From an uncultured Actinomycetes bacterium (lineage in GTDB: Bacteria; Actinomycetota; Thermoleophilia; UBA2241): a stretch of 64,000 bases of DNA. The stretch covers positions 224,001 through 288,000 of the forward strand of contig CAVRZA010000011.1 in NCBI GenBank assembly GCA_963725665.1. The letters are read 5' to 3'. A model generated the notes under the pieces. That model was not told the origin of the DNA, ran no database searches, and was given only the letters and a program-made list of their open reading frames with translations. Shown here one piece after another: positions 1-64,000 of this stretch; position 1 is the first letter of the stretch, and each line of letters begins with the position of its first letter. Position numbers and translations under genes: made by a program.

Positions 1-441
1 CGGGCCCTTCATGTCGTTGGCGCCCCGCCCGTGGAGCAACCCGTCGCGCACCTCCGCGCGGAAGGGGTCGCTCAGCCACCGCTCGCGCGGCTCGACGTCG
101 ACGGCGTCGATGTGACCGCAAAGGAGGAGGGAGCGGCCGGACGGGGCGCCCGCGAAGCGAGCGACGAGCTGCGGCCGCCCCACGAAATCGAGGCCGGCCG
201 GGCCGTAGGGGTCGCCGGCCTCCGTGGTCTCGGCCTCCCAGAGGTCGATCTCGCCCCCGGCCGCGGCGAGACGGCGCGCGACGGCGGCCTGCAGCGCGGC
301 TTCGTCGCGCGGCGGCTGGCCGCCGTCGCGCGCCGTCGTGTCGTACGCGACGAGCTCCGCGGCGAAGCCGACGAGCTCGTCGCGCGCCGCGCGCGCCGCC
401 TCGATCACCTCGAGCTCGAGCTCGTCGAAGGGGCCGCTCAC
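1..441 (-). CDS. M20 family ArgE/DapE-like deacylase/peptidase, N-terminal part (runs off the window)
   Basis: Hand translation from GTG at 441 (GGAG RBS upstream) gives ...GRPQLVARF..GRSLLLCGHIDAV..W.SDPF...DGLLHGRGANDMKG, the M20 metal-binding motifs. Not in the ORF track because it has no stop in the window. Confidence 0.85.
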   Translation of the reverse strand, partial: MSGPFDELELEVIEAARAARDELVGFAAELVAYDTTARDGGQPPRDEAALQAAVARRLAAAGGEIDLWEAETTEAGDPYGPAGLDFVGRPQLVARFAGAPSGRSLLLCGHIDAVDVEPRERWLSDPFRAEVRDGLLHGRGANDMKGP

Positions 442-549
442 CTGTCTCCATCGCCTTGGGGTTGGATTCGTGGGAAGATTCTACAGGAGCACCCAGTGGG
501 CGAACGCCCGCCAGCCATCGGCCGGCGCAACGAGCGAACGGAGGTCACG

Positions 550-900
550 ATGAGCACCGACGTCAGCACCGCGATCAGGGTCGTGAAGCCGAGCGACGTG
601 ACCTGGAGCGAGGCCTATCGCGGCCCCGAGGAGAAGGAACCGCCGGGCGTGCAATTCACCGCCTTCGAGGCGGGTCCCTTCAGCACCGGCTTCTGGCAGC
701 GCGACGAGCAGGCGCGTCCCTTCGAACGCCCTTACCACGAGATCGCCTACATCATCGAGGGCGAGGTCGAGGTGACGATCGAGGATGGGACGGTCATCCA
801 CGCCGGTCCGGGCGACATCATGGTCACCCCCAAGGGGAGCAAAGGGTACTGGAAGAACCTGTCGCCCGTGCGCAAGTTCTGGGCCATCTTCGAGGAGTGA
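550..900 (+). CDS. cupin domain protein (DUF861/EutQ-like)
   Basis: ATG 550 after GGAGGT RBS; motifs GFW, YHEIAYIIEGEV, GPGDIMVTPKGSKGYW, VRKFW. Confidence 0.8.
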   Translation: MSTDVSTAIRVVKPSDVTWSEAYRGPEEKEPPGVQFTAFEAGPFSTGFWQRDEQARPFERPYHEIAYIIEGEVEVTIEDGTVIHAGPGDIMVTPKGSKGYWKNLSPVRKFWAIFEE

Positions 901-980
901 TCACGCCGACGATCTTCGTCGGTCGGCGCGCCTGACGGCTGGCCGGACCTCGGGCGCTGCCCGCGGCGCATCTTTCGCTT

Positions 981-2552
981 CTAGCGCACGGTCACGCGGA
1001 GGCGGTCGACGCCCTTGCCGCCGTGGCTGTCGACGACGGTCACCGTCACCGTGTAGGTGCGACCGCGGGTGCGCGGGAAGGCGTGGCGAAGCGTGAAGCG
1101 CTTGCCGCTCAGAGCCAGGTGGCGCTTTCCTGAGCCGTCGCCCCAGGTCACGCACGCCTTGTAGGTCTCGATACCCGGGTCGGTGAAGCTCCCGCGCCGC
1201 GCGAAGACGACGCCGGCGCGAATGCTGGCGTTCGCGCCGGCGTAGACGCGCGGCGCCCGGTTGACCACGGTGATCACCGCGCGAGCCGTGCCGTGACCGC
1301 CGTTGTCGCCACTGACCGTCACGACCACCACGTGTCGCCCGGCGCGGCGATAGCGATGCAACAGTGAGAACGTCTGGTCGGCCGCCAGGGCGAGAGGCTG
1401 GGCGCCTGCGCCGCCGCCGTAGTCGACGCTGCCGGTCCAGCTCGTCGCCCCGACCGTCTCGTCCTTGAACCAACCGGCCGGCGAGTATGTCCCTCCCTCG
1501 AGCACGCGGACGTCCGCCAGGCCACCCACTGTGAGCGCCCCGGGACGCGGCAGCGACGAGGTGTCCACGACCTCGAAGTCGGTCCCCTTCACCTGGCTCA
1601 GGGCGTGCAAGGCGTCGTCGTCCCACCTCGAGTCGGGGGCACCAGACAGGTACCAACTGCTGCCGTTGTCGGCCACCAGCATGCCGTAGGTCTTCAGCGC
1701 CTGCAGGATCACCTGGTCACAGGCCGGAAAGCCCGAGATATCGAAGCCGGCCTTGAGACGCAGACGAAGACCCATGGGCGGCAGATCGGGGTCGCTGCTG
1801 CTGCTGGCGAAGTGGGTCGCGGGGTAGACGTAGGCGCGCTGCGTCGCGTTGACGGTGAAGCGCAGGGCGTGGTCGATGACTCCTTCCTGCACCTCGTCGT
1901 AGCGCACGAGGCCGGGGAGCATCGGCAGGCCGGCGGCGTCGGCCGAGGTCCAGCCGTCGGGGCGCAGGGCGTTGGAGCCCAGGTCGAACACGGCGCCCGA
2001 GCCGGCCGTCCAGCCCTGGCCGCTGGGGTGCGCGTCGAAGAGCTCGTAGAGCAGGAGGTTGTCGGCGTCGAGGACCAGCACGTGGCGGTCGCCGCTCGCG
2101 TTTGGGCCGCCCTCGATGGGCGCGTCGGGCGGTATCGGGTAGGGGCCGGGATCGCTCTCGTCGGCGTAGTAGAAGGAGACGGGGACCTTGGGCTGCGCGG
2201 CGCCCACGACGACGTAGGGGATGCCGTTCGGAGCGCCGTTCCACACAGTGCCGAAGTCGGGATGCAGGCCGCCGGAGGATCCAATGCGGGCGATGTAGTC
2301 GGCGGAGTTGGGATCGACCGGCAGGGTATCGACGGGCGTGTTCCAGGCGTTGTCGGCGGGGAACAGGGAGAAGGGGATGGGCGCCCCGGGGCCGTACGAG
2401 GCGGCGCTCGCGGCGGCGGGCAGCGCCAGCAGCGCCGCCGCCGCGAGCGCCGCCGGCAGCAGGCGTCGCAGCCTCGCGGCCGCAGTGATCGCCGAACACC
2501 AGTGCCGTCTTCTCACACCATCCCTATCGGCGCGCCGGACCTCCCGCTTCAT
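981..2552 (-). CDS. secreted protein with a conserved N-terminal domain of unknown function and C-terminal PKD-like repeats
   Basis: Ala/Leu signal peptide (ALPAAASA); conserved block FPADNAWN..GDRHVLV..WTSADAAGLP..HALRFT; two C-terminal Ig/PKD-like units (DYGGG/TWGDG, YTVTVTVVD). Start position uncertain. Confidence 0.7.
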   Translation of the reverse strand: MKREVRRADRDGVRRRHWCSAITAAARLRRLLPAALAAAALLALPAAASAASYGPGAPIPFSLFPADNAWNTPVDTLPVDPNSADYIARIGSSGGLHPDFGTVWNGAPNGIPYVVVGAAQPKVPVSFYYADESDPGPYPIPPDAPIEGGPNASGDRHVLVLDADNLLLYELFDAHPSGQGWTAGSGAVFDLGSNALRPDGWTSADAAGLPMLPGLVRYDEVQEGVIDHALRFTVNATQRAYVYPATHFASSSSDPDLPPMGLRLRLKAGFDISGFPACDQVILQALKTYGMLVADNGSSWYLSGAPDSRWDDDALHALSQVKGTDFEVVDTSSLPRPGALTVGGLADVRVLEGGTYSPAGWFKDETVGATSWTGSVDYGGGAGAQPLALAADQTFSLLHRYRRAGRHVVVVTVSGDNGGHGTARAVITVVNRAPRVYAGANASIRAGVVFARRGSFTDPGIETYKACVTWGDGSGKRHLALSGKRFTLRHAFPRTRGRTYTVTVTVVDSHGGKGVDRLRVTVR

Positions 2553-2612
2553 CGCAACGCGTCGCCGGGGCTGGTCACAGCTCGGCGGAAGCAGGGGTAC
2601 GATACGGCGAAC

Positions 2613-3854
2613 GTGAGCGAGAACACCCGCCTTCCCATGCGCCGCTTCGCGCGCCTGCGCTCGCTCGACCGCAACGTGACGGCCCTCGGCATCGTGAGCC
2701 TGGTCGCCGACCTGAGCTCGGAGATGGTCTATCCGCTGTTCCCGGTGTTCGTCACGACGGTGCTCGGCGCGCCGGTCGCCGTGCTCGGCCTCATCGAGGG
2801 CATCGCCGAGGCGACGGCGAGCCTCACGCGCTATCCCTTCGGGCGCGCCTCCGACGAGCTCGGCCGCCGGCGTGTCTTCGTCGTCTCCGGCTACGGCCTG
2901 AGCGCCCTCGGCAAGCTGGTGCTCGCGCTCGCGGCCGGCTGGCCGGTCGCCCTCGCCGGGCGCTTCGTCGACCGCGTCGGCAAGGGCGTACGCACCGCGC
3001 CGCGCGACGCACTGCTCGCCGCCGGCGTCCCCGACGCCGACCGTGGCCTCGCCTTCGGGCTGCACCGCTCGCTCGACACACTGGGCGCGGTGCTCGGGCC
3101 GCTTGCCGCCCTGGTCCTCGTCGACCTCGGTCTGTCGATACGCAGCGTGCTGCTCGTGGCCGTCGTGCCCGGCGTCGTGAGCGTGCTGGTGATCCTCGTC
3201 GCCGTGCGCGAGCGGGCGCCGCAGGCGCCCGCTCGCGCACGGCGACGTCTGCACCTGCCGGCCTCGCCGGCCTTCCGCTGGCTGCTGGCCGCCTCGCTCG
3301 TCTTCGCCGCCGGCAACTCCAGCAACGTCTTCATCCTGCTCAGGGCCAAGACGCTGGGCTACGGAGTGACCGCGGTGATCCTCCTCTACGTGCTCTACAA
3401 CGTCACCTACGCCGGCGGCTCACTGCCGCTCGGCGGCCTCTCGGACCGCGTCGGTCAGCTCCCGGTCGTCACCGCCGGCTTCCTCGTGTTCGCCGCCGTC
3501 TATCTCGGCTTCGCCGTCGCCCAGGGCGGCTGGGCTCTGGCGCTCCTTTTCGCCGTGTACGGCCTCTACATCGCCGCCACGGAGGGGACGACCAAGGCCC
3601 TGCTCAGCCGCGCCGCTCCCGACGAAGAACGCGGCTCTGCCATGGGCCTCTACGACACCCTGGTCGGCATCGCCGGCTTCGCGGCGAGCGCGCTGGGCGG
3701 CGTCCTGTGGTCGGCCGTCGGACCCTGGGCGACCTTCGCCTACGGCGCCGCGTGCGCGCTCGCCGCCGCAGTGCTGCTTGACGGCCGGCTGGCGACGCCT
3801 CCGCGGCGGCGTCGCTTGAGGAGTCGGTGCGGCGCATCTATCATTCGAGCGTAA
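2613..3854 (+). CDS. MFS transporter
   Basis: About 12 hydrophobic segments; GRASDELGRR, DRVGKGVRTAPRDALL, GGLSDRVG motifs. Confidence 0.9.
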   Translation: MSENTRLPMRRFARLRSLDRNVTALGIVSLVADLSSEMVYPLFPVFVTTVLGAPVAVLGLIEGIAEATASLTRYPFGRASDELGRRRVFVVSGYGLSALGKLVLALAAGWPVALAGRFVDRVGKGVRTAPRDALLAAGVPDADRGLAFGLHRSLDTLGAVLGPLAALVLVDLGLSIRSVLLVAVVPGVVSVLVILVAVRERAPQAPARARRRLHLPASPAFRWLLAASLVFAAGNSSNVFILLRAKTLGYGVTAVILLYVLYNVTYAGGSLPLGGLSDRVGQLPVVTAGFLVFAAVYLGFAVAQGGWALALLFAVYGLYIAATEGTTKALLSRAAPDEERGSAMGLYDTLVGIAGFAASALGGVLWSAVGPWATFAYGAACALAAAVLLDGRLATPPRRRRLRSRCGASIIRA

Positions 3855-4124
3855 CTCAGTGACGACCAGGGTGGCCGCGATGGTCAGCTCATCTATCTCG
3901 CGCGCGCCGGCGCCCGGCTCCGCCCGGGGCGCCTTCGACACCTGGCGTCCTCACTGCCACGCCTGGACGAGCGAGCCGATCTTCCACACCTAAGACCCGC
4001 GCGTCCCCCCTTCCGCCCCTCACCGGATCAACCATCGGCCGCCGCTGACGGGCGGTGAGCGCGCACTCTCGTCGCCCCCGCAGTGCCGCTGGTGTTTTGG
4101 CCACTTTCTGACGACAAGGAGACC

Positions 4125-6143
4125 GTGGAGCTCGATCCATTCATCGATGTCGACCTGACCACCGGCGCGGTGACGAGACGCCCCGTCGATCCCGACCAGG
4201 CGCGCCTCGTGCTCGGCGGCCGCGGGCTGGTCGCGCTCGGACTGCTCGACCAGCCCGCGGCCGACCCGTTCTCGCCCGACAACCCCTTGTTGGTCTTCGC
4301 GGGGCTGCTCACCGGCACCGCCGTGCCCGCCTCGTCGCGCGTGCACATCGGTGCACGCTCGCCGTTGACCAGCCTCTCGGGCAGTTCCAACGTCGGCGGC
4401 AGGGTGGGACGGGCGCTGCGGCGCGTCGGCGCGAGCGGCATCGTCGTGCGCGGCGCGGCGCAGCGCCCGTCGTACCTCCTGCTCTCCGAGGACGAGCTGG
4501 AGATCCTGCCGGCCGGCGAGCTCTGGGGGCTCGATACGGCGAGCGCCGGTGAGCGGCTGGCCGGCTCACACCCGCGCTCTTCGGCGCTGCTGATCGGCCC
4601 GGCCGGCGAACGCCGCGCGCGCCTCGCCTGCGTGGTGACCGAGCACGGGCATGCGGCGGGGCGCACGGGCATGGGCGCCGTCATGGGGTCGAAGTTGCTC
4701 AAGGCCATCGTCGTCGTCCCGCCGCGGGCGGCCGCGGCGACCTACGGCCGCAGGAGACCTGCCGCCGTCGAGAGCGACGACGGACGAGCCAGCGCGCGAG
4801 TCTCCGGAGGAAGCGACGAAACACGGACCCGCGCGCACGGGGCCGCACAACGCTATCTCGCCAGCATCATGGCCGCACCGTCGTTCGCCGAATGGGCCAC
4901 ATGGGGCGCGACCGCCTCAGTCAAGTGGTGCAACGACGAGGGGATCCTCGCCACGCGCAACTTCGCCACCGCCGTCTTCGACGGCGCGGCCGCCACCGAC
5001 GGCACGGCTCTCGCCCCATGGCTCGCCGGCAGCCACGGCTGTCCCGGCTGTCCTGTGCGCTGCAAGGCCGAACTGCGCCTCGCCGGACGGCTCGTGGAGC
5101 GCCCCGACTTCGAGCCCCTCGTCGCCTGGGGCGCCAAGGTGGGCGTCGACGACCCCGAGGCAGTCGTGCTGCTGCACGAGCGCTGCGACCGTCTCGGCCT
5201 CGACTCCGTTTCCGCCGGTGCGGCCTGCGCCTTCGCCCTTGACCTCTTCGAGCGCGGCATCATCGACGAGTCCGACACCGGCGGCCTGGCCCTCCACTGG
5301 GGCGCGGTCGAACCCCTGGCACGGCTTGTCGAGCAGATGGGATCGGGCGAGGGGTTCGGCGGCCTTCTCGGCGACGGCGCGCTGCGCGCCGCGGCCGCCA
5401 TCGGCCGCGGCGCGGAGCGCTACGCCTACCACGTCAAGGGTCTCGAGCTGACCGCCTACGATCCCCGCGGTGCGTTTGCCACCGCCCTGGGCTACGCGGT
5501 CTCCAACCGGGGGGCGGACTTCGCCAACGTATACGCGCGGCACGAGTTCGACGTGACGCCGCAGGTGGCCGTGCGGCTCTACGGCGACGAACGCGCCGCC
5601 GAGGCGACGGTCACCGACGGCAAGGCCGAGATGGTGCAGCGCAGCATGATCGTGAGCGCCGTGCTCGATGCGCTCGGCATCTGCAAGGTCCCGGCCCTCA
5701 GCCTCATCAACGACTACGAGCTCGAGGCAGAGGCCGAGCTCGTGCGCGAGGCAGCCGGACTCGAGGTCTCGGCCGACGACCTGTGGCTCGTGGGCGAGCG
5801 CATCGTCGCCGCCGAGCGACTCTTCAACCTCGCCTGCGGGGCCGGCGCGGCCGACGACCGACTGCCGCGCCTGTTCGGCTCGCAGCCGCTCGCGGACGGA
5901 CCCGCGCGCGGCGTGACCGTCCCCATCGCCGGGATGCGCCGCGAGTTCTACCGGCGCATGGGCTGGTCGAGCGACGGCCGTCCGACCAGGGCCACGCTGC
6001 AGCGTCTGGGACTGCTGTCGCGGGCCGGTGCTACGAGTCCGCCACTGCGACGCCGCACCGGCCCACGACCCCGAGCCCAGGAGGCCGCGAAGAGGGTACC
6101 TTCCGCGCACTTCACTGACACCGTCCCCAGGAGCACGCCGTGA
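4125..6143 (+). CDS. aor: aldehyde:ferredoxin oxidoreductase family (W/Mo-pterin)
   Basis: GTG 4125 after AAGGAG; SPLT, IGPAGE, AAGRTGMGAVMGSKLLKAIVV, CPGCPVRC, CDRLGLDSVS, VKGLE, ERLFN, DDRLP. Confidence 0.88.
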   Translation: MELDPFIDVDLTTGAVTRRPVDPDQARLVLGGRGLVALGLLDQPAADPFSPDNPLLVFAGLLTGTAVPASSRVHIGARSPLTSLSGSSNVGGRVGRALRRVGASGIVVRGAAQRPSYLLLSEDELEILPAGELWGLDTASAGERLAGSHPRSSALLIGPAGERRARLACVVTEHGHAAGRTGMGAVMGSKLLKAIVVVPPRAAAATYGRRRPAAVESDDGRASARVSGGSDETRTRAHGAAQRYLASIMAAPSFAEWATWGATASVKWCNDEGILATRNFATAVFDGAAATDGTALAPWLAGSHGCPGCPVRCKAELRLAGRLVERPDFEPLVAWGAKVGVDDPEAVVLLHERCDRLGLDSVSAGAACAFALDLFERGIIDESDTGGLALHWGAVEPLARLVEQMGSGEGFGGLLGDGALRAAAAIGRGAERYAYHVKGLELTAYDPRGAFATALGYAVSNRGADFANVYARHEFDVTPQVAVRLYGDERAAEATVTDGKAEMVQRSMIVSAVLDALGICKVPALSLINDYELEAEAELVREAAGLEVSADDLWLVGERIVAAERLFNLACGAGAADDRLPRLFGSQPLADGPARGVTVPIAGMRREFYRRMGWSSDGRPTRATLQRLGLLSRAGATSPPLRRRTGPRPRAQEAAKRVPSAHFTDTVPRSTP

Positions 6144-7591
6144 CCGCATCAACCCCGCCCTCGGCCGTCGGCCGCCTCACCTTCCTCTCCGACGACGCAC
6201 GCCAGGCGATCTTCGACACCGCCGTCGACATCATCGGACGCGTTGGCATGCGTGTCCTACACCCCGAGGCGCTGGCGCTGCTGCGCGACGCCGGCGCCGA
6301 GGTCGCCGGCGCCGACCTCGCCCGCCTTCCGCGGCAGCTCGTCACCGACGCGCTCGCCGCCGTGCCGCACTCCTTCCCCGTCTACGACCGCGCTGGTGAG
6401 CCCGCCTTCGTGCTGGGTGGCTTCACGAGCGTCTTTGGCACCGGCAGCGACCTCATGCGTCTCTTCGACCTCGAGACCGGGCAGCGGCGTACCAGCGAGC
6501 TCGCCGACGTCGGGCGCGCGGCGCGGCTGTGCGACGCGCTCGACAACATCGACTTCGTCATGTCGAGCGCCTATCCGCACGAGGTCGACGCCCACCGCGC
6601 CTACGTCGAGAGCTTCCGCCAGATGGTCGCCAACACGGTCAAGCCAATCGTGGTGACGGCCGAGAACGGCGCCGACCTGCGCGTGATGTGGAAGATCGCG
6701 GCGGCGCTGCGCGGCGGCGAGGAGGAGCTGCGCGCCAAGCCCTACTTCATCATGTACGGACAGCCGTCGAGCCCCCTCGAGCACCCCTTCGACAGCCTCG
6801 AGAAGCTGCTCCTGTGCGCCGACACGGGCGTCCCGACGATCTACTCGCCGGCCCCTCTCGCCGGCGCGACGGCCCCCCTCACCGTGGCTGGCCACGTGGC
6901 GCAGGGCGTGGCCGAGTCGCTGTACGGCTTGGTGATCCACCAGCTACGCCGGCCGGGGGCGCCGTTCATTACCGGCATCGGCCCCGCCGTGCTCGACATG
7001 GCGACGGCGCAGTCCTCCTACAACGCCCCCGAGTACCTGCTGGCCTACATGGGCGCGGTCGAGATGGCGAAGTGGCTCGACATCCCCAACTGGGGCTACG
7101 CAGGGACGACCGACTCGCAACTCCTCGATGCACAAGCCGGCATGGAGATCGCCGAGCTGACGCTCCTGGCGCTGCAAGCGGGCTCCAACCTGAACCACGA
7201 CGTGGGCTATCTCGACTTCGGCATGACCGGCTCGTTCGAGCAGATCGTGCTCTCCGACGAGCTGATCGCCTTCAGCCGCCGTCTTCTGGCCGGCATCACG
7301 GTCGACGCCGATACCCTCGCCGCCGACGTGATCGCCGCGGTCGGTCCCGGAGGCCACTTCATGGGGACCAAGCACACGCGACGGCACCTGCGCGACGGCC
7401 AGTGGCGACCGACGGTGCTCAACCGCAAGGGCTACGACGCCTGGCTGGAGGAGGGCGGGCTCGACGCTCGCGAGCGCGCTCGGCGCAGGGCGCTCGAGCT
7501 GCTCGCGACCCACGAGCCCGCCCCGCTGCCCGACGGCATGCCCGCCGAGATCGACCGGCTCATCGCGGAGTTCGCCGCCGGACGAGACTAG
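6140..7591 (+). CDS. mttB: trimethylamine methyltransferase (MttB) superfamily protein, pyrrolysine-free
   Basis: SSPL, AGATAPLTVAG, AGTTDSQLLDAQAG, VGPGGHFMGTKHT motifs; no in-frame TAG; overlaps the aor stop. Confidence 0.9.
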   Translation: MTASTPPSAVGRLTFLSDDARQAIFDTAVDIIGRVGMRVLHPEALALLRDAGAEVAGADLARLPRQLVTDALAAVPHSFPVYDRAGEPAFVLGGFTSVFGTGSDLMRLFDLETGQRRTSELADVGRAARLCDALDNIDFVMSSAYPHEVDAHRAYVESFRQMVANTVKPIVVTAENGADLRVMWKIAAALRGGEEELRAKPYFIMYGQPSSPLEHPFDSLEKLLLCADTGVPTIYSPAPLAGATAPLTVAGHVAQGVAESLYGLVIHQLRRPGAPFITGIGPAVLDMATAQSSYNAPEYLLAYMGAVEMAKWLDIPNWGYAGTTDSQLLDAQAGMEIAELTLLALQAGSNLNHDVGYLDFGMTGSFEQIVLSDELIAFSRRLLAGITVDADTLAADVIAAVGPGGHFMGTKHTRRHLRDGQWRPTVLNRKGYDAWLEEGGLDARERARRRALELLATHEPAPLPDGMPAEIDRLIAEFAAGRD

Positions 7592-7914
7592 TCGGGACGG
7601 AGCCTCCACGCGCAGCAGGCGCGTAGACCGCAGACCCGGACTCCGGCCGGATCTCACGCCAGACCGCACGGCAGCCGGTCTCCCGACGTGCACGCAGCGA
7701 GGGACTCGGGGAAGAATCCTCCTATGACCTTCGCTGAGCGATCCGGACAGCGTGCGGCCCGACAGACAGCACCTCGTGCCGGGCCGTTGGCTCGCGGGAC
7801 GGGTGATGTGACCGTGACCAGCGCGCCCAGCACTGTCGAGATGGGCGAGCCCATCTTGCCGCCCGTCTGCCAGCTCGCCACGGCGCACCCCACCGCCGGC
7901 GCAGGCGGCCAGTT

Positions 7915-9381
7915 GTGAGCGTCGTCCTTGACGGCCTGAGCCTCACGATCGAAGACGTCGCGCGCGTCGCGCGGCACGGCGAGGCCGTATCGCCGGCGCC
8001 GCGCGCCCTCGCGCGCATGCGGCGCGCTCGCGATCTCGTGGAGGAGGCTTTACAGGAGGGGAGGTCCGTGTACGGGCTGACGACCGGGGTCGGCGCCCTC
8101 AAGCGGGCGCACATCGATCCGGCTGACGAGGTAGCCTTCAACCGCCGTCTCATCGGCACGCACCTCGTGGGCCAGGGCGCGCACGCGCCGCACGACGTCG
8201 TGCGCGCCCAGGCCCTGCGACTGGCCAACTTCTTCCTTTCCGGCGACCCCGGCGTCCGCCCCGAGCTCGCCGAGCGCCTCATCAGGCTCCTGAACGACGA
8301 CTTCCTGCCCGACGTGCACACGCTGGGCTCTCTCGGCCAGTCAGACCTCGCGCCCAACGCGGATCTCGCGCGCAGCCTGTTCGAGGGCTTCGACCCCGCC
8401 GCAGGTGAGACCCTCGCCACGCTCAACAACAACGCCTTCGCGACGGGATGGGCGGCTCTCGCCCTGGACGATGCGCGCCGCCTCGTCGACGCCGTCGAGG
8501 CCGGCGGCGCGCTAGCCCTGGAGGCCTTCGCCGCCAACCTCACCATGCTCCACCGCGCGATCGCCCGCCGGCGGCCCTACCACGGCTTGCAGACATCGCT
8601 TGATCGCCTGCGCACCCTCCTCGAGGGCAGCTTCCTGTGGCAGGAGGGGGCGGCCCGCAACCTGCAGGACCCGCTCACCTTCCGCAACCTCGTGCAGCTC
8701 CAGGGCGCCGCGCGCGACGCGCTCGACCACGCTCTGGACCAACTCGCCGTGGAGCTCAACGCCGCCCAGGGGAATCCGCTCGTCGTGCTCCGCGAGGAAC
8801 CGCACGCCGAGGCGAACGACGAGATGATCGGCCCCATCTCGGTCGGCGCCTACGACGTTCTCCCCCTGGCCGCCGCCCTCGACTACGTGCGCCTCGCCTT
8901 CGCCTCGATGCTCACCAGCGCCCACGAGCGCAGCCTCAAGCTCCTTGACACGCCCTGGTCGGGGCTGCCCACCGGCCTCGTGCCCGAGTCCGGCCCGCCC
9001 GAGAGCGGTCTCAGCCACTACGCCATCGCCGGCGAGGCGCTGGTCGCCGAAGCACGGCTGCTCGGCCACCCTGTATCGTTCGAGCTCGCCAGCTCGGCCG
9101 GCGCCGAGGGCATCGAGGACCGTGCCACGATGGCTCCACTGGCGGCGCGTCAGCTCGCCCAGCAGGTCGAACTCGGGGAGCGCGTCGCCGCCATCGGGCT
9201 CCTGGTCGCGGCGCAGGCCGTCGAGCTGCGCGGCATGACGCCGCTCGGCCGAGGCACGGTCCGCCTACTCGAGCTGGTGCGCGAGCAGGTGCCCTTCATG
9301 AGGGCCGGCGATCCCATGCCGAGCGACGTCGAGCCGCTCTTCCAGCTCGTACGCTCAGGGGCTCTCTCGGCCCTACCCTAG
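7915..9381 (+). CDS. aromatic amino acid lyase (HAL/PAL) family protein lacking the MIO-forming ASG motif
   Basis: VYGLTTGVG, LQDPLTFR, ELNAAQGNP, GLPTGL, IEDRATMA. GSLGQSDLAP replaces the canonical GSVGASGDLAP. Confidence 0.88.
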   Translation: MSVVLDGLSLTIEDVARVARHGEAVSPAPRALARMRRARDLVEEALQEGRSVYGLTTGVGALKRAHIDPADEVAFNRRLIGTHLVGQGAHAPHDVVRAQALRLANFFLSGDPGVRPELAERLIRLLNDDFLPDVHTLGSLGQSDLAPNADLARSLFEGFDPAAGETLATLNNNAFATGWAALALDDARRLVDAVEAGGALALEAFAANLTMLHRAIARRRPYHGLQTSLDRLRTLLEGSFLWQEGAARNLQDPLTFRNLVQLQGAARDALDHALDQLAVELNAAQGNPLVVLREEPHAEANDEMIGPISVGAYDVLPLAAALDYVRLAFASMLTSAHERSLKLLDTPWSGLPTGLVPESGPPESGLSHYAIAGEALVAEARLLGHPVSFELASSAGAEGIEDRATMAPLAARQLAQQVELGERVAAIGLLVAAQAVELRGMTPLGRGTVRLLELVREQVPFMRAGDPMPSDVEPLFQLVRSGALSALP

Positions 9382-9383
9382 CC

Positions 9384-9872
9384 AGCTCGGCGCCGGCCAG
9401 GGTCGGGACACCCTCTACTTCGCCGGCAGTGGGCTCCAGGTCGAGGCGCTCGACTACGCTGAGAGCGCGGTCGCGGCCGTGCGCGTCAAGGCGCGAACGG
9501 CCGGTCTTCAAGCGAACATCACGTCGCTGCAGCACGACGCGCGCGCCCTTGCCCTTCGGCGACGGGAGCTTCGACGCCTGCTACGCCCACATGCTCTTCT
9601 GCATGGCGTTCACGACCCGCGAGATCGAGGCCATCGCCGGCGAGGTCCGTCGTGTGCTGCGCCCACGCGGGCTCGTCCTCTATACAGCGCGCACCACGGC
9701 CGATCCCGACTTTGGCCGCAGCGTCGCAAGAGGCGAGGACATGTACGAGGTCGGCGGCTTCATCGTGCATTTCTTCAGTCTGGCTCAGGGATTCGAGCTC
9801 GTCGACGTGGTCGAGTTTGAAGAGGGGCCTCTCCCGCGGCGCCTGTTCAGAGTGACGATGCGCAAGGCGTAG
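9384..9872 (+). pseudogene. class I SAM-dependent methyltransferase remnant
   Basis: Motif I LGAGQGRD begins immediately after the lyase stop with no start codon; frameshift near 9548 into PLPFGDGSFDACYAHMLFC..RRVLRPRG. Confidence 0.7.
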
Positions 9873-9890
9873 AAATGGACGCGCCGGCCT

Positions 9891-10463
9891 TCAGTGCGCC
9901 GGATAAGGGAAGAACTCATCCTTTTCCCCTGCCTCCCAGCGCCGGCGCATCTCCGGGTCCGAGAGGTCCCAGTCAGGACGGATGCGGCGTGAGATCGCCC
10001 GGAAGTCCTGCCGCAGCTCCTCTGGCGTAGGGCGCCCCCAATACCAGTAACCGTTGTAGATCCTGTACACCACGAGGCCCGGCTCCAGCATGACCGTGTA
10101 CGGCACGATCGGCTCGTGGTGCGGGTCGGTGTACTCGACGATGTCGAGCTCACGCTGCACGACCTTGCGCAGGTCCGAGAGGAACGGCCAGTGCGCGCCC
10201 AGGCTCTGTTTCCACTCCAGACAGCCGAGCACGCTGTCGGTCGACGAGATCGTGACGATCTTCGAGTAGGCCACGTCGATCTCGGGCTCCATCGCTGCCA
10301 GCAACACGTGCTGGCGGTGGTCTTTCGGTCAGTAGCTCCCTCGCGAGAGGACGAGGCACAAGGGGTCGTTTCCCTGGATCTCCGAGAGGCGATGCCTGTT
10401 GCCCGTCTCATCGGGCAGCTCGAAGTCGGGGAACGCGGAACCGGGCACGATGTCGGGGCGCAT
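9891..10463 (-). CDS. peroxiredoxin-like (AhpC/TSA, redoxin) protein, probable selenoprotein (U45)
   Basis: ATG 10463 after AGGAGG. FPDFELPDETG..LSE..LVLSRGSY-[TGA 10329-10331]-PKDHRQH continues in frame to ..WPFLSD..YNGYWYWGRP. The TGA sits at the redoxin CP cysteine position. Confidence 0.8.
10297..10315 (-). promoter_or_regulatory. candidate bacterial SECIS hairpin
   Basis: Perfect 7-bp stem GCCAGCA/TGCTGGC with loop CGTGT, starting 13 nt downstream of the in-frame TGA. Confidence 0.6.
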
Positions 10464-10669
10464 CGATCCTCCTGTTCGGACCGGGCCTCGCCCAGGGCAA
10501 GGCCTCCTTCGATAGACGAGTACCTCGCCGATGGCGGCTTCGAAACCGGCAGCGCCCTTGACCACGCACCGCTACCCCATCTCATCGTTCGCCGTCCTCA
10601 GGCCGATACGTATGACACCGGCAGCGTTCACACCCGACACGGCTGGAAGAGAGGTCGCAGACGCAGACG

Positions 10670-11053
10670 ATGAAGCCAGGGGATGCGCGAGAACACGCTG
10701 ATCGCCGCGGCCCGCAACCAGATCGAGACGCCGTGAGCGGCACGCCACGCGATCGAGTGCTCTTCTGGCTTCTGCTCGGCCTCTGGGCCTTCAACGCCAC
10801 CGACCTGCTGCTCACGCGGCGCGCCATCGCCCTCGGCCGGGCGCAAGAGGCCAACGGGGTGATGAGGGTGCTGTTGCAGGCCGGCAGCCTACCGGCGTAC
10901 ACCTTCAAGATCGGCTTCGTGACCCTCGGCGTAGTCCTGCTCTGGCGGCTGCGGTCGCATCACGCCGTGCTGCTTGCCGCCACACTCCTCGCCGCATCCT
11001 TCGCCGTTGTAGTCAGCTACGAGGCTCTCTGGGTCTGGAGCCTCATGCGCTAG
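10670..11053 (+). CDS. small membrane protein, DUF5658-like
   Basis: NATDLLLT..G.AQEANGVM..K pattern with three hydrophobic segments. Confidence 0.65.
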   Translation: MKPGDAREHADRRGPQPDRDAVSGTPRDRVLFWLLLGLWAFNATDLLLTRRAIALGRAQEANGVMRVLLQAGSLPAYTFKIGFVTLGVVLLWRLRSHHAVLLAATLLAASFAVVVSYEALWVWSLMR

Positions 11054-11144
11054 GATCGCGAACCTGCTTCGCACGTGCGGCCGCGCGACCGTCGTCCATC
11101 GTCCGAGCCGGCGTTGCCCCACGCCTCGTTGTGTGGCGCCGCCT

Positions 11145-11220
11145 CACCCCAGCGCTGTCTCACCCCTCAGCGCCGTCTCACCCCTCAGCGCTGCCCCACC
11201 CCTCAGCGCTGCCCCACCCG
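11145..11220. repeat. 18-bp tandem repeat (about 4 copies)
   Basis: CACCCCTCAGCGCTGCCC-like units overlapping the 3' end of the ABC ATPase gene. Confidence 0.8.
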
Positions 11221-13382
11221 GCGCGCTGCAGCTCGCGCAACTCGTCGGGAGGGATGTGGCAGAGGTACCGATGGCCGCCGCCTGCATCACGCCACGGCGG
11301 CATCACGTTCACACAGATGTCGCCCAGGAAGCGGTGGCAACGCGTGTGGAAGCGGCATCCACTGGGCGGCTCAGCCAGGCTCGGCACCGGCCCGCCGAGC
11401 GGGATGCGCTCGTGGGGATGCTCAAAGTCGAGCGTGGGAATGGCCGACATGAGCGCCTCGGTATAAGGGTGCTGCGGCGGGGTGAACACATCTTCGGCCG
11501 ACCCGATCTCCATGAGCTTGGCGAGATACATGACGGCGATCCGGTCGGACAGATAGCGCACTACTGCCAGATCGTGCGAGATGAAGATGTAGGAGACACC
11601 CTCTGTCGCCTGCAGCTCCGCGAGCAGATTGAGGATGCTGGCCTGCACCGAGACGTCGAGGGCCGACGCCGGCTCGTCGCAAACGACCAGCGTCGGCCGG
11701 CCGGCGAACGCGCGCGCGATGGCGATGCGCTGCTTTTGGCCGCCCGACAGCTCGGTCGGCTTCGCCTCGAGGTGCTGCCTCTCTACCCGGACACGCTCGG
11801 CGAGCTCCTCGACGCGCTTGCGGCGCTCGTTCCCGCTCAGACCGCCGAGCCGACCGACGGCCCGGCTCAGGATCCCACCCGCCGACCACGCGGGGTTGAG
11901 CGTGGCATCGGGGTTCTGGAAGACCATCTGGATGGCGCGCAGCGTGTCGAAGCCACGCTTCGACACGCTGTCGGCCAACAGATGGTCGCGGAAGCGCAGC
12001 TCGCCGCTATCGGGAGAAAGGAGCCCGGTGACGCAGTTGGCGAGGGTGGTCTTGCCGCTGCCGGACTCGCCGACCAGACCCAGGATCTCGCCGGCGCCGA
12101 CCTCGATGCTGACGTCGTCGACCGCACCGACGCGTCGACGGCCGTCCTTGAAGACCTTCGAAAGGCCGCCGACGACCAGGGTGCTGCCGCCGGACGGCGG
12201 TCCCGCCACTGGCCCGGCGGCTGCGGCAGGCACTGCCGTTTCGGCCGACGCGCCGGCTGCCGCCGGCCGCACAGGTGCCGCCGGTCGGGCGGCCGCCGCT
12301 CTCATACTCGGCACCAGCTCCGAGAAGTAGCAGCGCGCGCGTCGCGCTGACACGTCGGTCGCACTGCTCCCGGGATCGAGCGCCGGTCCAGGCCACGCGA
12401 ACAGATCGGGCTCGCGCGCGCGGCACTCCGGCTGCACGAGCTCGCAGCGCGGCGCGAAGACGCAGCCCGGCAGCTCGCTGCCGAGCCGCGGCAGGAACCC
12501 TGGGATGGGCACCAGTGTCGACTGGTCCTTGCGCGCGCCGAAGCGCGGCACGCAGCGCAGCAGGCCCATCGTGTAGGGGTGGCGCGGGTCGGTGAACAGG
12601 TCGCGGGCCGGCCCACCTTCGACGATCCGGCCCGCGTACATCACACCGACCCGCTCGCACAGTCGCGCCACGAGGCCGAGGTTGTGGCTGATCAGAAGGA
12701 TCGCCGCGTCGATACGCTTGCGCAGCTCCTCGATGAGGTCGAGCACCTCGGCCTCGACCGTGGCGTCGAGTCCGGTCGTGGGTTCGTCGAGCACGAGCAG
12801 GCGCGGGTCGCCGGCCAGCGCCATAGCGATCACCACCCGTTGCTGCTGGCCGCCCGAGAGCTGGAACGGGTAGCGCCGTAAGACCACGCCGGGGTCGGGC
12901 ATGGCGACGCGCTCGAGCGCGCCGCGGGCGCGCTCGAGCGCGTCGCGCTTGGACAGCCCGAAGTGGAAGCGGTAGACCTCGGCGACCTGGTCGCCGACGC
13001 GGATCGACGGGTTGAGCGCGGTGGCGGGGTCCTGGTAGACCATGCCGAGCTTGGTCCCACGAAGCTCGCGCAGCCGTTCCGCGGGCAAGCTCAACATGTC
13101 GTCGCCATCGAAGGTGATACGCCCCCGGTCGACGCGCCCGTTCAGCGGCAGATAGCGCATCAGCGCCAGGGCCGTCGTCGTCTTGCCGCAACCCGACTCG
13201 CCGACCAGACCGTAGGCCTCGCCGGCACCGATCTCGAGCGACACGCCCGTCACGACCGGCAGCTCGCGGTCGCGGCGCACGAAGGTCACGTGCAGGTCGT
13301 CGATCTCGAGGACCGGGACGCCGGCCCGCCGCACGGGATCAGGAACGTCGCGCATGTGCGTCATGGCGCCGTCCCCTGTCAT
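11178..13382 (-). CDS. peptide/nickel ABC transporter, fused double ATPase (DppD-DppF-like)
   Basis: Two Walker A motifs (GESGCGKT, GESGSGKT), two LSGGQ signatures, HPYT and Cys-rich oligo_HPY C-terminal domains. Confidence 0.92.
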   Translation of the reverse strand: MTGDGAMTHMRDVPDPVRRAGVPVLEIDDLHVTFVRRDRELPVVTGVSLEIGAGEAYGLVGESGCGKTTTALALMRYLPLNGRVDRGRITFDGDDMLSLPAERLRELRGTKLGMVYQDPATALNPSIRVGDQVAEVYRFHFGLSKRDALERARGALERVAMPDPGVVLRRYPFQLSGGQQQRVVIAMALAGDPRLLVLDEPTTGLDATVEAEVLDLIEELRKRIDAAILLISHNLGLVARLCERVGVMYAGRIVEGGPARDLFTDPRHPYTMGLLRCVPRFGARKDQSTLVPIPGFLPRLGSELPGCVFAPRCELVQPECRAREPDLFAWPGPALDPGSSATDVSARRARCYFSELVPSMRAAAARPAAPVRPAAAGASAETAVPAAAAGPVAGPPSGGSTLVVGGLSKVFKDGRRRVGAVDDVSIEVGAGEILGLVGESGSGKTTLANCVTGLLSPDSGELRFRDHLLADSVSKRGFDTLRAIQMVFQNPDATLNPAWSAGGILSRAVGRLGGLSGNERRKRVEELAERVRVERQHLEAKPTELSGGQKQRIAIARAFAGRPTLVVCDEPASALDVSVQASILNLLAELQATEGVSYIFISHDLAVVRYLSDRIAVMYLAKLMEIGSAEDVFTPPQHPYTEALMSAIPTLDFEHPHERIPLGGPVPSLAEPPSGCRFHTRCHRFLGDICVNVMPPWRDAGGGHRYLCHIPPDELRELQRAGWGSAEGWGSAEG

Positions 13383-14296
13383 TCCGCCAGCGCCTTGCGC
13401 AAGCCGTCGGCCACCAGGTTCGCGCCCACAACGAGGGTGGCGAGAGCGAGTGCGGGAAACGTGACCGCCCACCACGCTACCTGGATCACTTCCTTCTGCT
13501 GCGAGATGGTCAGCCCCCAGTCGGCGGAAGGCGGCTGGACGCCAAACCCGAGGAACGACAGCGTCGCAGCGGTGAAGACCGCGTAGCCGAGTCGCACTGT
13601 GCCTTCGACGATGACCGGCGAGAGGATGTTGGGCACGATCTCCGCGGCCATGATGAAGCCGGCCCGCTCGCCCCGCAGGCGCGCGGCCTGTACGTACTCC
13701 TTCTCGCGCTCCGACACGACGGCCGCGCGGATGGTACGCGCGACCGGGGCCATGAAGAGGATGCCGATCGTCACAGTGATGGCTGCCAGAGAGTGGCCGA
13801 GGGCGGAGACGACGACGATCGCCGCGACAATGATCGGCAGGGCCAGCAGCACGTCGACGCCGCGCATCGTGACCTCGTCCGTGTACCCCTTGTAGAAGCC
13901 GGCGATCAGGCCGAGGGCTCCGCCCATGAGCAGCGCCAGGAGCGTGGCGAGCGGCGCGATGACCAGTACCGTGCGAGCCCCCGCGAGCGTGCGCGAGAGC
14001 ACGTCGCGGCCCAGGTTGTCGGTCCCGAACCAGTGCAGCGAGCTCGGCGGCTTGAGGACGTTGAAGAGGTCGGTCTCGAACGGACCCCAGCGCGTGATGT
14101 AGGTCGAGAACAGCGCCATGAAGATCCAGAAGAGAAGGATCCCGAGACCGATGAGGAACGTGGGGCTGCGCCGCAGAGCGCGAACCACGTAGCGGCGGCG
14201 GAGCTGCCGTTCCGTCGGCTCCGCGGCCAGCTCGATGGCGGCCAGGTCCTCGAAGGGACTGGGCTCGGGCAGTGGCTCGGGGGTTCGGAGGGCCAT
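13379..14296 (-). CDS. peptide ABC transporter permease (DppC-like)
   Basis: HWFGTDNLGRDV, EYVQAARLRG, LSFLGFGVQPPSADWG. Confidence 0.92.
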   Translation of the reverse strand: MALRTPEPLPEPSPFEDLAAIELAAEPTERQLRRRYVVRALRRSPTFLIGLGILLFWIFMALFSTYITRWGPFETDLFNVLKPPSSLHWFGTDNLGRDVLSRTLAGARTVLVIAPLATLLALLMGGALGLIAGFYKGYTDEVTMRGVDVLLALPIIVAAIVVVSALGHSLAAITVTIGILFMAPVARTIRAAVVSEREKEYVQAARLRGERAGFIMAAEIVPNILSPVIVEGTVRLGYAVFTAATLSFLGFGVQPPSADWGLTISQQKEVIQVAWWAVTFPALALATLVVGANLVADGLRKALAE

Positions 14297-14302
14297 CGGC
14301 CC

Positions 14303-15250
14303 CTACCGCCCGTACCTGACGCGCGGGTCGAGCAGTGCAACGATCAGGTCGGCCGCGAGGTTCGAGAACATGTAGATGGCGGCGATGACGAGCACGGTCG
14401 CCTCGAGGGTCTTGACGTCCTTGAGCGTGGCCGAGTCGATCATGAGCTTGCCGATGCCGGGGTAGCCGAAGAGCGTCTCGACGACGACGAGGCCGCCGAC
14501 CAGCCAGCCGACCTGAGTACCGATGACGGCCACTGTGGGTGCCATGGCGTTGCGCAGCGCGTGGATGAGCACGACGCGGCGTCGTGGCAGCCCCTTGAGC
14601 GTCGCCGTCCTCACGTACGGCATCTCGAGGGCCTCGATCATGCCGTACCGGGCCATCCGCGCGATGTACCCCAGCTCGACGAACATGAGCGGGATGGCGG
14701 GGAGGATCATGTAGTGGATGCGGGTCAGCGGATCGGCGCCCGCCGGCGGCGTCGCCGGGTACGGGAACCAGTGCAGCGCGACGGCGAACAGGACGATCAA
14801 CACGACGCCGCTCACGAACTCGGGCACCACAGTAAGGGACAGGCTCGTCACGGTCACGGTGCGATCGACCACCCCGTCGCGGCGCAGCGCCGCGACCACG
14901 CCTAACACGATCGACAGAGGCACGATGATCACCAGCGCGAGCGCCGCCAGTTGCAGCGAGTTCCAGAGCCGCTGCATGGTGATCGAGAAGATCGGGACCT
15001 GCAGGATGGGCGACTGACCCCAGTGCCCCGTGATGAAGCCGCCGAGCCAGTCGACGTAGCGTTGCAGGAGCGGCTTGTCGGCGCCGAGCTGGTGGTCGAG
15101 CTGGGCGACCGCCTCAGGCGAGGCGTAGGGCCCCAGGATCTCGCGGCCGATGTCGCCCGGCACGATCTCCTCCATGAGGAAGATCAGGATCGAGACGACC
15201 AGCAGCGTCGGGATGATGAACAACAGGCGGCGACCGATGAGACGAGTCAT
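14303..15250 (-). CDS. peptide ABC transporter permease (DppB-like)
   Basis: VPGD, YVRTATLKGL, HALRNA, VETLFGYPGIG. Confidence 0.92.
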   Translation of the reverse strand: MTRLIGRRLLFIIPTLLVVSILIFLMEEIVPGDIGREILGPYASPEAVAQLDHQLGADKPLLQRYVDWLGGFITGHWGQSPILQVPIFSITMQRLWNSLQLAALALVIIVPLSIVLGVVAALRRDGVVDRTVTVTSLSLTVVPEFVSGVVLIVLFAVALHWFPYPATPPAGADPLTRIHYMILPAIPLMFVELGYIARMARYGMIEALEMPYVRTATLKGLPRRRVVLIHALRNAMAPTVAVIGTQVGWLVGGLVVVETLFGYPGIGKLMIDSATLKDVKTLEATVLVIAAIYMFSNLAADLIVALLDPRVRYGR

Positions 15251-15311
15251 GTCGCCACCGTCACTGCCATGTGACGCAGGGTACCACCTATGTCGGTCGG
15301 GCGCGTCCCGG

Positions 15312-16965
15312 CTAGCTGAGGTACGTGGTCGTCAGGTCGAGGAACTCGGCCGGGTCGGAGGTGAGCCCCTGCACGTTCTTCTTCATGGCCCGGTTGACGC
15401 TGATCCAGTACGCGATGATGTACGGCGTCTCGTCGGTGAGGATCGAGGCCGCCTGCTCCGCGTACGTGCGTCGTTTCGCCTCGTCGATCGTGCCGTCGTA
15501 GTTCTTGGCGGCGGCGTCGAACTGCGGGTTCTTGAAGTGAGCCGAGTTCCAGACGCCCTTCGAAGTGCTGGTGGGTAGGAAGTACTGCGTCGGGCACGCC
15601 GCGGAAGGTCCAGTCGGTGATGCCCATGGGCACCTCGAGCCAGGGTTGATTCTTGCCGGAGCCGTACTAGTATGTGACGGTCACCTGGTTGAGGTTGAGC
15701 TTGATGCCGGCCTTGGCCGCCATCTGCTGCAGGAGCTGTGCGTACTGCGGGATCTCTTCGTACTCCTCCACGTTGAGGTTCATGGTGACGCCGTTCGGCA
15801 TGCCGGCGTCGCTCAGGAGCTGCTTGGCCTTGGCGATGTCCTGGGTGCGCTGTGGGATGTTCTTGGGCGCAAGCGGGTAGAGCGGACAGAAGACGTTGTC
15901 GTTGCCCACGATCGCCTTGCCGCTGAACAAGGCGGAGACGAGCGCTGGGCGGTCGATCGTGTAGGCGAGCGCCTGCCGCACGCGCTTGTCGGTGAACGGC
16001 GCCTTGTCGACCTGCATGTGCAAGAAGCGGCTCTGCGTCGAGGGCGTCGTGAGCACCTTGACGTTGGGGTCGGAGAAGAGGGCCTGCGCGCCCTGCACCG
16101 GCGTGACGAGCATCACGTCGACACTGCCGGACTGGAGCGCCAGCGCCTGGGCCTGGGTCTCCTCGGTGAACGTCACGTCGACGCCGTCGAGGTAGGGCCT
16201 GCCGGTCTGCCAGTAGGTGGGGTTCTTGACGAACGTGGCGCTCTGCTTGGCCACGTAGTTCGTCATCTTGAACGGGCCGGTGCCCACGGGGTTCTTCTGC
16301 CAGGTGCCGGCCTTGAAGGTCGAAGGCAGGATGAGGCAGTCGTAGTTGGTCGAGGCGACGAAGTAAGGGAAGTCGGCGAACGCTTGGTCGAGGTGGAAGG
16401 CGACCGTGGCGTCGTCGACCTTCTGCACGCCGCCCTGCGAGAGGACCCCCTGGAACGACGACAGGGCGGCCGACACCGTCTTGGGGTCGAGCAGGATGTT
16501 CATCGTCGACACCACGTCGTCGGCGCCGAACGGCTTGCCGTCCTGGAACGTGACGCCTTGGCGCAGGTTGAACGTCCACACGGTGCCGTCGGCGTTCGGT
16601 GACCATTTCTCGGCTAGCACCGGCCGCAGCGAAAGGTCGTTGTTGACCCAGATGAGGTATTCGGCGACCTGCTGCGCGATGGCGATCGAGCCCGTGTCGT
16701 ACATCGTCGTGGGATCGACGGCCACGATCGGCGACGCCATGGTGATCTTGAGCGTGCCGCCGGCCTTGGGCACCGCGGAGGCACTGGCTGACGCGCTGGT
16801 CTCAGTGGTCCCGCCGCCGCAGGCGGCCAGCAGCCGGCCGATGGCGGTGGCGGACAACCCGACCACCGTAGCCCGCACGAGGAGCTGCCGTCGTGTCATG
16901 CGCCCCTTCACCACCTCTTGAAGAAGGTGGTCGGCGTACTCTTGCTGGAACGGCGTGTCGGTCAT
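15312..16965 (-). CDS. peptide ABC substrate-binding protein (family 5, Tat lipoprotein), interrupted by an in-frame TAG and a frameshift
   Basis: RRQLL Tat motif, LAAC lipobox, WTFNLRQGVTFQDG, GTGPF. TAG at 15667-15669 (TY*YGSG) and an extra base near 15592, after which the frame continues ..WNSAHFKNPQFD..TYLS*. Confidence 0.82.
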
Positions 16966-17115
16966 GCGTGGCCCCCAGACTGTCCATCGTCCCCGTCGGC
17001 TGCCGTGGGTACCGCACGGCGCTTCGGCGCGGGACGTACCGAACCAGGTGTCCTCGGACGAGCGGAGCAGGGAGCTATCAGGTACCGTCCCGGCGACCGC
17101 CCCTCCGTGGCTCGC

Positions 17116-17144
17116 ATTGTACGCGCGGCCAAACGGTCCTACAA
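17116..17144 (-). promoter_or_regulatory. sigma70-type promoter of the ABC operon
   Basis: TTGTAG-N17-TACAAT about 150 nt upstream of the SBP start. Confidence 0.55.
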
Positions 17145-17231
17145 CGGAACGCAGGCCTGCGGACGCAGGCTCTGCGGACGCAGGCCGTTGGCGCAACGTT
17201 ACGCGGCGTCTCGCGCGAGCGACCAGCGCCG

Positions 17232-18584
17232 TCACACCGACAGCGCCGCAAGAAGCGCTCGCCTTCCCTTCTTGAACTCGTCCACTTCCGGCCAGTCGAC
17301 GCTGTCGTCGGCGTAGCGAGCCCGCTCGTAGAGCGTGACGAGGCGGGCGACGGCCCCACGCGCGAGGCCGCCGTCGCCCGCCTCCCCCGGCAGCGAGCCC
17401 AGATAGCGCCGCACGCTCCACGACGGCTCGCGCACGTATCCGTTCCTTCGCAGCGACCGTTCGAGCCGACGGTACTCCGCGCGTAGCGCCTCTGTCGGCG
17501 TCCGCGGACGGGCCCCACGCACGAGCCGTGACAGCCGATCGACCAACCTGCGGCCGGCGGCCCGCACCTCGGCCGCCGGCCGCACGAGCTGCTCGCGCTC
17601 CTCCACGGCCGTCTCGTCCTCGGTGTCGCGCTCGATCCTGAACGAGCGCAGCAGGAGACGCAGCGCCAGCATCGCGAGGACGACCAAGAAGACCAGACCG
17701 AGGACCTCGGGCACCGCAGACCGTGGGTGCGCCTGCGGCTGCTTGATGATCCTGAAAGCCGTCGTCGACGGCGGCCGCATCTCCGGCAGGTGCGGGTGCA
17801 GGTTGAAGACGCTGGCGAGGGAGGCAAGCCCGCGTAGGACGAGATAGCCGACGGCGGCGATGACGTAGCCGACAGCGTCCAGCAGCCCGTGAAGCGCCAC
17901 CAGCACGAGCCCGCCCAGCCACGCCAACGGTCCTCCCGCCGGAACGGCCGCGACGAGCGCGGCCAGCGCCAGGGCGAACAGGCCGGCGGCCACGACGCCC
18001 GCGGTCCAGCGCCAGACCGAACGGCCGCCCTCGATGGCGCGCAGTGTCACCAGCGCACGCGCGACAGCGATCAGCGCGAGCCCGGCGAGGACCACGAGAG
18101 CGACGATAATCCCCGACCCGGCCAGAGGCTCCCGGGCGCCGTACGAGACGAGCACAAGGGCGAAGATGAGGACGAAGGCGCGCACCGCGCGCCTGAACGC
18201 CCGCTCGGGATCGATCTCGGCGCGACCGGCGAGCAGGCCGAGCTCCAGCGACACACCAATGAAGACAGTGCTGCGCACGACCACGGCCACTACTTGCCCC
18301 AGCCCCTGCGGCGACGCGACGGCGATCAGGGCGGCGGCGGCGGCAAAGCCCAGGGCGAGCAGCAGCAGGCGGTAGGGCAGCGGCGCGGGCGCGGTGCCCA
18401 CGGCGCCGCCGGCGCCGCGTGCCGCCGCCGCCAGTAGCGCCGCGCCCGCCACGACCGACCAGCAGACCAGGATGACGGGCGCCGGCGGCGCTGCCACGAG
18501 CAGCGCCGCCAGCGCCCCCAACCACAGCGCCTCAAGGAACGTCGCCAGGAACAGGCGGACGAGGTCAGGCCAGCGGGAGCTCAT
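17232..18584 (-). CDS. DUF4129-type membrane protein
   Basis: Multi-TM N-terminus; C-terminal YRRL..LVTLYERARY motif; lies downstream of DUF58/MoxR. Confidence 0.7.
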   Translation of the reverse strand: MSSRWPDLVRLFLATFLEALWLGALAALLVAAPPAPVILVCWSVVAGAALLAAAARGAGGAVGTAPAPLPYRLLLLALGFAAAAALIAVASPQGLGQVVAVVVRSTVFIGVSLELGLLAGRAEIDPERAFRRAVRAFVLIFALVLVSYGAREPLAGSGIIVALVVLAGLALIAVARALVTLRAIEGGRSVWRWTAGVVAAGLFALALAALVAAVPAGGPLAWLGGLVLVALHGLLDAVGYVIAAVGYLVLRGLASLASVFNLHPHLPEMRPPSTTAFRIIKQPQAHPRSAVPEVLGLVFLVVLAMLALRLLLRSFRIERDTEDETAVEEREQLVRPAAEVRAAGRRLVDRLSRLVRGARPRTPTEALRAEYRRLERSLRRNGYVREPSWSVRRYLGSLPGEAGDGGLARGAVARLVTLYERARYADDSVDWPEVDEFKKGRRALLAALSV

Positions 18585-19782
18585 CCGCCTTCCTCCAGTC
18601 GAGGTCCCTGGCCACGCGCAGGTCGACGAGCTCGGTGTAGGCCGCGGGCGGCTCGCCCACGAAGACGACGTGTGTCGTCGCCTCCCCACGCAGCGCGGCG
18701 ACGACCCGTGCGAGCGCTTCATCGAGCGTCGCCGTGACCACCACGTAGTCGGTCGAGTCGCGCGGGGTCGCTGCCTCGAGAGCGAGCAAGACCTCGAATG
18801 GCGATGGCGGGAAGAGCACCACGCGCGCCAGCGTCTCGAGGATCTCGTCCAGCGCGCCCGGGGCGGGGTCGATGGCGACGCCGCCGGGCGCGTTCGTGAG
18901 GTAGGCGTTCGAGAGCAACCCCACGCCGAAGCCGAGCGCTGAAAGACCCGCGGCGAGCGAGGCGGCGACCGTGCAGAGCAGCTCAATGACCTCGGCGTCG
19001 AACCCCTCGTAGAAATAGCGCACCGTGCGCAGGTTGAGGGCGATCAGCGCCTGCGCCGTCACTGTCGGTTCGAAGCGGTTGCTCACCAACCGCTGCCGGC
19101 GCGCCGTAGCGCGCCAGTTGATGACCCGCAGCGGATCGCCGGGCCGATAGGGACGAGCACCGACGAGCCCCGTCGGATCGCGTGCAAGGGAGACACGGGC
19201 CGGCGCGTCGACCTGAGGTCGGCCCACGAGCAGCGGCAGACCCGGCATCTCCAGGACCTTGGGCAGCACGATGAGCTCATCCACGGCGGGCAGCTCGCAG
19301 TCCACCGCGGCGACGCCGAACGGGTCGCCAGCCTCAGCGAAGGCGGGACCGAACTGATGCACACCGCGCTCGCGACACACGCCGCGACGCCGCCGGCTCA
19401 CCCGTTCCCACCAGCGCACCGAGTAGCTTTGGTCGAGGATCTCGCTCACCTGGTATCCGGAGGGACGCAGCGAGAAACCGAGCGGCTCGACGGCCACCGG
19501 CCAGCGGTCGCGCACCTGCAGCCAGATCACGGGCAGCCACTTGCGGTTCGTCACCTCGAGTCGTACCTCGATCTCGCCGCCCCACCCGATAACGCGCTGA
19601 GGGAACGAGCGCGAGTACACGAGGCGATCGAGGACGTGGGCACGCGCGTACACGACGACGACCCCGAGGAGCAACGCCGCCAGCGAGGCGACCACGAGGG
19701 GACGAGAGCCCACGAGGCCGCCGGCGACCACGCCGGCAAGCGTGAGGAAGAGGACGATGCGCAGCGTCACGGAGTGCGGCAC
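18565..19782 (-). CDS. DUF58 domain protein
   Basis: RGVHQFGP..GDPFG, RPYRPGDPLRVINWRATAR. Confidence 0.88.
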   Translation of the reverse strand: MPHSVTLRIVLFLTLAGVVAGGLVGSRPLVVASLAALLLGVVVVYARAHVLDRLVYSRSFPQRVIGWGGEIEVRLEVTNRKWLPVIWLQVRDRWPVAVEPLGFSLRPSGYQVSEILDQSYSVRWWERVSRRRRGVCRERGVHQFGPAFAEAGDPFGVAAVDCELPAVDELIVLPKVLEMPGLPLLVGRPQVDAPARVSLARDPTGLVGARPYRPGDPLRVINWRATARRQRLVSNRFEPTVTAQALIALNLRTVRYFYEGFDAEVIELLCTVAASLAAGLSALGFGVGLLSNAYLTNAPGGVAIDPAPGALDEILETLARVVLFPPSPFEVLLALEAATPRDSTDYVVVTATLDEALARVVAALRGEATTHVVFVGEPPAAYTELVDLRVARDLDWRKADELPLA

Positions 19783-19803
19783 GGCGGTCGCGACGGCCGG
19801 CGA

Positions 19804-20802
19804 CTAGTCGCCGGCCGTCGCCTCCACGGGCGTGGGCACCTCACCCAGCAGGCGTTCGACGACGCCCTCCGGCTGGCGCCGTGCGACGACGGCATCGCGC
19901 GCGAGCAGCAGCCGGTGCGCCAGCACGCGCACGGCAAGCCCGGTGACGTCGTCCGGAATGACGTAGGGCCGCCCCGCCAGGGCTGCCGACGCCTGGGCGA
20001 CCTTCATGAGGGCCAGCGCCGCGCGGGGGCTCGCGCCCAGCAACAAGTCGCGCGCCGCGCGTGTCGCGCGCACGAGGTCGACGATGTAGCGCTCGACATC
20101 GGCGTTGACGTGCACGGCGCGCGCCGCATCGCGCGCCGCCAGCAGGTCGTCCGCGCCGGCGACGGGCCTGACCCCTGTCAATGGGTCGCCGGCGCGAAAG
20201 CGTGTGAGGATCGCTACCTCCTCCTCCTGCGTCGGGTAGCCCATGCGCAGCTTCATGAGGAAGCGGTCGAGCTGCGCCTCGGGCAGTGGGAAGGTCCCCT
20301 TGAGCTCAACGGGGTTCTGCGTCGCCAGGACGAGGAAGGGGCGGGGCAGGGGATACGAGGTTCCCTCGACCGTCACCTGGCGCTCCTCCATCGCCTCGAG
20401 GAAGCTCGACTGGGTCCGCGGCGTGGCCCGGTTGATCTCGTCGGCCAGCACGAGATTGGCGAAGATGGGGCCCGGCCTGAACTCGAACTCACTCGTGCGT
20501 TGGTCGAAGACCTCGCTGCCGGTGACGTCGCCGGGCAAGAGGTCCGGCGTGCACTGCACGCGAGAGAAGCGCAAGCCGAGCGAGGCGGCGAGGGTGCGCA
20601 CGAGAAGCGTCTTGGCGACGCCGGGGACGTCGTCGATGAGCACGTGGCCCTCGGCGAGCAGCGCCACGAGGAGCAGGCGGATCTGCTCGTGCTTGCCGAC
20701 GATGACCTGCTCGACCGCGCCGGCCACGTCGCGGCCGAGCCGCTCGACACTCTGCACGGCGCCGCTGGTCTGGGCGCGCTCGTCGACAGGGACGGCGTCC
20801 AC
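19804..20802 (-). CDS. moxR: MoxR family AAA+ ATPase
   Basis: GHVLIDDVPGVAKT, RVQCTPDLLPGD, LADEINRATPRTQS, ATQNP, LPEAQLDRF; GTG 20802 after GGAGGAGG. Confidence 0.93.
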   Translation of the reverse strand: MDAVPVDERAQTSGAVQSVERLGRDVAGAVEQVIVGKHEQIRLLLVALLAEGHVLIDDVPGVAKTLLVRTLAASLGLRFSRVQCTPDLLPGDVTGSEVFDQRTSEFEFRPGPIFANLVLADEINRATPRTQSSFLEAMEERQVTVEGTSYPLPRPFLVLATQNPVELKGTFPLPEAQLDRFLMKLRMGYPTQEEEVAILTRFRAGDPLTGVRPVAGADDLLAARDAARAVHVNADVERYIVDLVRATRAARDLLLGASPRAALALMKVAQASAALAGRPYVIPDDVTGLAVRVLAHRLLLARDAVVARRQPEGVVERLLGEVPTPVEATAGD

Positions 20803-20900
20803 GAGTCCTCCTCCGGGAGTGGGGCTCATGCCCCGGGGCTAATCCTCTTCCATCGCGCTGAGGCCCGCAAACGGAGCCCGTGCGACATCGCACGCTGCCG

Positions 20901-20972
20901 GCGGCTGCGCGGCCCTCACGAGAAGGCGTGGCGGCAGCGCGGCCCTCACGAGAAGGCGTGGCGGCAGCGCGG
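20901..20972. repeat. 30-bp tandem repeat (about 2.4 copies)
   Basis: GCGGCWGCGCGGCCCTCACGAGAAGGCGTG repeated, just downstream of tRNA-Asp. Confidence 0.85.
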
Positions 20973-21024
20973 GTACCCTCAGGAGCGAGAAGAGCCCGGC
21001 GGGAGGAGACGACCGGTGAGGGTG

Positions 21025-21101
21025 TGGCGGGAGCGACGAGACTCGAACTCGCGACCTCCGGCGTGACAGGCCGGCGTTCTAACCAGCTGAACTACGCCCC
21101 C
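21025..21101 (-). tRNA. tRNA-Asp(GTC)
   Basis: GGGGGCGTAGTTCAGCTGGTTAGAACGCCGGCCT-GTC-ACGCCGGAGGTCGCGAGTTCGAGTCTCGTCGCTCCCGCCA; cloverleaf with encoded CCA. Confidence 0.97.
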
Positions 21102-21286
21102 GCGTAAAGGAGCCTTCCCGCCGTGCTATCGACAGCGGCGAGAGGCGAGTCGGTAGTGTAGCAAATCGGGGCGCGGCCGGGAAAGTAGCGGGCAGCTGTC
21201 ACGGAGCCGGGCGGCGGCGCGCGTCGCTGCGCGACGCGCGCCGCCGCCCCGGGCACAAAGAACACACCGGCGAACAAGGAGCCGCC

Positions 21287-21870
21287 ATGCCCACGTCGCC
21301 AGCCGAGATGATGGCCGCCATCATCCGCAACCTGCCGCAGAAGACCGGCAAAGACATCCAGGAGTGGATGACCATCGCACGCTCCGACGCCGTAGGGCGG
21401 CTTGCGAGCCGGAAGGAGAAGATCGCCTACCTGCAGCGCGAGTACGGTCTCGGGCACGGGCAGGCGCAGACGATCCTCTGGGAAGCCGAGAAGCCCGACG
21501 ACTACGTGCCCCCGGCGACGAGGAGCTGCTTGCCGGGCAGTACGCTGGAGAGAAGCACCAGCTCCTCCCCATAGCCCAGAAGCTTATTGCGACCGCACGG
21601 TCCCTCGGCGACGACGTGTCGGTCGAGATGCGCCAGACCTACGTCTCGTTTGTCCGCCAACGACAGTTCGCCCTCGTGCAGCCGACGACGCGCGCCACCG
21701 TCGACCTCGGGCTCGTGCTGCCCGGTCACGAGCCGGCCGAGCGGCTCCGCCCGGCCGGCTCCTTCGGTAGTGGGCGCACGACGCACAGGGTCACGTTGGG
21801 CTCCCTCGACGAGATCGACGACCAGGTGCGCGAATGGCTGCGCGCTGCCTACGCGGGCGACGCAAGCTAA
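21287..21870 (+). CDS. DUF4287-DUF5655 family protein (single frameshift near 21510)
   Basis: AAGGAG RBS; NLPQKTGK..EW..L..EYGLGHGQA, then a shift in a C-run to YAGEK..QTYVSF.RQRQFA..THRV....DEIDD.V..WLRAAY. Confidence 0.75.
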
Positions 21871-22081
21871 GCAAGCGCCGAGCTCGACGAGTCGGTCTCC
21901 GATCTCGCGCGGTGCTCCTCTGCCCACGCCGCGCGCGAGAGGTGACAAGCGACGCGGGCCGAACCGTAGAGTGGACCCGGGGTGTCACCGAACTCGCATC
22001 CGCCCATCGACAGGTCCCGGGCGTGTTGAGCGTCCAACAGGTTTAGGGAGGCGGCACACGGTGGTAAGCCGGTCAAGGGTC

Positions 22082-22933
22082 ATGGGAATCGATTGGCGGC
22101 ATGGTCTTCGACTCGACAGTCGGGTGCGCGCGTACGCGTGGCCCGTTTTCTTCGTCTCCGTGGTGGTCGATCTTGCCCTCGTCGCCCTGTTCCGCGACTA
22201 CACGTCGTCGGTGGGGGCCGCGCAGCTCCTCGAGCCCGCCCTGACCATCGCCGTGCTGGGGGTGGCCCTCTTCGCCGGTCCGCTGTTCGGCCTGACGGCG
22301 GCCCTGTTCCTGGGCACCGTCTTCTACTGCTTCCTCGCGTCGCTCCCGGGAGCGTCTGAGATCGGCTTCACCTTGGGCGCGATCGCCCTCTGGTCGGGCG
22401 CCGCCGTGGCGCTGGGTGTGCTCGCCGACAGGCGGCGGGGGAGGACCGAGGAGATCGAACGTACACTGGGACGCAAGGTGGTCATCCCCTTGCCGGTGAG
22501 CAGCGCCGTCGAACTGCGCGCCGCGCTACGCGCCCTGCTCCGCAGCCACGAGATGGACGAGGGCCAGGGCGAGATGGTGGTCCTGGCCACGCAGGAGGCC
22601 TACAACAATGCCGTCGTCCATCCCCCCGGCGTCGTCGAGGTCTCGGCGCAGGTGTTCGAGCAGGTCGTGGATGTCGAGGTACGCGACAAGGGACCGGGCT
22701 TCGAGCCCGCTGCCGTCGTGACAGCGGCGGAACCGGAGCTGCTCGAAGACCACGGCAGGGGCCTCTTTCTCATACACAGGCTCATGGACCACGTCGACAT
22801 CGACTCCGGCCGTCAGGGCACCACAGTGAGAATGAGCAAGCAGCTCGGCCGCCCGGACGATGGGGTACCGCAATCCGATCGCTCGCGCTTGCGACCGCTC
22901 GGCCGGCTGCTCTCGCGCGAACGCACGGCGTGA
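22082..22933 (+). CDS. membrane-anchored RsbW/HATPase_c_2-like (anti-sigma-type) ATP-binding protein
   Basis: Four N-terminal TM segments; LATQEAYNNAVVH, VRDKGPGF, GRGLFLIHRLMD, GTTVRM. Confidence 0.8.
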   Translation: MGIDWRHGLRLDSRVRAYAWPVFFVSVVVDLALVALFRDYTSSVGAAQLLEPALTIAVLGVALFAGPLFGLTAALFLGTVFYCFLASLPGASEIGFTLGAIALWSGAAVALGVLADRRRGRTEEIERTLGRKVVIPLPVSSAVELRAALRALLRSHEMDEGQGEMVVLATQEAYNNAVVHPPGVVEVSAQVFEQVVDVEVRDKGPGFEPAAVVTAAEPELLEDHGRGLFLIHRLMDHVDIDSGRQGTTVRMSKQLGRPDDGVPQSDRSRLRPLGRLLSRERTA

Positions 22934-22990
22934 GATACGGGATGGCGAGGGGGACGAGGCGGCCACGCGCGACCGCCGCACATGGGGTCG

Positions 22991-23066
22991 TGGTGGGCGA
23001 TGGTGGATTTGAACCACCGACCCCTTGCTTGTAAGGCAAGTGCTCTTACCCCTGAGCTAATCGCCC
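22991..23066 (-). tRNA. tRNA-Val(TAC)
   Basis: GGGCGATTAGCTCAGGGGTAAGAGCACTTGCCT-TAC-AAGCAAGGGGTCGGTGGTTCAAATCCACCATCGCCCACCA; TATAAT upstream at about 23145-23150. Confidence 0.97.
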
Positions 23067-23193
23067 TGCAGACCGCGGCGTCGCTGACCCCGGGACCGTG
23101 CGAAGCGGCTCGCCGATCGACGACGGCGCTTGGACCCGGAGCCGATTATACAGGGGGCCAGAGTCGCGGCCGACTCGTTCCGCTGGGTCGAGG

Positions 23194-24045
23194 GTGACCG
23201 CAGAGGCGGTTTACGCGGGGCCTCGAACCAGGGATGCTACAGGCACCGTGGGACAGCCGTCACAGGAGAGCGCCGCGCCGACGCCGACCGTCGCCGAAGG
23301 CAAAGTCGGCGTCGAGAACCTGACCTACATCGCCGCGCGTCCGGGTGAGGCTTCGCGTACTATCCTCAGCGACGTCACCTTCAGCGTGCCCGCGGCGCGC
23401 ATCTTCACCGTCCTCGGCCCCTCGGGCTCCGGCAAGAGCACCCTCCTGCGCTGCGTCAACCGCCTCCTCGAACCGACCTCTGGGCGCGTGCTCCTGGACG
23501 GGCAGCCCGTCGGCGGACTGCCCGTCCAGGAGCTCCGGCGCCGCGTCGGCATGGTCTTCCAGACCGCGGCGCTCTTCGAGGGCACGGTCGCCGACAACGT
23601 CCTCTTCGGTCCGCGCCTGCGCAAGGAGCCGGCGACGACCGATGCCACCTCGGCGCGCGCGCTGGCGTGCGACCTGCTGCAGCGCGTGGGCCTGCCGCAG
23701 GACTTCTACGCCAAGCCCACCGCAGAGCTATCGGGCGGCGAGGCCCAGCGCGTGTCGCTGGCGCGCGCACTCGCCAACCGTCCCGAGGTCCTGCTGCTCG
23801 ACGAGCCCACGGCGTCACTCGACCCCAGCGCCAGCCTGCACGTCGAGCGTCTGCTCCTGCAGCTCGCCGACGAGACCGACCTCACCTTCCTCTTCGTCAC
23901 CCACAACCTCGAGCAGGCCCGTCGCATCGGCGACACGGCTCTCCTGCTCGTGGACGGGCGCGTCGTCGAACAGGGACCCCTGGTGGACCTGATGGGCGAT
24001 CCCGAGAAGGAGACGACGAGACTCTTCATGGAGGGAAAGCTGTGA
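23194..24045 (+). CDS. ABC ATPase (FetA/PstB-like)
   Basis: GPSGSGKS, LSGGEAQRV, LLLDEPT; start uncertain. Confidence 0.88.
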   Translation: MTAEAVYAGPRTRDATGTVGQPSQESAAPTPTVAEGKVGVENLTYIAARPGEASRTILSDVTFSVPAARIFTVLGPSGSGKSTLLRCVNRLLEPTSGRVLLDGQPVGGLPVQELRRRVGMVFQTAALFEGTVADNVLFGPRLRKEPATTDATSARALACDLLQRVGLPQDFYAKPTAELSGGEAQRVSLARALANRPEVLLLDEPTASLDPSASLHVERLLLQLADETDLTFLFVTHNLEQARRIGDTALLLVDGRVVEQGPLVDLMGDPEKETTRLFMEGKL

Positions 24046-24061
24046 ACGCGAAGGAGATGCC

Positions 24062-24874
24062 GTGAACCTGCTCGCCAACGTGGCAGCCGCCACCCCCGGA
24101 AGCACCTCGCACTTCAGCTTTCTCAACGTCGCCACGGCGATCGTCATGGTGGCCGTGGCGGTGGCGCTCTCGCTGTGGCAGGGCCTCGACCTCGAGCGCG
24201 ACATCCTCGTCGCCTCGCTGCGCGCCTTCCTGCAGCTGATGGCGATCGGCTACGTCATCGACTTCATCTTCGGCACGGAGAGCCTCGCTCTCGTGCTCCT
24301 CATGATCGTGGCCATGGTCGTCTTCGCCGGCTTCACGTCGGGGCGCCGGCTGCGCGGCTTGCCGCACAACTACTGGATCGCGACCGGCGTCATCGGCGCG
24401 GCGTCGGCGCTCACGCTGGTCCTTATGGTCGTGCTGGGCATCATCTCGACCGAGGCGCGCTACCTCATCCCCATCGGCGGCATGGTCGTGGGCAACAGCA
24501 TGAACGTGGCGTCGGTGACGGGGGTGCGCCTGCTGGAGGACTCTTCCTCTCAGCGGGCCCTGATCGAGGCGGCGCTTGCCCTCGGCGCGGCTCCGCGTCA
24601 GGCGGCCCACCCGGTGCTGCGGCGCTCGATACGGCTGGCGATGATCCCCATCGTCGACAACACGAAGACGATGGGGATCGTCTTTCTGCCCGGAGCCATG
24701 ACGGGGATGATCATCGCCGGCGCCCAGCCCCTCGACGCCGTGCGCCTGCAGGTGGTGATCATGTACATGCTGCTCGCCGCCGTCGCGGTCACGGCCACTC
24801 TCATCGGGCTCGCCGTCGTCGGCCGCCTCTTCACCGAACACCAGCAGCTGCGGCGTATCGAGAGCGCCGCCTGA
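24062..24874 (+). CDS. fetB: ABC permease, FetB/UPF0014 family
   Basis: RAFLQL..IGY, YLIPIGGMVVGNSM, GIVFLPGAMTGMIIAG..P..AV..Q. Confidence 0.85.
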   Translation: MNLLANVAAATPGSTSHFSFLNVATAIVMVAVAVALSLWQGLDLERDILVASLRAFLQLMAIGYVIDFIFGTESLALVLLMIVAMVVFAGFTSGRRLRGLPHNYWIATGVIGAASALTLVLMVVLGIISTEARYLIPIGGMVVGNSMNVASVTGVRLLEDSSSQRALIEAALALGAAPRQAAHPVLRRSIRLAMIPIVDNTKTMGIVFLPGAMTGMIIAGAQPLDAVRLQVVIMYMLLAAVAVTATLIGLAVVGRLFTEHQQLRRIESAA

Positions 24875-24896
24875 GCAGCGTGGTGGCCAAAGAAGA

Positions 24897-24926
24897 GGGC
24901 GGGCGGCCCCTTCGGGCCGCCCGCCC
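24897..24926. terminator. bidirectional intrinsic terminator
   Basis: 13-bp stem GGGCGGGCGGCCC-CTTC-GGGCCGCCCGCCC with T-rich tails on both strands, between convergent genes. Confidence 0.8.
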
Positions 24927-24972
24927 CATTTTGCCCGCTCGCGGATCCCGCGGATCAGTCGTCATCCCGCGA

Positions 24973-27565
24973 TCAGTGCAAGGGCAGCTGCTGCCACGAT
25001 CCCGGGACGATCTGCGTGGTGGTGGTTAACGTGGTGATCGCGGTGTTCGTCACCGCGTCGATGATCGACTGCTGATAGGCGACGCTCGCGGCGCCTCTCA
25101 GCCAGATGTCGTACACCGACGGGCTGGTGCCGCTCTTGTAGGGCGTCCCGTTGAACACCGCGCCGCGGACCTGCGGCGTATTCGCGTTGGTGCCGTAGAT
25201 CTCCATGCAGGCCTCCATGACGACCATGAGCCCGTTGAACGTGCCCAGAAAAGGCCTGCTGGTGTCGTAGTCGCCCAGAAGCATTGTGTTCGAGTAGAGC
25301 GAGTCGTTGTCGCACATCATGTAGTAGACCATGGGCTTCGCGTCTGTACCGAAGTCGACCTTGCCGGTGATCTCCGTCTTCTCGGTGGTGGCCAGGAGCG
25401 GGCACATGATCGTGCACGCGGTGCCGGAAGTCGGTCCCGTGACCTGCCACGCCACGTCGCTGGTGCCGGCGTTGCCCGTCAACCACACGTCGCCGTAGAC
25501 GTCGTTGAACGTGCCGCTGCGATCGAGGATCGTGAGCCACATCGGGCCGGGCGCCGCGAGGCCGTTCGTGTAGTCGGTCGTCCGCACCGACGCGGTGCCG
25601 CTCCAGGTGGTAATGGCGGAGTCGCCGCCCGCCCAGATCTTCCCGAACTGGTCGATGACGGCCGAGGTGGCGCCGCTGATCGTGAAGTCACCGAACACGA
25701 CGAGAGCCGTGGCCCTGGCCGTGGTGTTGCCCGTCAGGCTGAGGTTGCCGGCCGCGTAGAGGAGGCCGGTCTGGGTGAGGGTGTTGCTGAACGTCAGGGG
25801 CCCAGCCGCGTAGATTGACGACGCGGCGTTGAGCGTCACGGTGCCCGACACGCTGCTGGCGCCCGTGCCCGCCACATAGAGGAGTCCGTTGATCTGGTCG
25901 GTGACCGCCGAGGTGGCGCCGCTGATGGTGAGGGCCCCGCCCGCGTAGACGAACGTCGCTGTGAGCGCCGTGTTGCCGGTCAGGCTGAGGGCGCCGGTGG
26001 TGTAGAGGGGCGCGGTGGTCGTGGCGGTGTTGCTCAACGTCAGCGCTCCGGCTCGCGTAGATGGACGACGCGACGTTCAGCGTCACGGTGCCCGACACGC
26101 TGCTGGCGCCGGTGCCGGCCACGTAGAGCGACCCGACCTGGTCGGTGACCGCCGAGCTGGCGCCGCTGACCGTCAGAGTCCCGCTGCAGTAGGCGGACCC
26201 GGCGACGGTGACCGCCGAGTTGCCCGATACAGCGAGGTTGCCCTTCACGTACAGCTGCGCGGCCGACGTGGCCGTGTTGCTGAGCGTGAGGGCGCCGTTG
26301 GTGAAGAAGGACGACCCGACGTTGAACGTCACCTTGTTCGCCACGCTGCTGGCGCTGGTGCTGCCCACGTAGACGGCCCCTGAGATCTGGTCCGTGATGG
26401 CCGTGGCCGTGGTGTTGTTGAAGGTGATGGTGCCACCCACGCGCAGGAACCCGGTCACCACGAGTGTTACCGGGCCAGTGACGGAGAGGTTACCCGTGAC
26501 GTAGAGGTCCTTGAAGTAGAGCGTGCGGGCGGTCGCGCGGTTGATGGTGATGTTCGTGGCTGCTGGCGGTCTTCACACTCGTGTTCTGGTAGGTCGTGTA
26601 GGCCGTGGTCGTACTGGAGTTTTGGATGTTGGTGATGTCTGTCGCTGTCAGCGTCGTGGTAGGCGTGGGCGACGGCGTCGACGGCTGCGTCGGCGCCGTC
26701 GGCGCCGTCGGCGCCGCCGGCGCCGCGGCGTGCGACTCGCCCACCTGCGCCTCGTCTCCCAGGTCGGCCTGGGCTGCCTGGTCGAAGTAGTCGCTGAGCA
26801 GGCCGATCCCTCCGATCAGCGTCCCGGCGAACTTGCCCGTCGGTGTGACAGAGCCGTTCACGTCGATGTTGACCGACTGGACGGTGGAGCTCGGCACGGC
26901 CAGGTTCGCCGTCGAGTTGGCCTTGAAGTCCTGGGCGCCGGAAGCGCTGTACTTGCCGCCGCCCGCCATGACGGTGGTCGCCCACGCGCCGCCGTAGTTC
27001 GCGGGCAGGTAGGGCGTGGTGCCATCGTTCTCCACTGCGAACACGTCGCTTGTGCCGTCGAGCTAGATCCCCGTGTCGCTGTACACGATGGCCTTCGGGA
27101 ACGACTTGACCACCGATTCTGTGTCGACTGGCGCACGAGCACGCGCATGCGGGTCGTCCTGCCCTGGTACGTCACCGTGACCTCGACCCAGACGATGCCG
27201 TCGCCGTTCGAGTCCCACCAAATACCGGTGTTGACCGGCGTCAGGTTGTCGTACACCGCGAACCCGGTCAGCGTCGCCCCCGCCGGGAACCCGGCGGCCA
27301 CCAGGGCGGCCTGGACCTCGGACTCCGGCAGCCACTCACCACCCGCGCTGGTCACCGGGATGGTCTTGGTCTTCGCCAGCGTGACGGCGGCGTCCAGCGC
27401 GCCTTCCGCGTAGTACAGCGAGGTCTTGCGCGTCCGCTCCATGGCCGTGGCCCCCTGCTGGTTGCCGATGGCCATGACGAGGGTCGCCGCGATGATCGCC
27501 AGCGTGGCGATGATGCCGAGCAGCAAGATGAGCGCGGCCCCCGTTTCCCTCCCATGCCTCTCCAT
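24973..27565 (-). CDS. large PilX-like pilus-associated protein with internal beta-rich repeats (about 860 aa; three frameshifts and one in-frame TAG)
   Basis: N-terminus ETGAALILLLGIIATL..AEGALD of PilX type. Segments join across shifts near 27120, 26558 and 26050 and across a TAG at 27063-27065. Roughly 82-aa Thr/Gly/Ala repeats. Confidence 0.65.
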
Positions 27566-27574
27566 TGCTGCCCC

Positions 27575-28294
27575 CTAGTTGCTGTTGCGCAGGCGCACTG
27601 TGGTCGTGAGGTCGACGGCGACAGGCGGCCGTTGCAGGTTGGCGTCTACGATGACCCGCACCTGTACCGCCTCGATGGCGACAAGATCGCCGCCCGTCAC
27701 CGTGTCAGTCCTGGTGAAGCCGGAGGTGGTGAGGTACCAGTAGGTGAAGATGGCCGTGTACGCAGTGGCCGGAGTCACGTGGGTGTTCGCGATGCTGCGG
27801 TTCACGACGTTGGTCCCCAGGACTATCTTGCGGTCCGCGGCGTCGATCGCACCGTTGCCGTTGGTGTCGCGCTGCCAGTACAGCGTCTTCTGCGGCTTGG
27901 ATCCGCTCGTGTCAAGCCAGATCCGGGTCAGCAGCAAAGCTCCCGTACCGCTCCCCTCGTTGGAGACTCCAGGCTGGTTGTACGCCGAGTAGAACAGCGC
28001 CTCCATCGGCTGGGCTGTGACGAACAGTGCCGGGGAGGCGGTGGGAGTGGGCGTCGCGGTAGGCAGGGTCGTGGGCTGGCAGTCGCGCAGCTCACTCGAG
28101 ATGCGGCTTATCGCATCGCGCGCCGTTCCGCGTGCCGAATTCGACGTCAGCGCGTAGACGGAGGACTTCTGCAGGTTGATCCACCCCATGATCAGCATGG
28201 CGGAGACGATCCCCATGATGGTGATCGCGATGAGGAGCTCGACGAGCGTAATGCCCGTCTGGGACGCACGCTTCTCTTCTAGCGAGGGATACAT
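27575..28294 (-). CDS. type IV prepilin-like protein (PilW-like)
   Basis: Class III signal G|ITLVELLIAITIMGIV; ISSELR; YW; C-terminal TVRLRN. Confidence 0.85.
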   Translation of the reverse strand: MYPSLEEKRASQTGITLVELLIAITIMGIVSAMLIMGWINLQKSSVYALTSNSARGTARDAISRISSELRDCQPTTLPTATPTPTASPALFVTAQPMEALFYSAYNQPGVSNEGSGTGALLLTRIWLDTSGSKPQKTLYWQRDTNGNGAIDAADRKIVLGTNVVNRSIANTHVTPATAYTAIFTYWYLTTSGFTRTDTVTGGDLVAIEAVQVRVIVDANLQRPPVAVDLTTTVRLRNSN

Positions 28295-28301
28295 GGCCGC
28301 C

Positions 28302-29108
28302 TCACGATCCGCCGGGGTTGGTGTCGAACTTGAGGCGGGCGCTCTTGAGCAAGTGGAACGGAGGTGACGTGAAGGGGGTGCTACCGCTCTGCCACTTGCT
28401 GCTGTAGCAGGTCACCGTGTACGTGTAGGTTGCTCCTCCGGTCAGCCCTGTGAAGCTCACCGTCTGGCTGCTGCTGGTCGGCCATATGTGGGTCGAGGTG
28501 ACGGTATTGCCAGCGGTGTCTACCCGGGTCCAGTAGACGCCCTTGCTGGCGCTCTGGATGACATCCGCCCAGTTCTTGAACGACACGGTGATCGACAGGT
28601 TGGTGGTCGGCAGGGGACCTGTAGGGCCCCCCGTGTCGACGGAGACGATGCCGGGCGCGGGATCCTTGACGATGGTCTCCATGGTCGTTGTAAAGCCGTG
28701 ATCGGCCGGCGTCACGCTGATCGCGATCTTCTGAGCGTTGACCTGTGGCTGGACAACGTACTGGACCGTGTAGGGCCTCTGGCCCGTCAGGGTGTAGGAG
28801 GTCCCGAAGCGGCCGTCACCGAAGGCGCTCGCCGGACTTGGGGGGTTGTTCAGGTTCGAGTGCGATATGTCCGCGTAGTTCAGCAGGCGCACCTGTTCGA
28901 TGCGGTCTTGCGCGATGAGCTGGGCGTCGTTGCGCCGCGCGTCGCGCGCCGTCGTGCTCAAGGCGTTGACGAAGAACGGCACCATGGCTGCGAAGACGAT
29001 CCCCGCGACGACGAGCGTGATCAGCAATTCGATCAGGCTGAAGCCTGCCGCAAGGGTGTGGCTCAGCGCAGCCTTTGAGTGTGGCGCCCGCATGACCCGT
29101 CCGTCCAT
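28302..29108 (-). CDS. type IV prepilin-like protein (PilV-like)
   Basis: G|FSLIELLITLVVAGIV; A..IAQDRIEQVR; start at 29108 or 29093. Confidence 0.85.
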   Translation of the reverse strand: MDGRVMRAPHSKAALSHTLAAGFSLIELLITLVVAGIVFAAMVPFFVNALSTTARDARRNDAQLIAQDRIEQVRLLNYADISHSNLNNPPSPASAFGDGRFGTSYTLTGQRPYTVQYVVQPQVNAQKIAISVTPADHGFTTTMETIVKDPAPGIVSVDTGGPTGPLPTTNLSITVSFKNWADVIQSASKGVYWTRVDTAGNTVTSTHIWPTSSSQTVSFTGLTGGATYTYTVTCYSSKWQSGSTPFTSPPFHLLKSARLKFDTNPGGS

Positions 29109-29231
29109 CTCCGCCTCTCTTGCCCCCTGATCGCCCAACACAGGCTCGATCATCTCCGCATCGCCTCCGAGATCGGTGCGCCCTTTCCCAGAAACACTGC
29201 GTCGGCTAAGGGATCGTCCCTGCCAGGATAG

Positions 29232-29259
29232 ATATCGGCCGCTGAGCGCCATATGTTGA
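29232..29259 (-). promoter_or_regulatory. sigma28 (FliA/WhiG)-type promoter, proximal
   Basis: TCAA-N16-GCCGATAT. Confidence 0.6.
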
Positions 29260-29339
29260 CGCCCGGCACAGGCTTCTGTAGGCGGTCTTGACGACATGCA
29301 GCGACCGTGCCTCCGATGCAAGGGAGAGTCCCAAAAGAG

Positions 29340-29366
29340 ATATCGGCAGGCGAGTGGCCGACCTGA
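29340..29366 (-). promoter_or_regulatory. sigma28 (FliA/WhiG)-type promoter, distal
   Basis: TCAG-N15-GCCGATAT. Confidence 0.6.
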
Positions 29367-29526
29367 GGTGCGGGGTGGAGTTGTGTTGCCTGAAGCGGCG
29401 TCGAGGCACGGCGGCTCGCGGAGCCGCCGAGACGCCGCCTTCAGGCGAGTGGCGGCAGGCTCGGCCTGAGCGCGGCGGCAGCGACTTTCAGGCCGGGCAG
29501 TCGCCGGCCGGCGGTTCGCGCGAACG

Positions 29527-32382
29527 TCAGGGCAGCGAGCGGAGCTGCGAGAGCGTCTGCTGCAGAGCCTTGATCTGGCGCCCGTACTCGGCGAAATCGC
29601 CGGCCTTGATCGCCGTCTGCGCCGCCTCGAACTGCTGGTTCGCCTGCGCGATGAGGGCCTTGAGCTGCGCCGACGGCGTCGTCGTGCCGGGCGTGGTCGT
29701 CTGGCCGGGCGACGGCGACGGAGTGGGTCCGGCGACGCTCGGCGAGGCGCCGAAGATCTCCGTGAGCGCCTCGCCGAGCGTCGGCGCCATGACCACGGCC
29801 TGCGTCTGCCCGTTGGGCAGCGTGCCGCCTTGCGGCGAGCGATAGAAGACGATGACGCGCTTGAGCTGCGGCAGCTGCGTCTGCTGCGATTCCAGGTACA
29901 GCGGCTGCACGTAGAGCAGCGAGTCCGTGATGGGCACGACGAGCAGGTTGCCGAAGATGACCGTCGAGCCCTCTTGGCCCCAGAGGGTGCGCTGCGAGGA
30001 GATCGTGGGGTCCTGGTTGATGGCCGCCTCGACCTGCGCCGGACCGTAGACGTTGAGGCTCGAGGGGAAGCCGAAGCTCACGCCCTTGCCGTAGTTGGGC
30101 GGATCCGATTGGCCACCGAGCCAGGCGATCATGTTGGAGCGCCCGTTGGGCACGAACGGCAGGATGAGCACGAACTCCTCCTTGGTCTGTGCCGGAAGCC
30201 GCATGATCACGTAGTAGGGATCCATCTGCCCGCTGCCTGAGATCGACACGTTGGTCGGGATCTGCCACTGGTTGCCCTTGTTGTAGAGGAGACCGGGCTC
30301 CGTCACGTGGTAGGTCGCGAACAGCTCCGTCTGCAGCTTGAAGTAGTCCTCGGGATAGCGGACGTGCACCAGGAGCGCCGTCGGCATGGCCGTGAACGGC
30401 TTGAACATGCCGGGGAAGATCTTCTCGTAGGTGCGGATGATGGGGTCGCCGGGGCTGAAGTCGTAGAACGTCATCGTGCCGTTGTAGGCGTCGATGACGG
30501 CCTTGACCGAGTTACGCACGTAGTTGATGGAGCCCTGGCGCTCCGAGTACGGGTAGAGGTCGGTGGTCGTGTAGGCGTCGGCGATCCAGTAGAGGCGGCC
30601 GTCGGCGATGACCATGTAGGGGTCGTGGTCGAAGGTCAGGAAGGGCGCCGCCGCCGTGAGCCGCGCCACGATGTTGTTGCGGATGATGATGCGGCTGTCG
30701 GAGTCGATCGACGAGGCGGTCCAGAACTTGATGGTACCGAACCTGATGTTGAAGGCCGTGCGGTTCAGGAATGAGCCGATGGGGATACCGCCGCTGCCGT
30801 CGTAGGAGCGGTAGACGTCCTGGCCACCCGGCCCGGGGTAGTCGAACTCCTGGTCCTTCGTCTTGACCAGCGTGTACTGCGTACCCGTCTCGCCGTAGTA
30901 GATGCGCGGCTGCGTGATCTGCAGCGAGGACGCCGAGCTCGTCACCGGGATGTCCTGCACGAGGAAGTCGGGCGATCCGTCGGAGGCCACCTGGTTCACC
31001 GCCGACAGGGCGACGCCGAAGCCGTGCGTGTAAGTGATGTGCTGGTTGACCCACGTCTGGGCGTTCGCCGGCAGGCCGCCGATGTTCAGCTCGCGCGCGG
31101 AGAGCATCGTCTGCCGGTAGGTCCCGCTCACGTTGTAGCGGTCGACGTCGGCGTCGACGAACGAGTAGTAGGGCCGCAACTCCTGCAACTGCTGGTAGCT
31201 GCGCGTAAGCGTCGCGGGGTCCCAGAGGCGGATGTTGCGCACGGTGGTCTGGTTGGCGACCAGCTTGGCCGAGGTCAGGTCACCCTTCAGCGGGTAGGGT
31301 GTCTCCTTGAGCAGGTCGAGGTTGTAGGCGGCCCGCGTCGCGGCGATGTTGCGCGCGATGTAGGGCGCCTCTTTGGAGCCCTGGTTAGGGGAGACGACGA
31401 GGGCCTGCGTGATGGCCGGCCAGATGCCGAGGAGCACGACGAGCGCCGCGATCCAGACCCCCACGGCGGCGACGGGCAGGATGTTGCGACGCCACCACAC
31501 GTTGGCCAAGAGCGCCGCGGCGATGACCCAGGCCAGCACCATGAGGATGCGCATGGCCCACAGGCGCGCGTGCAGGTCGGTGTAGCCGGCGCCGAAGACG
31601 ACCCCGTTGGTCGAGAACAGTAGCTCCCACGCCCTGAGGATGTAACCGAACCCGGCGACCACGAAGATCGCCGCGAGGAGCACCGAGACGTGCGCGAGCG
31701 CGCCGCGCTCGATGTGGAACCCGGTGACGCGGCGCGCTCGCGGGCCGGCACCCTCGACTCCCGGCTCCTGCTCGATCACGACGCCGCCGAGGATGAGGTG
31801 CACGATCACCGAGATGACCAGGGTCGCAACGAGCGAGCCAAAGAGGAACGAGTAGACGTACTGCCAGAGCGGCAGCCGGAAGACGTAGAAGCCGACGTCG
31901 TGATGGAACACGGGGTCGGTGACGCCGAAGTCGACGCCGTTGAGGGCGCGCAGGAAGGTGAGCCACGAGCCCGCGGAGCCGGCGCCGACGATGATGGCGA
32001 TCACGATGGAGACGCCCAGGCCGGCGAGGCGGGTGAGCCGCTGCGCCCTCTCGCGCAGGGGCTCGACCAGGTCGACGCCCTCGAAGGCGCGGAAGCGCGG
32101 CGCGAGGCGGCGGGCGATCTCGATGTTGCTGTAGAGGATGGCAAAGAAGATCGCGCCGAACACGACCCCGACGACGAGAGACGTCCAGATGCGCCGCCAG
32201 AACACGACCCTCAGGTCGACTTCGCCGAACCACAGCCAGTCGATGTAGTAGCGGGACAAGACGGCCAGCACGACGAGGACCACGACGACCACGGCGGCGA
32301 TGATGCCGAGCCGCAGCCTGGGAGGCCGTGCCTGAGCAGGAGGGCCCCGTCGAGCCCTGGGGAAGGGGGTGACGTTGCTCAC
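29527..32382 (-). CDS. UPF0182 family membrane protein
   Basis: DWLWF, DPVF..D.GFY.F.LP, NIRLWDP, DVDRY, YTHGFG, NYVRNSVK, RYPEDYF, GNLLVVP. Confidence 0.93.
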   Translation of the reverse strand: MSNVTPFPRARRGPPAQARPPRLRLGIIAAVVVVVLVVLAVLSRYYIDWLWFGEVDLRVVFWRRIWTSLVVGVVFGAIFFAILYSNIEIARRLAPRFRAFEGVDLVEPLRERAQRLTRLAGLGVSIVIAIIVGAGSAGSWLTFLRALNGVDFGVTDPVFHHDVGFYVFRLPLWQYVYSFLFGSLVATLVISVIVHLILGGVVIEQEPGVEGAGPRARRVTGFHIERGALAHVSVLLAAIFVVAGFGYILRAWELLFSTNGVVFGAGYTDLHARLWAMRILMVLAWVIAAALLANVWWRRNILPVAAVGVWIAALVVLLGIWPAITQALVVSPNQGSKEAPYIARNIAATRAAYNLDLLKETPYPLKGDLTSAKLVANQTTVRNIRLWDPATLTRSYQQLQELRPYYSFVDADVDRYNVSGTYRQTMLSARELNIGGLPANAQTWVNQHITYTHGFGVALSAVNQVASDGSPDFLVQDIPVTSSASSLQITQPRIYYGETGTQYTLVKTKDQEFDYPGPGGQDVYRSYDGSGGIPIGSFLNRTAFNIRFGTIKFWTASSIDSDSRIIIRNNIVARLTAAAPFLTFDHDPYMVIADGRLYWIADAYTTTDLYPYSERQGSINYVRNSVKAVIDAYNGTMTFYDFSPGDPIIRTYEKIFPGMFKPFTAMPTALLVHVRYPEDYFKLQTELFATYHVTEPGLLYNKGNQWQIPTNVSISGSGQMDPYYVIMRLPAQTKEEFVLILPFVPNGRSNMIAWLGGQSDPPNYGKGVSFGFPSSLNVYGPAQVEAAINQDPTISSQRTLWGQEGSTVIFGNLLVVPITDSLLYVQPLYLESQQTQLPQLKRVIVFYRSPQGGTLPNGQTQAVVMAPTLGEALTEIFGASPSVAGPTPSPSPGQTTTPGTTTPSAQLKALIAQANQQFEAAQTAIKAGDFAEYGRQIKALQQTLSQLRSLP

Positions 32383-32471
32383 CGCGCTATTATGGCAGAA
32401 GTGCGGGGCAAGGTGGCGATGGTCGGCGCAAACCTCAGCGCCGGGCGCCGCCGCCCGGTCGGCCTAGTCGG

Positions 32472-34604
32472 TCAGAAGGCTGCGGACGAGCGCACCCGAG
32501 ACGCCCGCTGGCCGGGTATCCAGGCGTCCTCCGTGTCCTTGAGGAACGACAGGAGCCTGTCCACGTAGCGGGGGTCGAACTCTCGGCTCGCTCCCGCTCG
32601 CAGCCGCTCTCGCGCCGCCTCCCCGCTCCCCATAAGAACGAACGCGCGCACGACCGCGAACGCTCGCGCCACGCGCGGTATCCGCTCCCCGCTCAGACCC
32701 TCAGGATAGCCCGCGCCGTCCCAGCGCTCGTTTGCGGAGAGCAGCGCCGCCAGCGCCGCGCTGTGCCGCGACACCGCCGTGATGCGACCGCGACGGTGCT
32801 GTGACCCTGGGGTCTCTGCGGCACCCCCGGGCATCGCCTCGGCGTCGGGACCTAAGGCGCCCCGCGAATCGATCACGCCGAGCGCGGCGGCGAGACCGGT
32901 AGCCTCCTCGTCGCTCATGCCGACGTAACGCGCAAACTCGTGCCCCAGCGTGGCCAGACGATGCTCGCCGCCGCGCTCGGCCAGCGCTTCACGCTCACCG
33001 TAGTCGCAGACACGGTCGCGGCCCAACGCCTTGGCGCGCAGCAGGGCGCTGTCAGCCGCGCCGAGCAAGGCGTCCTTGTCGCGGGCCGACTCGGGAAAGG
33101 CGGCGATGCCGATCGACATGCTCACGCGCACGCCCGGCGCCCCGGGTTCGATCTCGCGCACTTGGTCGCAGATGCGCTGCGCCACCGGCCGCGCCTCGGT
33201 CCGCGTCGTGCGCGGCAGGATGACGGTGAACTCCTCGCCGCCGTAGCGCGCCAGGTAGTCCGACTCGCGTGAGCAGCGCTTGAGCACGGAGGCGACCTCG
33301 CGCAGCACCTCGTCGCCGCGCTGATGGCCCACCGTGTCGTTGACGCTCTTGAAGTGGTCGAGGTCCATCATCAGGAGACAGAACTCCTCGTCGTAGCGCT
33401 CGGCCCGGCTCACCTCAGCCGCCAAAGACTCCTGGAAGTGGCGGTAGTTGTGCAGCCCCGTCAGGCCGTCGCTGATGGCTTGCAGCTCCATCTCCATGTA
33501 GGAGCGCGCGTTCTGGAGGGCGATGGCCGCCTGGTTGGCGAACAGCCGCGCCAGCTCGAGCTCGCGCTCGTCGAAGGTGCGCCCCCCGAGGCGGTCCAGG
33601 GTGAGGACCCCGCTCACCTCGCCCATCACCTGCAGGGGGACGATTATCGAGGCCTGCGGTTCGGTCGGCGTCTCGGGAATGACATACGCGCGCGGGTCGA
33701 CGTTCATGTCGTTGATGAGCAGCGCCTGCTTGTGGGCCACGGCCCAGCCGCAGACACTGCCCTCGACCGGCACGCTCGCGGCGAGCATCTCCTCGGCGTT
33801 GGTGTCGCGGGCGAAGATCGCCACCAGCGCGCCGCGCGCCTCGTCGAGCACGCGGATGTCCATGGCGTCGTAATCGACGAGCGTCTTGAGCATCTCGGCG
33901 ACCTGCTCCAGCACCGCCCGCTGATCGAGCGTCGAGAGCAGCACCTCGGAGAGATCGAAGAGGTCGTGGCGCACCTCGAGCTGCTGCTCGAGCTGCCTCG
34001 TCGTCGCCTCGAGCTCCTCGTAGTGCTTGGCGTTGATCACCGCCAGGGCCGCGTGGGCGGCGAAGACCTCGAGCGGCCTGATGTGCTCGAGCGTCGGGAT
34101 CTTGTGGTCCTGCGGGTCCCACAGGTCCAGGACGCCCATGACCCTGTCCTGCTTGTCGTGGAGCGGCACGAAGAGGCTGTCGTCGGGATGCCACTCCCCC
34201 TCGTCCTCCGACGGTTGCAGATCGGGCACGGGGAAGTAGCGCAGGTCCTCGGGGCTCCACGAGTAGTCGCGGTGGTCGATGAAGTACGCCCGGCCCACCT
34301 GGAAACGCTCCGACATGAGGCGCTCGAACACCTCGGCGGGGACGGGCGTCTCGAGCACCTTGCGGTCGACGTCGGGGAACCGCCCCACCGTCGCGTAGGC
34401 GCGAAAGACCCCTTTTTCGGGCTCGAGCAGGTAGATCGACGCCTCGTTGAACCCGAAGGCGTCGACGGTCGTCGCCACGATGGCGCGTACCACGTCACCG
34501 AGACGCGAACCCGCGCGCAACTCCTCGCCCAGGCGTCCCAGCCCGGCGAGCAGCGCGCCGCCGTCGTCCGGCGGCTTCGGCTCCTTGAAGAAGAGATGGA
34601 CCAG
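32472..34604 (-). CDS. GAF-GAF-GGDEF diguanylate cyclase with degenerate HD-GYP tail
   Basis: DGLTGLHN, DLDHFKSVND..GH..GD, RESD I-site, RYGGEEF; ERWDGAGYP tail without the HD/HHE residues. The frame is open upstream of TTG 34520 to a CTG at 34604. Confidence 0.88.
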   Translation of the reverse strand: MVHLFFKEPKPPDDGGALLAGLGRLGEELRAGSRLGDVVRAIVATTVDAFGFNEASIYLLEPEKGVFRAYATVGRFPDVDRKVLETPVPAEVFERLMSERFQVGRAYFIDHRDYSWSPEDLRYFPVPDLQPSEDEGEWHPDDSLFVPLHDKQDRVMGVLDLWDPQDHKIPTLEHIRPLEVFAAHAALAVINAKHYEELEATTRQLEQQLEVRHDLFDLSEVLLSTLDQRAVLEQVAEMLKTLVDYDAMDIRVLDEARGALVAIFARDTNAEEMLAASVPVEGSVCGWAVAHKQALLINDMNVDPRAYVIPETPTEPQASIIVPLQVMGEVSGVLTLDRLGGRTFDERELELARLFANQAAIALQNARSYMEMELQAISDGLTGLHNYRHFQESLAAEVSRAERYDEEFCLLMMDLDHFKSVNDTVGHQRGDEVLREVASVLKRCSRESDYLARYGGEEFTVILPRTTRTEARPVAQRICDQVREIEPGAPGVRVSMSIGIAAFPESARDKDALLGAADSALLRAKALGRDRVCDYGEREALAERGGEHRLATLGHEFARYVGMSDEEATGLAAALGVIDSRGALGPDAEAMPGGAAETPGSQHRRGRITAVSRHSAALAALLSANERWDGAGYPEGLSGERIPRVARAFAVVRAFVLMGSGEAARERLRAGASREFDPRYVDRLLSFLKDTEDAWIPGQRASRVRSSAAF

Positions 34605-34709
34605 GGCTCCGCCTTCCCTGAAACGAGCTCGCTCGCCTCTAGTGTACCCCCGCGTGCAGGGTGAGAAGGAGTGCCGCCGTAACGAGAGTTGTCTGGATTG
34701 CCTACTGGC

Positions 34710-34756
34710 GAGGGGGCGGGGGAGCGGGCCCTCCCGGCGCGCTCCCCCGCCCCCTC
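34710..34756. terminator. 17-bp hairpin, terminator-like
   Basis: GAGGGGGCGGGGGAGCG ... CGCTCCCCCGCCCCCTC downstream of the aminotransferase. Confidence 0.6.
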
Positions 34757-34822
34757 ACATCCCTTCCGTCGCTCGCTCCGCGACCGGGAGTCCCGGCGCG
34801 GTCCGCCAGGACCAAGGCGCGC

Positions 34823-36214
34823 CTAGGCGGTCAGCTCGTCCGCCATCTCGGCGAAGACTTCCACGTACCTGTCGGCCTCCGCCAGCGTGTGCTGCACCGA
34901 GATCGTGAACTCCTGGTCCCGTCCCGGGGCTGCGAAGATGCCGCGATTGGCGAGGTAGAGCCAGGCCAGGTCCATCACCTCCGCGTCCTGGTGCATCACG
35001 TAGCTCTCGTAGTCGGTCACCTTGGTGTCGGAGAACGTGATGCACCCCTTGGCGCCGATGGCCACCGGATACGCGGGAAGACGGTGCGCGTCGATGACCT
35101 CCTGGCAACCCTGCTTGAGCCGCTCGCGCACGCCGGCAAGCTGCGCGTACCCTTCGGGCGTCAAGACCTCGAACAGCGTCGCGCGGGCCGCCGCCATCGT
35201 CAGCGGGTTGCCGTTGAAGGTTCCGACCTGCCACACCTTGTCGTTCTCGACGACCGCGAACACCTCATCGCTGCCACCGATAGCGCCGGAAGGCACGCCG
35301 CCGCCGAGGCTCTTGGCGAGAGTGACCATGTCGGGCAGCACGCCGAAGTACTCGGTCCCGCCTCCCGGAGCGACAGTGAGACCTGTCTTGACCTCATCGA
35401 ATACCAGCACGACGCCGTGCTTCTTCGTGAGCTCGCGCACCCGCTCGAGGTAGCCCGGCTCGGGCAAGACGACGCCGATGTTCATCATCGCCGGTTCCAT
35501 GATCATGCAGGCCGGTACACGCCCCTCCGCCGCCAGCGTCTCCAGACGCCTCTCCATCGCGTCGGCGTCGTTGAAGGGCACGGCGACGGTCATGTCGACG
35601 ACCGCTTGCGGGATCCCTTCGCCGTAAGGGAGCGAGAAGTACGCATCACGTGGGCCCAGGTCGCCGTAGTTGCCCGGCACCGACACCATCACATAGTCGT
35701 GATGGCCGTGATAGGAACCGAAGATCTTCATCACGGTGTCACGTCCGGTGAGGGCGCGTGCGATCCTGATGGCGTCCATGGTCGCCTCGGATCCTGAGTT
35801 CGTGAACCGCCACTTGGGGAGCCCCCAGCGCCGGGCCAGCTCCTCGGCGACCTCGACCCCCGCCTCGGTGGGTTCGCAGTACTGGGTGCCGTGGGTCACT
35901 TGCTCCTGTATCGCCTTGACGATGGCGGGATGCGCGTGGCCGTGCACCATGCAGCCGAAGCCGTTGAGATAGTCGATGTACTCGTGGCCGTCGACGTCCC
36001 AGATGCGCGATCCCTTCCCGTCTTTCATGTAGATCGGCCAGGGGTCGCGCCAGTGGTACGACGACCCGATGCCCTTGGCGAGGGACTTCCGCGCACGCTC
36101 GTACATCGCCGCCGATCCGGGCGTGCTGTCGTTGAAGCGCGTCAGCTCGCGGGCACTCAACTGTCCCACGCGGTCGCGATCGAGCGGCCGCGATCGGATC
36201 TCCTGGGTCTGCAT
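34823..36214 (-). CDS. class III PLP aminotransferase (GSA-aminomutase-like)
   Basis: WDVDGHEYID, FTNSGSEA, YHGHHD, FDEVKTG, AKSLGGG, GTFNGNP. Confidence 0.9.
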   Translation of the reverse strand: MQTQEIRSRPLDRDRVGQLSARELTRFNDSTPGSAAMYERARKSLAKGIGSSYHWRDPWPIYMKDGKGSRIWDVDGHEYIDYLNGFGCMVHGHAHPAIVKAIQEQVTHGTQYCEPTEAGVEVAEELARRWGLPKWRFTNSGSEATMDAIRIARALTGRDTVMKIFGSYHGHHDYVMVSVPGNYGDLGPRDAYFSLPYGEGIPQAVVDMTVAVPFNDADAMERRLETLAAEGRVPACMIMEPAMMNIGVVLPEPGYLERVRELTKKHGVVLVFDEVKTGLTVAPGGGTEYFGVLPDMVTLAKSLGGGVPSGAIGGSDEVFAVVENDKVWQVGTFNGNPLTMAAARATLFEVLTPEGYAQLAGVRERLKQGCQEVIDAHRLPAYPVAIGAKGCITFSDTKVTDYESYVMHQDAEVMDLAWLYLANRGIFAAPGRDQEFTISVQHTLAEADRYVEVFAEMADELTA

Positions 36215-36368
36215 CTCGCTCCCTCCCTCTGCTGCCCGGCCCGGCGGACGTGCGCCGAGCGTCACCTTCTCGGCGAAGTCATCCTCCGGCTGCATACTTC
36301 GCGCCTGCTCGCACACCCCTCACCACCAGCGAGTGGTCATAGGTCTCGCCCGTGATCGACGATGCCTC

Positions 36369-37715
36369 TCATCGGCAGCGCCTGTCATCGACCCGGTGGC
36401 AGGCCGTCTTGCCGTCTCCGCTGGTCATCCTGGGCAGCGACATCGGCTCCGCCAGCTCGATACGCGGGGTGACGCCGATGGTCCCCTTCGTCGCCTTGGC
36501 AAGCTTCTGCGAGAGCTTCTCCCGCGCCTCTTCGTCCAGCTCGCTGAGCTCGCAGATCTCCACTTGAAGAGTGAGCTGGTCGCGGTTCATCGAGGTCTCG
36601 AGGACCATGCAGAAGTTGTTGCCGACCTTGTCGAACTGCGCCAGGACCTCCTCGATCTGGCTCGGGAACACGACGTACGCGCCGATCGACAGGGCCTCGT
36701 CACTCCGACCGGTGATCTTGCCTATTCTTGGATGCGAGCGGCCGCAGGCACACGGGCTCCACGTTAGCGACGACAGGTCGTGGCTGCGAAAGCGGATCAT
36801 CGCCATGGAATCGCTCGAGAGAGAGGTCCAGACGAGCTCGCCCGGCGCGCCGTCATCCACCCATTCGCCCGTCGCGCGATCGATGCACTCCACCAGGAAG
36901 GAGTCTGACCACACGTGCATGCCGTCCCTCTCCGGGCACTCACAGGCCATGCCGGGCCCCAGGAACTCGCCCATGCCGAACTCGTTGAAGGCCTCAACGC
37001 CCAGGCACGATTCGAGCCGTCGGCGCCCTGACTCGGGCCAGGGCTCGGCGCCGAACAAGCCCACCCGCAGGCTCGAGTCCCTGGCGAGATCGACGCCGCG
37101 CTCGCGCGCCCTGTCTGCGAGGTAGAGCCCGTAGGAGGGCGTCGTGACGATGGCGGTGACACCCAGGTCGACGATCAGGTCGATCTGCAGCTCGTACCGG
37201 CCGATGCCGGCAGGGACCACGCCGACGCCCATCTTCTGGGCGCCGTAGTGGAATCCGATCCCGGTGGCCAGCCCGTACGAGAAGCAGTTCTGGAGAAGGT
37301 CTCCCGGACGCAAGCCGACCATCCACAGCGAGCGCGCGTTCAGCGAGGCCCACTCGTCCATGTCGTGCCGCGTGGCGAAGATGGGGATGGGCTTGCCGGT
37401 GGTCCCCGACGTGGTGTGCACCTCGAGGACCTCGTTCCGCTCGCACGTCATCAGGCCGTGGGGATACGCCTCGCGGGCGGTCTGCTTCTCGAGGAAGGGC
37501 AACTTGCGCACATCCTCGAGCGCCGTGATGTGCCGGGGCTCGACGCCCGCTGCGCGGCACAGGTCCCGGTAGGCGGCGCTGCGCTCGTACGCCGTGGAGA
37601 CTCTGCTCTTGAGTCGCTCCAACTGCAGCTCCCGGAGCGCGCGAACGTCGAGCGTCTCAGCCCGCAAATCGAAGTAGGTCCGCAGCTCCTCGGTGTTGCC
37701 GATCGCCTGTCTCAT
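36369..37715 (-). CDS. paaK: phenylacetate-CoA ligase family protein
   Basis: HTTSGTTGKP, FSYGL, FGAEPW, GRSD, GKTA.RV.D. Confidence 0.88.
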   Translation of the reverse strand: MRQAIGNTEELRTYFDLRAETLDVRALRELQLERLKSRVSTAYERSAAYRDLCRAAGVEPRHITALEDVRKLPFLEKQTAREAYPHGLMTCERNEVLEVHTTSGTTGKPIPIFATRHDMDEWASLNARSLWMVGLRPGDLLQNCFSYGLATGIGFHYGAQKMGVGVVPAGIGRYELQIDLIVDLGVTAIVTTPSYGLYLADRARERGVDLARDSSLRVGLFGAEPWPESGRRRLESCLGVEAFNEFGMGEFLGPGMACECPERDGMHVWSDSFLVECIDRATGEWVDDGAPGELVWTSLSSDSMAMIRFRSHDLSSLTWSPCACGRSHPRIGKITGRSDEALSIGAYVVFPSQIEEVLAQFDKVGNNFCMVLETSMNRDQLTLQVEICELSELDEEAREKLSQKLAKATKGTIGVTPRIELAEPMSLPRMTSGDGKTACHRVDDRRCR

Positions 37716-37748
37716 ACGAATCCCCGATCCCCTACGGTACTCATCCGA

Positions 37749-38357
37749 TCAGACACGTGCGGGTGCGGGCGGGAGCCCTGACCGCCGCCCCACCGCGAAC
37801 GCCGCCAGGTTGACCTGCAGCCAGTCCGTGTTCACCGAGTTCTCGATCGCCCGTCGCCATGCCTCGTCTGCGAAGGTCAAGTGGTTGGCGAGCACGCCCA
37901 AGAGCACGACCCCTGCCACCTTGCCGCTCCCGGCCTCCTCGCCGAGCCTGTTGCCGTCCACCGCGATCAGGCGGTAGCTCTGACCGCGCATCCGTTCGAG
38001 CGCGGCGTCGGGGTAGGAGTGTGTGCCCGTCGCGGCTATCGGGGGGACGATCCTCTCGGTGTTGACGATGGCCACGCCATCGTCGGCGACGGAAGGAGCC
38101 CAGCGCAGCCCTTCCGCGATCTCGAACGCGAGGAGATAGTCGACCTCTCCCGGGGTGATGGCCGGAGCGATCACCCTCGTGCCGATCCTGACGTGCGCCT
38201 GCACGCTGCCGCCGCGCTGCGACATCCCGTGCGTCTCGCTCTCCTTGACTTCGAGACCCCCGTGAAGAAGCGCCGCCTCGGCGACGATCGTGGCGGCCAG
38301 TATGACGCCTTGGCCCCCGACACCGACGATCAGGATGTCCGCGTGTCCGTCGCCCAT
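37749..38357 (-). CDS. iorB: indolepyruvate:ferredoxin oxidoreductase beta subunit
   Basis: GVGGQGVILA, ETHGMSQRGGSV, NLAAF. Confidence 0.93.
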   Translation of the reverse strand: MGDGHADILIVGVGGQGVILAATIVAEAALLHGGLEVKESETHGMSQRGGSVQAHVRIGTRVIAPAITPGEVDYLLAFEIAEGLRWAPSVADDGVAIVNTERIVPPIAATGTHSYPDAALERMRGQSYRLIAVDGNRLGEEAGSGKVAGVVLLGVLANHLTFADEAWRRAIENSVNTDWLQVNLAAFAVGRRSGLPPAPARV

Positions 38358-40138
38358 CACGCCCTCGCCTTCGAGATCGCCTGAGGCCGGCAGACCTGAG
38401 CGCATATCGAGCAACCCGTGCACGCACTGGCGTCGATGGCGATCTTGTGCCGGTTCTTCACCATGGAGTCGGTCCAATGGAGGGCGGGGCAGGCGAGCTT
38501 CATGCACTGCTGGCAGGCGGTGCAGGCCTCCTCGTCCACCTCGTAGACCTCGTCGGCCCTTACCTTGCGCGGGAACAGGACGCACGGCCGGTTGGTGATG
38601 ACGACCGAGGGTCCCTCGAAGTCCAGAGCGGCCCTCAGAGCGGCCGTGCAGGCGTCGAGATCATACGGATCGACGGTCTGGACGCTCTTCACGCCGAGCG
38701 CCCGGCACAGCGCCGGCAAGTCGACGGGGGGTGTCTCGACGCCCGAGAGGTTGCGCTCGGAGCCGGGGTGCGTCTGCCCTCCGGTCATGGCCGTGATGTT
38801 GTTGTCCTGGATCAGGAGGGTCACGTTCGTCTTCTGATGGACGGCGTTGAGCAGACCCGAGACACCTGAGTGGAAGAAGGTCGAGTCCCCGATCACAGCG
38901 ATGGAGCCTTTCTCGTAGCCCCCCGCCCGCCCGACCCCCTGCGCCATGCCGATGCTGGCGCCCATGGCGACGACGGTGTGCATGGCCGACATGGGCGGCA
39001 GACAACACGAGTCGTAGCAGCCGATGTCACCGTTCACGTAGAGGCCGAGACGCTTGATGGCCGTCACCATGCCGCGGTGCGGGCAGCCGGCGCAGAAGAT
39101 CGGCGGCCGCGGGATGACGCTCGTGTCGCGCGCGACGCGAGGCTTCTGCCACCGCGGCAGAGCGACACCGGCCTCGTCGAGGCCACGGCCGACGACCTGT
39201 GGAGTCAGCTTCCCCTGCGCTGGGAAGAACGCCTTTCCTTCGACGGCGATGCCGTCGGCGAGGATCTGCTCCTCGAGGAAAGGCTCAAGCTCCTCCACCA
39301 CGAAGAGGCGTTCGACTTGCTGCGCGAACCGCCGAACGGCGCCGATCGGGAGCGGGTTCACAAGACCGAGCTTGAGGAAAGCGGCGTCCGGCACGGCCTC
39401 CTTGGCGGCGAGGTAGGCCGCCCCGGAGGTGATGATGCCGAGTCTCTCGAGATCGCCTACGCCCGGCTCCACCCGGGCGAGGGGGGGTCCCTCGGCATAC
39501 TCGCACAGGCGGGCCAGCCTCGCGGCCAACCCGCGATGAAGCTCCCGCGAGAACACCGGGACCAGGCAGTACTTGGCGGCGTTCTTCTCGAGGTCCTTGC
39601 GCTCACGCTCGACGCGCTCGCCGAGCTCGACCAGGGATTTCGAGTGCGCGATGTCGGTCGTCACGCGCACCATCACCGGGATGTCGTAGGTCTCGCTGAG
39701 CTCGAGCGCGATGCCGACGAAGTCCTTGCATTCCTGGCTGTCTGAGGGTTCGAGTATCGGGATGCCTGCGAGCCGGCCGAAGTAGCGATCGTCCTGCTCG
39801 GTCGACGAGCTGTCCATGCCCGGGTCGCTGCCGCAGACGACCACTAGGCCGCCGTTCACTCCCGTATACACGGAGCTGATCATGGGATCGGCGGCCACGT
39901 TGACGCCGGGGCTCTTCATCGCGGTCAGGGCCCGCACGCCGCCGACCGCGGCGCCGAAGGCCACTTCGTAGGCCACCGCCTCGTTGGTGGACCACTCCGC
40001 GTACACCGGGTCGTAACGAGCGATGTTCTCAAGGATCTCGCTGCTGGGGGTGCCCGGGTAGGCAGCCGCGACCCGCACCCCGTGTTCGTAGGCTCCGCGC
40101 GCGATGGCCTCGTTGCCGAGCATGAGCCGCCTCGTCAT
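38357..40138 (-). CDS. iorA: indolepyruvate:ferredoxin oxidoreductase alpha subunit
   Basis: LGNEAIARG, YPGTPSSE, FCAGCPHR, GDIGCY, IGDSTFFHSG, TAMTGGQ, two C-terminal ferredoxin Cys motifs. Confidence 0.95.
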   Translation of the reverse strand: MTRRLMLGNEAIARGAYEHGVRVAAAYPGTPSSEILENIARYDPVYAEWSTNEAVAYEVAFGAAVGGVRALTAMKSPGVNVAADPMISSVYTGVNGGLVVVCGSDPGMDSSSTEQDDRYFGRLAGIPILEPSDSQECKDFVGIALELSETYDIPVMVRVTTDIAHSKSLVELGERVERERKDLEKNAAKYCLVPVFSRELHRGLAARLARLCEYAEGPPLARVEPGVGDLERLGIITSGAAYLAAKEAVPDAAFLKLGLVNPLPIGAVRRFAQQVERLFVVEELEPFLEEQILADGIAVEGKAFFPAQGKLTPQVVGRGLDEAGVALPRWQKPRVARDTSVIPRPPIFCAGCPHRGMVTAIKRLGLYVNGDIGCYDSCCLPPMSAMHTVVAMGASIGMAQGVGRAGGYEKGSIAVIGDSTFFHSGVSGLLNAVHQKTNVTLLIQDNNITAMTGGQTHPGSERNLSGVETPPVDLPALCRALGVKSVQTVDPYDLDACTAALRAALDFEGPSVVITNRPCVLFPRKVRADEVYEVDEEACTACQQCMKLACPALHWTDSMVKNRHKIAIDASACTGCSICAQVCRPQAISKARA

Positions 40139-40383
40139 GGCCTCATCTCACCGTGCCCCTCCACCAGACAGCAAGCCGACTCCATTATCATCCAGGATAC
40201 CGGACGGGCTTCTTCACGGCACGCATTGTGTGAACGGACTCAAAGGCCTGCGTCACGGTCCTCGGCGTCGGTCACGGCGCCCAGTGCGGGTGTCGCCTGC
40301 CAAAGAACGGGGTGTCCCTCCCACGCGCATGGTGCGTTCTCTGTCGCTTGACGTATCACGCCCTCACCAGAAAGATGTGCACC

Positions 40384-41091
40384 ATGGGCGAACAGACACC
40401 ACCTAGAACGGGAGCGAACCACGCGGTCGCTCCGGACGTACCTCTGGGGGCACTGGGCGGTGTCCTACGCCGGGCGCGTGAAGCCGCTGGCATCGGCGTA
40501 CGGGAGATGGCCAGCAGACTGGGCTGCTCCCCCAGCCACGTCTCCCAGGTCGAGCGCGGCGTGACGAGCCCCTCAGTGCACACGCTCTTCAGCATGGTCA
40601 GAGAGCTGGGCGTGTCGCTCGACGACTTGCTGGTCGCGGCGTCGGCGGACATGGTACCTCCGAGCACGGGGGAGATCGGACCGTGGCCGGGGCGCATCGT
40701 CCGTTCTGCCGACCGCCGTTGCATCGCGCTGCCCGGCGGTGTCAAGTGGGAGATGCTCATCCCCGCCGTCGAGGAAGGCTTTGAGTTCGTCGAGTACGTC
40801 TACGAGGTCGGCGGTCGCGACGGCGACGATTTCTTCAGACGAAACGGTTGGGAGTACGGCCTGGTACTCGAGGGACGGCTGAAGGGCGCCATTGGTTTCG
40901 CGGAGTTCGTTCTCGAAGCTGGTGACTCGATCGCCTTCGACTCCAGCGCCCCGCACCGCTTCTCCAACGCGGGCGATATCCCGGCTCGGGCTGTCTGGGT
41001 CTGGCACAGCCCGGCCATCGCGGGCGACAAGCCCGCCCAGGCCCTCGATGCTCGACGGGCCCACAACGAGCCCGACCGCAACGAGCCGTGA
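40384..41091 (+). CDS. XRE-family HTH-cupin transcriptional regulator
   Basis: SHVSQVERGVTSPS; G.EYGLVLEG.L..LEAGDSIAFDS..PHR. Confidence 0.9.
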   Translation: MGEQTPPRTGANHAVAPDVPLGALGGVLRRAREAAGIGVREMASRLGCSPSHVSQVERGVTSPSVHTLFSMVRELGVSLDDLLVAASADMVPPSTGEIGPWPGRIVRSADRRCIALPGGVKWEMLIPAVEEGFEFVEYVYEVGGRDGDDFFRRNGWEYGLVLEGRLKGAIGFAEFVLEAGDSIAFDSSAPHRFSNAGDIPARAVWVWHSPAIAGDKPAQALDARRAHNEPDRNEP

Positions 41092-41299
41092 GCAGACGGG
41101 GCGCTCGCAAAGAGTACCCCGAGCGGAGAGGGGGTGAGGGCCACCCAGGGCATCCACCGCACGTCCACGTGGTCTCGGCTGGCTGAGTGCGACCGGGAGC
41201 GGTCGCCAAAGCGACGTCGGCACGGGCAGATCGCCCACCGGCAGTCTCCAGGCGGCGACCGCGTTTCATCGGCAGGCGTCAGATGGAGGTGTCGTCGCA

Positions 41300-41938
41300 G
41301 TGAGTTTCTTCACCGAAATGAAGGATGCGGTGGTCAGGGGGGACAGCCAGGCGTGCATCGACCTGGCGACAAAAGCCGTCGAGTCCGGCGTCGATCCCCA
41401 GCAGGCCATCCAGGAGGGGTTCGCCCCGGGTATGGAGGTCGTGGGCCGGGGGTTTGAAGAAGGAAGCCTGTTCCTCCCCGACATGATACTCGCAGCCGAG
41501 GCTATGACAGCCGGAGTGAGCGTCCTCGAGGCGGCGATGCCCGCGAACGAACTCGAGGGAAGGCGAAAGGCGAAGGCCGTCGTCGCCACCGTCCAGGGCG
41601 ACGTGCACGACATCGGCAAGAACATCCTGCGCATCGTGCTGTCGACGTCCGGCTTCGACGTGGTGGACCTCGGCCGCGATGTGAAGGTGGCGACCATCAT
41701 CGCGCGGGCGAGGGAGGAGCGGGCAGACATCATCGGCGCATCGGCCTTGATGACGACGACGATGATGTACATGAAGGAGCTGCTCGAGGAGCTCTCCGAG
41801 GCGGGGATCCGCGAGGAGTTCAAGGTCATGGTGGGTGGCGCGCCGGTCACTGACGCCTGGGCGCGGGAGATCGGCGCCGACGGGTACGCCAAGGACGCCT
41901 TCGCCGCGGTCCAGCTGGCCAAGCAGCTGGTGAAGTGA
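41300..41938 (+). CDS. methyltransferase cognate corrinoid protein (MtmC/MttC-like)
   Basis: GDVHDIGKN B12-binding motif, SALMTTTM, MVGGAPVT, GADGY..DA..AV. Confidence 0.95.
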   Translation: MSFFTEMKDAVVRGDSQACIDLATKAVESGVDPQQAIQEGFAPGMEVVGRGFEEGSLFLPDMILAAEAMTAGVSVLEAAMPANELEGRRKAKAVVATVQGDVHDIGKNILRIVLSTSGFDVVDLGRDVKVATIIARAREERADIIGASALMTTTMMYMKELLEELSEAGIREEFKVMVGGAPVTDAWAREIGADGYAKDAFAAVQLAKQLVK

Positions 41939-42037
41939 CGCGGCCGTTTCGGCCGTTGATGCGACGACCGGATGTCCACGCCGCGCGCGCTGAGGCGGGC
42001 ACCATCCGGCATCAGCACTGATGGGAGGAGCAACGAA

Positions 42038-43420
42038 GTGATCACCTTCTGGGACGTAGTGGAGCGCTGCGACCGCGGCGAGCGCATGTCGGAGTCCGAC
42101 TTCGACAGGATGCTGTGGGAGAACGTGCGAGCGCTGACCGAGAAGTACGACATCCACTTCGACGGTGAAACGCCCGTGCCGAGCGACGACGGCCTGGCCG
42201 ACAGGGCCTATCAGGCAGCCCTGGAGCTGTTCCTGGCCACCGGCTTCTACTGCACGAGCACACAGCGGGCGGTGCGATTCTCGCGTGAGGAGGTCGAGGA
42301 GGCCGTCCGGCACGCCAAGACGTCCTACACGTTTGGAGAGGGGCGAGACCAGCACACCATGCGACCGCGGGTCGTCGAGGACGAGCGGCCGCCGACCTGC
42401 ATCTTCTCGGGCCTGGGCGTACCAGTCGACGAGGCGGTGTTCCCGAAGGTCTGCCAGGCGATCGCGGCGGAGCCGTTGGCCGACGCCTTCTGCTGCGTGT
42501 CACTGCACGACACCTTCCGCGGCATCCCTATCAAGTCGGGACATCCCATCGAGGTGGCCGCGTGCATGTGGGACGTCACCAAGCGCCGCGAGGCAGCCCG
42601 ACTGGCTGGACGGCCGGGCCTGGGCCTCTACGCGATGGTGTCCGTCGGCGAGAGCACAGCTTCGATCATCGCCGCGTCGCACCCGGCGTTCGGAGCGTTG
42701 CCGAGAGACGTGCCGCAGGTCGGCGCCATCGCCGAGCTGAAGGTCGATTACGAGCGGATGAACAAGGTCGCCTTCGAACGCGAGTGCGGGATCGGGCTCG
42801 CCGGGCTCTACGGGCCGCTCATGGGCGGGTACGCCGGCGGTCCCGAAGGGACGATGCTCGTCCAGATAGCCCACTTCTTCCTCGGCCTGCTCGCCTACAA
42901 CGTCGAGTACCACATCTGCTTCCCGATCGACATCAATCAGACGTGCAGCACGACGGTGCCGCTGCTGTGGCTCGTCAGCGTGTACTGCCAGGCGATCGCC
43001 CGCAACTCGAGGATGCTCAACATCTGCACCACCATGGCGGCCGGCGGCCCGTCGAGCGAGATGCTCTTCTACGAGATGGCCGCCGGCGCCATCGCGCACA
43101 CGGTCTCTGGGGCGAACCACGTCCAGGGCGGGATAGCGCGCGACAAGTACCCCGAACGGGTGTCGACGCTGGAGCTGAGGCTCGGCGCCGAGACGGCGCA
43201 CGCGGTCGCGGCCATGAGGATGACCCGCGCGCAGGCAAACGACGTGGTGAAGGAGCTCGCCAGCCGCTACGTGGCCGACATTCCCAGGGCGCCCCTCGGC
43301 AAGACCTTCACGGAGCTCTACGACCTGGAGCGTGTCAGGCCGCTGGACGAGTACATCGATGTCTATCGGAAGATGAAGAAGAAGGTGTCCGAGGCCGGGG
43401 TCGACTACTCCGTTCTCTAG
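42038..43420 (+). CDS. mtmB: monomethylamine:corrinoid methyltransferase (MtmB) family protein, pyrrolysine-free
   Basis: GTG after GGAGGA; 460 aa; VPSDD.LAD, GFYC..T.R...F, AGRPGLG, ELKVD, GGYAGGPEG, AGGP, GKTF.E.YD; Tyr (TAC) at the Pyl position. Confidence 0.88.
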   Translation: MITFWDVVERCDRGERMSESDFDRMLWENVRALTEKYDIHFDGETPVPSDDGLADRAYQAALELFLATGFYCTSTQRAVRFSREEVEEAVRHAKTSYTFGEGRDQHTMRPRVVEDERPPTCIFSGLGVPVDEAVFPKVCQAIAAEPLADAFCCVSLHDTFRGIPIKSGHPIEVAACMWDVTKRREAARLAGRPGLGLYAMVSVGESTASIIAASHPAFGALPRDVPQVGAIAELKVDYERMNKVAFERECGIGLAGLYGPLMGGYAGGPEGTMLVQIAHFFLGLLAYNVEYHICFPIDINQTCSTTVPLLWLVSVYCQAIARNSRMLNICTTMAAGGPSSEMLFYEMAAGAIAHTVSGANHVQGGIARDKYPERVSTLELRLGAETAHAVAAMRMTRAQANDVVKELASRYVADIPRAPLGKTFTELYDLERVRPLDEYIDVYRKMKKKVSEAGVDYSVL

Positions 43421-43485
43421 ATCACGCTGGAGTGACCGGCCGGCTCTCGTGGGCCGGCGCTGTCCGGGCCGATCGCGAAGGAGCC

Positions 43486-44856
43486 ATGAGCACCATGACG
43501 GACGCACTGACGCTGGATCATCTCATCGACGACGCCCACCTCGAAAGGACGCGCGAGCTGTTCGCCAAGTGCCAGGAGGTCGTCTCGGGCGGCGAGAGCA
43601 GCTACGCGCGACTGATCGGCACGCGTCCGATCGTGATGGAACGCGGCGAAGGAGCCCGCTTCTACGACGTCGACGGCAACGCCTACATCGACTGGTGTCT
43701 CGGCTACGGACCGATGATCTTCGGGCACCGGCCCAAGCCCATCCTCGATGCGATCATCGCGCAGATCACCTCGGGCGGGATGCTCTACACGTTCCCGCAC
43801 GAGCTCGACTACGAGGTGGGCAGCAAGATCGTGCAGACCGTGCCCGGCATCGACCAGGTCCGCTTCGCCAACTCCGGCAGCGAAGCCACACAGGCGGCCA
43901 TCCGTCTGGCTCGCGCCTATACCGGCAAGGACAAGATCCTCAAGTGGGAAGGTAGCTACAACGGCTTCCTCGACTGCCACGCCTTCTCGCACATGCCGGC
44001 GCTCGAGGCCGCGAGCACGGAACGTTTCCCCCGCACGCTGCCGTCGATGGCTGGCATCCCAAGAGCCGTCGAGGAGACCGTGATCGTCGGTTGCTTCAAC
44101 GACCTCGACAGCGCCGAGGAACTCATCAGAAGGAACGCGGGCGAGCTGGCCGCTGTGCTCAGCGAGCCCATCCTCGCAGACGCCGGCATCATTCCACCGG
44201 AGCCGGGCTTTCTCGAGGGGTTGCGTCGCCTTTGCGACGAATACGGGGTCCTGCTCATCTTCGACGAAATCATAACGGGCTTCCGCGTGGCGCTCGGGGG
44301 CGCCCAGGAGCTGTACGGCGTCACCCCCGACATCACGTGTGTAGCCAAGGCGGTCGGCGGGGGCACACCCGGGGCGGCAGCCTTCGGGGGTCGCAAGGAC
44401 ATCATGGAGCTCGAAGCCGAGGGTGTGGTGCTGCACGGCGGCACCTACAGCGGCAACCCCATGACCCTGGCGGGGATGAACGCCGCGCTCGACATCCTCA
44501 TCAACGATCGCGAGCGCGTGTACGGGCACCTCAACGCGATCGCCGATGCTATGGTCAAGGGCATGCGCGGCATCTTCGCCGAGCTCGGTGTGCCCGCCTA
44601 CATCGGTCAGGTCGGGCCGATGTGGCAGGTGTTCTTCGGGCACGAGGCCCCAGTCACCCGCTATCGCCAAGCCCGGGCCAGCGACACCGACTTCTTCAGC
44701 CACCTTCAGACCGAGTGCCAAGCGCGCGGCGTGTACTTCCACAACTTCAACTTCGAGCGCTTCTTCGCCAGCACCGCGCACACGATGGCCGAGGTCGACC
44801 GCAGTCTGGAGGTGATCGAGACGGCGACCAAGGCCGTCAACACGCGCAGCGGTTGA
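43486..44856 (+). CDS. class III PLP aminotransferase (GSA-aminomutase-like)
   Basis: YDVDGNAYID, RFANSGSEA, FDEIITGFR, AKAVGGG, GTYSGNP; AAGGAG RBS. Confidence 0.9.
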   Translation: MSTMTDALTLDHLIDDAHLERTRELFAKCQEVVSGGESSYARLIGTRPIVMERGEGARFYDVDGNAYIDWCLGYGPMIFGHRPKPILDAIIAQITSGGMLYTFPHELDYEVGSKIVQTVPGIDQVRFANSGSEATQAAIRLARAYTGKDKILKWEGSYNGFLDCHAFSHMPALEAASTERFPRTLPSMAGIPRAVEETVIVGCFNDLDSAEELIRRNAGELAAVLSEPILADAGIIPPEPGFLEGLRRLCDEYGVLLIFDEIITGFRVALGGAQELYGVTPDITCVAKAVGGGTPGAAAFGGRKDIMELEAEGVVLHGGTYSGNPMTLAGMNAALDILINDRERVYGHLNAIADAMVKGMRGIFAELGVPAYIGQVGPMWQVFFGHEAPVTRYRQARASDTDFFSHLQTECQARGVYFHNFNFERFFASTAHTMAEVDRSLEVIETATKAVNTRSG

Positions 44857-44999
44857 GACGAAAGCGGCATTACGGCGTGGGCCAGCTTCGAGACTGTGTC
44901 TGGCGCACGCCGCGACCCGCCCCAACGACCGCGATACATGTCGTCGCACAGCCTCAGAGCCAGCACCCCGCTACACCTGCGACCCGGATGGTGAGTGCC

Positions 45000-45668
45000 A
45001 TGCCACAGCTGTTCACACTGCACGAGCAAAGCGAGACGCACATCAAACTGCAGAGGCAGATCCAGGAAGTGGACATCACGGTCGACGTGTCGACTGCCTT
45101 CGACCCGCATCTCGGCCCGCACACGACCATCGACTTCCTCGACCACCTCGTCGCCACCCTGGCCTGGGGCCTCTGCATGTCGGTGGGCTGCACGGTCGCC
45201 GAAGGGCGATGGCGCTCGACCCACACGATAGCTGAGGACGCTGGGCAGACCATCGGAGCGGCGCTCAAGAGCTTCTTCTATCGCAGGATGGTCGCGGAGG
45301 GCATCAACGGCTGCGGCTCGGCCGTCTTTGGCCTCGACGAAGCCTTGGCGAGGGCGATGGTGGGCGTAGAGGGCAGACGGAACTCGTTCATCACTGTGGC
45401 CGCTGACTGCCCCGGTGGCCGCCTCGAGTCCGTCGAGGACATGCGATCGGCCGACTGCGTCGCTTTCGTCGAGGGCTTCGCCCAAGGCTTCCCGGCCACC
45501 GTCCACCTGGACCTGCTCACTGGTCGGGACCCGCACCACGTCTGGGAATCGGCGTTCATGGCCTTGGGCGAAGCCCTGCGGATGGCTTTCCAGACCAATC
45601 CCTGGAGGATCGCGAAGAACAACCCCTACTACGCCGACGAGGGCCTCGCCGACGCGTCGCTCGCATAG
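45000..45668 (+). CDS. divergent imidazoleglycerol-phosphate dehydratase (HisB)-fold protein
   Basis: TTIDFLDHL, HTIAEDAG..G, LDEALA, GRDPHHVWESAF..LG.ALR.A. Confidence 0.75.
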   Translation: MPQLFTLHEQSETHIKLQRQIQEVDITVDVSTAFDPHLGPHTTIDFLDHLVATLAWGLCMSVGCTVAEGRWRSTHTIAEDAGQTIGAALKSFFYRRMVAEGINGCGSAVFGLDEALARAMVGVEGRRNSFITVAADCPGGRLESVEDMRSADCVAFVEGFAQGFPATVHLDLLTGRDPHHVWESAFMALGEALRMAFQTNPWRIAKNNPYYADEGLADASLA

Positions 45669-45693
45669 CGACGCAGCCGATCGCGGGGGGACT

Positions 45694-46800
45694 TCAGACC
45701 GCCGCCTGCAACACGCCTTCCAGCGTCTCGATCAGACGCGCGTTCTGTGCCGCATCACCGACCGTGATGCGCAGGAACTCGGGCAGGTCGTAGCCGTCGC
45801 ACGGCCGCACGATTATCCCTCTGGCGAGTAGCGCCTGCGCGATCCTCTCCGCCTCGGGTCCGATTCTGACCAGGAGGAAGTTGGTGTGGCTCTCGACATA
45901 GCGCAGGCCCATGCGGTCGAACTCGCGGTACAGGTATCGTCGTCCAGCGGCGTTCAACGCGATCGAGCGCTGGACGTACTCCGCGTCCTGCAACGCTGCC
46001 GCCCCCGCCGCCTGCGCCAGGATGTTGACGGCAAAGGGCTCCTTGATCTTGTTCAGCGGCGCGAGCACGTCGGGGTCGGCGATCGCGTAACCCAAGCGGA
46101 CGCCGGCCAGTCCGTAGACCTTCGAGTAGGTGCGCATGACCATCACGTTCTTGCGCCCGGCGTGCACGTACTCCGTGGTCTTCGGGTAGTCGGGTGAGTC
46201 CACGAACTCGTAGTACGCTTCGTCGAAGATGACGAGCACGTCCTCGGGCACCGCCCCCATGAACGCCTCCACTTCGCTCCCCGTCACCACGGTGCCGGTT
46301 GGGTTGTTCGGGTTGCAGACGAAGATCAGCTTCGTCCTCGGCGTGATCGCCGCCCGCATCGCATCGAGGTCAAGCCGGTAGTCCCTGAGCGGCGTCTTGA
46401 TCAGCCGAGCACGCATCGCCGTCGCGAAGACGTCGTACACGGGGAAGGACGAGCGGCTGACGATGACCTCGTCGTCCTGGTCGAGATACGCCATGCAGGT
46501 CTGCATGATCAACCCGTCCGCGCCGTTGCCCACCGCGATCTGCTCCGGCTTGAATCCGAGGTGTGCCGCCAAGGCATGGCGAAGGTAATAGCACTCGCCG
46601 TCAGGGTAGGAGTTCAACTGCGGCAAGGCTGCTTGCATCGCCGCCACGGCCTTGGGCGCCGGTGGCATCGGATTCTCGTTGGAGGCCAGCTTGATGACGT
46701 CGCCGAGACCGAGCTCCCGCTGCACCTCTTCGACCGGTCGACCGGGCACGTAGGCCGCGATGTCGGCCAACGCCGACTGCGGCCTGACCAGCCTCACCAT
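45694..46800 (-). CDS. hisC: histidinol-phosphate/aromatic aminotransferase
   Basis: YVPG, KLASNENP, CNPNNPTG, DEAYYEF, RTYSKVYGLAGVRLGY, LRITVG. Confidence 0.92.
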   Translation of the reverse strand: MVRLVRPQSALADIAAYVPGRPVEEVQRELGLGDVIKLASNENPMPPAPKAVAAMQAALPQLNSYPDGECYYLRHALAAHLGFKPEQIAVGNGADGLIMQTCMAYLDQDDEVIVSRSSFPVYDVFATAMRARLIKTPLRDYRLDLDAMRAAITPRTKLIFVCNPNNPTGTVVTGSEVEAFMGAVPEDVLVIFDEAYYEFVDSPDYPKTTEYVHAGRKNVMVMRTYSKVYGLAGVRLGYAIADPDVLAPLNKIKEPFAVNILAQAAGAAALQDAEYVQRSIALNAAGRRYLYREFDRMGLRYVESHTNFLLVRIGPEAERIAQALLARGIIVRPCDGYDLPEFLRITVGDAAQNARLIETLEGVLQAAV

Positions 46801-47029
46801 TGTCCCCTCTGCTCCTTATATCCACCACGCGGGCCACCGACGGGCCTCCGACCTGCGCCGAGAGCACCCACGATGGCCAACTGCGCGCTCAACCTCTGCG
46901 TATCCTTCCCCGACCTCACGTCGCTGCCGAGCGACCCGTCGGCGGCGCGCCTGCTGCTGGCGTCCATCGGCGCCTCGATCGAAAAGGCGCCCATCGTGTC
47001 CAGCCCTGTGCTAGCTGCAGCCACTCGAC

Positions 47030-47057
47030 GGGGCCGGGAGCCCTGGCTCCCGGCCCC
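47030..47057 (-). terminator. hairpin downstream of the APC permease
   Basis: 12-bp stem GGGGCCGGGAGC-CCTG-GCTCCCGGCCCC. Confidence 0.55.
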
Positions 47058-47071
47058 TCGCGATCACGAGA

Positions 47072-48703
47072 TCACTCAGGCGGCAACTCGCCGTACGTCA
47101 TGGAGAGGTCCACGCCGACGGAGCGGCTGCGCGCTTTCCAGATGTAGTACCAGATGACGCCCAGCACCCAGACGCCGACGAACAGGTAGATCGATTCCGT
47201 GGTGAACTGGCGGGCGGCCTCGTTGAAGATGAACACGTAGAGCAGGATGAGCAGGTAGGCGATGTCGACCAGCGCCCCCCACACGATCACGGGCAGACCG
47301 AGGAAGCTCCACTTCTGGTAGGGCGAGGAGTCCCAGATGCCGCGCGCCCGCTTCATGTAGGGGAAGAGCAGGGCGGCGAACGCCGTGGGCAGGAAGACCG
47401 AGGTGACCTGCAGCCCCGTGACCACGACGTTCTGCATCACGGCGAAGCTGGAGAACGAGTAGATCACCAGGAGGATCTGGCTCAGCCCGAGGCAGAGGAT
47501 GTGGTTCTTCACCGGGCTGGCGAAGCGTGGGTTGATGTCGGTGAACCACTTGGGCCCCATGCGGTCCATGCCCCAGGCGAAGAGGATGCGCGGGAAGGCC
47601 AGATAGGAGAGCGCTAGCCACCACAGCGTGAAGCCGATGTAGGAGAGCGCCATCCACGCGGCCAGCACCTTGCCGAAAGCGCCGAGCGCCGCCGAGCTCG
47701 CCCCGAGGCAGTAGACGCCGAGCGAGATGAAGTCGCTCGCGAACGGCATGTTGTAGGTGTCGATGGCGCCGTTGTTGTCCATCCACGAGGCCGCCTGAAT
47801 GAACTGGTAGCCGGTCGTCTTGTTGACCACGATTGCGGTCCAGAACATGAAGATGAAGGGCACCACGATGGCGAACACGTTGGCCCAGATGATGGTCTTG
47901 TCGGGGCGCTTGACCTCGCCGGCGATGAACGAGATCGAGTAGGCGTAGGCGAACAGCCAGCTCATGACGACCATGGTGCCGAATGTCGCCCCCCAGCTCC
48001 AGCTGGTGGGCATGGCCTGCCCGGCCGCGTCACCGATCTGCTTGATGAACTCCGCGTAGCGCGGCGACTGCGTGGCGTCGGCGGCAGCGTTCCAGTTGGC
48101 GATGAAGGTGGCCTTGCTGGTGAAGGTGAACACCAGGGCGATGACGACGGCGCCGCCGATCGAGAAGAACATCACGAACTTCTGCGTGATGGCGAAGATC
48201 CGGATGCCGAAGACGACGAACAGGAAGCCCACGAAGTTGAAGAGGCTGGCGACCACGAAGATCAGCCAATTGCTGTTGGCGAGCTTGTCGGCCGCGCTCG
48301 TCCAGCCGATGTAGCTGAACATCACGGAGAGGCCCGTGTTGGCGATGAGCGGCGCCAGCACGTAGAGCCACATCAGCCAGATGACGGCGTCGCCGAAGCT
48401 CTGCGCGATGCCGAAGATGGGATGGATGATGCGCGAGTTGTAGATGTACTCGCCGCCCGAGCGCGGCATGCTGCCGCCCAGGACGCCCCAGACGATGGGG
48501 AAGCCGATACCGGCCATGATGAGCGAGATGACGGCGGCGATGACCAGGTTGCCGCCCAGAAAGACACCCAGGCCAAGCGTGAAGATCAGCCAGATGCTCG
48601 GCGTGATCCCCTGGTTCATGAAGCCGACGGCGAACGCGTCCATCATCGAGAGGCCGCGTACGAGTCCGCTGGCCTTGCGCGCGTAGGCAAACTCTTGAGG
48701 CAC
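47072..48703 (-). CDS. APC family amino acid/amine permease
   Basis: YARKASGLVR, MPRSGGEY, R.LFAWGMDR; about 12 TM segments; AGGAAGGGGG RBS. Confidence 0.9.
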   Translation of the reverse strand: MPQEFAYARKASGLVRGLSMMDAFAVGFMNQGITPSIWLIFTLGLGVFLGGNLVIAAVISLIMAGIGFPIVWGVLGGSMPRSGGEYIYNSRIIHPIFGIAQSFGDAVIWLMWLYVLAPLIANTGLSVMFSYIGWTSAADKLANSNWLIFVVASLFNFVGFLFVVFGIRIFAITQKFVMFFSIGGAVVIALVFTFTSKATFIANWNAAADATQSPRYAEFIKQIGDAAGQAMPTSWSWGATFGTMVVMSWLFAYAYSISFIAGEVKRPDKTIIWANVFAIVVPFIFMFWTAIVVNKTTGYQFIQAASWMDNNGAIDTYNMPFASDFISLGVYCLGASSAALGAFGKVLAAWMALSYIGFTLWWLALSYLAFPRILFAWGMDRMGPKWFTDINPRFASPVKNHILCLGLSQILLVIYSFSSFAVMQNVVVTGLQVTSVFLPTAFAALLFPYMKRARGIWDSSPYQKWSFLGLPVIVWGALVDIAYLLILLYVFIFNEAARQFTTESIYLFVGVWVLGVIWYYIWKARSRSVGVDLSMTYGELPPE

Positions 48704-48933
48704 GTTTCCCCCTTCCTACGTTCTCCCCTTGCCGGCCCGCCGCAGCCAGCGGTCCGACGGCTGTGCGACGTGCGCGAAGGAACGACAGGTCAGCCGATCA
48801 GCCTCCCTTCCTCGGTCACCCCGACCTGCACCGGCGACCGGTCAGACAGTACCGGAGCCTCCGCGGCACCGTCGTGGTCCCCGGTGCAGGCATGACGCAG
48901 CACGCCCCGGGCCCCCTGGCGGCCGCCCCCATC

Positions 48934-48954
48934 GATACCCTTGGTATCCATACC
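48934..48954. promoter_or_regulatory. candidate operator (overlapping inverted ATACC half-sites)
   Basis: GATACC-CTT-GGTATC and GGTAT-CC-ATACC in an AT-rich patch upstream of the permease. Confidence 0.4.
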
Positions 48955-49068
48955 TGTAGTAAGCCACTCAATGCAAGCCTTCGCACCAAGTCGCTTCGCA
49001 GTCAAGCACGTGAGCGTCCGTCTCGCATACGAGACGGAACGGCCGCCGCCTCACAGGCGCGGCCTGCG

Positions 49069-49902
49069 CTAGGCGCTCGTGTACCGCCCCAGCCGCAGGA
49101 TCTGCCGCGCCTCGTCGGGGGTGGCCGGCTCGCGGTTCCACTCGCGGGCCAGACGCACTACGCGCTCGACCAGCCGCGCGTTGCTCTCGGCGAGCACCTT
49201 CCTATGCAGGAAGATGTTGTCCTCGAACCCGAGACGCACGTTGCCGCCCAGGGCGAGGGCCGTCATCGTCACCGGCATATGCCAGCGCCCGATGCCCGTG
49301 CAGGTCCAGGTCGAGCCCTCCTTGGGTATCGAGTCGACGAGGAACATCAGGTTGCGCGGCTCTCCGCTCATCGAGCCCGGCACGCCGAGCACGAAGTCCC
49401 AGTGCAGCAGGGGGCCGGCCGGGCCCAGCCTCTCGACCAGCCGCAGCGCGTTGTCGATCTGTCCGGCCTCGAAGATCTCGAACTCGGGACGTACGCCGGC
49501 CGCCCGCTCGCGCTCATAGAACTCGCTCATGAGCGCCTGGTCGTTGAAGAAGACCTCGTCGCCGAAGTTGGCCGTGCCCGTCGTCAGCGAGGCCATCTCG
49601 GGCCTTAGTTCAAGCGGCTGCAAGCGCTCATCGGCCGTCATGCCCATGGCCCCGCCCGTCGAGGCCTGGATGATGATGTCGGTGCGCTTGCGGATCTCCG
49701 CGATGGCGGTGGCGAACACCTCGCGGTCCTGTGTGGGCGTGCCGTCGGGGCGCCGCACGTGCAGGTGGTACATCGCGGCGCCGGCCTCGCGGCAACGCGC
49801 CGCGTCGACGCCGATCTCCTCCGCAGTCACGGGGAGGTTGGGCTGCGCCTGCTTGGTCGTCTCGGCCCCCACGCCGGCGACCGTGATGATCAGGTCCCCC
49901 AT
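49069..49902 (-). CDS. kce: 3-keto-5-aminohexanoate cleavage enzyme (BKACE)
   Basis: LIITVA..GAE, GAAMYHLHVR, STGGA, PEMASL, RPEFEIFE.G, FVLGVPG, GGNVRLGFEDN. Confidence 0.9.
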   Translation of the reverse strand: MGDLIITVAGVGAETTKQAQPNLPVTAEEIGVDAARCREAGAAMYHLHVRRPDGTPTQDREVFATAIAEIRKRTDIIIQASTGGAMGMTADERLQPLELRPEMASLTTGTANFGDEVFFNDQALMSEFYERERAAGVRPEFEIFEAGQIDNALRLVERLGPAGPLLHWDFVLGVPGSMSGEPRNLMFLVDSIPKEGSTWTCTGIGRWHMPVTMTALALGGNVRLGFEDNIFLHRKVLAESNARLVERVVRLAREWNREPATPDEARQILRLGRYTSA

Positions 49903-49937
49903 GGCTTCTCCTTTGCGCGAAATGGCCGACGCGATTG

Positions 49938-51208
49938 CTAGCTCCCGGCCGGATACCGCTGCGCGACCACGCCTAGCGCCTCCTCGACCACCTCGAGGGC
50001 CCGCGTGAGGTCCTCCTCGGTGTGGCGGTAGGCGATGTACCAGTGATGATACGGCTGCACGAACAGACCGCGACGGATGCATTGCGTGTAGAACTCCGTG
50101 CGCCGCTCCCGGTAGTGCGTGTCGACCTTGTCGAAGGTGAGGAAGGGCATGGGCGGGATGCCGCTCTTGGTCACCGGCACCCCCGACTCGTCGACGATCG
50201 CGCCCAGCCGGTCGAGAAAGCGCGTGCCGCGCTCCCAGATAGCGTCCTGCACCTTCTCGCGCTCGAGGATGTCCATGCACGTCATCGCGGCGACCATCTC
50301 GAGGCTGTTGGGGAAGAAGGTCGAGCTCAGGAAGGCGTCCTTCAGATAGACGGAGAGGATCTCGCGCTTGCCCACCAGGGCGGCGATCGGGTAGCCGTTG
50401 GCCATCGCCTTGCCGACGCACGTCGCGTCGGGCACGATACCGTAGCGCTCCTGGGCGCCGCCCATGGCGACGCGGAAGCCGGTGCGGATCTCGTCGAAGA
50501 TCAGCACGGCGCCGTTCCTGTGGGTGATCTCCTTGACCTTCTCGAGATAGCCGTCCGGCGGCGCGACGACGGGAGCCGCCAGCGGGTGACCGACGGGGTG
50601 ATGATGACGCAGGCGACCTTGTCGGGGTTCTCGGCGAAGACGCGCTCGAGGTCGGCGACGTCGCCGTACTTGAACTCCTTGGTCAACTCGACCAGGGCGT
50701 GCGGCACGCCGCCGTGGTTCTCGACGCACCAGTCGCCCCAGCCGTGGTAGCCGCAGCGGGCGATGACGTCGCGGCCGGTGTAGGCGCGCGCCGCGCGCAC
50801 AGCGGCGTTGGTGGCATCGGAGCCCGTCTTGACGATGATCGTCTGCTCGCCGCAGGGCATCGTGTTCGCCAGCCGCTCCTCAAGCTCGTTCTGGACCGGC
50901 TGCACGAGGCTGAAGCAGAAGCCCTTGTCCATCTGCGCCTTGACGGCGTCGTTGATCTCGGGCTCGACGTAGCCGAGGATGATCGGCCCGTAGGCGCAGA
51001 GCATGTCGATGTACTCGTTGCCGTCGACGTCGAAGATGTGGCCGCCCTTGCCGTGGGTGATAAAGACGGGGTACTCGCCGATGACGAAGTTGTAAGGCCG
51101 GCGGATGCCGCCCACGCCGCCGGGGGTGAGGCGCTGCGCGTCCTCGAGCATGGCCATCGACCTATCGAGCTTGAGATGCGGCGCGCTGGGCACGGTTCTC
51201 TCGGCCAT
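49938..51208 (-). CDS. kat: 3-aminobutyryl-CoA aminotransferase-like class III aminotransferase (one frameshift near 50594)
   Basis: GIRRPYNFV.GEYP, KTGSDAT, GYHGW.DWC, FDEIR.GFR, GKAMANGY, FLSSTFFPNS, TEFYTQ.IR...VQPYHH. Resembles my recollection of the Cloacimonas Kat enzyme; adjacent to kce. Confidence 0.75.
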
Positions 51209-51540
51209 AAGACTCCTTTCCGCGAGGCGATCGGATTGCTCGTGGCGCCCCGCCTCATCCACCTTGCGCTGGCTAGTGGCGCCCACTCCCGCGGCCGCGC
51301 GGAGCGGGTGGCGCCAGGCCTGTCTCTGGGAGGCCGCAGGGCCGTCGCCGGTCGCCGGGATCGCGGCCGTGCGGCAGGTTGGACTCTACCTCATTTCACC
51401 GAGCGGTGTCTGCCGTCGTGGCCACAGCACCGGCACCCAGCCTGCAGCCGGTGCGCCAATCTGGCCATGCGTGCGCGCTCTTACCTCCATCGCTCTATGG
51501 ACCATCGCCGCCGCGGGCGCCCCCCAAGATGCACTTGGGC

Positions 51541-52461
51541 TCACGTCGGCGGGATCTCCTCTGCTGGTCCGCCGCGCACGACGATGAGGACGCCGGCGGC
51601 GATGATGAGCGCGCCGCCGGCGACGGTCCATGCCGACGGGACCTCGCCGAGAAGCAAGTAGGCGTAGAAGGGCCCCACCACGGGAGCCAGGTAGCCGAGG
51701 ATCGAGGCCTGCTGGACGGGGATGTGACGTACGCCCTCGAACCAGAGCGTGTAGGGGAACGCCGTGCAGCACAGGCCGAGGATCAGGCCGATGACGAGAT
51801 CGCGCCCGGTGAGCCTATAGTCCTGCGCACCGACCTGCCACAAGGCGAGCGGCAGCACGATCAGGGCGTCGAGCCCCATCTCGCTCAGCACGAGCATCGC
51901 GTTGCCGACCCGCGGCGTGAGCGCCTTCACGAGGATCGTATACAGGCCGAAGAGCGCGCCGGCGGCGACCCCGGCGAGGATGCCCGCCGTCGTGGCGTCC
52001 GCGCCGTGGCCGAGCAGTTCGGGCAGCACGATGGTAACCATGCCCACCAGGGCGATGGCCAGGGCCAGGTAGACCGTGCGGTCGCTCGGCTCGCCCAGGA
52101 GGCGCGGCGCGAGCAGCGCCACATACACCGGCGAGGTGTAAAGGAGAAACAGGCCCAACGCGACGTTCGTGCCGCGCACCGCGATGAAGAACAGCAGCAC
52201 CGCCGCCGCACTGCAGGCGCCCATGAGGAGCAGCCGCGCCGGCGTGCCCGGCCGGAACGCCTGCGCCAGTGTGCGGCGGCGCGCGAAGAGCGCCGCGACG
52301 ACGAGCACGCCGCTCCCCATGCGGAGCACCACGAGGACGCTCGCGGGAGCGTCGGCCATGCGCACCAGCACGCCCGAGAGGCCGACCACCAGCCAGGATC
52401 CGGCGACCAGGAGGTAGCCGCGGCGCGAAGAGGGGCGCGTCGGCGCTCCGCGCGCCGTCAC
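51541..52461 (-). CDS. DMT/EamA family transporter
   Basis: About 10 TM segments; LLYTSPVYVA, ASILGYLAPV, LLGE. Confidence 0.88.
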   Translation of the reverse strand: MTARGAPTRPSSRRGYLLVAGSWLVVGLSGVLVRMADAPASVLVVLRMGSGVLVVAALFARRRTLAQAFRPGTPARLLLMGACSAAAVLLFFIAVRGTNVALGLFLLYTSPVYVALLAPRLLGEPSDRTVYLALAIALVGMVTIVLPELLGHGADATTAGILAGVAAGALFGLYTILVKALTPRVGNAMLVLSEMGLDALIVLPLALWQVGAQDYRLTGRDLVIGLILGLCCTAFPYTLWFEGVRHIPVQQASILGYLAPVVGPFYAYLLLGEVPSAWTVAGGALIIAAGVLIVVRGGPAEEIPPT

Positions 52462-52490
52462 CGTGCCGTCCTGGACCGCCGCTTGGCTTC

Positions 52491-53492
52491 TCACGGCGGC
52501 ATCCCCTGGCCGGCGACGCCCGAAAGGAGGGGGCGCGCAGAGGCGCCTTCCTCGACCGCCGGCGTGGGCTCGGGTGCCCCGAAAACGATGATGAGCACTC
52601 CCGCGGCGATGATGAGGGCGCCGCCGGCGACGGTCCACGCCGAGGGACGTTGTCCGAGGAACACCAGTGCGAAGAGGGGCGCGCTCACAGGCTCGATGTA
52701 GCCCATGATCGAGGCGTGCTGCACCTTGACGTAGTGCATGCCGTCGAGGAACAAGCTAAACGACAGGGCCGTCATGACGAGACCCAGCAGGGCGGCCAGG
52801 AGCAGGTTGCGGGCCGTGAAATCGGCTGCCGGCGTCCGCCACAGCCCGAACGGCACCAGCACGACCGCCGTCACCACGCAGAGGGAGAAGACGATGCTGG
52901 TGCTGTGCAGGCCGCGGCGTCGCAGCTGCTTGGTCTGGAGCAGGTAGAGCGCGTAGAAGACGCCGGCGGCGAGGCCGGCGGCGAGGCCCCCGGCCGAGAG
53001 GCGGGCGCCGTCGCCGGCGAGCCCGGGCACGAGGATCAGCGCCATCCCGCCGACGGCCGCCGCCAGGGCGCCGTACACGACGCCCTCGGTGCGGCCGCCC
53101 TCGAAGCGGGGTCCCAGGAAGGCGACGTACACCGGCGCTAGATACGAGGTGAAGATGGCCACCGCCACCCCAGTCTCGCGTATGGCGACGAAGTAGAGCG
53201 AGAGGTTGGCGGCCAGCGTCAGCCCAGCGAGCAGCAGCCGCAGCGCGACACGCCGATCGCCGATCGAGGGCCAGTCGTGGCGCAGCGCGACGACGAGGCC
53301 GAGGGCGGCGGCGGCGAACACCATGCGCAAGCCGACGAGCATGACGACCGGCATCGTCGCCCACGTCACGACGACGCCGATGGCGCCGTTGATCAGCGCT
53401 CCCGTTCCCACCTCTGAGAAGCCGCGCAGACGGTGACCCCCCGGCCGTCCTCGCGATCTCAAGCGGGACCCCGTCGCGCCGCCATCCGTCAC
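52491..53492 (-). CDS. DMT/EamA family transporter
   Basis: YLAPVYVA, ASIMGYIEPV; paralogue of the adjacent gene. Confidence 0.88.
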   Translation of the reverse strand: MTDGGATGSRLRSRGRPGGHRLRGFSEVGTGALINGAIGVVVTWATMPVVMLVGLRMVFAAAALGLVVALRHDWPSIGDRRVALRLLLAGLTLAANLSLYFVAIRETGVAVAIFTSYLAPVYVAFLGPRFEGGRTEGVVYGALAAAVGGMALILVPGLAGDGARLSAGGLAAGLAAGVFYALYLLQTKQLRRRGLHSTSIVFSLCVVTAVVLVPFGLWRTPAADFTARNLLLAALLGLVMTALSFSLFLDGMHYVKVQHASIMGYIEPVSAPLFALVFLGQRPSAWTVAGGALIIAAGVLIIVFGAPEPTPAVEEGASARPLLSGVAGQGMPP

Positions 53493-55270
53493 GCGAAGGT
53501 CAGCGCCTGCGTGAACACCTCGTGGAACTTGGCGTGCGTCGCCAGCTCGAGGAAGGCGATGCGCCGGCGAAGCTCGGCGATGCGCTCGCGCTGACGCGTA
53601 TCGACGAGGGCCATCTGCGCCCCGACACCGGCCGCGTTGCCGACGAACGCGACACGCGACTTGGGCACCGGAGGCAGCAGGTCGATGGCGAGGGCGTTCT
53701 CGAGGTCGAGGTAGTTGCCGAAGGCCCCCGCGACGTAGACGTGGCGCAGGTCGTCGGGCGTCAGACCCTCGTGCTCGAGCAGCAGCGTCCAGCCGGCGCC
53801 GATGGCACCCTTGGCGAGCTGCAGGTTGCGCACGTCGTGCTGCGTGAACACGATCTCCCCGTGGGCTCCGTCGGTGAGCACGTACTCGAGCCCGTCGTCA
53901 GCCTCGCGCACGCGCTCGTGATCCGAGAGCATGCGCCCGCTCTTGTCGACGATGCCGCGCGCCACAAGGCCGGCGAGGATGTCGACCACACCCGAGCCGC
54001 AGATGCCGACCGGAGTCACGCCGCCGATCGTGCCGATGGCCGTGGGCATTCCTTCGGCGTCGAAGCTCACACGCTCGATGGCGCCCTCGGCCGCCTTCAT
54101 GCCACACTTCATCTGGTAGCCCTCGAAGGCGGGGCCCGAAGCGCAGCTCGTCGCGACAAGACGTCCCTCGTGCACGAGCACGATCTCGGTGTTCGTGCCG
54201 ATGTCGATCGCCGCGGCCGGCTCGCGTTTCGCTTCGAGGTGCGTCGCGGCGATCACCGCCAGACAGTCGGAGCCAACGAAGCCGGCGATGGGCGGCAAGA
54301 AGTAGACGCCGCCCTCGGGGTTCATGTCTATGCCGAGCTCGGCGGCGCGCAGGAGGAGCGGCCGATCGACGGCGGGCGCGAAAGGCGCGCCACCGAGGCC
54401 GACCGGAGAGATGCCCAGAGCCAGATGGTGCATCGCCGTGTTGCCCACGACGGTCATGTCGTAGACGTGGCGCGCCTCGATCCCCTGGCGCGCGTACAGG
54501 CTCGCGAGAGTCTCGTCGATCCCCTCGCGCGCCGCCCGCGCCAGGTCGCCGAGGCGCCCCTCGCGCATGGCCATGGTGATGCGCGTGATGACGTCTTCGC
54601 CGAAGCGCATCTGCGGATTCTCGACCGCCTCCTGGTCGACCTGGGCCCCGGCCGTCAGGTCGAACAGGTAGGTGATGATCTTCGAGGTGCCGATGTCGAC
54701 GGCGGCGCCGTAGACGTGCGGCGCGGCGCCGTCGGGCTCGACGTCGATCAGTGTGTCGCCGTAGCGTGTGACGACCGCCTCCCAGTCGCTCTCGCGCAAC
54801 GTGTCCGGGAGCGTGCGCAGCACCGTCAGCGGCACCTGACTTACACCGAGCTGCGTGCACAGGCGTTCGTCGTCGGAGGCCGCCGAGCCGAGCTCGGGCG
54901 GCGTCAGGCGCACGGCCTCCCTGACGACCGCCGAGCGCACCTCGCCGTGGTGCAGCCGGGAGGTCGTAAGGATCTGACGCCGCCCCTTCGCTTCACGCAC
55001 CTCGACGCTGACACGCTCACCACGCGCATACGCCTGGCAGGCGAGACGCCAACCTTCAGCGAGCAGCTTGGGCGAGAGGCGCTTGGCCTCCTCCTCGGTG
55101 GGAGAGCTGAGGTCGCCGGCGCCCAGCCGGACGAGGCACTTGCCGCAGGTGCCGCGGCCGCCGCAGGTCGCCGGCACCTCGATGCCGACCTTCGTGACGG
55201 CCGCCAGCAGGGGCTCGTCGGCGTCGAGCTCGACGGTGACGCCGATGGGCTCGATGAAGACCTTCGTCAC
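53489..55270 (-). CDS. RamA/RACE-type ATP-dependent corrinoid reductive activator ([2Fe-2S]-ASKHA)
   Basis: CGGRGTCGKC..RLACQ, VDIGTS, NPQ..FGEDVITRI, GFVGSD, DIGTNTE, GPAFEG, GICGSG, AGAFGNY, GNAAG.GA. Confidence 0.92.
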   Translation of the reverse strand: MTKVFIEPIGVTVELDADEPLLAAVTKVGIEVPATCGGRGTCGKCLVRLGAGDLSSPTEEEAKRLSPKLLAEGWRLACQAYARGERVSVEVREAKGRRQILTTSRLHHGEVRSAVVREAVRLTPPELGSAASDDERLCTQLGVSQVPLTVLRTLPDTLRESDWEAVVTRYGDTLIDVEPDGAAPHVYGAAVDIGTSKIITYLFDLTAGAQVDQEAVENPQMRFGEDVITRITMAMREGRLGDLARAAREGIDETLASLYARQGIEARHVYDMTVVGNTAMHHLALGISPVGLGGAPFAPAVDRPLLLRAAELGIDMNPEGGVYFLPPIAGFVGSDCLAVIAATHLEAKREPAAAIDIGTNTEIVLVHEGRLVATSCASGPAFEGYQMKCGMKAAEGAIERVSFDAEGMPTAIGTIGGVTPVGICGSGVVDILAGLVARGIVDKSGRMLSDHERVREADDGLEYVLTDGAHGEIVFTQHDVRNLQLAKGAIGAGWTLLLEHEGLTPDDLRHVYVAGAFGNYLDLENALAIDLLPPVPKSRVAFVGNAAGVGAQMALVDTRQRERIAELRRRIAFLELATHAKFHEVFTQALTFA

Positions 55271-55309
55271 GGCGTCGCCGCTGTCGCCGCGACCCTCGTC
55301 ACCGCAGTC

Positions 55310-56608
55310 TCAATGCGCGACATGGAACGGCTCCGTGTGGATGTCGGCCATCAACGCCTTGCGGTCCGTGACCTTCTGCCAGCGAGCCGCCCAGACGTCC
55401 TCGAGCGTCGGCCCGGGCGTATCGAAGAGCTTGGCCACGCCGAGCCGCTGGCGTTCGGCTTCGCAGTCCTGGCAGTGGCACTCGAACTGGTAGTCTTCGG
55501 GCTCGGTGTACTTCGAGATGATGCCCTCGTAGTTGCGCAGGATGACCTGATGGTCGGCCTGCGAGATCATGTAGGTCGGGATGACCGGCGTCTTCCCGCC
55601 GCCGCCGATGGCGTCGATGATGTAGGTCGGGACGGCGAAGCCGGTGGTGTGCCCGCGCAGGCTCTCGTAGATCTCGACGCCCTTGGCGACCGAGGTGCGG
55701 AAGTGGGCGGTGCCCTCGGCGAGATCGCACTGGTAGTAGTAGTAGGGCTTGACGCGGATCCTCACGAGCCCGTGCACGAGCCGCTTCATCACCTTGGCGC
55801 AGTCGTTGACGCCGCGCATCAGCACCGACTGGTTGCCGAGGGGGATGCCGGCGTCGGCCAGCATGGCGCAGGCGCGCTCCGAGTCGGGCGTGATCTCCTT
55901 CGGGTGGTTGAAGTGGGTGTTGAGGTAGAGCGGGTGGTACTTCCTGAGCATGGCGCAGAGCTCGGGGGTGATGCGCTGCGGGCAGACCACCGGCATACGC
56001 GAGCCGATGCGCACGATCTCGACGTGGTCGATGGCCGTTACGCGCTGCAGGAGCCACTCGAGCTTCTCGTCGGAGAGCGTCAGAGGGTCGCCGCCCGAGA
56101 GGAGCACGTCGCGCACCTCGGGGTTGCGCTGGATGTAGGTGAAGGCGTTCTCGTAGTCCTGGTCGGACACCGCGCCCTCGTGCTCCCCCACGATGCGCCG
56201 CCGCGTGCAGTGCCGGCAGTACATCGAGCACATCTCGGTGGTGATGAAGAGCACGCGGTCGGGGTAGCGATGCGTGATCAGCGTGGTCGGCGAGTCGATC
56301 GTCTCGGCGATGGCGTCCTTCATGTCGGCCGCCCCGACGATCAGCTCCTTCGTCGTCGGGACGCCCTGCTGGCGCACGGGGCACGACGCGTCGTCGGGGT
56401 CCATGAGCGACGCGTAGTAAGGGGTCACGGCGACCCTGAACTTGCCCATGCAGGCCTCGAGGTCGGTGCGCTGCTCGTCGGTCAGGTCGAGCACCTGGTC
56501 GAAGTCCTCGCCGATGGTCAGGCGGTTGCGCACCTGCCAGCGCCAGTCGTTCCACTGGGCCTCGGTGACGTCCTTGAAGAGGGGGATCTCGTTCCACTGT
56601 CGTGCCAT
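55310..56608 (-). CDS. kamA: lysine 2,3-aminomutase (radical SAM/PLP)
   Basis: WNDWRWQ, THRYPDR, CSMYCRHCTRRR, LSGGDPL, THFNHP, YQCDL, DAIGGGGK. Confidence 0.93.
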   Translation of the reverse strand: MARQWNEIPLFKDVTEAQWNDWRWQVRNRLTIGEDFDQVLDLTDEQRTDLEACMGKFRVAVTPYYASLMDPDDASCPVRQQGVPTTKELIVGAADMKDAIAETIDSPTTLITHRYPDRVLFITTEMCSMYCRHCTRRRIVGEHEGAVSDQDYENAFTYIQRNPEVRDVLLSGGDPLTLSDEKLEWLLQRVTAIDHVEIVRIGSRMPVVCPQRITPELCAMLRKYHPLYLNTHFNHPKEITPDSERACAMLADAGIPLGNQSVLMRGVNDCAKVMKRLVHGLVRIRVKPYYYYQCDLAEGTAHFRTSVAKGVEIYESLRGHTTGFAVPTYIIDAIGGGGKTPVIPTYMISQADHQVILRNYEGIISKYTEPEDYQFECHCQDCEAERQRLGVAKLFDTPGPTLEDVWAARWQKVTDRKALMADIHTEPFHVAH

Positions 56609-56745
56609 GTCGTCGTCTCCTATCTCGCGGGAGCCTCGCCCTCGGCTCCGCTGCCCTGGCCCGAATCTCTCTCATACGAGGCGTGCCGGCGTAAGAAGTG
56701 GGTCAGCACGCAGAGGTCGTCAGGGGCCGCGAAGGCCCTTTGGGG

Positions 56746-58276
56746 TCACAGACCGGAAGTGGCGATGATGCGCGCCAGGGTCTCCGCCTTCTCGGCTTCG
56801 AGGGGCGGGACGCGGTGCTCCGCAAGGATGCGCGCCGCGAGCTCCTCCGCCTTGCGCTCGGAGCCGACCCTGCCCTCGCGCTGCCACGCTTCGAGCGAGC
56901 TGCGGTCGAAGACGCGCGGACGCCACACATCGCGCATGTGGCGGCGCGTGTGCCTCTGCGCGAGGGCGTTGCCCCCGATCCCGACGGCGGCAATCGTCTC
57001 CTGCGCCATAGTCTCCTCGTCGACCTCTATGCCTTCGGCGATGCGCGCGCACACGGCGCGCGACTCGCAATCCAGAACGAGCTGCCCCGGCGAAAAGGCG
57101 CGGCCACCGGCGAGCAGGCCCGCGCCCATCAGCAAGGCTGGGATCCCCAGGGCCGTGATCAGTGTGGCGAACGTAGTCTCCACCGACGAGCGCCACCCCG
57201 GCTGTGCCGCCCCTGCGGTCGCCGGCGCGATCAGCGACGGCAGCCCGAACGAGCTCATCAGCTCATTGTACGCCAGCGCGAGGAGCCAGGCGCGGGGGGC
57301 GTCGGTGAGGTCGGCCGGGGGCGACCACGGGGCGTCCTCCGTAGGGCTCGCGATGAAGGTCGTGCCTGGCGCGACGAGCTGCACGACGGCGCAGGCGGCG
57401 AGGGCGCTCGCGGCCCGCCGGGCGAGGCGCTCGCCGAGGCCGCCGGCCGCGGCGAGCGCCTCGCCCCCGGTCGTCGCTGGAGCTGATCCTGCGGCGCCGG
57501 ACGTATCGCCCAGCGCGAGCGCGAAGCCCACCGGCAGGCCGCGCCGGGCGGCCACGAGAAGCGCGTCGACCGCCGACGCGGCGGCAAGCTGGCCCGGCGC
57601 TACCAGCGACACGGGTGGTCGGCGGCGCAGCACCTCGTCGCCAGCGACCGCCGCCGCCATGGCGGCCACCGCCTCGGCCTGCGCCGGCGAATCGACCGTC
57701 GTCAGCATGACGTGCTTCGTCGTGTTGGCGAGGCACACCTCCAGCTCTTCGGCGACGGCTCTGCCAGGCCTTCGGGCGGCGAGAGGCGCGCCCGCCGCCG
57801 CGCCACCGCGCGCAAGGGCGAGCGGCGGCCCGGCGACGAGGGCGACCTCGGGCAGCCCGTCGGCAAGTCGACAGGCCTCGGCGAGGTCGCTGCGCTCGGC
57901 GGGCCGCCGCTCGCCGCCGGCGGCAAGCAGCTCGGCCGCCGGTCCGCCGGTCGCCAGCAGGGCAGCTCCGCCCGAGCACGACGTCGCACTCCGGCACCCG
58001 TCCGCCGAGCACCGGGGTGGTCGACGCGAGCGCGAGCGCCTCTTCGATCAGGCGCGCCGGAGGCCGGGCGAGACCCGTCAACTGATCGAGCGGCACGCCG
58101 GCGTCGGCGAGGGCCGCGCGCGCGCGCTCGCCGGGCACGACGACGCCGCGTGTCTCGAGCAGGCGCAGCGCCTCGGCGCGCAGCCACGCGAGCTCCGCCG
58201 AGCCGAGGGCGCGCAGGGCCAGACGGCCCTGCGCGCCCACGGCCGCCGTCTCCGCTCGCGACCCGTTCCCGGTCAC
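56746..58276 (-). CDS. degenerate MttB-superfamily paralogue (frameshift near 57965)
   Basis: GTG overlaps the upstream stop; CLANTTKHV, FSPGQLVLDCE, VGIGGNALAQRHTRRH; very Ala-rich with an eroded core. Confidence 0.7.
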
Positions 58277-59745
58277 GTCGCCGCCAGAGCCTCCGCGTCG
58301 GCGCGCGCCACGATGCGCGCAAGCTCGGCTTGCGCGTCGTCGGGCAGCGGCTCCGGCCGGTGGTTCTCGAGGATGTCGGCCGCGACGGCCGTCGCCCTCT
58401 CGAGGGCGCCGGCCTTGCCGGCCGCGAGCCACTGGTCGTAGGTCGAGCGGTCCCACACCGCCGGGCGCCAGATGTCCTTCATGTGCCGTCGGGTGTGCTT
58501 CTCGGCCAAGTAGGTGCCGTTGGGGCCGATCTCCTTGATGACGTCGAGGGCCAGCGTCTCGTCGTCGACGACGATGCCCTCGGCCATCCTCTGCACGATG
58601 CCGTATATCTCGCACTCCATCACCATGTGCGGATACGAGAGGATCTTGGAGCCGTTCAGAAGACCCGTCCCGTTCATCATGTCGGCCACCGTCATGACGC
58701 TGGCGAAGGTCGAGAGCGAGTCGTCGACGGCGGCCTGCCAGTCGGGCTCCTTGGCGCCCGTCGCCATGGTGCCAATGGCCATGGGTAGACCGTAGAAGTG
58801 CGCCAGCTGGGTCGCCGCGGCGGCAAGGAGGTAGTCCTCGGGACTGCCGCCGGTGTAGCCGCCGGTCTTGAGGTCGATGACGCTGGGGGCGCCGGAGAAG
58901 AACGCCGGACAGCCCGGGTAGGCCAGCTCGAGGAGCACCACGCCTGAGAGGGCCTCGGCGTTCTGCACGACGAGGTTGCCGGCGAGCGTCGCCGGCGCCG
59001 TTCCGCACGACAGGGGCATGGGCATGAAGCCGCTGGCGAGGCCGTATTCGGCCGCGACCAGGTTGGCGTCGAGGTTGGGTCCGTCGTGGGCCAGGGGATC
59101 GACCGCGCACTGCATGAAGCTCACGATGGGCCGCCGCCGCAGCTCGTCGGTGCCGCCGACGATGGCGGCGGCCATCTCGACCACGGCGCGAGCCGCCTTC
59201 TCGCCGACCGTGGTCACCGCCTGATAGTGCTTCGTCGTGTTGTTGAGCACCGCCTCGGAGTCGTGCAACGCCTTGGTGGCGGGTGGCACGTCCTGCGAGG
59301 TGACGATCGGTCCCCAGTAGTAGGAGACGTTGGGCAGCGCGTCCACGAACCGAGCTGACTCGGCGGCGTCGGCCTTCGTCGAGGGGCGCTTCTCACCGCT
59401 GCGCGGATCGAGCACGAAGACACCCGAGGCGTCGTTGGAGAGGTAGCAGTGCCGGCCGTCGATGAGCAGGTCGCAGGCGCGATCGCGGGCCGCGAGCACG
59501 TACTCCCTGGGCGCCCATGACGCGGCCTCCATGACGATCGCGCGCGGCAGGCGCACGACACTCGTCGCGCGGTCGACGCGGCAGCCGCCCTTCTCGAGTG
59601 CGTCGAGCGCGCGCGCCGAGGGGAAGTGGACACCGGTCTCCTCGAGGACCTCGAGAGTGGCGTCGTGGATGCGTTCGATGTCGGACGGCGAGAGCACCTC
59701 CCAGCGGAGGCGGGGGACGATGGGGTTGATCCTCGGGGCAGTCAT
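58273..59745 (-). CDS. mttB: MttB superfamily methyltransferase, pyrrolysine-free
   Basis: IHDATLEVLEETGV, NTTKH, GTAPATLAG, TGAKEPDWQA, IGPNGTYLAEKHT; no TAG. Confidence 0.92.
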   Translation of the reverse strand: MTAPRINPIVPRLRWEVLSPSDIERIHDATLEVLEETGVHFPSARALDALEKGGCRVDRATSVVRLPRAIVMEAASWAPREYVLAARDRACDLLIDGRHCYLSNDASGVFVLDPRSGEKRPSTKADAAESARFVDALPNVSYYWGPIVTSQDVPPATKALHDSEAVLNNTTKHYQAVTTVGEKAARAVVEMAAAIVGGTDELRRRPIVSFMQCAVDPLAHDGPNLDANLVAAEYGLASGFMPMPLSCGTAPATLAGNLVVQNAEALSGVVLLELAYPGCPAFFSGAPSVIDLKTGGYTGGSPEDYLLAAAATQLAHFYGLPMAIGTMATGAKEPDWQAAVDDSLSTFASVMTVADMMNGTGLLNGSKILSYPHMVMECEIYGIVQRMAEGIVVDDETLALDVIKEIGPNGTYLAEKHTRRHMKDIWRPAVWDRSTYDQWLAAGKAGALERATAVAADILENHRPEPLPDDAQAELARIVARADAEALAAT

Positions 59746-59961
59746 CGGACGGCGACCTCATATCTCGGACAGGCGGACGCGTCGGAACGGGGCACGGGCT
59801 GCGGCCGCCGCGCACGGCCGGGCGCGGCGGCCCTCGCCGCTACGCGGCGAAGGTGCGGTAGATGTGGCTGATCGAACCGGCGACCACGGCCGTCACTCTA
59901 CCATGTCAGCGGGCCGCACGCGTGTGCGGTACAGTACCCAGAGGACCCCCGGGAGGATGGC

Positions 59962-61050
59962 ATGAAGCTGGTCGCCGACTGCGAGAAGATCCGTCAAAAC
60001 GCCCGCGCCGTCGTCGAGCTGTGCGCCACGCACGGCATCGAGGTCGCCGGGGTGACGAAGTGCTGTTGCGGCGAGCCCGAGGTGGCCCGCGCCATGCTGG
60101 CGGGGGGCTGCACCATGCTCGCCGACTCCCGCCTCGCCAACGTGGCGCGCATGCGCGACGCCGGCATCGACGCTCCCATCATGCTCCTGCGGCTCCCGTC
60201 GCTGAGCGAAGCCGACGAGGTGGTCAGGCTCACCGACTACAGCCTCAACAGCGAGGTCGAGACGGTCAGGGCGCTGTCGCACGCGGCGCTGCGGGCCGGC
60301 GCGACGCACGCCGTCGTCCTCATGGTCGACACGGGCGACCGGCGCGAGGGCGTGCAGCCCGAGCGTGTCGTCGGGGTCTGTCGCGAGCTCCTCGAGCTGC
60401 CGGGAATCGACCTCGCCGGTCTGGGCACGAGCCTCAACTGCCTCTGCGGCGTCTGCCCGACGCCGGAGAACCAGCAGCGCTTCGCCGACATCGTCGAGGA
60501 GACCGAGGCGGAGCTGAGCGTCCGCTTCCGCCTTGTGTCGGGTGGCCACACCGGCAACCTGCACCTGGTGCAGAAGGGTCTCGTGCCGGCGCGCTTCAAC
60601 CACTTCCGCGTCGGCGAGGCCATCCTCACCGGCACCGATTTCTCCACCTGGGCCGAGCTGCCCGTGCCCTACATGGACACCTTCAAGGTCTACGCCGATG
60701 TCGTCGAGCTGCAGGACAAACCCTCCGCACCCGAGGGCACGATCGGGCCCGATGCCTTCATGGAGGTGCACGAGTGGCCCGACCGCGGCGTGCGCCGCAG
60801 GGCCATCGTGGCTCTGGGCGAGATCGACCTGCGCACGCGGAGCCTCATCCCGACGCGCCCCGGGATCGAGCTCGTAGGGGCGAGCTCCGACCACCTCGTG
60901 CTCGACGTGACCGAGGCGGAGCCCCCGATACGCCTGGCCGAGGAGCTCGAGTTCGACACCATCTACCCGGCCGTCTCCACGGGCTGGGCGAGCTCCTGCA
61001 CGACGAAGATCGTGCTGCCCATCAAGGAGTCGGCGACGCTACAGCGCTGA
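59962..61050 (+). CDS. alanine/ornithine racemase family PLP enzyme (Orr-like)
   Basis: GGAGG RBS; GVTK, DSR..N, SLNSE, GDRREG, VSGG, FRVGEAIL.G, GASSDH. Confidence 0.88.
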   Translation: MKLVADCEKIRQNARAVVELCATHGIEVAGVTKCCCGEPEVARAMLAGGCTMLADSRLANVARMRDAGIDAPIMLLRLPSLSEADEVVRLTDYSLNSEVETVRALSHAALRAGATHAVVLMVDTGDRREGVQPERVVGVCRELLELPGIDLAGLGTSLNCLCGVCPTPENQQRFADIVEETEAELSVRFRLVSGGHTGNLHLVQKGLVPARFNHFRVGEAILTGTDFSTWAELPVPYMDTFKVYADVVELQDKPSAPEGTIGPDAFMEVHEWPDRGVRRRAIVALGEIDLRTRSLIPTRPGIELVGASSDHLVLDVTEAEPPIRLAEELEFDTIYPAVSTGWASSCTTKIVLPIKESATLQR

Positions 61051-61085
61051 CGGCCGGGCGGGGGCGGGCGCGCCGCCGCCGTGAG

Positions 61086-61994
61086 TCACTGCCCCGTGAG
61101 CTGCGCGATGGCCTCCTCGAACTCGGGCACGCCGCTGGCGGGCGGCTGCGACGCGTCGAGGCCGTACCACTCCTTCGTCATCGCGGTCAGCGACCCGTCC
61201 GCGCGCATCTTCTTCACAGCGTAGTTGAGAAGCGCGAGGAGATCGGCCTCGCCCTTGCGGGTCGCGAAGCACATCGCCTCGTAGTAGAAGGCCTGACCGG
61301 AGAGCTGCACAGGCTTGCCGCTCGCGATCGCCCGCTGCGCTGTGAGATCAGCGGTCATGACGCCATCGACGCGACCCGAGACGAGGGCGTGCAGGGCGCC
61401 GGCAGAGGTGTCGTAGGTCGCGATCTGCACCCCGCCCACCGCCTGCAGGAAGGTCTGGTAGGTCGTGGCCGCGCCCACGCCGATGCGCGCGCCTTTCAGC
61501 GCAGCGACGGTAGTGATAGCGGCAGAGCCCTGGCTCACGACGACCTGGCCCTGCGCGTAGTAGTAGGGGTCGGCCATGGCCACCTGCTTCAGATTGTCGG
61601 CCGTGCGTGTCATCGAGCCGATCGAGACGTCGAAGCTGCCACCCTTGAGACCCGCGGGCACGCCGGCCCAAGCCGGGTGGACGAACTTGAGCTGCACGCC
61701 CAGCAGCTCGGCGACCTTCTCGGCCACATCGACGTCGAAGCCGATGAGCTTACCGTCCTCTTCGTAGCTCTGCGGCGGATAATCGGCATCGTTGGCGACG
61801 ACGATCTGCCCGGTCCGCGCGATCTTCGCCGCCGCCCCCCTCGGCGCGTGGCCGAGGATCTGCTCGACGGTGCTGCCCTCTGCCTTGGGCGAGCTGCTCG
61901 TGCCCGGGATCAAGCTGCACGCCGCCAGCGCCACGGCGGACCCTACGACGCCGGCCAGCACGGCCACCGCCATGAACGCCCTACTCTTCTTCAT
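61086..61994 (-). CDS. polar amino acid ABC substrate-binding lipoprotein (family 3)
   Basis: LAAC lipobox; DADYPP, GFDVDVA, MRADG....KEWYG. Confidence 0.9.
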   Translation of the reverse strand: MKKSRAFMAVAVLAGVVGSAVALAACSLIPGTSSSPKAEGSTVEQILGHAPRGAAAKIARTGQIVVANDADYPPQSYEEDGKLIGFDVDVAEKVAELLGVQLKFVHPAWAGVPAGLKGGSFDVSIGSMTRTADNLKQVAMADPYYYAQGQVVVSQGSAAITTVAALKGARIGVGAATTYQTFLQAVGGVQIATYDTSAGALHALVSGRVDGVMTADLTAQRAIASGKPVQLSGQAFYYEAMCFATRKGEADLLALLNYAVKKMRADGSLTAMTKEWYGLDASQPPASGVPEFEEAIAQLTGQ

Positions 61995-62203
61995 GATCCT
62001 TTGCTTTCGTTGCGATGCCTCCACCCGGTCCGCGCGGCGAGGACTGCCGGTGATGAACCCCCCCAGACTCCACTGAGTCGATGTCGCGTCCGCTCGTTAG
62101 ACGCAGCCAACGCGTGTCATCATGCGGGACTCTTACACCCACAGATCGATGTGACAAGCAGGGCGGCACCCCTTCGCCAGCGCACGAAGATGCGAAAGTC
62201 CCG

Positions 62204-63559
62204 CTATGCCACACCTTCGACCAAGCGTCTCAGCTCCTCGTCGAGCGCTTCGTCGAGCCGCGGCGGCAGGTGCGTGGCAAGGAGGTCGCGGACCCATTCC
62301 TCCGGTCCCTTCGACCCTTCGGCGCGCCCGGCCGCGCCCTCCCCGAAGTCTCGCGCGTAGACCACGAGGCGCGGCGCGACTGACGGACGATCGGTCGCGC
62401 CGGAGACCAAGGCGCGCGCCAGGCCGGCGATCTCGGCGCCGAGCAGCATCTCGGAGTATGAGAAGACACGGCCGCCGGCCACCATGCCGACCCCGGTGAG
62501 CATGTCGACGCCGGCCATCATCGAGACGAAGGTCGTGGTCACATCCTCCATGGCGGTCTGCCACCCCGGCTCCTTGGCTCCTGAGGCGTTGACGCCGCAC
62601 TGCGTGGGCAGCCCGTAGAACTCACCGATGTCGGCGGCGGCGGCGCCCATCAGGGTGTCCTCAGGGGCGCCGCCGGTAAAGTCGCCGGTCTTCAGGTCCA
62701 TGATGCTCGGGATCAGACAGATGAAGACGGGACACCCCGGGTGCGCCGCCTGCACCACGGCCACGCCGGCGAGGGCCTCGGCGATGCCGACGACGAGCGA
62801 ACCCGCCATCGTGATCGGCGTCGTCGAACCCCCCATCGGCATGGTGACGAAGCCGACGGGGATACCGGCGGCGGCGAAGACAAGCGCCGCCTCGAGAGTG
62901 CCTTCGTCGTTGCCCAGTGGCGTGACCGTGCCCAACAAGGCCGAGATTGGCGGGTGCTCGCGCGCCTCGCGCTCGCCGCCCACCACGACGCGGGCGATCT
63001 CGACCGCCGCGCGCGCCTGGACCAGGTCCACGACGGTCACCGTCTGCACGTGCTTGCCGGTGTTCGCCAGGGCCAGGTAGAGCTCGTCTAAGCCGCGGCG
63101 CTCGACCGGCCGATCCTGGGCGCTCACCGCCGGCCAGCAGAAGTCGACCTCATCGAGCGCGTCGGCGAGGCGGGCGATGGCCGCCACGTCGGCCGCGGCC
63201 GTCGCCCGCCTCACGCCGCTCTCGAGGTCGTAGATCTCGCTAGGGCAGCCGTCGGTCGTGACGAGCGCACCCCCGGCGGTCGACAGGTGGCGGCCGGAAC
63301 GCGCGCCGAGGGTAAGGTGACGGGGCGCCCGCCCCACGAGCTCGCGCGTCAGTTCCGGCGGGAAGAGGACCCGCTCGCCGTCGACGCGCGCCCCGGCCGC
63401 CGCCACCGCCTCACGGGCGCGTGCCGAAGGGACGGCGATGCCGGTCGTCGAGAGGACCTCGAGGGCGGCCGCATCGAGCTGCTCGAGGTCTGGCCGCGCC
63501 AGGATGTGCAGACGTCGGAGCCGCACGTCACCGAAAGGGCGCGGTGGTCTCGCGGTCAC
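62204..63559 (-). CDS. mttB: MttB superfamily methyltransferase, pyrrolysine-free, shortened C-terminus
   Basis: NTGKH, VTPL, STTPITMAG, SGAKEPGWQ; lacks the usual GPGG.FL..HT segment; start uncertain. Confidence 0.85.
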   Translation of the reverse strand: MTARPPRPFGDVRLRRLHILARPDLEQLDAAALEVLSTTGIAVPSARAREAVAAAGARVDGERVLFPPELTRELVGRAPRHLTLGARSGRHLSTAGGALVTTDGCPSEIYDLESGVRRATAAADVAAIARLADALDEVDFCWPAVSAQDRPVERRGLDELYLALANTGKHVQTVTVVDLVQARAAVEIARVVVGGEREAREHPPISALLGTVTPLGNDEGTLEAALVFAAAGIPVGFVTMPMGGSTTPITMAGSLVVGIAEALAGVAVVQAAHPGCPVFICLIPSIMDLKTGDFTGGAPEDTLMGAAAADIGEFYGLPTQCGVNASGAKEPGWQTAMEDVTTTFVSMMAGVDMLTGVGMVAGGRVFSYSEMLLGAEIAGLARALVSGATDRPSVAPRLVVYARDFGEGAAGRAEGSKGPEEWVRDLLATHLPPRLDEALDEELRRLVEGVA

Positions 63560-63606
63560 TGTCCCGACGACGCAGCCGCACGCGGGCCGCGTGCGCGCCT
63601 CGACGC

Positions 63607-64000
63607 CTACGTGCCGGCGCGCCCGCGTGCGGGCGCGCCACGGCCTGTCCGACCCTCCGCTGGCTCGCCTTCGCCAGCCCCCCCGACCGCGGCCGGCTCC
63701 ACAGCCTGCGTGAGCGACGCGACCAGCGGCTGCGCGAGACGGAGCAGGTCCTCGCTGCGCATCTTGAGCATAGTGGTCGTCGTACCGCCGCCGCAGTAGA
63801 CGATGGGGCGCGTGAACACCTCGGGGTCGGCGAACGTCACGATCTCCACGGCGAGGCCGCACGGCGGCAGGGCGCCGGCCCTGAAGCCGGTGATCTGCAA
63901 CACCTCGAAGGGCCGGGCCAGGACCACATCGGAGCAGCCGCTCACGCTGCGGATGAGCTCCGGGCTCGCCTGGCGGTCGCCGGGGACGAGCACGAGCGCG
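63607..64000 (-). CDS. YbaK/EbsC aminoacyl-tRNA deacylase-like protein, C-terminal part
   Basis: LVLVPGDR, LA...EV..ITGF..GALPP.G, VYCGGG. Confidence 0.8.
   Translation of the reverse strand, partial: ALVLVPGDRQASPELIRSVSGCSDVVLARPFEVLQITGFRAGALPPCGLAVEIVTFADPEVFTRPIVYCGGGTTTTMLKMRSEDLLRLAQPLVASLTQAVEPAAVGGAGEGEPAEGRTGRGAPARGRAGT

Follow-up and report, generated by a model that had tools for sequence, protein, structure and literature searches.

By every sequence-level test that we ran, P0001, a gene at 7915-9381 on the forward strand of the window (the whole 64,000-nucleotide stretch of DNA that was analysed), does not encode a histidine ammonia-lyase (HutH). Its product is best read as a cytoplasmic lyase of the histidine ammonia-lyase (HAL) fold, and it fits the MIO-less branch whose characterised members release trimethylamine from Nα-trimethylated histidines. 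As the most likely reading, held tentatively, we propose that P0001 acts on a betaine derived from histidine (histidine betaine, that is hercynine, or a close derivative) and frees its fully methylated α-amino group as trimethylamine, within a betaine-utilisation island. The link between the lyase and the neighbouring MttB-superfamily methyltransferase is conserved.

The open reading frame of P0001 is free of internal stops over its 488 translated codons, and alignments place the following features in it:

7915..9381, forward strand: MIO-less HAL-family lyase gene P0001 (PF00221, E 5e-97; 488 aa; GTG start)
8071..8103, forward strand: catalytic loop, from Tyr53 (8071-8073) to Lys63 (8101-8103)
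8161..8163, forward strand: His83, aligned with the imidazole-binding His83 of P. putida HAL
8326..8355, forward strand: former MIO site, GSLG-QS-DLAP, with Gln142-Ser143 instead of Ala-Ser-Gly
8665..8685, forward strand: QDPLTFR, with Gln251 and Arg257 at the carboxylate-binding positions and Leu254 for HAL Tyr280
9025..9027, forward strand: Ile371, which the HMMER alignment pairs with Lys384, the ergothioneine-binding residue of T. denticola ergothionase
9115..9120, forward strand: Glu401-Asp402 of an IEDR motif, the Glu aligned with the imidazole-binding Glu414 of HAL

The original prediction that the MIO-forming tripeptide Ala-Ser-Gly had been replaced by a dipeptide with no frameshift was borne out by the translation and by alignment with HutH; it had put the motif at about 8323-8355, and the exact codons are 8326-8355. 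Residues 138-147 read GSLGQSDLAP (ggc tct ctc ggc cag tca gac ctc gcg ccc), with the Gln-Ser codons at 8338-8343 and the Ala-Ser-Gly triad absent. When P0001 was compared by BLASTP with P0273, the HutH of its own genome, GSLGQS-DLAP was set against GSLGASGDLAP with a one-residue gap, the alignment being unbroken and the frame kept, while the segment is equal in length to SIG-EG-DI of ergothionase. The two alignments proposed with the prediction thus match the QS dipeptide to EG in ergothionase and to ASG in HutH. A deletion unique to this assembly had been named as grounds for dropping the idea; we found it across the homologues, ASG being absent in 39/39 close homologues sampled; among 82 representatives of 50% clusters at a greater distance, only 13 have ASG or SSG. 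The motif window is G-x-x-D in all 15 commonest variants (64 of 121 sequences, P0001 and its 120 best homologues), and in a 122-row set of 107 MIO-less and 15 MIO sequences, the source of all row counts given here, the Gly141-Asp144 segment has four residues in 107/107 MIO-less rows and five in 15/15 MIO rows. Since the deletion is a family-wide trait, an assembly artefact was ruled out as its cause.

The rest of the active site is kept. Residues 52-60 read VYGLTTGVG, and Tyr53 and Lys63 are both seen in the translation, in agreement with the predicted tyrosine loop followed by a lysine ten residues on. Tyr53 is invariant in the homologue alignment, Lys63 is aligned with a Lys of ergothionase, and a Lys at Tyr+10 is present in 81 of the 107 MIO-less rows (Arg in 10) versus 1/15 MIO rows. 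The catalytic Tyr, the carboxylate Gln/Arg/Asn and the imidazole His/Glu positions are all present by alignment, Asn282 and Asn287 accompanying Tyr53, Gln251 and Arg257. The report on the Shewanella woodyi histidine betaine lyase names these Tyr/Gln/Arg/Asn/His/Glu ligand positions for HAL, ergothionase and the S. woodyi enzyme, and gives His83 of P. putida HAL as an imidazole binder (10.1101/2025.08.13.670108). Since the clade of locus L045, the one with the strongest urocanase link, has Ser rather than His at position 83, this residue does not reliably indicate that the substrate carries an imidazole. The HutH hallmark Tyr280 (P. putida numbering, QDAYxxR) is Leu254 in P0001, and its column holds Y in 15/15 MIO rows and L in 93/107 MIO-less rows. 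In T. denticola ergothionase, Lys384 is reported to bind the thiolate of ergothioneine, and its loss to abolish ergothionase activity (10.64898/2026.04.22.720169). The corresponding residue, Ile371, was read off the HMMER alignment, in which the printed chain index is one below the paper's numbering; an Ile at the thiolate-binding position is as expected if the substrate is sulfur-free.

P0001 scored below all NCBIfam cut-offs in the profile search, reaching 271.4 bits for hutH (TIGR01225) against a cut-off of 539.15. Ergothionase 6s7j was its top PDB match by sequence (2.3e-43) and by family profile (2.8e-147), and was also the best fold match (E 1.2e-30, TM 0.89) for its AlphaFold model (pLDDT 95.8), which compared with HAL, TAM and ergothionase structures at TM 0.86-0.90. 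Alignments with cytoplasmic enzymes start at residue 3, and there is no N-terminal extension. The family comprises 668 representatives at E<=1e-30. In a FastTree tree that did not include the Shewanella sequences, all 107 MIO-less rows fall to the same side of a branch whose SH-like support is only 78, and P0001 falls outside the ergothionase-like clade; P0252, which is ergothionase-like (594 bits to 6s7j), belongs to that separate clade and is 31% identical to P0001. Identity is ~31% to ergothionase-type sequences and about 26-31% to the characterised enzymes overall. The large clade that holds P0001 occurs mainly in soil Actinomycetota and Chloroflexota, and our literature search found no characterised member of it. 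Homologues at 50-55% identity that belong to other clades made up most of the yield of a metagenome scan, which added none to the clade of P0001 itself. Because many homologues are named 'histidine ammonia-lyase' by JGI, the warning in the original prediction that an automatic hutH call would be wrong was justified (271 versus 539 bits, no ASG, no Tyr280 equivalent and a separate HutH in the genome). Its broader suggestion, elimination of a methylated amine, is supported at the level of sequence; ergothioneine, one of the substrates it listed, is unlikely because the Lys384 position is occupied by Ile371.

The following genes lie around P0001:

1605..3854, forward strand: MFS transporter gene, start uncertain (PF07690, E 7e-43)
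4083..6143, forward strand: aldehyde:ferredoxin oxidoreductase family (AFOR) gene (PF01314 and PF02730), with a 4-base overlap with the MttB start
6140..7591, forward strand: non-pyrrolysine MttB-superfamily methyltransferase gene (PF06253, E 2e-87), no in-frame stop, directly upstream of P0001
11178..17400, reverse strand: Opp/Dpp-type ABC importer (Pfam matches), convergent with the lyase
11178-13475, reverse strand: fused ATPases of the importer (Pfam)
13379-14296 and 14303-15250, reverse strand: permeases of the importer (Pfam)
from 15667, reverse strand: family-5 binding protein of the importer, start uncertain (Pfam)

The predicted MttB neighbour is therefore in place, as a PF06253 gene at 6140-7591 on the forward strand. 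Its best PDB matches are the glycine betaine methyltransferase MtgB (9yce/2qne, 3e-60) versus the TMA MttB 7xcl (8e-50), and it scores 355.7 bits for TIGR02369, below the cut-off of 525. Non-pyrrolysine MttB proteins have an established chemistry, the demethylation of quaternary amines. Since the neighbour lacks an in-frame TAG, it would be expected to demethylate a quaternary amine rather than the trimethylamine released by the lyase, and it would compete with P0001 if both take the same betaine. The AFOR gene also adjoins MttB in the relative G003 (locus L037) and is absent there in the other five syntenic loci, while permeases 60-81% identical to those of the importer lie near the lyase in L036, L038, L039 and L048. 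Downstream of P0001, an MduS-like match at 9429-9872 covers a C-terminal methyltransferase fragment only; reading TGA as Sec in this segment gave no convincing extension.

With 31 MttB matches in the genome, by our own arithmetic ~7% of positions have an MttB no more than 3 kb away, so the window alone is weak evidence for a link. Chance adjacency was rejected only because an orthologous MttB (63-69% identity) adjoins the lyase in synteny in 6/7 close relatives. At one locus (L038, genome G015) the MttB has an in-frame TGA and the gene between MttB and lyase matches in three serial pieces; these could be pseudogenes or assembly errors. Of the 47 lyase loci whose flanks extend for 2 kb or more in both directions, 33 contain a gene for a betaine-type demethylase no further than 3 kb away (MttB 15, PF02574 18, Rieske 2). 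The lyase-adjacent MttBs of different lyase clades share only 26-30% identity, as distant as unlinked paralogues, which argues that the pairing is not merely inherited synteny. Conversely, the MttB subfamily is present in 7 relatives where the lyase was not found, and so does not depend on it. Our literature search turned up no published pairing of an MttB and a HAL-family lyase.

Urocanase genes recur near homologues outside the immediate clade. In G014, a relative from the same family, a 53%-identical homologue (locus L045, 8957-10429) is the last gene of a compact operon in which it follows MttB, corrinoid protein and urocanase genes, with gaps of 29, 4 and 3 bases; against the hutU cut-off of 375, this urocanase reaches 951 bits. 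Genes for hutU also occur close to the lyase in a second clade (L016, L111, L119). The urocanases beside homologues were considered as thiourocanate or S-methyl-thiourocanate hydratases and ruled out as such, because they fall short of the NCBIfam cut-offs for these two hydratases. No urocanase adjoins the lyase in the eight loci examined of the 12-row clade of P0001 (the window, L036-L041 and L048). Among relatives, hutU is found in 12/13 genomes with the lyase versus 16/27 without, a weak association between genomes that are not independent. In a Chloroflexota clade, the genes immediately upstream of the lyase encode OpuAC-type betaine ABC transporters.

The genome encodes a genuine HutH (P0273, 668 bits), HutU, HutI and FtcD, all above cut-offs, so P0001 would be an extra enzyme feeding the histidine pathway rather than the pathway's own lyase. 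Its single urocanase-family gene is a true hutU, and a search for thiourocanate hydratase found none, this sole urocanase scoring 680 bits against a cut-off of 930. A second HAL-like paralogue, on contig C4 and also beside an MttB, was considered as another MIO-less lyase and ruled out, as it has GASGD. PylS and PylD are encoded, and each of six MttB and eight MtbB genes has one in-frame TAG; with this pyrrolysine machinery the cell could therefore consume released tri- or dimethylamine. From the sequence features, family placement, neighbourhoods and gene inventory we infer a substrate, a product and a direction of flux. Tyr53 would abstract the β-proton of a histidine-derived betaine, yielding trimethylamine and urocanate; HutU, HutI and FtcD would take urocanate on to glutamate, and the pyrrolysine-containing MttB and MtbB would harvest the released methylamine. 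P0001, the non-pyrrolysine MttB and the ABC importer would together form the betaine-utilisation island.

Other readings of the same data concern the order of events and the substrate. MttB (elsewhere PF02574 or a Rieske oxygenase) could strip one methyl from the quaternary Nα, after which the lyase would eliminate dimethylamine from an Nα,Nα-dimethyl amino acid. The frequency of demethylase genes near the lyase, a pairing that is not simply inherited, speaks for this sequence of steps, as does the single G014 operon, for which it is the sole order under known MttB chemistry in which all four gene products would act on a single imported substrate; the eight TAG-containing MtbB genes could consume the dimethylamine. 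We nevertheless consider it unlikely, given that related MIO-deficient lyases are reported all to require the trimethylamino group strongly (10.64898/2026.04.22.720169), that a tertiary ammonium with an acidic N-H is by our reasoning chemically poorer for base-catalysed elimination without MIO, and that the MttB subfamily occurs in the seven relatives with no detected lyase. Similarly doubtful is the same chemistry on another substrate, a betaine of tryptophan, tyrosine or phenylalanine or a ring-substituted histidine betaine. Such a substrate would suit the lack of an adjacent hutU in the clade of P0001, and neighbours that are peptide-type (Opp) transport genes and, in L037, peptidases rather than hut genes; the helix at position 371 (SHYAIA) varies between clades, as expected of specificity determinants, and SO_3299 shows that close substrate variants can be discriminated. 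Against it, the HAL imidazole ligands His83 and Glu401 are retained, and no hydratase specific to a modified urocanate would be available, because the only urocanase-family gene of the genome is a true hutU.

That P0001 is an ergothionase, converting ergothioneine to thiourocanate and trimethylamine, is highly improbable despite its best PDB match and the common two-residue MIO replacement, QDPL(S/T)FR and Lys at Tyr+10: Ile371 stands at the Lys384 position, true ergothionase-like sequences such as P0252 form their own clade, and the only urocanase misses the thiourocanate hydratase cut-off. Loss of the cofactor triad and the JGI label could suggest that P0001 is a HutH copy in decay or a HAL-fold protein without catalytic activity, yet there is very little room for this given a family of 668 representatives with nearly invariant catalytic Tyr, Gln, Arg, Asn and Glu, an intact frame, a confidently modelled fold, conserved synteny and a true HutH elsewhere in the genome. 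A bolder proposal, which we also consider unlikely, is that lyase and betaine methyltransferase form a recurrent module assembled by several independent recruitments (three MttB subfamilies, the BHMT-like PF02574 and Rieske oxygenase) with an unprecedented reaction, either a 'dimethylammonia-lyase' acting on the tertiary amine that remains once a methyl group has been removed, or pyrrolysine-free methyltransferases demethylating the trimethylamine that the lyase sets free.

That trimethylamine can come from MIO-less HAL-fold lyases has been recognised only recently, and the two reports drawn on here mention only ergothionases and two Shewanella enzymes as characterised (10.1101/2025.08.13.670108; 10.64898/2026.04.22.720169). 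P0001 belongs to a much larger clade, in which we found no characterised member and whose sequences routinely carry the label 'histidine ammonia-lyase'. Its systematic pairing with quaternary-amine demethylases points to a widespread degradation route for histidine betaine or related amino-acid betaines, which in the source organism, a soil actinobacterium, would feed pyrrolysine-based methylamine metabolism. The lyase-MttB pair also offers a testable case for the order of methyl harvesting and C-N elimination on one betaine.

Compared with known systems, P0001 shares with HutH (TIGR01225; P. putida 1b8f; P0273) the fold and the Tyr53, His83, Gln, Arg, Asn and Glu positions, being 32% identical to P0273 along its whole length, but unlike HutH has neither Ala-Ser-Gly nor a Tyr280 equivalent. 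The neighbouring MttB resembles the non-pyrrolysine MtgB, MtcB, MtpB and MtyB in having no in-frame TAG, and MtgB is its best PDB match; the relationship to MtgB is only distant (208 bits), however, and in our reading of the alignment the cation-π Tyr97 of MtgB is matched by Ser. T. denticola ergothionase (6s7j/6s7q) is likewise a HAL-fold enzyme that lacks MIO, and shares with P0001 the replacement of the triad by two residues (EG there, QS in P0001), the catalytic Tyr, Lys at Tyr+10, QDPL(S/T)FR and the Glu-Asp motif, whereas identity in the fold alignment is ~26%, P0001 has ~20 residues fewer after the MIO-site helix, and IEDR replaces IEDH. In S. oneidensis, SO_3057 is reported as an ergothionase and SO_3299, with Gln434 at the Lys384 position, as an N(π)-methyl histidine betaine lyase; the two show that a few pocket residues allow MIO-less lyases to tell closely related histidine betaines apart. 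Unlike P0001, both are periplasmic and encoded in flavocytochrome c operons (10.64898/2026.04.22.720169). The Shewanella-type context, periplasmic and beside urocanate reductase or flavocytochrome c, differs from that of P0001, whose neighbours are AFOR, MttB and the ABC importer. S. woodyi Swoo_3913, a histidine betaine trimethylammonia-lyase, is described as periplasmic and paired with urocanate reductase in anaerobic respiration, where P0001 is paired with MttB and an importer (10.1101/2025.08.13.670108). Like P0001, it is MIO-less, has no Lys at the 384 position (Asn439 there, Ile371 here) and carries the Tyr/His/Gln/Arg/Asn/Glu ligands; its spacings of Tyr77-His117 and Asn439-Glu467, however, differ from 53-83 and 371-401 in P0001 (10.1101/2025.08.13.670108). 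By analogy with Swoo_3913, a urocanate-forming reaction appears the likeliest for P0001.

The gene at 7915–9381 on the forward strand is an uninterrupted open reading frame of 488 codons with a GTG start. Its product, P0001, matched the aromatic amino acid lyase family PF00221 (E = 5e-97) and scored far under all curated NCBIfam cut-offs, including that of hutH (TIGR01225; 271 bits versus a cut-off of 539). Residues 138–147, GSLGQSDLAP (codons ggc tct ctc ggc cag tca gac ctc gcg ccc, 8326–8355), were placed as GSLGQS-DLAP against GSLGASGDLAP in one continuous BLASTP alignment to P0273, the genome's own HutH, and therefore Gln-Ser substitutes in frame for the MIO-forming Ala-Ser-Gly. This bears out the original prediction that the tripeptide had been replaced by a dipeptide without a frameshift, and shows that P0001 cannot form MIO. 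With its sub-threshold score and no Ala-Ser-Gly, an automatic hutH call would be wrong, as had been anticipated. The tyrosine loop VYGLTTGVG is also kept as described, containing Tyr53, with Lys63 ten residues on.

Of 8000 candidates scored in a word-indexed search, 3887 were homologues; the best hits share 90–91% identity with P0001, and a broad band follows at 56–64%. When the query and its 120 best hits were aligned, G-x-x-D was the pattern in each of the 15 most frequent motif-window forms listed, which account for 64 of the 121 sequences. A second alignment, A1, comprised 124 of 273 proteins: the query, every third full-length close hit, full-length representatives of 50% clusters and the genome's two paralogues. 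In A1, ASG was absent from all 39 close hits, and ASG or SSG occurred in only 13 of 82 representatives. Among the 122 rows used for a tree, which are a chosen selection rather than a random sample, the Gly141–Asp144 segment spans four residues in 107/107 MIO-less rows and five in 15/15 MIO rows; in the HAL Tyr280 column, all 15 MIO rows have Tyr, and 93 of the 107 others have Leu. Lysine at Tyr+10 was found in 81/107 MIO-less rows (Arg in 10) and 1/15 MIO rows. The deletion is thus not unique to this assembly, and an artefact is ruled out, the loss of the triad being shared across the family. The named homologues come from Thermoleophilia MAGs.

The best PDB sequence match to P0001 was the Treponema denticola ergothionase 6s7j (2.3e-43), with HAL 7tqr narrowly behind (6e-42), and the A1 profile gave the same order. 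An AlphaFold model built on A1 (pLDDT 95.8, pTM 0.95) likewise retrieved 6s7j first in Foldseek (E = 1.2e-30, TM 0.89), ahead of tyrosine aminomutase and HAL structures. In the HMMER alignment SIG-EG-DI of the ergothionase lies opposite SLG-QS-DL of P0001, and both proteins have the Lys at Tyr+10 and QDPL(S/T)FR. In a FastTree phylogeny, one branch holds every MIO-less row on one side, with weak support (78). P0001 falls within a 12-row clade (support 96) inside an 85-row clade (support 96), apart from an ergothionase-like clade that has a 'QKT' motif and includes P0252 (594 bits to 6s7j). These results indicate that P0001 belongs with the MIO-less lyases. According to the available portions of two recent studies, the known enzymes of this kind comprise ergothionases, Swoo_3913 as a lyase of histidine betaine and SO_3299 as one of N(pi)-methyl histidine betaine (10.64898/2026.04.22.720169; 10.1101/2025.08.13.670108). 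The latter two are not among the 122 tree rows, and no characterised member was found for the 85-row clade.

The 3.73 Mb assembly consists of 12 contigs, the window being C11:224001–288000, and encodes three PF00221 proteins: P0001, P0273 on C8 and P0272 on C4. P0273 is a true HutH (668 bits, cut-off 539) adjoining HutI (455 bits, cut-off 298) and FtcD (348 bits, cut-off 221). The single urocanase is a true HutU (937 bits, cut-off 375) and falls under the cut-offs for thiourocanate hydratase (680 versus 930) and S-methyl-thiourocanate hydratase (736 versus 880); a full-text literature search found no paper on S-methyl ergothioneine hydratase or S-methyl thiourocanate. As HutU, HutI and FtcD are all present, urocanate from P0001 would have a complete route to glutamate. 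P0272 (in the region C4:213919–217898; locus L049, 7812–11950) has an intact GASGD, scores 483 bits against the hutH cut-off of 539, and looks cut short at its C-terminus. Upstream of it, at a distance of 1.2 kb and beyond a DUF72 gene, is another non-Pyl MttB; an SBP_bac_3 ABC transporter and a corrinoid protein follow it. Relatives repeatedly carry paralogues like P0272, and in G008 one is located some 6 kb away from the gene most orthologous to the window's MttB.

PylS (314 bits, cut-off 178; C6:296347–297081) and PylD (212 bits, cut-off 150; C6:343844–344635) are encoded; in the 15 kb surrounding pylS, ARAGORN and Rfam detected no tRNA. Six of 31 PF06253 (MttB) matches carry one in-frame TAG (on C1, C2 and C4), as do eight of nine PF09505 (MtbB) matches (on C1, C2, C3 and C4), the ninth being a short C-terminal remainder of a split gene. 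Together these genes indicate that the organism reads pyrrolysine and can consume tri- and dimethylamine. About 23 of the genome's MttB paralogues have no stop.

The MttB beside the lyase has no internal stop and is nearest to the glycine betaine methyltransferase MtgB among solved structures. Non-Pyl MttB proteins are established users of quaternary amines, and by analogy the substrate of this one should be a quaternary amine. It lies among the following features of the window:

4083–6143, forward: aldehyde:ferredoxin oxidoreductase, tungsten-type, overlapping the MttB start by 4 bases
6140–7591, forward: MttB
9429–9872, forward: short ORF matching only positions 94–214 of 338 of the selenoprotein methyltransferase model MduS (NF045649; 135 bits, cut-off 380)
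41138–43420, forward: corrinoid protein, then an MtmB homologue without an in-frame stop
49938–51385, reverse: two overlapping ORFs in different frames, matching class-III aminotransferase profile positions 9–131 (N-terminal) and 205–335 (middle)
53489–56671, 58273–59757 and 62204–64000, reverse: RACo/RamA-like corrinoid activase adjoining a lysine-2,3-aminomutase-like radical SAM gene, and two further MttB paralogues

Reading TGA as Sec gave no convincing extension of the 9429–9872 ORF, which is probably a gene fragment, and the split aminotransferase suggests a frameshift or pseudogene. Across the genome, tblastn gave 11 hits longer than 150 aa to the oxidoreductase family; one, on C6, is found some 6 kb downstream of pylS.

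Thirteen of 40 relatives searched had a lyase homologue at E ≤ 1e-60, and about 20 kb around each was compared. Seven of these homologues belong to P0001's clade (59–62% identity by tblastn against the loci, 60–64% in the search of the 40 relatives), and in six (L037–L041, L048) an MttB of 63–69% identity lies just upstream, other MttB paralogues being only ~30–40% identical; at the seventh locus, L036, the lyase is flanked by five other MttB paralogues. All six syntenic loci place a 369-aa Cys-rich protein with a C-terminal 2x[4Fe-4S] ferredoxin domain between MttB and lyase. Its gene is absent from the window's 324-base MttB–lyase gap and has homologues elsewhere in the genome. This protein (L039, 3838–4947; equivalents in L037, L038, L040, L041 and L048) carries CxC and CxCCxxCC motifs, and no family match covered its first 300 residues. 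In the relative G015, a TGA interrupts the MttB match in frame, and the match to the Fe-S protein gene is split into three successive pieces. Opp-type permease genes of 60–81% identity occur near the lyase in L036, L038, L039 and L048, the window's copies lying at 13379–15250. Since the window's MttB subfamily (55–68% identity) occurs in 17/40 relatives, seven of them without a lyase match, this MttB is not dependent on the lyase.

Seventeen loci from species genomes, 13 from relatives and 80 from metagenomes were examined with the window, neighbours being called by Pfam/NCBIfam on ORFs and by tblastn with reference neighbours. The most informative locus is L045 (G014, same family), where a single strand carries, in succession, MttB (12782–14224), a corrinoid protein (12129–12752), urocanase (10433–12124) and a MIO-less lyase (8957–10429), separated by 29, 4 and 3 bases. 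This urocanase is a true hutU (951 bits), and G014 has a second hutU near an ordinary hutH. In other clades the lyase is accompanied by hutU and a PF02574 (homocysteine/betaine S-methyltransferase family) gene (L016, L111, L119), by OpuAC-type betaine ABC transporters and an IclR regulator (L005, L013, L058, L062), by a member of a different MttB subfamily, either with an OYE/FadH-type flavoenzyme (L002) or on its own (L059, L063, L131), or by a Rieske oxygenase (best match GbcA), a DAO-type oxidase and MttB (L017, L066); MR/MLE-superfamily genes occur in L001, L015 and L119–L121. An MttB, PF02574 or Rieske gene lies within 3 kb at 58 of 110 loci with a tblastn-found lyase, and at 33 of the 47 that have 2 kb or more of flank on each side (MttB 15, PF02574 18, Rieske 2). 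In six of the remaining 14, tandem lyase paralogues are all that the 3 kb contain, some with PF02574 just beyond, and three have an OpuAC transporter. These counts are descriptive and carry no statistical test, the loci being mutually related and some near-duplicates. Lyase-adjacent MttBs of different lyase clades share 26–30% identity (one pair 43%), which favours repeated recruitment over the mere inheritance of a single gene pair. These loci show that genes for betaine handling surround the lyase family, in two cases together with a genuine urocanase. In Streptosporangiaceae-type loci (L008, 5531–8431; L009, L011, L014, L097, L103, L110), two further tandem PF00221 paralogues follow the lyase. 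The one represented in the tree (lyase2, four rows) no longer has the QD..R and ED motifs (VGAGEV, AAPASYR, QDDVS), and its branch is very long; these paralogues may be non-catalytic partners.

The available portions of the two studies name as key residues a beta-proton-accepting Tyr, Gln/Arg/Asn carboxylate ligands and His/Glu imidazole ligands, and describe Lys384 of ergothionase as an essential thiolate ligand replaced by Asn in Swoo_3913 and Gln in SO_3299 (10.64898/2026.04.22.720169; 10.1101/2025.08.13.670108). P0001 retains Tyr53, Gln251, Arg257, Asn282, Asn287, His83 and Glu401; that it is a non-catalytic protein is very improbable. The Lys384 position is Ile371 (HMMER alignment to 6s7j), which makes ergothioneine an unlikely substrate and a sulfur-free histidine betaine a plausible one, and despite 6s7j being the best structural match we give little credence to P0001 being an ergothionase. 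Position 83 is Ser rather than His in the homologue clade with the strongest urocanase link, and the helix near position 371 differs between clades, so the residue pattern does not fix the substrate; another betaine as substrate is conceivable, if doubtful.

We propose that P0001 would take a methylated amine off a histidine-derived betaine, giving urocanate; its original interpretation as a methylated-amine lyase rather than HutH holds as far as sequence analysis reaches. That it acts directly on histidine betaine we put at a little under an even chance, and all characterised MIO-less relatives, as presented in the available part of one study, take the quaternary betaine directly (10.64898/2026.04.22.720169). 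If so, the non-Pyl MttB may compete for the same betaine, with parallel fates as methyl donor or as carbon and nitrogen source, or have a different substrate. The conserved pairing could instead reflect a sequence in which the methyltransferase acts first and the lyase then removes dimethylamine from a tertiary amine; this is unlikely, and if true would be new chemistry for the HAL fold. Use of the released trimethylamine by pyrrolysine-free methyltransferases is a possibility that would also be new. A full-text literature search, with most subscription journals outside its reach, returned no report of the lyase–methyltransferase pairing. The enzyme class itself has already been described in very recent studies; what is new here is a large uncharacterised clade of that class and its genomic setting, predicted to be cytoplasmic and paired with betaine demethylases, in a pyrrolysine-using actinobacterium.

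Follow-up and report, generated by a model that had tools for sequence, protein, structure and literature searches.

A very probable single-selenocysteine redoxin with a U-x-x-D/E motif in Thermoleophilia-class Actinomycetota, split by gene finders at an in-frame UGA

Peroxiredoxins that contain selenocysteine (Sec), together with several peroxiredoxin-like (Prx-like) families, have long been known among selenoproteins (PMC13188914, PMC2398784, PMC1794560). The list published in 2026 as Table 1 of PMC13188914 comprises 119 prokaryotic selenoprotein families and subfamilies, including Prx (TxxU), Prx-like (UxxC/UxxU), Prx-like cd02970 (UxxS), Redoxin (UxxC), and Prx-SUH (CxxU), and its authors set apart proteins with a differing Sec motif as a subfamily of their own. 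The bacterial SECIS model given in the legend of Fig. 2 of the same paper has an apical loop of 3-9 nt with a G in its first two positions, a stem of 4-16 bp, a distance of 16-37 nt from UGA to loop, and an energy of at most -7.5 kcal/mol. Here, we describe a gene that is very probably a genuine selenoprotein of this general kind, a small redox enzyme whose UGA is misread as a stop by gene finders.

The gene lies in the window, by which we mean the whole stretch of 64,000 nucleotides that was analysed. In the view of a standard gene finder there are two open reading frames on the minus strand, an upstream fragment (10329..10565) that ends at a TGA and a downstream fragment that starts from an internal GTG (9891..10307). 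An earlier note on this DNA had pointed out that the two are in one frame and parted only by the TGA in RGSY-U-PKD, and reading through from 10463 to 9894 does join them as one protein of 190 amino acids, MRPDIVPGSAFPDFELPD...LVLSRGSY-U-PKDHRQHVLLAAMEPE...FFPYPAH. The complete coding sequence (9891..10463, minus strand; 190 codons plus the terminator) encodes a redoxin of the AhpC/TSA fold with a C-terminal extension. It begins at an ATG (10463-10461, minus strand), taken as the true start, with a Shine-Dalgarno-like AGGAGG read from the sequence 4 nt upstream (10468..10473, minus strand). The in-frame UGA, which we read as Sec, is codon 45 (10329..10331, minus strand) and falls on the column that is Cys or TGA in homologues, and the terminator TGA is codon 191 (9893-9891, minus strand). 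UGA is therefore used twice in this gene, once internally and once as the stop. Because the same gene terminates at TGA, a genome-wide reassignment of UGA does not fit.

We compared this column across genomes, a comparison that the earlier note had set as a test, and found the alternation between Cys and TGA that it had looked for. The TGA forms total 10 sequences, namely the window and nine further genomes or metagenome-assembled genomes (MAGs), and span two phyla, and 154 loci carry a Cys codon (TGC or TGT). The TGA forms are mutually related, so that counts across them overstate their independence. Among the nearest 61 genomes, 12 had a match; three of these (G000, G041, and G051) have TGA at the column, and the other members of this family have Cys. 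The best 80 loci, drawn from one genome per species, had TGC in 58 cases, TGT in 16, and TGA in 5 (L036, L038, L039, L040, and L052); L115, also among these 80, has TGA at the column plus a frameshift about five codons upstream, reflecting either decay or an assembly error. An even sample of 401 genomes of the class contained the gene in 58 (E <= 1e-20), and 9 of the 58 had TGA at the column (G000, G041, G051, G081, G111, G197, G091, G094, and the frameshifted G076). The TGA forms of G081, G197, and G094 were translated directly, and G111, G091, and G076 seem, by their contig coordinates, to be identical with the records L039, L040, and L115. G248, G330, G377, and G173 were also considered as TGA forms and rejected, being Cys forms with a TGA terminator or, in the case of G173, a frameshifted gene. 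The TGA form L052 belongs to a Thermomicrobiales MAG. The best 80 loci from JGI metagenomes all had Cys (61 TGC, 19 TGT, and 0 TGA), a count that says little about the frequency of TGA forms since it stops at these 80 loci and one search pattern requires a Cys codon.

With the Sec/Cys column masked, we constructed a quick maximum-likelihood tree from 98 rows, leaving out L115, one duplicate, and sequences that failed on motif or length. Eight actinobacterial TGA forms were found in a well-supported clade of 13 rows together with five Cys forms, and L052 was placed in a separate well-supported clade. On this tree, the well-supported branches imply at least two changes between Cys and the predicted Sec. 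Natural Sec and Cys versions occur within one taxonomic family (G000 versus G182, 69% identical). The protein family is single-copy in the window's genome, and G041 and G051 have one copy each.

The reading frame is conserved before and after the UGA. Each of the nine TGA forms that lack a frameshift is open from ATG to a normal stop, and the mean amino acid identity among them is 0.684 over codons 1-44 versus 0.693 after the UGA (36 pairs). A near-identical contig of 340 nt, from a wetland metagenome sequenced in another study, spans 10042-10380, shows 10 differences, and retains the TGA, which speaks to the earlier concern that the true codon could be TGC or TGT. Of these 10 differences, 7 are listed; each is a synonymous change at a third position (before the UGA at codons 39 and 41; after it at codons 47, 89, 104, 121, and 126), and the UGA itself is unaffected. 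Among 24 runs listed, no RNA data set was found, and in runs X1-X3 contigs left parts of the stretch uncovered.

Annotation routinely misses selenoprotein genes, since UGA is taken for a stop, and the earlier note expected standard pipelines to split this one or call it a pseudogene. The databases bear this out. Of the 120 best-matching protein clusters for the C-terminal part, 26 are fragments of 128-144 aa that begin with M-E-P-E-I or V-(W/L)-L-A-A-M-E-P-E, 8-13 codons past the position of Sec. Their names are 'hypothetical protein' or 'peroxiredoxin', or are lacking. Six of the 26 correspond to loci whose TGA was read in the DNA, and for the remaining fragments we infer an upstream stop.

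The earlier note had also made its reading depend on Sec machinery in the genome. This machinery was found: tRNA-Sec (74.2 bits in Rfam; SeC(tca) in ARAGORN), SelB (315 bits), SelA (525 bits), and SelD (334 bits, with one in-frame TGA of its own in the gene) were all above curated cut-offs. The genes selD, selA, and selB and the tRNA-Sec gene are located at C11:541083-550134, on the same contig as the window and some 310 kb away from the redoxin gene. In the five other TGA-bearing genomes tested, selA was above its cut-off in every case, as it was in 47 of 61 relatives, Cys-form genomes among them. Since selA also occurs with the Cys form, Sec machinery is a trait of the clade, necessary for the TGA form but not discriminating between the two forms.

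The same genome has UGA at textbook Sec positions in other genes, namely two tandem BCP-type peroxiredoxin genes (Y-P-K-A-S-T-P-G-U and Y-P-E-A-S-T-S-G-U), an FdhA-like gene (C-A-R-T-U-H-A-P-T), and selD (K-S-G-U-A-S-K). The two peroxiredoxin genes and the FdhA-like gene carry hairpins of at least 7 bp with GU-containing loops of 4-5 nt at 16-18 nt past the UGA (loop AGUU at 16 nt in the peroxiredoxins; loop GGUCU at 18 nt in the FdhA-like gene). The redoxin would be the fifth selenoprotein gene of this organism, beside these two peroxiredoxins, the FdhA-like protein, and SelD.

Downstream of UGA45, a perfect 7-bp hairpin with a G in its loop was located where the earlier note had placed it, 13 nt after the TGA. 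On the minus strand, the spacer (10328-10316) is followed by the 5' arm GCCAGCA (10315-10309), the apical loop CGTGT (10308-10304), which begins 20 nt past the UGA, and the 3' arm TGCTGGC (10303-10297). We regard the whole element (10297..10315, minus strand) as a candidate bacterial SECIS hairpin from its fit to the model and from the synonymous-site constraint, which peaks over it. With loop CGUGU, a 7-bp stem, a distance of 20 nt, and an energy of -10.9 kcal/mol, it satisfies all four constraints of the published model, and its loop has G at position 2 followed by U.

Model fit was assessed across forms with our own implementation of the published constraints, either strict or with one stem irregularity allowed. 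Two of the 10 TGA forms passed the strict, no-bulge version and 7 of 10 passed with one irregularity, the common hairpin being GCCAGC-A-C-GUGU-G-GCUGGC with a bulged A. As controls, with the irregularity allowed, 16 of 154 Cys forms passed at the homologous place and so did 27% of random TGA triplets of the genome. The TGA forms that failed were L039 and L197, in which a C-A mismatch interrupts the stem, and L052, which failed both versions and has a different, weaker stem-loop arrangement. The genome's own selD fails as well, which indicates that the test is imperfect and that the model or its implementation is incomplete. A perfect 7-bp stem with a GU loop of 4-7 nt and a spacer of 8-16 nt, criteria that were set after the hairpin had been seen, follows 198 of 85,150 TGA triplets in the genome (0.23%), and such a 7-bp stem with any loop follows 0.9%. 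Bulk folding of 66 nt around the UGA was no better than that of shuffled sequences (z = -0.32), and in such G+C-rich DNA the bulk energy is uninformative.

We measured synonymous constraint in a codon alignment as the share of identical codons among pairs with the same residue. In the eight actinobacterial TGA forms, this share was 190/265 (0.72) in the 13 codons after the UGA versus 1536/3200 (0.48) elsewhere in the gene, and the gene-wide maximum of 0.82 was found at codons 49-60, over the hairpin. The corresponding values in Cys forms were 0.565 after the column and 0.531 elsewhere, and none of 200 random octets of Cys forms reached the excess of the TGA forms (maximum 0.206 versus 0.237 observed). 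This constraint is the strongest RNA-level evidence for the hairpin.

Comparison of the pairing itself was less distinctive. RNAalifold on the 10 TGA forms found no compensatory change, a single one-sided change, and a shared core of just 4 bp (CAGC/GCUG). Stability did not separate the forms over 57 nt (mean -13.4 kcal/mol for TGA versus -14.9 for Cys), the TGA versus Cys comparison over a 36-nt window gave p = 0.017, and in 76 of 154 Cys forms the fold is no less stable than in the weakest TGA form. The Cys form L037 has a similar hairpin at the same spot (GCCAGC-AUC-GCUGGC). As Cys forms can also carry a hairpin, the conserved R-Q-H...L-A-A peptide may account for some of the pairing. A search against Rfam gave only two chance-level matches (E = 1 and 1.7). 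The SECIS-like hairpin of the earlier note thus stands in the window on four model constraints and on synonymous constraint, with covariation absent and 3 of 10 TGA forms failing the model. Taken on its position, model fit, and synonymous constraint rather than on covariation, the hairpin is likely to be a functional SECIS element.

To characterize the protein, we analyzed its family, motif, and predicted fold. Residues 8-128 matched Pfam AhpC-TSA at 40.3 bits, above the gathering cut-off of 26. None of the NCBIfam models came near its cut-off for this protein, SelL_rel_redox (NF040769) scoring 16.6 bits against 120 and WAxxUGC_long (NF041054) 15.2 bits against 300. Related database proteins of about 190 aa number more than 5,000 at E <= 0.001, and those with names are labelled 'peroxiredoxin' or 'redoxin domain-containing protein'. 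Among 42 aligned homologues, the TGA column is the sole invariant Cys. It lies in the consensus ARGGYCPKEH, in which R41, G42, C45, and P46 are invariant and K47 is nearly so, in agreement with the motif RGxxCPKD that the earlier note had given. The other invariant blocks are W-x-F-L-x-D, E-Y-x-D, and G-Y-W-x-x-G-R-P, and a conserved C-terminal extension of about 60 aa (YNGYWYWGRP...RPDWD) is present. The motif is UxxD rather than UxxC, as had been noticed: the residue at +3 is Asp48 here and D or E in 79 of the best 80 one-genome-per-species loci, the exception being L115, whose frame is broken there. In the alignment, the window's gene has a one-residue insertion after codon 74. Within the actinobacterial clade of TGA forms, Cys36 is conserved as well.

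An AlphaFold2 model of the protein (mean pLDDT 91.7, pTM 0.87) places residue 45 between strand 35-40 and helix 46-64, at the N-terminus of the helix, and the fold begins early, with a strand from residue 15. The best fold matches were BCP-type peroxiredoxins (5epf BcpB and 3hjp Bcp4) and thiol-disulfide oxidoreductases of the ResA/TlpA type. In the HMMER alignment to the W-C-P-H-C motif of ResA, Sec45 falls on Cys74 and Asp48 on Cys77; in the alignment to T-P-G-C of BcpB, Sec45 falls on the Thr and Asp48 on the peroxidatic Cys. The peroxidatic motif PxxxTxxC is absent from this site (L-S-R-G-S-Y-U-P-K-D), with no Pro at -4 or Thr at -3 of Asp48. By alignment, Sec45 would therefore occupy the first-Cys position of a thioredoxin-type CxxC motif, as the ResA alignment and its place at the N-terminus of helix 46-64 indicate, and not that of the peroxidatic Cys of true peroxiredoxins; at +3, where a resolving Cys or Sec could stand, there is Asp48. 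Judged from sequence and model, the protein is Prx-like in fold without being a canonical peroxiredoxin, and canonical peroxidase chemistry is not expected from this site because the PxxxTxxC signature is missing. The claim that the UGA stands at the catalytic Cys of a peroxiredoxin-like gene is thus upheld as to the invariant Cys and the fold, and the position is to be read as that of the ResA-type first Cys instead of the peroxidatic one.

We hold with good confidence that UGA45 is decoded as Sec by SelB and Sec-tRNA(Sec), recruited through the downstream hairpin, to give a full-length redoxin with one Sec. In this mechanism, the mRNA hairpin 13 nt past the UGA (7-bp stem, loop CGUGU) would recruit SelB-GTP with Sec-tRNA(Sec), so that the UGA at codon 45 would be decoded as Sec instead of ending the chain, and the second UGA, at codon 191, which is without such an element, would bring termination. 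The selenolate of Sec45, at the N-terminus of helix 46-64 after strand 35-40 and in the position of the attacking Cys of CxxC oxidoreductases, would then attack an oxidised substrate. With Asp or Glu at +3 in place of Cys, the enzyme would be a one-Sec (monoselenol) redoxin. The oxidised intermediate, a selenenic acid or a selenenyl-sulfide, would be resolved by an outside thiol or a partner protein, as is expected when there is no second conserved Cys and the +3 residue is Asp or Glu.

This reading was weighed against four others, which differ in what happens at codon 45. One of them, which we regard as unlikely though deserving some weight, accepts Sec insertion but has SelB read another or a larger structure, the 7-bp hairpin being a by-product of the codons for R-Q-H-V-(L/W)-L-A-A. 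Similar hairpins are indeed possible in Cys forms, the 4-bp core alone is common to all 10 TGA forms, and L052, L039, L197, and the genome's own selD fail the model. Against this, the synonymous constraint peaks exactly over the hairpin and does so in TGA forms only, the geometry matches the hairpins of the genome's own peroxiredoxin and FdhA selenoprotein genes, and such a hairpin stands after only 0.23% of the genome's TGA triplets. We give only a small chance to read-through of UGA45 without Sec, by a near-cognate tRNA (Trp or Cys) or by other recoding, with a hairpin that merely slows termination. The hairpin without covariation and the 3 of 10 TGA forms that fail the bSECIS model speak for it, but the site is the family's one invariant redox Cys, where exchange of Cys and Sec is the known pattern. 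A Trp in place of the catalytic Cys would abolish enzyme activity, yet purifying selection acts on the protein as a whole. Moreover, Sec machinery is present in all six TGA-bearing genomes tested, including the window's (selA only in the other five), and in the window's genome UGA also occupies the canonical Sec positions of Prx, FdhA, and SelD.

It is smaller still, in our estimate, the probability that the gene is dead or truncated, with a nonsense codon at the catalytic Cys that leaves a peptide of at most 44 aa and perhaps an independent C-terminal product of 133-138 aa. Gene callers do split the gene, C-terminal fragments make up 26 of the best 120 database clusters, and the relative L115 is frameshifted as well. 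Against this, 10 sequences of two phyla share the identical TGA codon, for which well-supported branches force two or more independent origins, and 9 of the 10 TGA forms are free of any other stop or frameshift. Conservation is equal before and after the TGA, and the 7 listed differences from a close strain are synonymous throughout. The predicted fold also needs both parts, since strands 15-40 precede the UGA in the model, and this is the only copy of the family in the genome. A sequencing or assembly error that turned a true TGC or TGT into TGA has a negligible probability: the source genome was assembled into 12 contigs and its estimated contamination is 5%, but a separately assembled contig from a run of another study keeps the TGA, and nine other assemblies have TGA at the same codon. 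Decoding of UGA45 as Sec through the downstream hairpin is thus the reading that we prefer, and the hidden selenoprotein proposed in the earlier note is supported by the Cys/TGA alternation, the live frame, the machinery, and the hairpin.

The genomic neighbourhood was considered as an operon-based clue to function and rejected, as it varies among the TGA forms: a Nudix gene is located downstream at 2 loci, an FmdE gene upstream together with an MFS transporter gene downstream at 2 loci, a pyridine-nucleotide disulfide oxidoreductase gene upstream at 1 locus, and a solute-binding protein gene nearby at 1 locus.

With respect to existing catalogues, a U-x-x-D/E family is absent from the 119 families in Table 1 of PMC13188914, and a full-text literature search for UxxD, UxxE, or 'CxxD motif' with selenocysteine returned nothing. 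Judged by titles and the openings of abstracts, no paper on selenoproteins of Thermoleophilia was found. The genome list of BSepDB includes Thermoleophilia (at least 64 mentions), and that database may already file the gene under a Prx-like heading. The subfamily nevertheless seems to be uncatalogued, and the gene adds a new member, and probably a new subfamily, to a known kind of selenoprotein with standard recoding, so that it extends the catalogue without adding a new principle. A wider interpretation, to which we give slightly less than even weight, is that the gene is the founding example of an uncatalogued one-Sec R-G-x-Y-U-P-K-D/E subfamily that is widespread in soil and sediment Actinomycetota of the Thermoleophilia class, that has evolved from Cys forms two or more times, with a further origin in Thermomicrobiales, and that databases hold throughout as truncated 'hypothetical proteins'. 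The family would alternate between Sec and Cys at its single redox residue, within a U-x-x-D/E motif that is unusual. The presence of Sec and Cys versions within one taxonomic family (G000 and G182) makes it a clean system for studying the benefit of Sec over Cys.

Among described proteins, the best structural match is BcpB of M. tuberculosis (PDB 5epf; TM 0.71 by query and 0.86 by target). In contrast to the PrxU type (PxxxTxxU), to which the two peroxiredoxin genes of the window's genome belong, and to BCP/PrxQ, the window's protein has Sec45 aligned with the Thr and Asp48 with the peroxidatic Cys. The ResA/TlpA type (PDB 3c71 and 2f9s) reached TM 0.83-0.87 by target; Sec45 corresponds to Cys74 of ResA and the next Pro is shared, whereas the second Cys of ResA (Cys77) is Asp or Glu in the window's family. 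ResA is an extracytoplasmic, membrane-anchored protein; the window's protein begins directly with the fold, with a strand from residue 15 in the model. The Prx-like cd02970 selenoproteins (UxxS), compared by motif description only, likewise combine a single Sec with a residue other than Cys at +3, but the motif here is UxxD, and UxxD/E across the family. The Prx-like UxxC/UxxU selenoproteins (PF00578) share the AhpC/TSA thioredoxin fold, a Sec at the first CxxC-equivalent position after R-G-x-x, and recoding by UGA and SECIS. The UxxC gene of the class relative L032 (FNRGFT-U-PFC) aligned with the window's protein over 77 residues at 30% identity, and the sequence relation to this group is only distant (E = 2.3e-4 in a one-genome search). 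The window's family differs from these proteins in having no resolving Cys, with Asp or Glu at +3 instead, and in its C-terminal extension of about 60 aa. If the gene does found such an uncatalogued one-Sec subfamily, the acidic residue at +3 would point to a chemistry unlike that of the UxxC, UxxS, and UxxT selenoproteins.

We found that the genome assembly from which the window derives (GCA_963725665.1) contains a selD-selA-selB cluster together with a gene for tRNA-Sec at positions 541083-550134 of contig C11, outside the window but on the contig that holds it. The tRNA-Sec gene lies about 4 kb beyond the three sel genes. The selD gene of this genome was itself found to carry a UGA, in the context AAKSG-U-ASKVG, and the sequence 3' of this UGA failed the stem-loop test based on the published bacterial SECIS model.

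Other genes with an in-frame TGA were identified in the same genome, outside the window. Two genes for BCP-type peroxiredoxins are arranged in tandem on the minus strand of C11 (102566-102925 and 103161-103520), and in both of them the TGA stands for the canonical peroxidatic residue, as STPG-U-TTEAVEF in one and as STSG-U-TKEAVEF in the other. Both UGAs are followed by a strong hairpin of 10-11 bp, with an AGUU loop 16 nt 3' of the UGA. On the plus strand of contig C7, a formate-dehydrogenase-alpha-like gene (27302-29383) has its TGA within SIDHCART-U-HAPT, followed by a 7-bp hairpin with the loop GGUCU 18 nt downstream; this gene did not reach the TIGR01553 cut-off.

The probable Sec redoxin gene of the window is neighboured by an aromatic amino acid lyase gene (Lyase_aromatic; 7915-9381, plus strand), a short ORF with a methyltransferase domain (9429-9872, plus), a gene for a DUF5658 protein (10670-11053, plus) and a gene whose 765-aa product fuses two ATPases of an oligopeptide-type ABC transporter (11178-13475, minus). 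None of these four neighbours was conserved beside the orthologues of the redoxin gene. In genome G197, a pyridine-nucleotide disulfide oxidoreductase gene (Pyr_redox_2 plus dimerisation domain; L199:3-1457) was found directly 5' of the TGA-form gene. It is conceivable that this enzyme is a reductase partner of the redoxin; it was not found beside the redoxin gene at the other loci.

A cysteine at codon 36 (window 10356-10358), in the motif D-P-L/M-C-L, is common to the eight actinobacterial TGA forms and to the Cys forms nearest to them (L037/L196 and L221). The position is Ile or Leu in most of the redoxin family, including the Thermomicrobiales TGA form, L052. Cys36 is a possible clade-specific second thiol.

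Two orthologues have a broken reading frame as assembled. The TGA form of a Thermoleophilia MAG (L115, on G076:C50) has a frameshift about five codons 5' of the TGA, near codon 40, which reflects either decay of this copy or a fault in the assembly. In the Cys form L221 (G173:C99:5845-6959), from a genome of the same taxonomic family as the window's organism, the frame is lost after about codon 68, which suggests that this locus is a pseudogene or was misassembled.

Among the database proteins, the 335-aa P0002 matched the 192-aa query P0001 with 440 bits, in an alignment that spans 95% of the query at 57% identity. P0002 may be a member of the redoxin family with two domains in tandem, or a fusion. 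A genome of the same class as the window's organism (G039) carries a different Prx-like selenoprotein gene (L032, G039:C22:29991-30221), which is of the known UxxC type (FNRGFT-U-PFCRAH).

Follow-up and report, generated by a model that had tools for sequence, protein, structure and literature searches.

The 64,000-nucleotide stretch of DNA analysed here (the window) contains a nine-gene divergent locus with a central XRE-cupin regulator, which we read, with moderate confidence, as a pathway in which a mono-N-methyl amine or amino acid loses its N-methyl group in a corrinoid-dependent step and is then transaminated and oxidised by an IOR-type enzyme. The gene content is directly observed. All nine genes that a sequence-only reading had named at 34823-46800 are present and the divergent layout is real, although some starts required correction, several genes beginning later than the longest reading frame (Table 1). 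That extent holds for the nine genes, but the RamA activator and the APC permease lie beyond it and yet belong to the picture. The grouping is considered to exceed chance because it recurs in other gene orders. The host, a soil or sediment actinobacterium, combines a B12-dependent demethylase with amino-stripping and side-chain-shortening enzymes, a set that probably supports its growth on some N-methylated compound, either an amine or an amino acid.

Table 1. Features of the locus and its surroundings, in window coordinates
Feature	Position	Strand	Family matches and remarks
Minus arm (AT3a, PaaK-like ligase, IorB, IorA)	34823-40138	-	
AT3a, GSAM-like class-III (fold-type I) aminotransferase, 463 aa	34823..36214	-	PF00202, 199 bits
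PaaK-like AMP-forming aryl/acyl-CoA ligase, 448 aa	36369..37715	-	PF00501, PF14535
IorB, indolepyruvate-type 2-oxoacid:ferredoxin oxidoreductase (IOR) beta subunit	37749..38357/38360	-	PF01558, 119 bits
IorA, IOR alpha subunit (593 aa) bearing TPP-binding domains plus two [4Fe-4S] motifs	38357..40138	-	PF02775, PF01855, Fer4
XRE-family HTH + cupin transcription regulator, PuuR-like architecture	40384..41091	+	PF01381, PF13560, PF07883; weak PuuR match
Plus arm (corrinoid protein, MtmB, AT3b, IGPD-like gene)	41300-45668	+	
Leader between regulator and corrinoid gene	41100..41299	+	Conserved G-rich motif
Cognate corrinoid (B12-binding) protein, 212 aa, GTG start	41300..41938	+	TIGR02370, 224 bits (cut-off 215)
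Pyl-free MtmB-family methyltransferase (MT1)	41972..43420 (database gene call starts 42038, 460 aa)	+	PF05369, 298 bits
AT3b, second GSAM-like class-III aminotransferase, 456 aa	43486..44856	+	PF00202, 210 bits
IGPD-like (HisB-fold) paralogue, ~226 aa	44988..45668	+	PF00475, 78 bits
HisC-family class I/II aminotransferase	45694..46800	-	TIGR01141, 343 bits (cut-off 277)
APC-superfamily permease (AA_permease_2)	47072..48703	-	PF13520
RamA/RACo-type reductive activase of corrinoid proteins	53489..55270	-	PF14574 (276 bits), PF17651, PF17650, PF00111

The MtmB Homologue and Its Partners

The MtmB homologue matches PF05369 across model positions 2-449, has no internal stop, and aligns over its full length with Methanosarcina barkeri MtmB (PDB 1L2Q; E = 3e-56, 30% identity range). 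In the HMMER alignment the pyrrolysine (Pyl) position of 1L2Q corresponds to Tyr220, and Tyr occupies this position in all 18 rows of the orthologue clade, which bears out the claim that the protein is Pyl-free. Elsewhere the genome encodes a genuine Pyl system: a TAG-containing MtmB (631 bits), paired with a corrinoid protein of its own and an Amt-type transporter, together with pylBCD (PylB, PylC, PylD). The Pyl-free MtmB is therefore a separate, diverged paralogue; the uninterrupted frame and the Tyr in place of Pyl rule out a decayed gene.

The corrinoid protein carries the DxHxxG motif as GDVHDIG, and its gene adjoins the mtmB homologue in every locus that has sequence there. Regulator orthologues (70-84% identity) lie immediately 5′ of the corrinoid gene and mtmB (corr-mtmB) in L001, L002, L091, L092, L093, L097, L098, and L108. 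In a 10-locus alignment, the G-rich leader motif (GGGGGGTGATGGCC in relatives) is located about 165 nt 5′ of the corrinoid start codon; a search of the leader (41100..41299) against Rfam gave no match. The permease is likely the importer for the system. The genome has two RamA genes, of which this one probably serves several methyltransferase systems. No MT2 gene was found in the window, a point against the proposed pathway; a URO-D-type MT2 gene adjoins a 48% homologue in L111, a point for it.

Linkage of the Two Arms in Relatives

Orthologous loci were defined by an MtmB at least 75% identical to that of the window, which gave 14 loci, 11 of them informative (with usable flanks). Directly 3′ of mtmB and on the same strand, an iorA orthologue (72-82% identity) is present in three of the 11 (L003, L095, L103). 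In L003 and L103 iorB and a PaaK-like gene (81-82% identity) follow; AT3a comes next in L003, where the genes form a single co-directional string with gaps below 150 bp. AT3a orthologues (75-82% identity) lie beside mtmB in three informative loci (L001, L003, L097), and permease orthologues (79-84% identity) beside corr-mtmB in three (L003, L095, L097), which adds two further loci, L001 with AT3a and L097 with both; the L001 permease is merely a 47% paralogue. With iorA 3′ of mtmB in three loci and AT3a, the permease, or both in two more, the two arms are linked, and since in the window these genes are arranged divergently, their proximity survives rearrangement. Unlinked arms in relatives had been named as the finding that would refute the two-arm pathway; the arms proved to be joined on one strand in L003, L095, and L103, and through AT3a in L001 and L097.

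This pathway is partly supported, but it leaves unexplained the four informative loci (L002, L090, L091, L093; the L090 and L091 MtmBs are identical) in which a module for catabolic aspartate carbamoyltransferase (ATCase), carbamate kinase (CK), PEPCK, and cyclic amidohydrolase is found 3′ of mtmB instead. On these four contigs, orthologues of IorAB, PaaK, AT3a, and the permease are absent. In the tree, all locus contexts are interleaved within one tight clade (100/100 support).

The regulator, corrinoid protein, and MtmB might instead form a self-contained unit that demethylates some small amine, methylated or quaternary, with neighbours that belong to unrelated pathways in amine- and amino-acid-rich regions. 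Only these three genes are constant, with at least three downstream gene types inside the tight clade; L098 has only SbcCD downstream of mtmB and no catabolic neighbour; and the regions are crowded with MttB and MtbB genes (L001, L092, L097, and the right flank of the window). Low-GC relatives (57-66% identity) lie beside Pot-type ABC transporters or a DMSO-reductase-family enzyme and lack orthologues of IorAB, PaaK, AT3a, and the permease. However, orthologues of AT3a, IorAB-PaaK, and the permease recur in three gene orders (window; L003/L095/L103; L001/L097), one of them including the tightly spaced L003 string, and different genomes link MtmB with the IGPD-like gene, MtmB with the ATCase module, and the IGPD-like gene with that module. 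A self-contained demethylase is therefore rather unlikely, although it has a precedent in MtqB.

MtqB/MtqC of Methanococcoides methylutens Q3c, a non-Pyl MtmB homologue and its corrinoid protein, is a tetramethylammonium and choline:corrinoid methyltransferase according to PMC13044021, which in 2026 gave a first example of such an enzyme. Non-Pyl MtmB enzymes as a kind are thus no longer uncharacterised, contrary to the sequence-only reading, which knew of no characterised substrate; the tree in that paper labels the other non-Pyl MtmBs "unknown function." Both systems pair a Pyl-free family member with its own corrinoid protein and presumably share the MT1 chemistry of Co(I) attack on an N-methyl group. 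They differ in host (a Thermoleophilia bacterium and a methanogen), and the window neighbours (aminotransferases, IOR, CoA ligase, and amino-acid-type permease), like the ATCase, CK, and amidohydrolase module of the relatives, are unsuited to choline or tetramethylammonium. Against a pathway of demethylation and transamination, the sole non-Pyl MtmB known to be characterised takes quaternary amines, whose first demethylation product is not open to transamination (PMC13044021).

Aminotransferases

Three aminotransferases of two classes are encoded in the window. AT3a is not HemL (346 bits against a TIGR00713 cut-off of 527), and among solved structures it is nearest to GSAMs, then to beta-transaminases and D-phenylglycine aminotransferase. 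AT3b also scores below the hemL cut-off (384 bits), and an orthologue (80%) is located 3′ of the mtmB orthologue in L092. Of 20 other non-Pyl MtmB-paralogue loci surveyed, 7 have aminotransferase genes no more than 10 kb away, which fits a primary-amine product and hence the proposed mono-N-methyl substrate and its transamination.

The hisC gene converges, as described earlier, and its stop codon lies 25 bp from that of the IGPD-like gene. Its place in the pathway is doubtful: it is the only gene of the genome to pass TIGR01141 (the next closest is 30% identical), and among the orthologous loci compared it is not conserved beside mtmB. It may simply be a housekeeping gene.

IorAB and the PaaK-Like Ligase

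The genes of the arm assigned to arylpyruvate oxidation and aryl-acid CoA ligation are present, and the iorA stop and iorB start codons overlap. The ligase and both IOR subunits fall below their NCBIfam equivalog cut-offs (IorA, 635 bits against 651 for TIGR03336; IorB, 210 against 237 for NF005322; ligase, 373 against 646 for TIGR02155), which counts against the preferred reading. IorAB-PaaK trios without MtmB also occur in several copies per genome, with further ones in the genome of the window, so that adjacency to mtmB could be coincidental. In G395 (genome 64% complete), the window IorA query gave no match at E ≤ 1e-30.

The direction of the IOR and AMP-forming ligase pair is uncertain. 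IorAB and arylacetate-CoA ligase modules are described in anaerobes (Pyrococcus, methanogens, Bacteroides) in the discussion of PMC13285125, which argues for a biosynthetic direction, toward amino acids in Bacteroides and methanogens. The window shares the trio of iorA, iorB, and an AMP-forming PaaK-like ligase gene with these modules, but here a GSAM-like aminotransferase gene accompanies it, and relatives transcribe it after corr-mtmB. A salvage route with IOR in reverse can be drawn accordingly: an N-methyl arylethylamine or imidazolylethylamine would be demethylated and converted by omega-type class-III transamination to an aldehyde and then to an arylacetate, which the PaaK-like ligase would activate, IorAB would reductively carboxylate, and AT3a or HisC would turn into an amino acid. 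Class-III aminotransferases typically use amines, and the presence of three aminotransferases in the window also speaks for this route. Pot-type amine ABC transporter genes flank a 66% homologue (L096), and xanthine-dehydrogenase-family Mo hydroxylases, a family that includes aldehyde oxidoreductases, are encoded near mtmB in L092, L002, and L096 (co-directionally in L096). Even so, the L003 string has one aminotransferase and no aldehyde-oxidising enzyme, Mo hydroxylase and aldehyde dehydrogenase are absent from the window locus, and the permease and regulator architecture appears more typical of catabolism, which makes salvage improbable.

The IGPD-Like Gene and the Substrate Class

Directly downstream of mtmB-AT3b in the window, the IGPD-like gene is far below the HisB equivalog cut-offs (80 bits with the best model; cut-off 189) and coexists with a canonical HisB gene (C4:294089-294547) whose product is 28% identical. 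The protein has the PF00475 fold, mostly keeps the DH, HxxE(D), H, and HHxxE motifs, and retains seven of the eight positions that we take to be metal ligands. This family departs from HisB as follows: Thr replaces the second His of the first HH pair, Met or Thr stands in for the Lys of ES-FK, WG takes the place of the HH that follows the first motif, and the C-terminus carries a conserved extension.

Orthologues of the IGPD-like gene adjoin canonical hutU in L080 and L081 and the ATCase module in L077, L078, and L080; this module is found in five of six genomes with the IGPD-like gene, compared with 14 of 89 genomes overall, and is absent from the genome of the window, a point against the proposed pathway. 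The suggestion of an imidazole substrate thus gains indirect support from the retained ligands and the hutU neighbour in two genomes; the ATCase module 3′ of mtmB in L002, L090, L091, and L093 and the Mo hydroxylases encoded near mtmB in L092, L002, and L096 also speak for it. An N-methylated imidazole derived from histidine or histamine, such as methylhistidine, methylhistamine, or methylimidazoleacetate, would explain more of the contexts than any other class and is a tentative candidate for the substrate class.

Proposed Pathway and Comparison with Known Demethylases

In the preferred pathway of demethylation, transamination, and oxidation, every catalytic step is predicted, as are the substrate and the direction of IOR and PaaK. 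The permease would import an N-methylated amine or amino acid, and the XRE-cupin protein would sense it and regulate the corr-mtmB unit. The Pyl-free MtmB, with Tyr220 for pyrrolysine, would transfer the N-methyl group to Co(I) of the cognate corrinoid protein, from which a methyl-corrinoid:tetrahydrofolate methyltransferase, its gene located in another part of the genome, would pass it to tetrahydrofolate; RamA, encoded 10 kb away, would re-reduce the oxidised corrinoid protein. The demethylated primary amine would be transaminated by AT3a, and in the genome of the window perhaps also by AT3b. IorAB would then convert the 2-oxoacid to acyl-CoA by oxidative decarboxylation, and the PaaK-like ligase would take the free acid.

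M. barkeri MtmB/MtmC (PDB 1L2Q/1NTH) shares with this system the PF05369 fold family over its full length, the partner type, and the activase type. It is very improbable that the window MtmB keeps free monomethylamine activity with Tyr replacing pyrrolysine, as its full-length similarity and cognate corrinoid protein might suggest, since pyrrolysine is held necessary for activating methylamine, the separate TAG-containing copy, retained with its partners and pylBCD, fills the monomethylamine role, and the Pyl-free clade comes with a regulator and transporters of its own. The non-Pyl MttB-superfamily demethylases cited in PMC13044021 (MtgB for glycine betaine, MtcB for carnitine, MtpB for proline betaine, and MtyB for gamma-butyrobetaine) follow the same logic of a Pyl-free paralogue for a larger N-methyl substrate, with corrinoid protein, RamA, and MT2, but they belong to the PF06253 superfamily, act on quaternary amines, and are uncoupled from transamination.

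Gene Organization of the Locus

The 64-kb window (~68% G+C) is part of C11, one of the 12 contigs that make up a genome of 3.73 Mb. Genes were called by third-position G+C and start-site context and families were assigned with Pfam and NCBIfam, and every gene that a sequence-only reading had placed at the locus was recovered in this way (see table). The locus is divergent, with AT3a, a PaaK-like ligase, IorB, and IorA on the minus arm, a regulator in between, and a corrinoid protein (corr), an MtmB homolog, AT3b, and a HisB-fold paralog (IGPD-like) on the plus arm. Directly to the left lie a UPF0182 membrane protein and a GAF–GGDEF–HD signaling protein (29527–34520, minus strand). The window also holds two tRNA genes (21028–21101 and 22994–23066 (-)).

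Features of the locus and of the array to its right (window coordinates)
Feature	Position	Strand	Remark
AT3a, class-III aminotransferase, GSAM subgroup	34823–36214	minus	
PaaK-like ligase	36369–37715	minus	
IorB	37749–38360	minus	
IorA	38357–40138	minus	
XRE-HTH + cupin regulator	40384–41091	plus	between the arms
Corrinoid protein	41300–41938	plus	
MtmB homolog	41972 (or 42038) to 43420	plus	42038, protein-database start
AT3b	43486–44856	plus	
IGPD-like gene	44988–45668	plus	
HisC-family gene	45694–46800	minus	converges on plus arm
APC permease	47072–48703	minus	precedes HisC-family gene on the same strand
BKACE homolog	49069–49893		last member of array
Split class-III aminotransferase	49938–51286	minus	adjoins BKACE gene
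RamA/RACo activase	53489–55270		
Lysine 2,3-aminomutase AblA	55310–56608		574 bits (cut-off 525)
Partial MttB homolog	56746–57738		
Pyl-free MttB homolog	58273–59745		
Ornithine-racemase-like gene	59962–61050	plus	
Pyl-free MttB homolog	62204–63862		

MtmB Homolog and Pyrrolysine

The MtmB homolog matches PF05369 with 298 bits (cut-off 25) over model positions 2–449 of 450, and Methanosarcina barkeri MtmB (1L2Q) with E = 3e-56. An in-frame UAG at the active-site position, which marks Pyl-dependent MtmB proper, is absent: the ORF is uninterrupted, with no internal stop, and the Pyl position of 1L2Q pairs with Tyr220 in the HMMER alignment. Tyr occupies this position in all 18 aligned sequences of the ortholog clade, and Val or Asn in the other paralog clades of the same alignment. 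The sequence-only reading had called this MtmB Pyl-free, which these observations bear out. The other MtmB of the source genome (C3:245990–247345, on another contig; 631 bits) carries one in-frame TAG, located exactly at the Pyl site; a corrinoid protein of its own and an Amt-type transporter come after it. PylB, PylC, and PylD are encoded at C6:343844–347028 with scores above the NCBIfam cut-offs (the TAG-MtmB and pyl loci are L084 and L089). The presence of pylBCD together with a TAG-containing MtmB indicates that pyrrolysine can be synthesized by the organism, which has retained a classical MtmB; judged by its sequence, the window gene is a diverged, Pyl-free paralog with another job.

Of 401 genomes of the class, 78 encode a homolog at E ≤ 1e-20, most of them within two families (63 of 79 and 14 of 61 genomes). 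In the protein database, at least 305 relatives are found at E ≤ 1e-60, the best name being "monomethylamine:corrinoid methyltransferase"; their sources include Spirochaetota, Desulfobacterales, and Anaerolineae metagenome-assembled genomes. The earlier statement that Pyl-free MtmB homologs have no characterized substrate is outdated. According to a 2026 report, MtqB of Methanococcoides methylutens Q3c, a non-Pyl MtmB homolog, demethylates tetramethylammonium and choline, and the remaining non-Pyl MtmBs in a tree of 1,061 sequences are labeled "unknown function" (PMC13044021). This kind of enzyme has been known since 2026, and the clade described here is uncharacterized.

One in-frame TAG is also present in at least 15 other MtmB matches from related genomes of the class, and pyrrolysine use may extend to a whole Thermoleophilia family. 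A 2022 survey reported PylRS from only two Actinobacteria (PMC9630628), and among the papers listed, pyrrolysine and Thermoleophilia came together in a single, incidental one. MtbB (PF09505) homologs in two loci from related genomes or metagenome contigs (L001:10710–12125 and L092:16054–17280, both minus strand) each consist of two ORFs split near model position 353, as expected of an in-frame pyrrolysine codon. Another Pyl-free MtmB paralog (31% identical) is encoded in the source genome together with its corrinoid protein (C4:193603–199158, L064), 2.5 kb from the gene of a HisC-family aminotransferase that shares 30% identity with that of the window.

Corrinoid Protein, Activase, and MT2

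The corrinoid protein scores 224 bits against TIGR02370 (cut-off 215), and its translation contains the B12-binding DxHxxG motif as GDVHDIG. The corr–mtmB pair is present in every locus with sequence at that position, and the gene has a corrinoid protein of its own beside it in each of 20 fetched loci of MtmB paralogs. One RamA/RACo activase is encoded in the window and a second on C2. Candidates for MT2, which moves the methyl group off the corrinoid protein, all lie outside the window (Pterin_bind proteins on C2, C3, and C6, and an MtaA-like protein on C1); a URO-D-type MT2 adjoins a 48% identical MtmB homolog. Another corrinoid system lies beside an imidazole-pathway gene at C1:189015–193426 (L088), where a canonical hutU is convergent with the genes of a corrinoid protein and an MtaA/CmuA-like methyltransferase; a GntR regulator adjoins them.

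Linkage of the Two Arms in Related Genomes

Scans of species-representative genomes and metagenome contigs yielded 14 loci in which MtmB identity is 75% or higher, and neighbors were identified by tblastn with the window proteins. Usable flanks are present in 11 (L001, L002, L003, L090, L091, L092, L093, L095, L097, L098, and L103); L094, L104, and L108 were too short and were left out of the linkage count. The sequence-only reading had named unlinked arms in related genomes as the observation that would count against it; instead, IorA, with IorB and PaaK where the contig continues, immediately follows mtmB in three of the 11 informative loci. L003 encodes, on one strand and with gaps below 150 bp, permease, corr, mtmB, iorA, iorB, paaK, and AT3a; L095 has permease, corr, mtmB, and iorA before the contig end, and L103 has mtmB, iorA, iorB, and paaK before the contig end. 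The window contains the same orthologs in a divergent layout. AT3a is kept in two further loci: in L001 it converges on mtmB, with only a 47% identical permease paralog, and L097 has the order mtmB, second regulator, MttB, second corrinoid protein, AT3a, and the permease ortholog. This linkage, as seen in gene order, is the main positive evidence that the two arms may be functionally coupled.

Evidence against a simple two-arm picture is equally clear. A different module, which includes a carbamoyltransferase, follows mtmB in four of the 11 loci (L002, L090, L091, and L093; MtmB is identical in L090 and L091), and also in L005, a close relative with a frameshift and a scored identity of 59%. 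In L098, SbcCD alone lies downstream, and L092 has an 80% identical AT3b ortholog downstream and two xanthine-dehydrogenase-family large subunits upstream. In a maximum-likelihood tree of MtmB, all these loci form one clade (support 100/100) in which loci of different context types are mixed, with L001 and L097 as sister to L090 and L091 (support 100/99); different neighbors therefore do not mark different enzyme subfamilies. L096, a 66% identical homolog from a 47% G+C organism, has a co-directional series of XRE-cupin regulator, Mo-hydroxylase large subunit, FAD subunit, ABC ATPase, corr, mtmB, Pot-type binding protein, and permease. An aminotransferase (class-III or HisC-family) occurs within 10 kb of the gene in 7 of the 20 paralog loci, two of which also have a BKACE enzyme. 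The contexts of 45–48% identical homologs from another class (L110–L112; URO-D MT2, MttB, and a DMSO-reductase-family enzyme) do not bear on the clade.

Oxidoreductase, Ligase, and Aminotransferases

IorA has TPP domains and two [4Fe-4S] motifs, with the beta subunit IorB encoded adjacently; both score just below their equivalog cut-offs (635 bits against 651 and 210 against 237, respectively). The PaaK-like ligase remains below the PaaK equivalog level (373 bits against 646 for TIGR02155), and AT3a (346 bits) and AT3b (384 bits) fall short of HemL (TIGR00713, cut-off 527). The non-GSAM members of the aminotransferase subgroup include beta-transaminases and D-phenylglycine aminotransferase. 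Further IorAB–PaaK sets and an AT3a/AT3b paralog pair are encoded elsewhere in the source genome. In one study, an IOR adjoining an AMP-forming ligase is argued to run biosynthetically (PMC13285125). The HisC-family gene exceeds the TIGR01141 cut-off (343 bits against 277); because the genome encodes no other HisC at equivalog level and mtmB orthologs lack it as a conserved neighbor, it may be a housekeeping enzyme outside the system.

IGPD-Like Gene and Carbamoyltransferase Module

The IGPD-like gene reaches only 80 bits against the best HisB model (cut-off 189), and a canonical HisB (28% identical) is encoded on C4; the gene is a separate paralog. The DH, H..E(D), H, and HH..E motifs of yeast IGPD and of the source-genome HisB, which we take to be manganese ligands, are retained in the family. 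Thr replaces the second His of the first HH pair in all six members, the Lys of the ES-FK motif, which presumably contacts phosphate, is Met or Thr, and a C-terminal extension is conserved.

Orthologs (70–75% identity) are encoded by 6 of 89 genomes of the family and adjoin the carbamoyltransferase module in L077, L078, and L080, canonical hutU (966 bits) in L080 and L081, and a permease in L078 and L079. An apparent IGPD–urocanase fusion in L081 was rejected: the IGPD part lacks the conserved C-terminus of the family just before the junction, which indicates adjacency and a probable frameshift. The module comprises a carbamate kinase, a carbamoyltransferase scoring above the equivalog cut-off for aspartate carbamoyltransferase (361 bits against 237), an ATP-dependent PEP carboxykinase (PEPCK), a cyclic amidohydrolase of the allantoinase, dihydroorotase, and hydantoinase group, and a protein of 166 to 192 residues that matches no family, and is often near xanthine-dehydrogenase-family genes. 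It occurs in five of the six genomes with the IGPD-like gene versus 14 of 89 overall, a difference that is only indicative as these genomes are kin and not independent. The module was not found in the source genome, in which the best carbamoyltransferase is 35% identical and PEPCK has no match. In the seven loci (L077, L078, L080, L002, L090, L091, and L093), the module resembles a catabolic pathway that passes through N-carbamoyl-aspartate. Given the pairwise links of MtmB with the module, of the module with the IGPD-like gene, and of the IGPD-like gene with MtmB (in the window), the IGPD-like gene ties these contexts together, and two imidazole-specific enzyme families, IGPD and urocanase, occur within the linkage network. 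No relevant report on an IGPD paralog with urocanase was among the papers listed, and a literature search found methylhistidine, demethylation, and corrinoid together in no paper.

Proposed Pathway and Substrate

Sequence comparison establishes the parts list, the Tyr replacement, and the linkage. In the pathway proposed here, an N-methyl compound would be imported and demethylated by MtmB onto the corrinoid protein, which RamA would keep active, and the methyl group would pass to tetrahydrofolate via an MT2 encoded elsewhere in the genome. The primary amine would then be transaminated and the resulting 2-oxoacid oxidized by IorAB. The recurrence of aminotransferases argues for a secondary (mono-N-methyl) rather than a quaternary amine as substrate, because a quaternary amine that has lost one methyl group is no transaminase substrate. 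The sequence-only reading had proposed demethylation, transamination, and oxidative decarboxylation of an N-monomethylated aromatic or imidazole compound; this pathway is supported in part, by the arms being linked in relatives and by the recurring aminotransferases, whereas the other module after mtmB and the sub-equivalog scores of IorA, IorB, and PaaK speak against it. The locus is a real, conserved Pyl-free MtmB system with informative neighbors and a putative substrate.

An imidazole substrate would hypothetically explain both the IOR arm (imidazolepyruvate to imidazoleacetyl-CoA) and the links of the IGPD-like gene and hutU; with Mo-hydroxylases, imidazoleacetate might be converted via hydantoin-5-acetate and N-carbamoyl-aspartate to aspartate and carbamoyl phosphate. 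The full version of this proposal is rather unlikely: that the Tyr-for-Pyl clade demethylates an N-methylated imidazole (methylhistidine, methylhistamine, or methylimidazoleacetate) and so opens a previously undescribed, oxygen-independent imidazole route, in which AT3a, IorAB, and PaaK would yield imidazoleacetyl-CoA or imidazoleacetate and a non-phosphate-binding IGPD paralog would act on an imidazole intermediate. In related genomes, Mo-hydroxylases would then form hydantoin-5-acetate, the cyclic amidohydrolase N-carbamoyl-aspartate, and catabolic aspartate carbamoyltransferase and carbamate kinase ATP, with PEPCK taking the aspartate carbon. If true, this would give functions to a conserved IGPD paralog and to a catabolic module of ATCase, carbamate kinase, PEPCK, and hydantoinase-like enzyme.

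With MtqB as the one Pyl-free MtmB of known substrate, and the rest of the roughly thousand-sequence tree in the 2026 report labeled "unknown function" (PMC13044021), the invariant Tyr at the Pyl site, the regulator of its own, and recurring neighborhoods that point to a primary-amine product make this clade a tractable second case. With this clade, corrinoid-dependent demethylation would reach beyond quaternary amines to secondary N-methyl amines or N-methyl heterocycles, and, as the clade occurs in Thermoleophilia that also encode pyrrolysine, Pyl and non-Pyl paralogs can be compared within one cell.

Leader and Intergenic Sequences

A conserved G-rich motif (GGGGGGTGATGGCC or similar) is located ~165 nt 5′ of the corr start in the window (41100–41299) and at the same position in L001, L002, L005, L091, L093, L097, and L108, and is followed by hairpin-forming stretches. 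The motif may represent a leader RNA or the beginning of a short Arg-rich upstream ORF; outside two motifs, 10 aligned corr leaders are only 66% identical. No known riboswitch was found: Rfam gave only the two tRNAs in the window at the gathering threshold and nothing in 40100–41350 at E ≤ 1. A 17-nt imperfect inverted match (82% complementary) connects the iorA–regulator intergenic region (40291–40307) with the corr leader (41265–41281), but was rejected as a shared operator for both arms because its core recurs only in L001 among orthologous leaders. Promoter and terminator scans gave counts equal to the shuffled expectation.

Second Array to the Right of the Locus

A second demethylation and amino-acid fermentation array, mostly on the minus strand, occupies 49069–63862. 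In addition to the MttB homologs, AblA, the ornithine-racemase-like gene, and a homolog of 3-keto-5-aminohexanoate cleavage enzyme (BKACE), it holds RamA, two EamA transporters, a class-III aminotransferase, and a solute-binding protein, and might serve methylated lysine or beta-lysine. The aminotransferase adjoining the BKACE gene consists of two overlapping ORFs in different frames, encoding the N-terminal half (50501–51286) and the C-terminal part (49938–50729), the result of a frameshift in the gene or of an error in the assembly.
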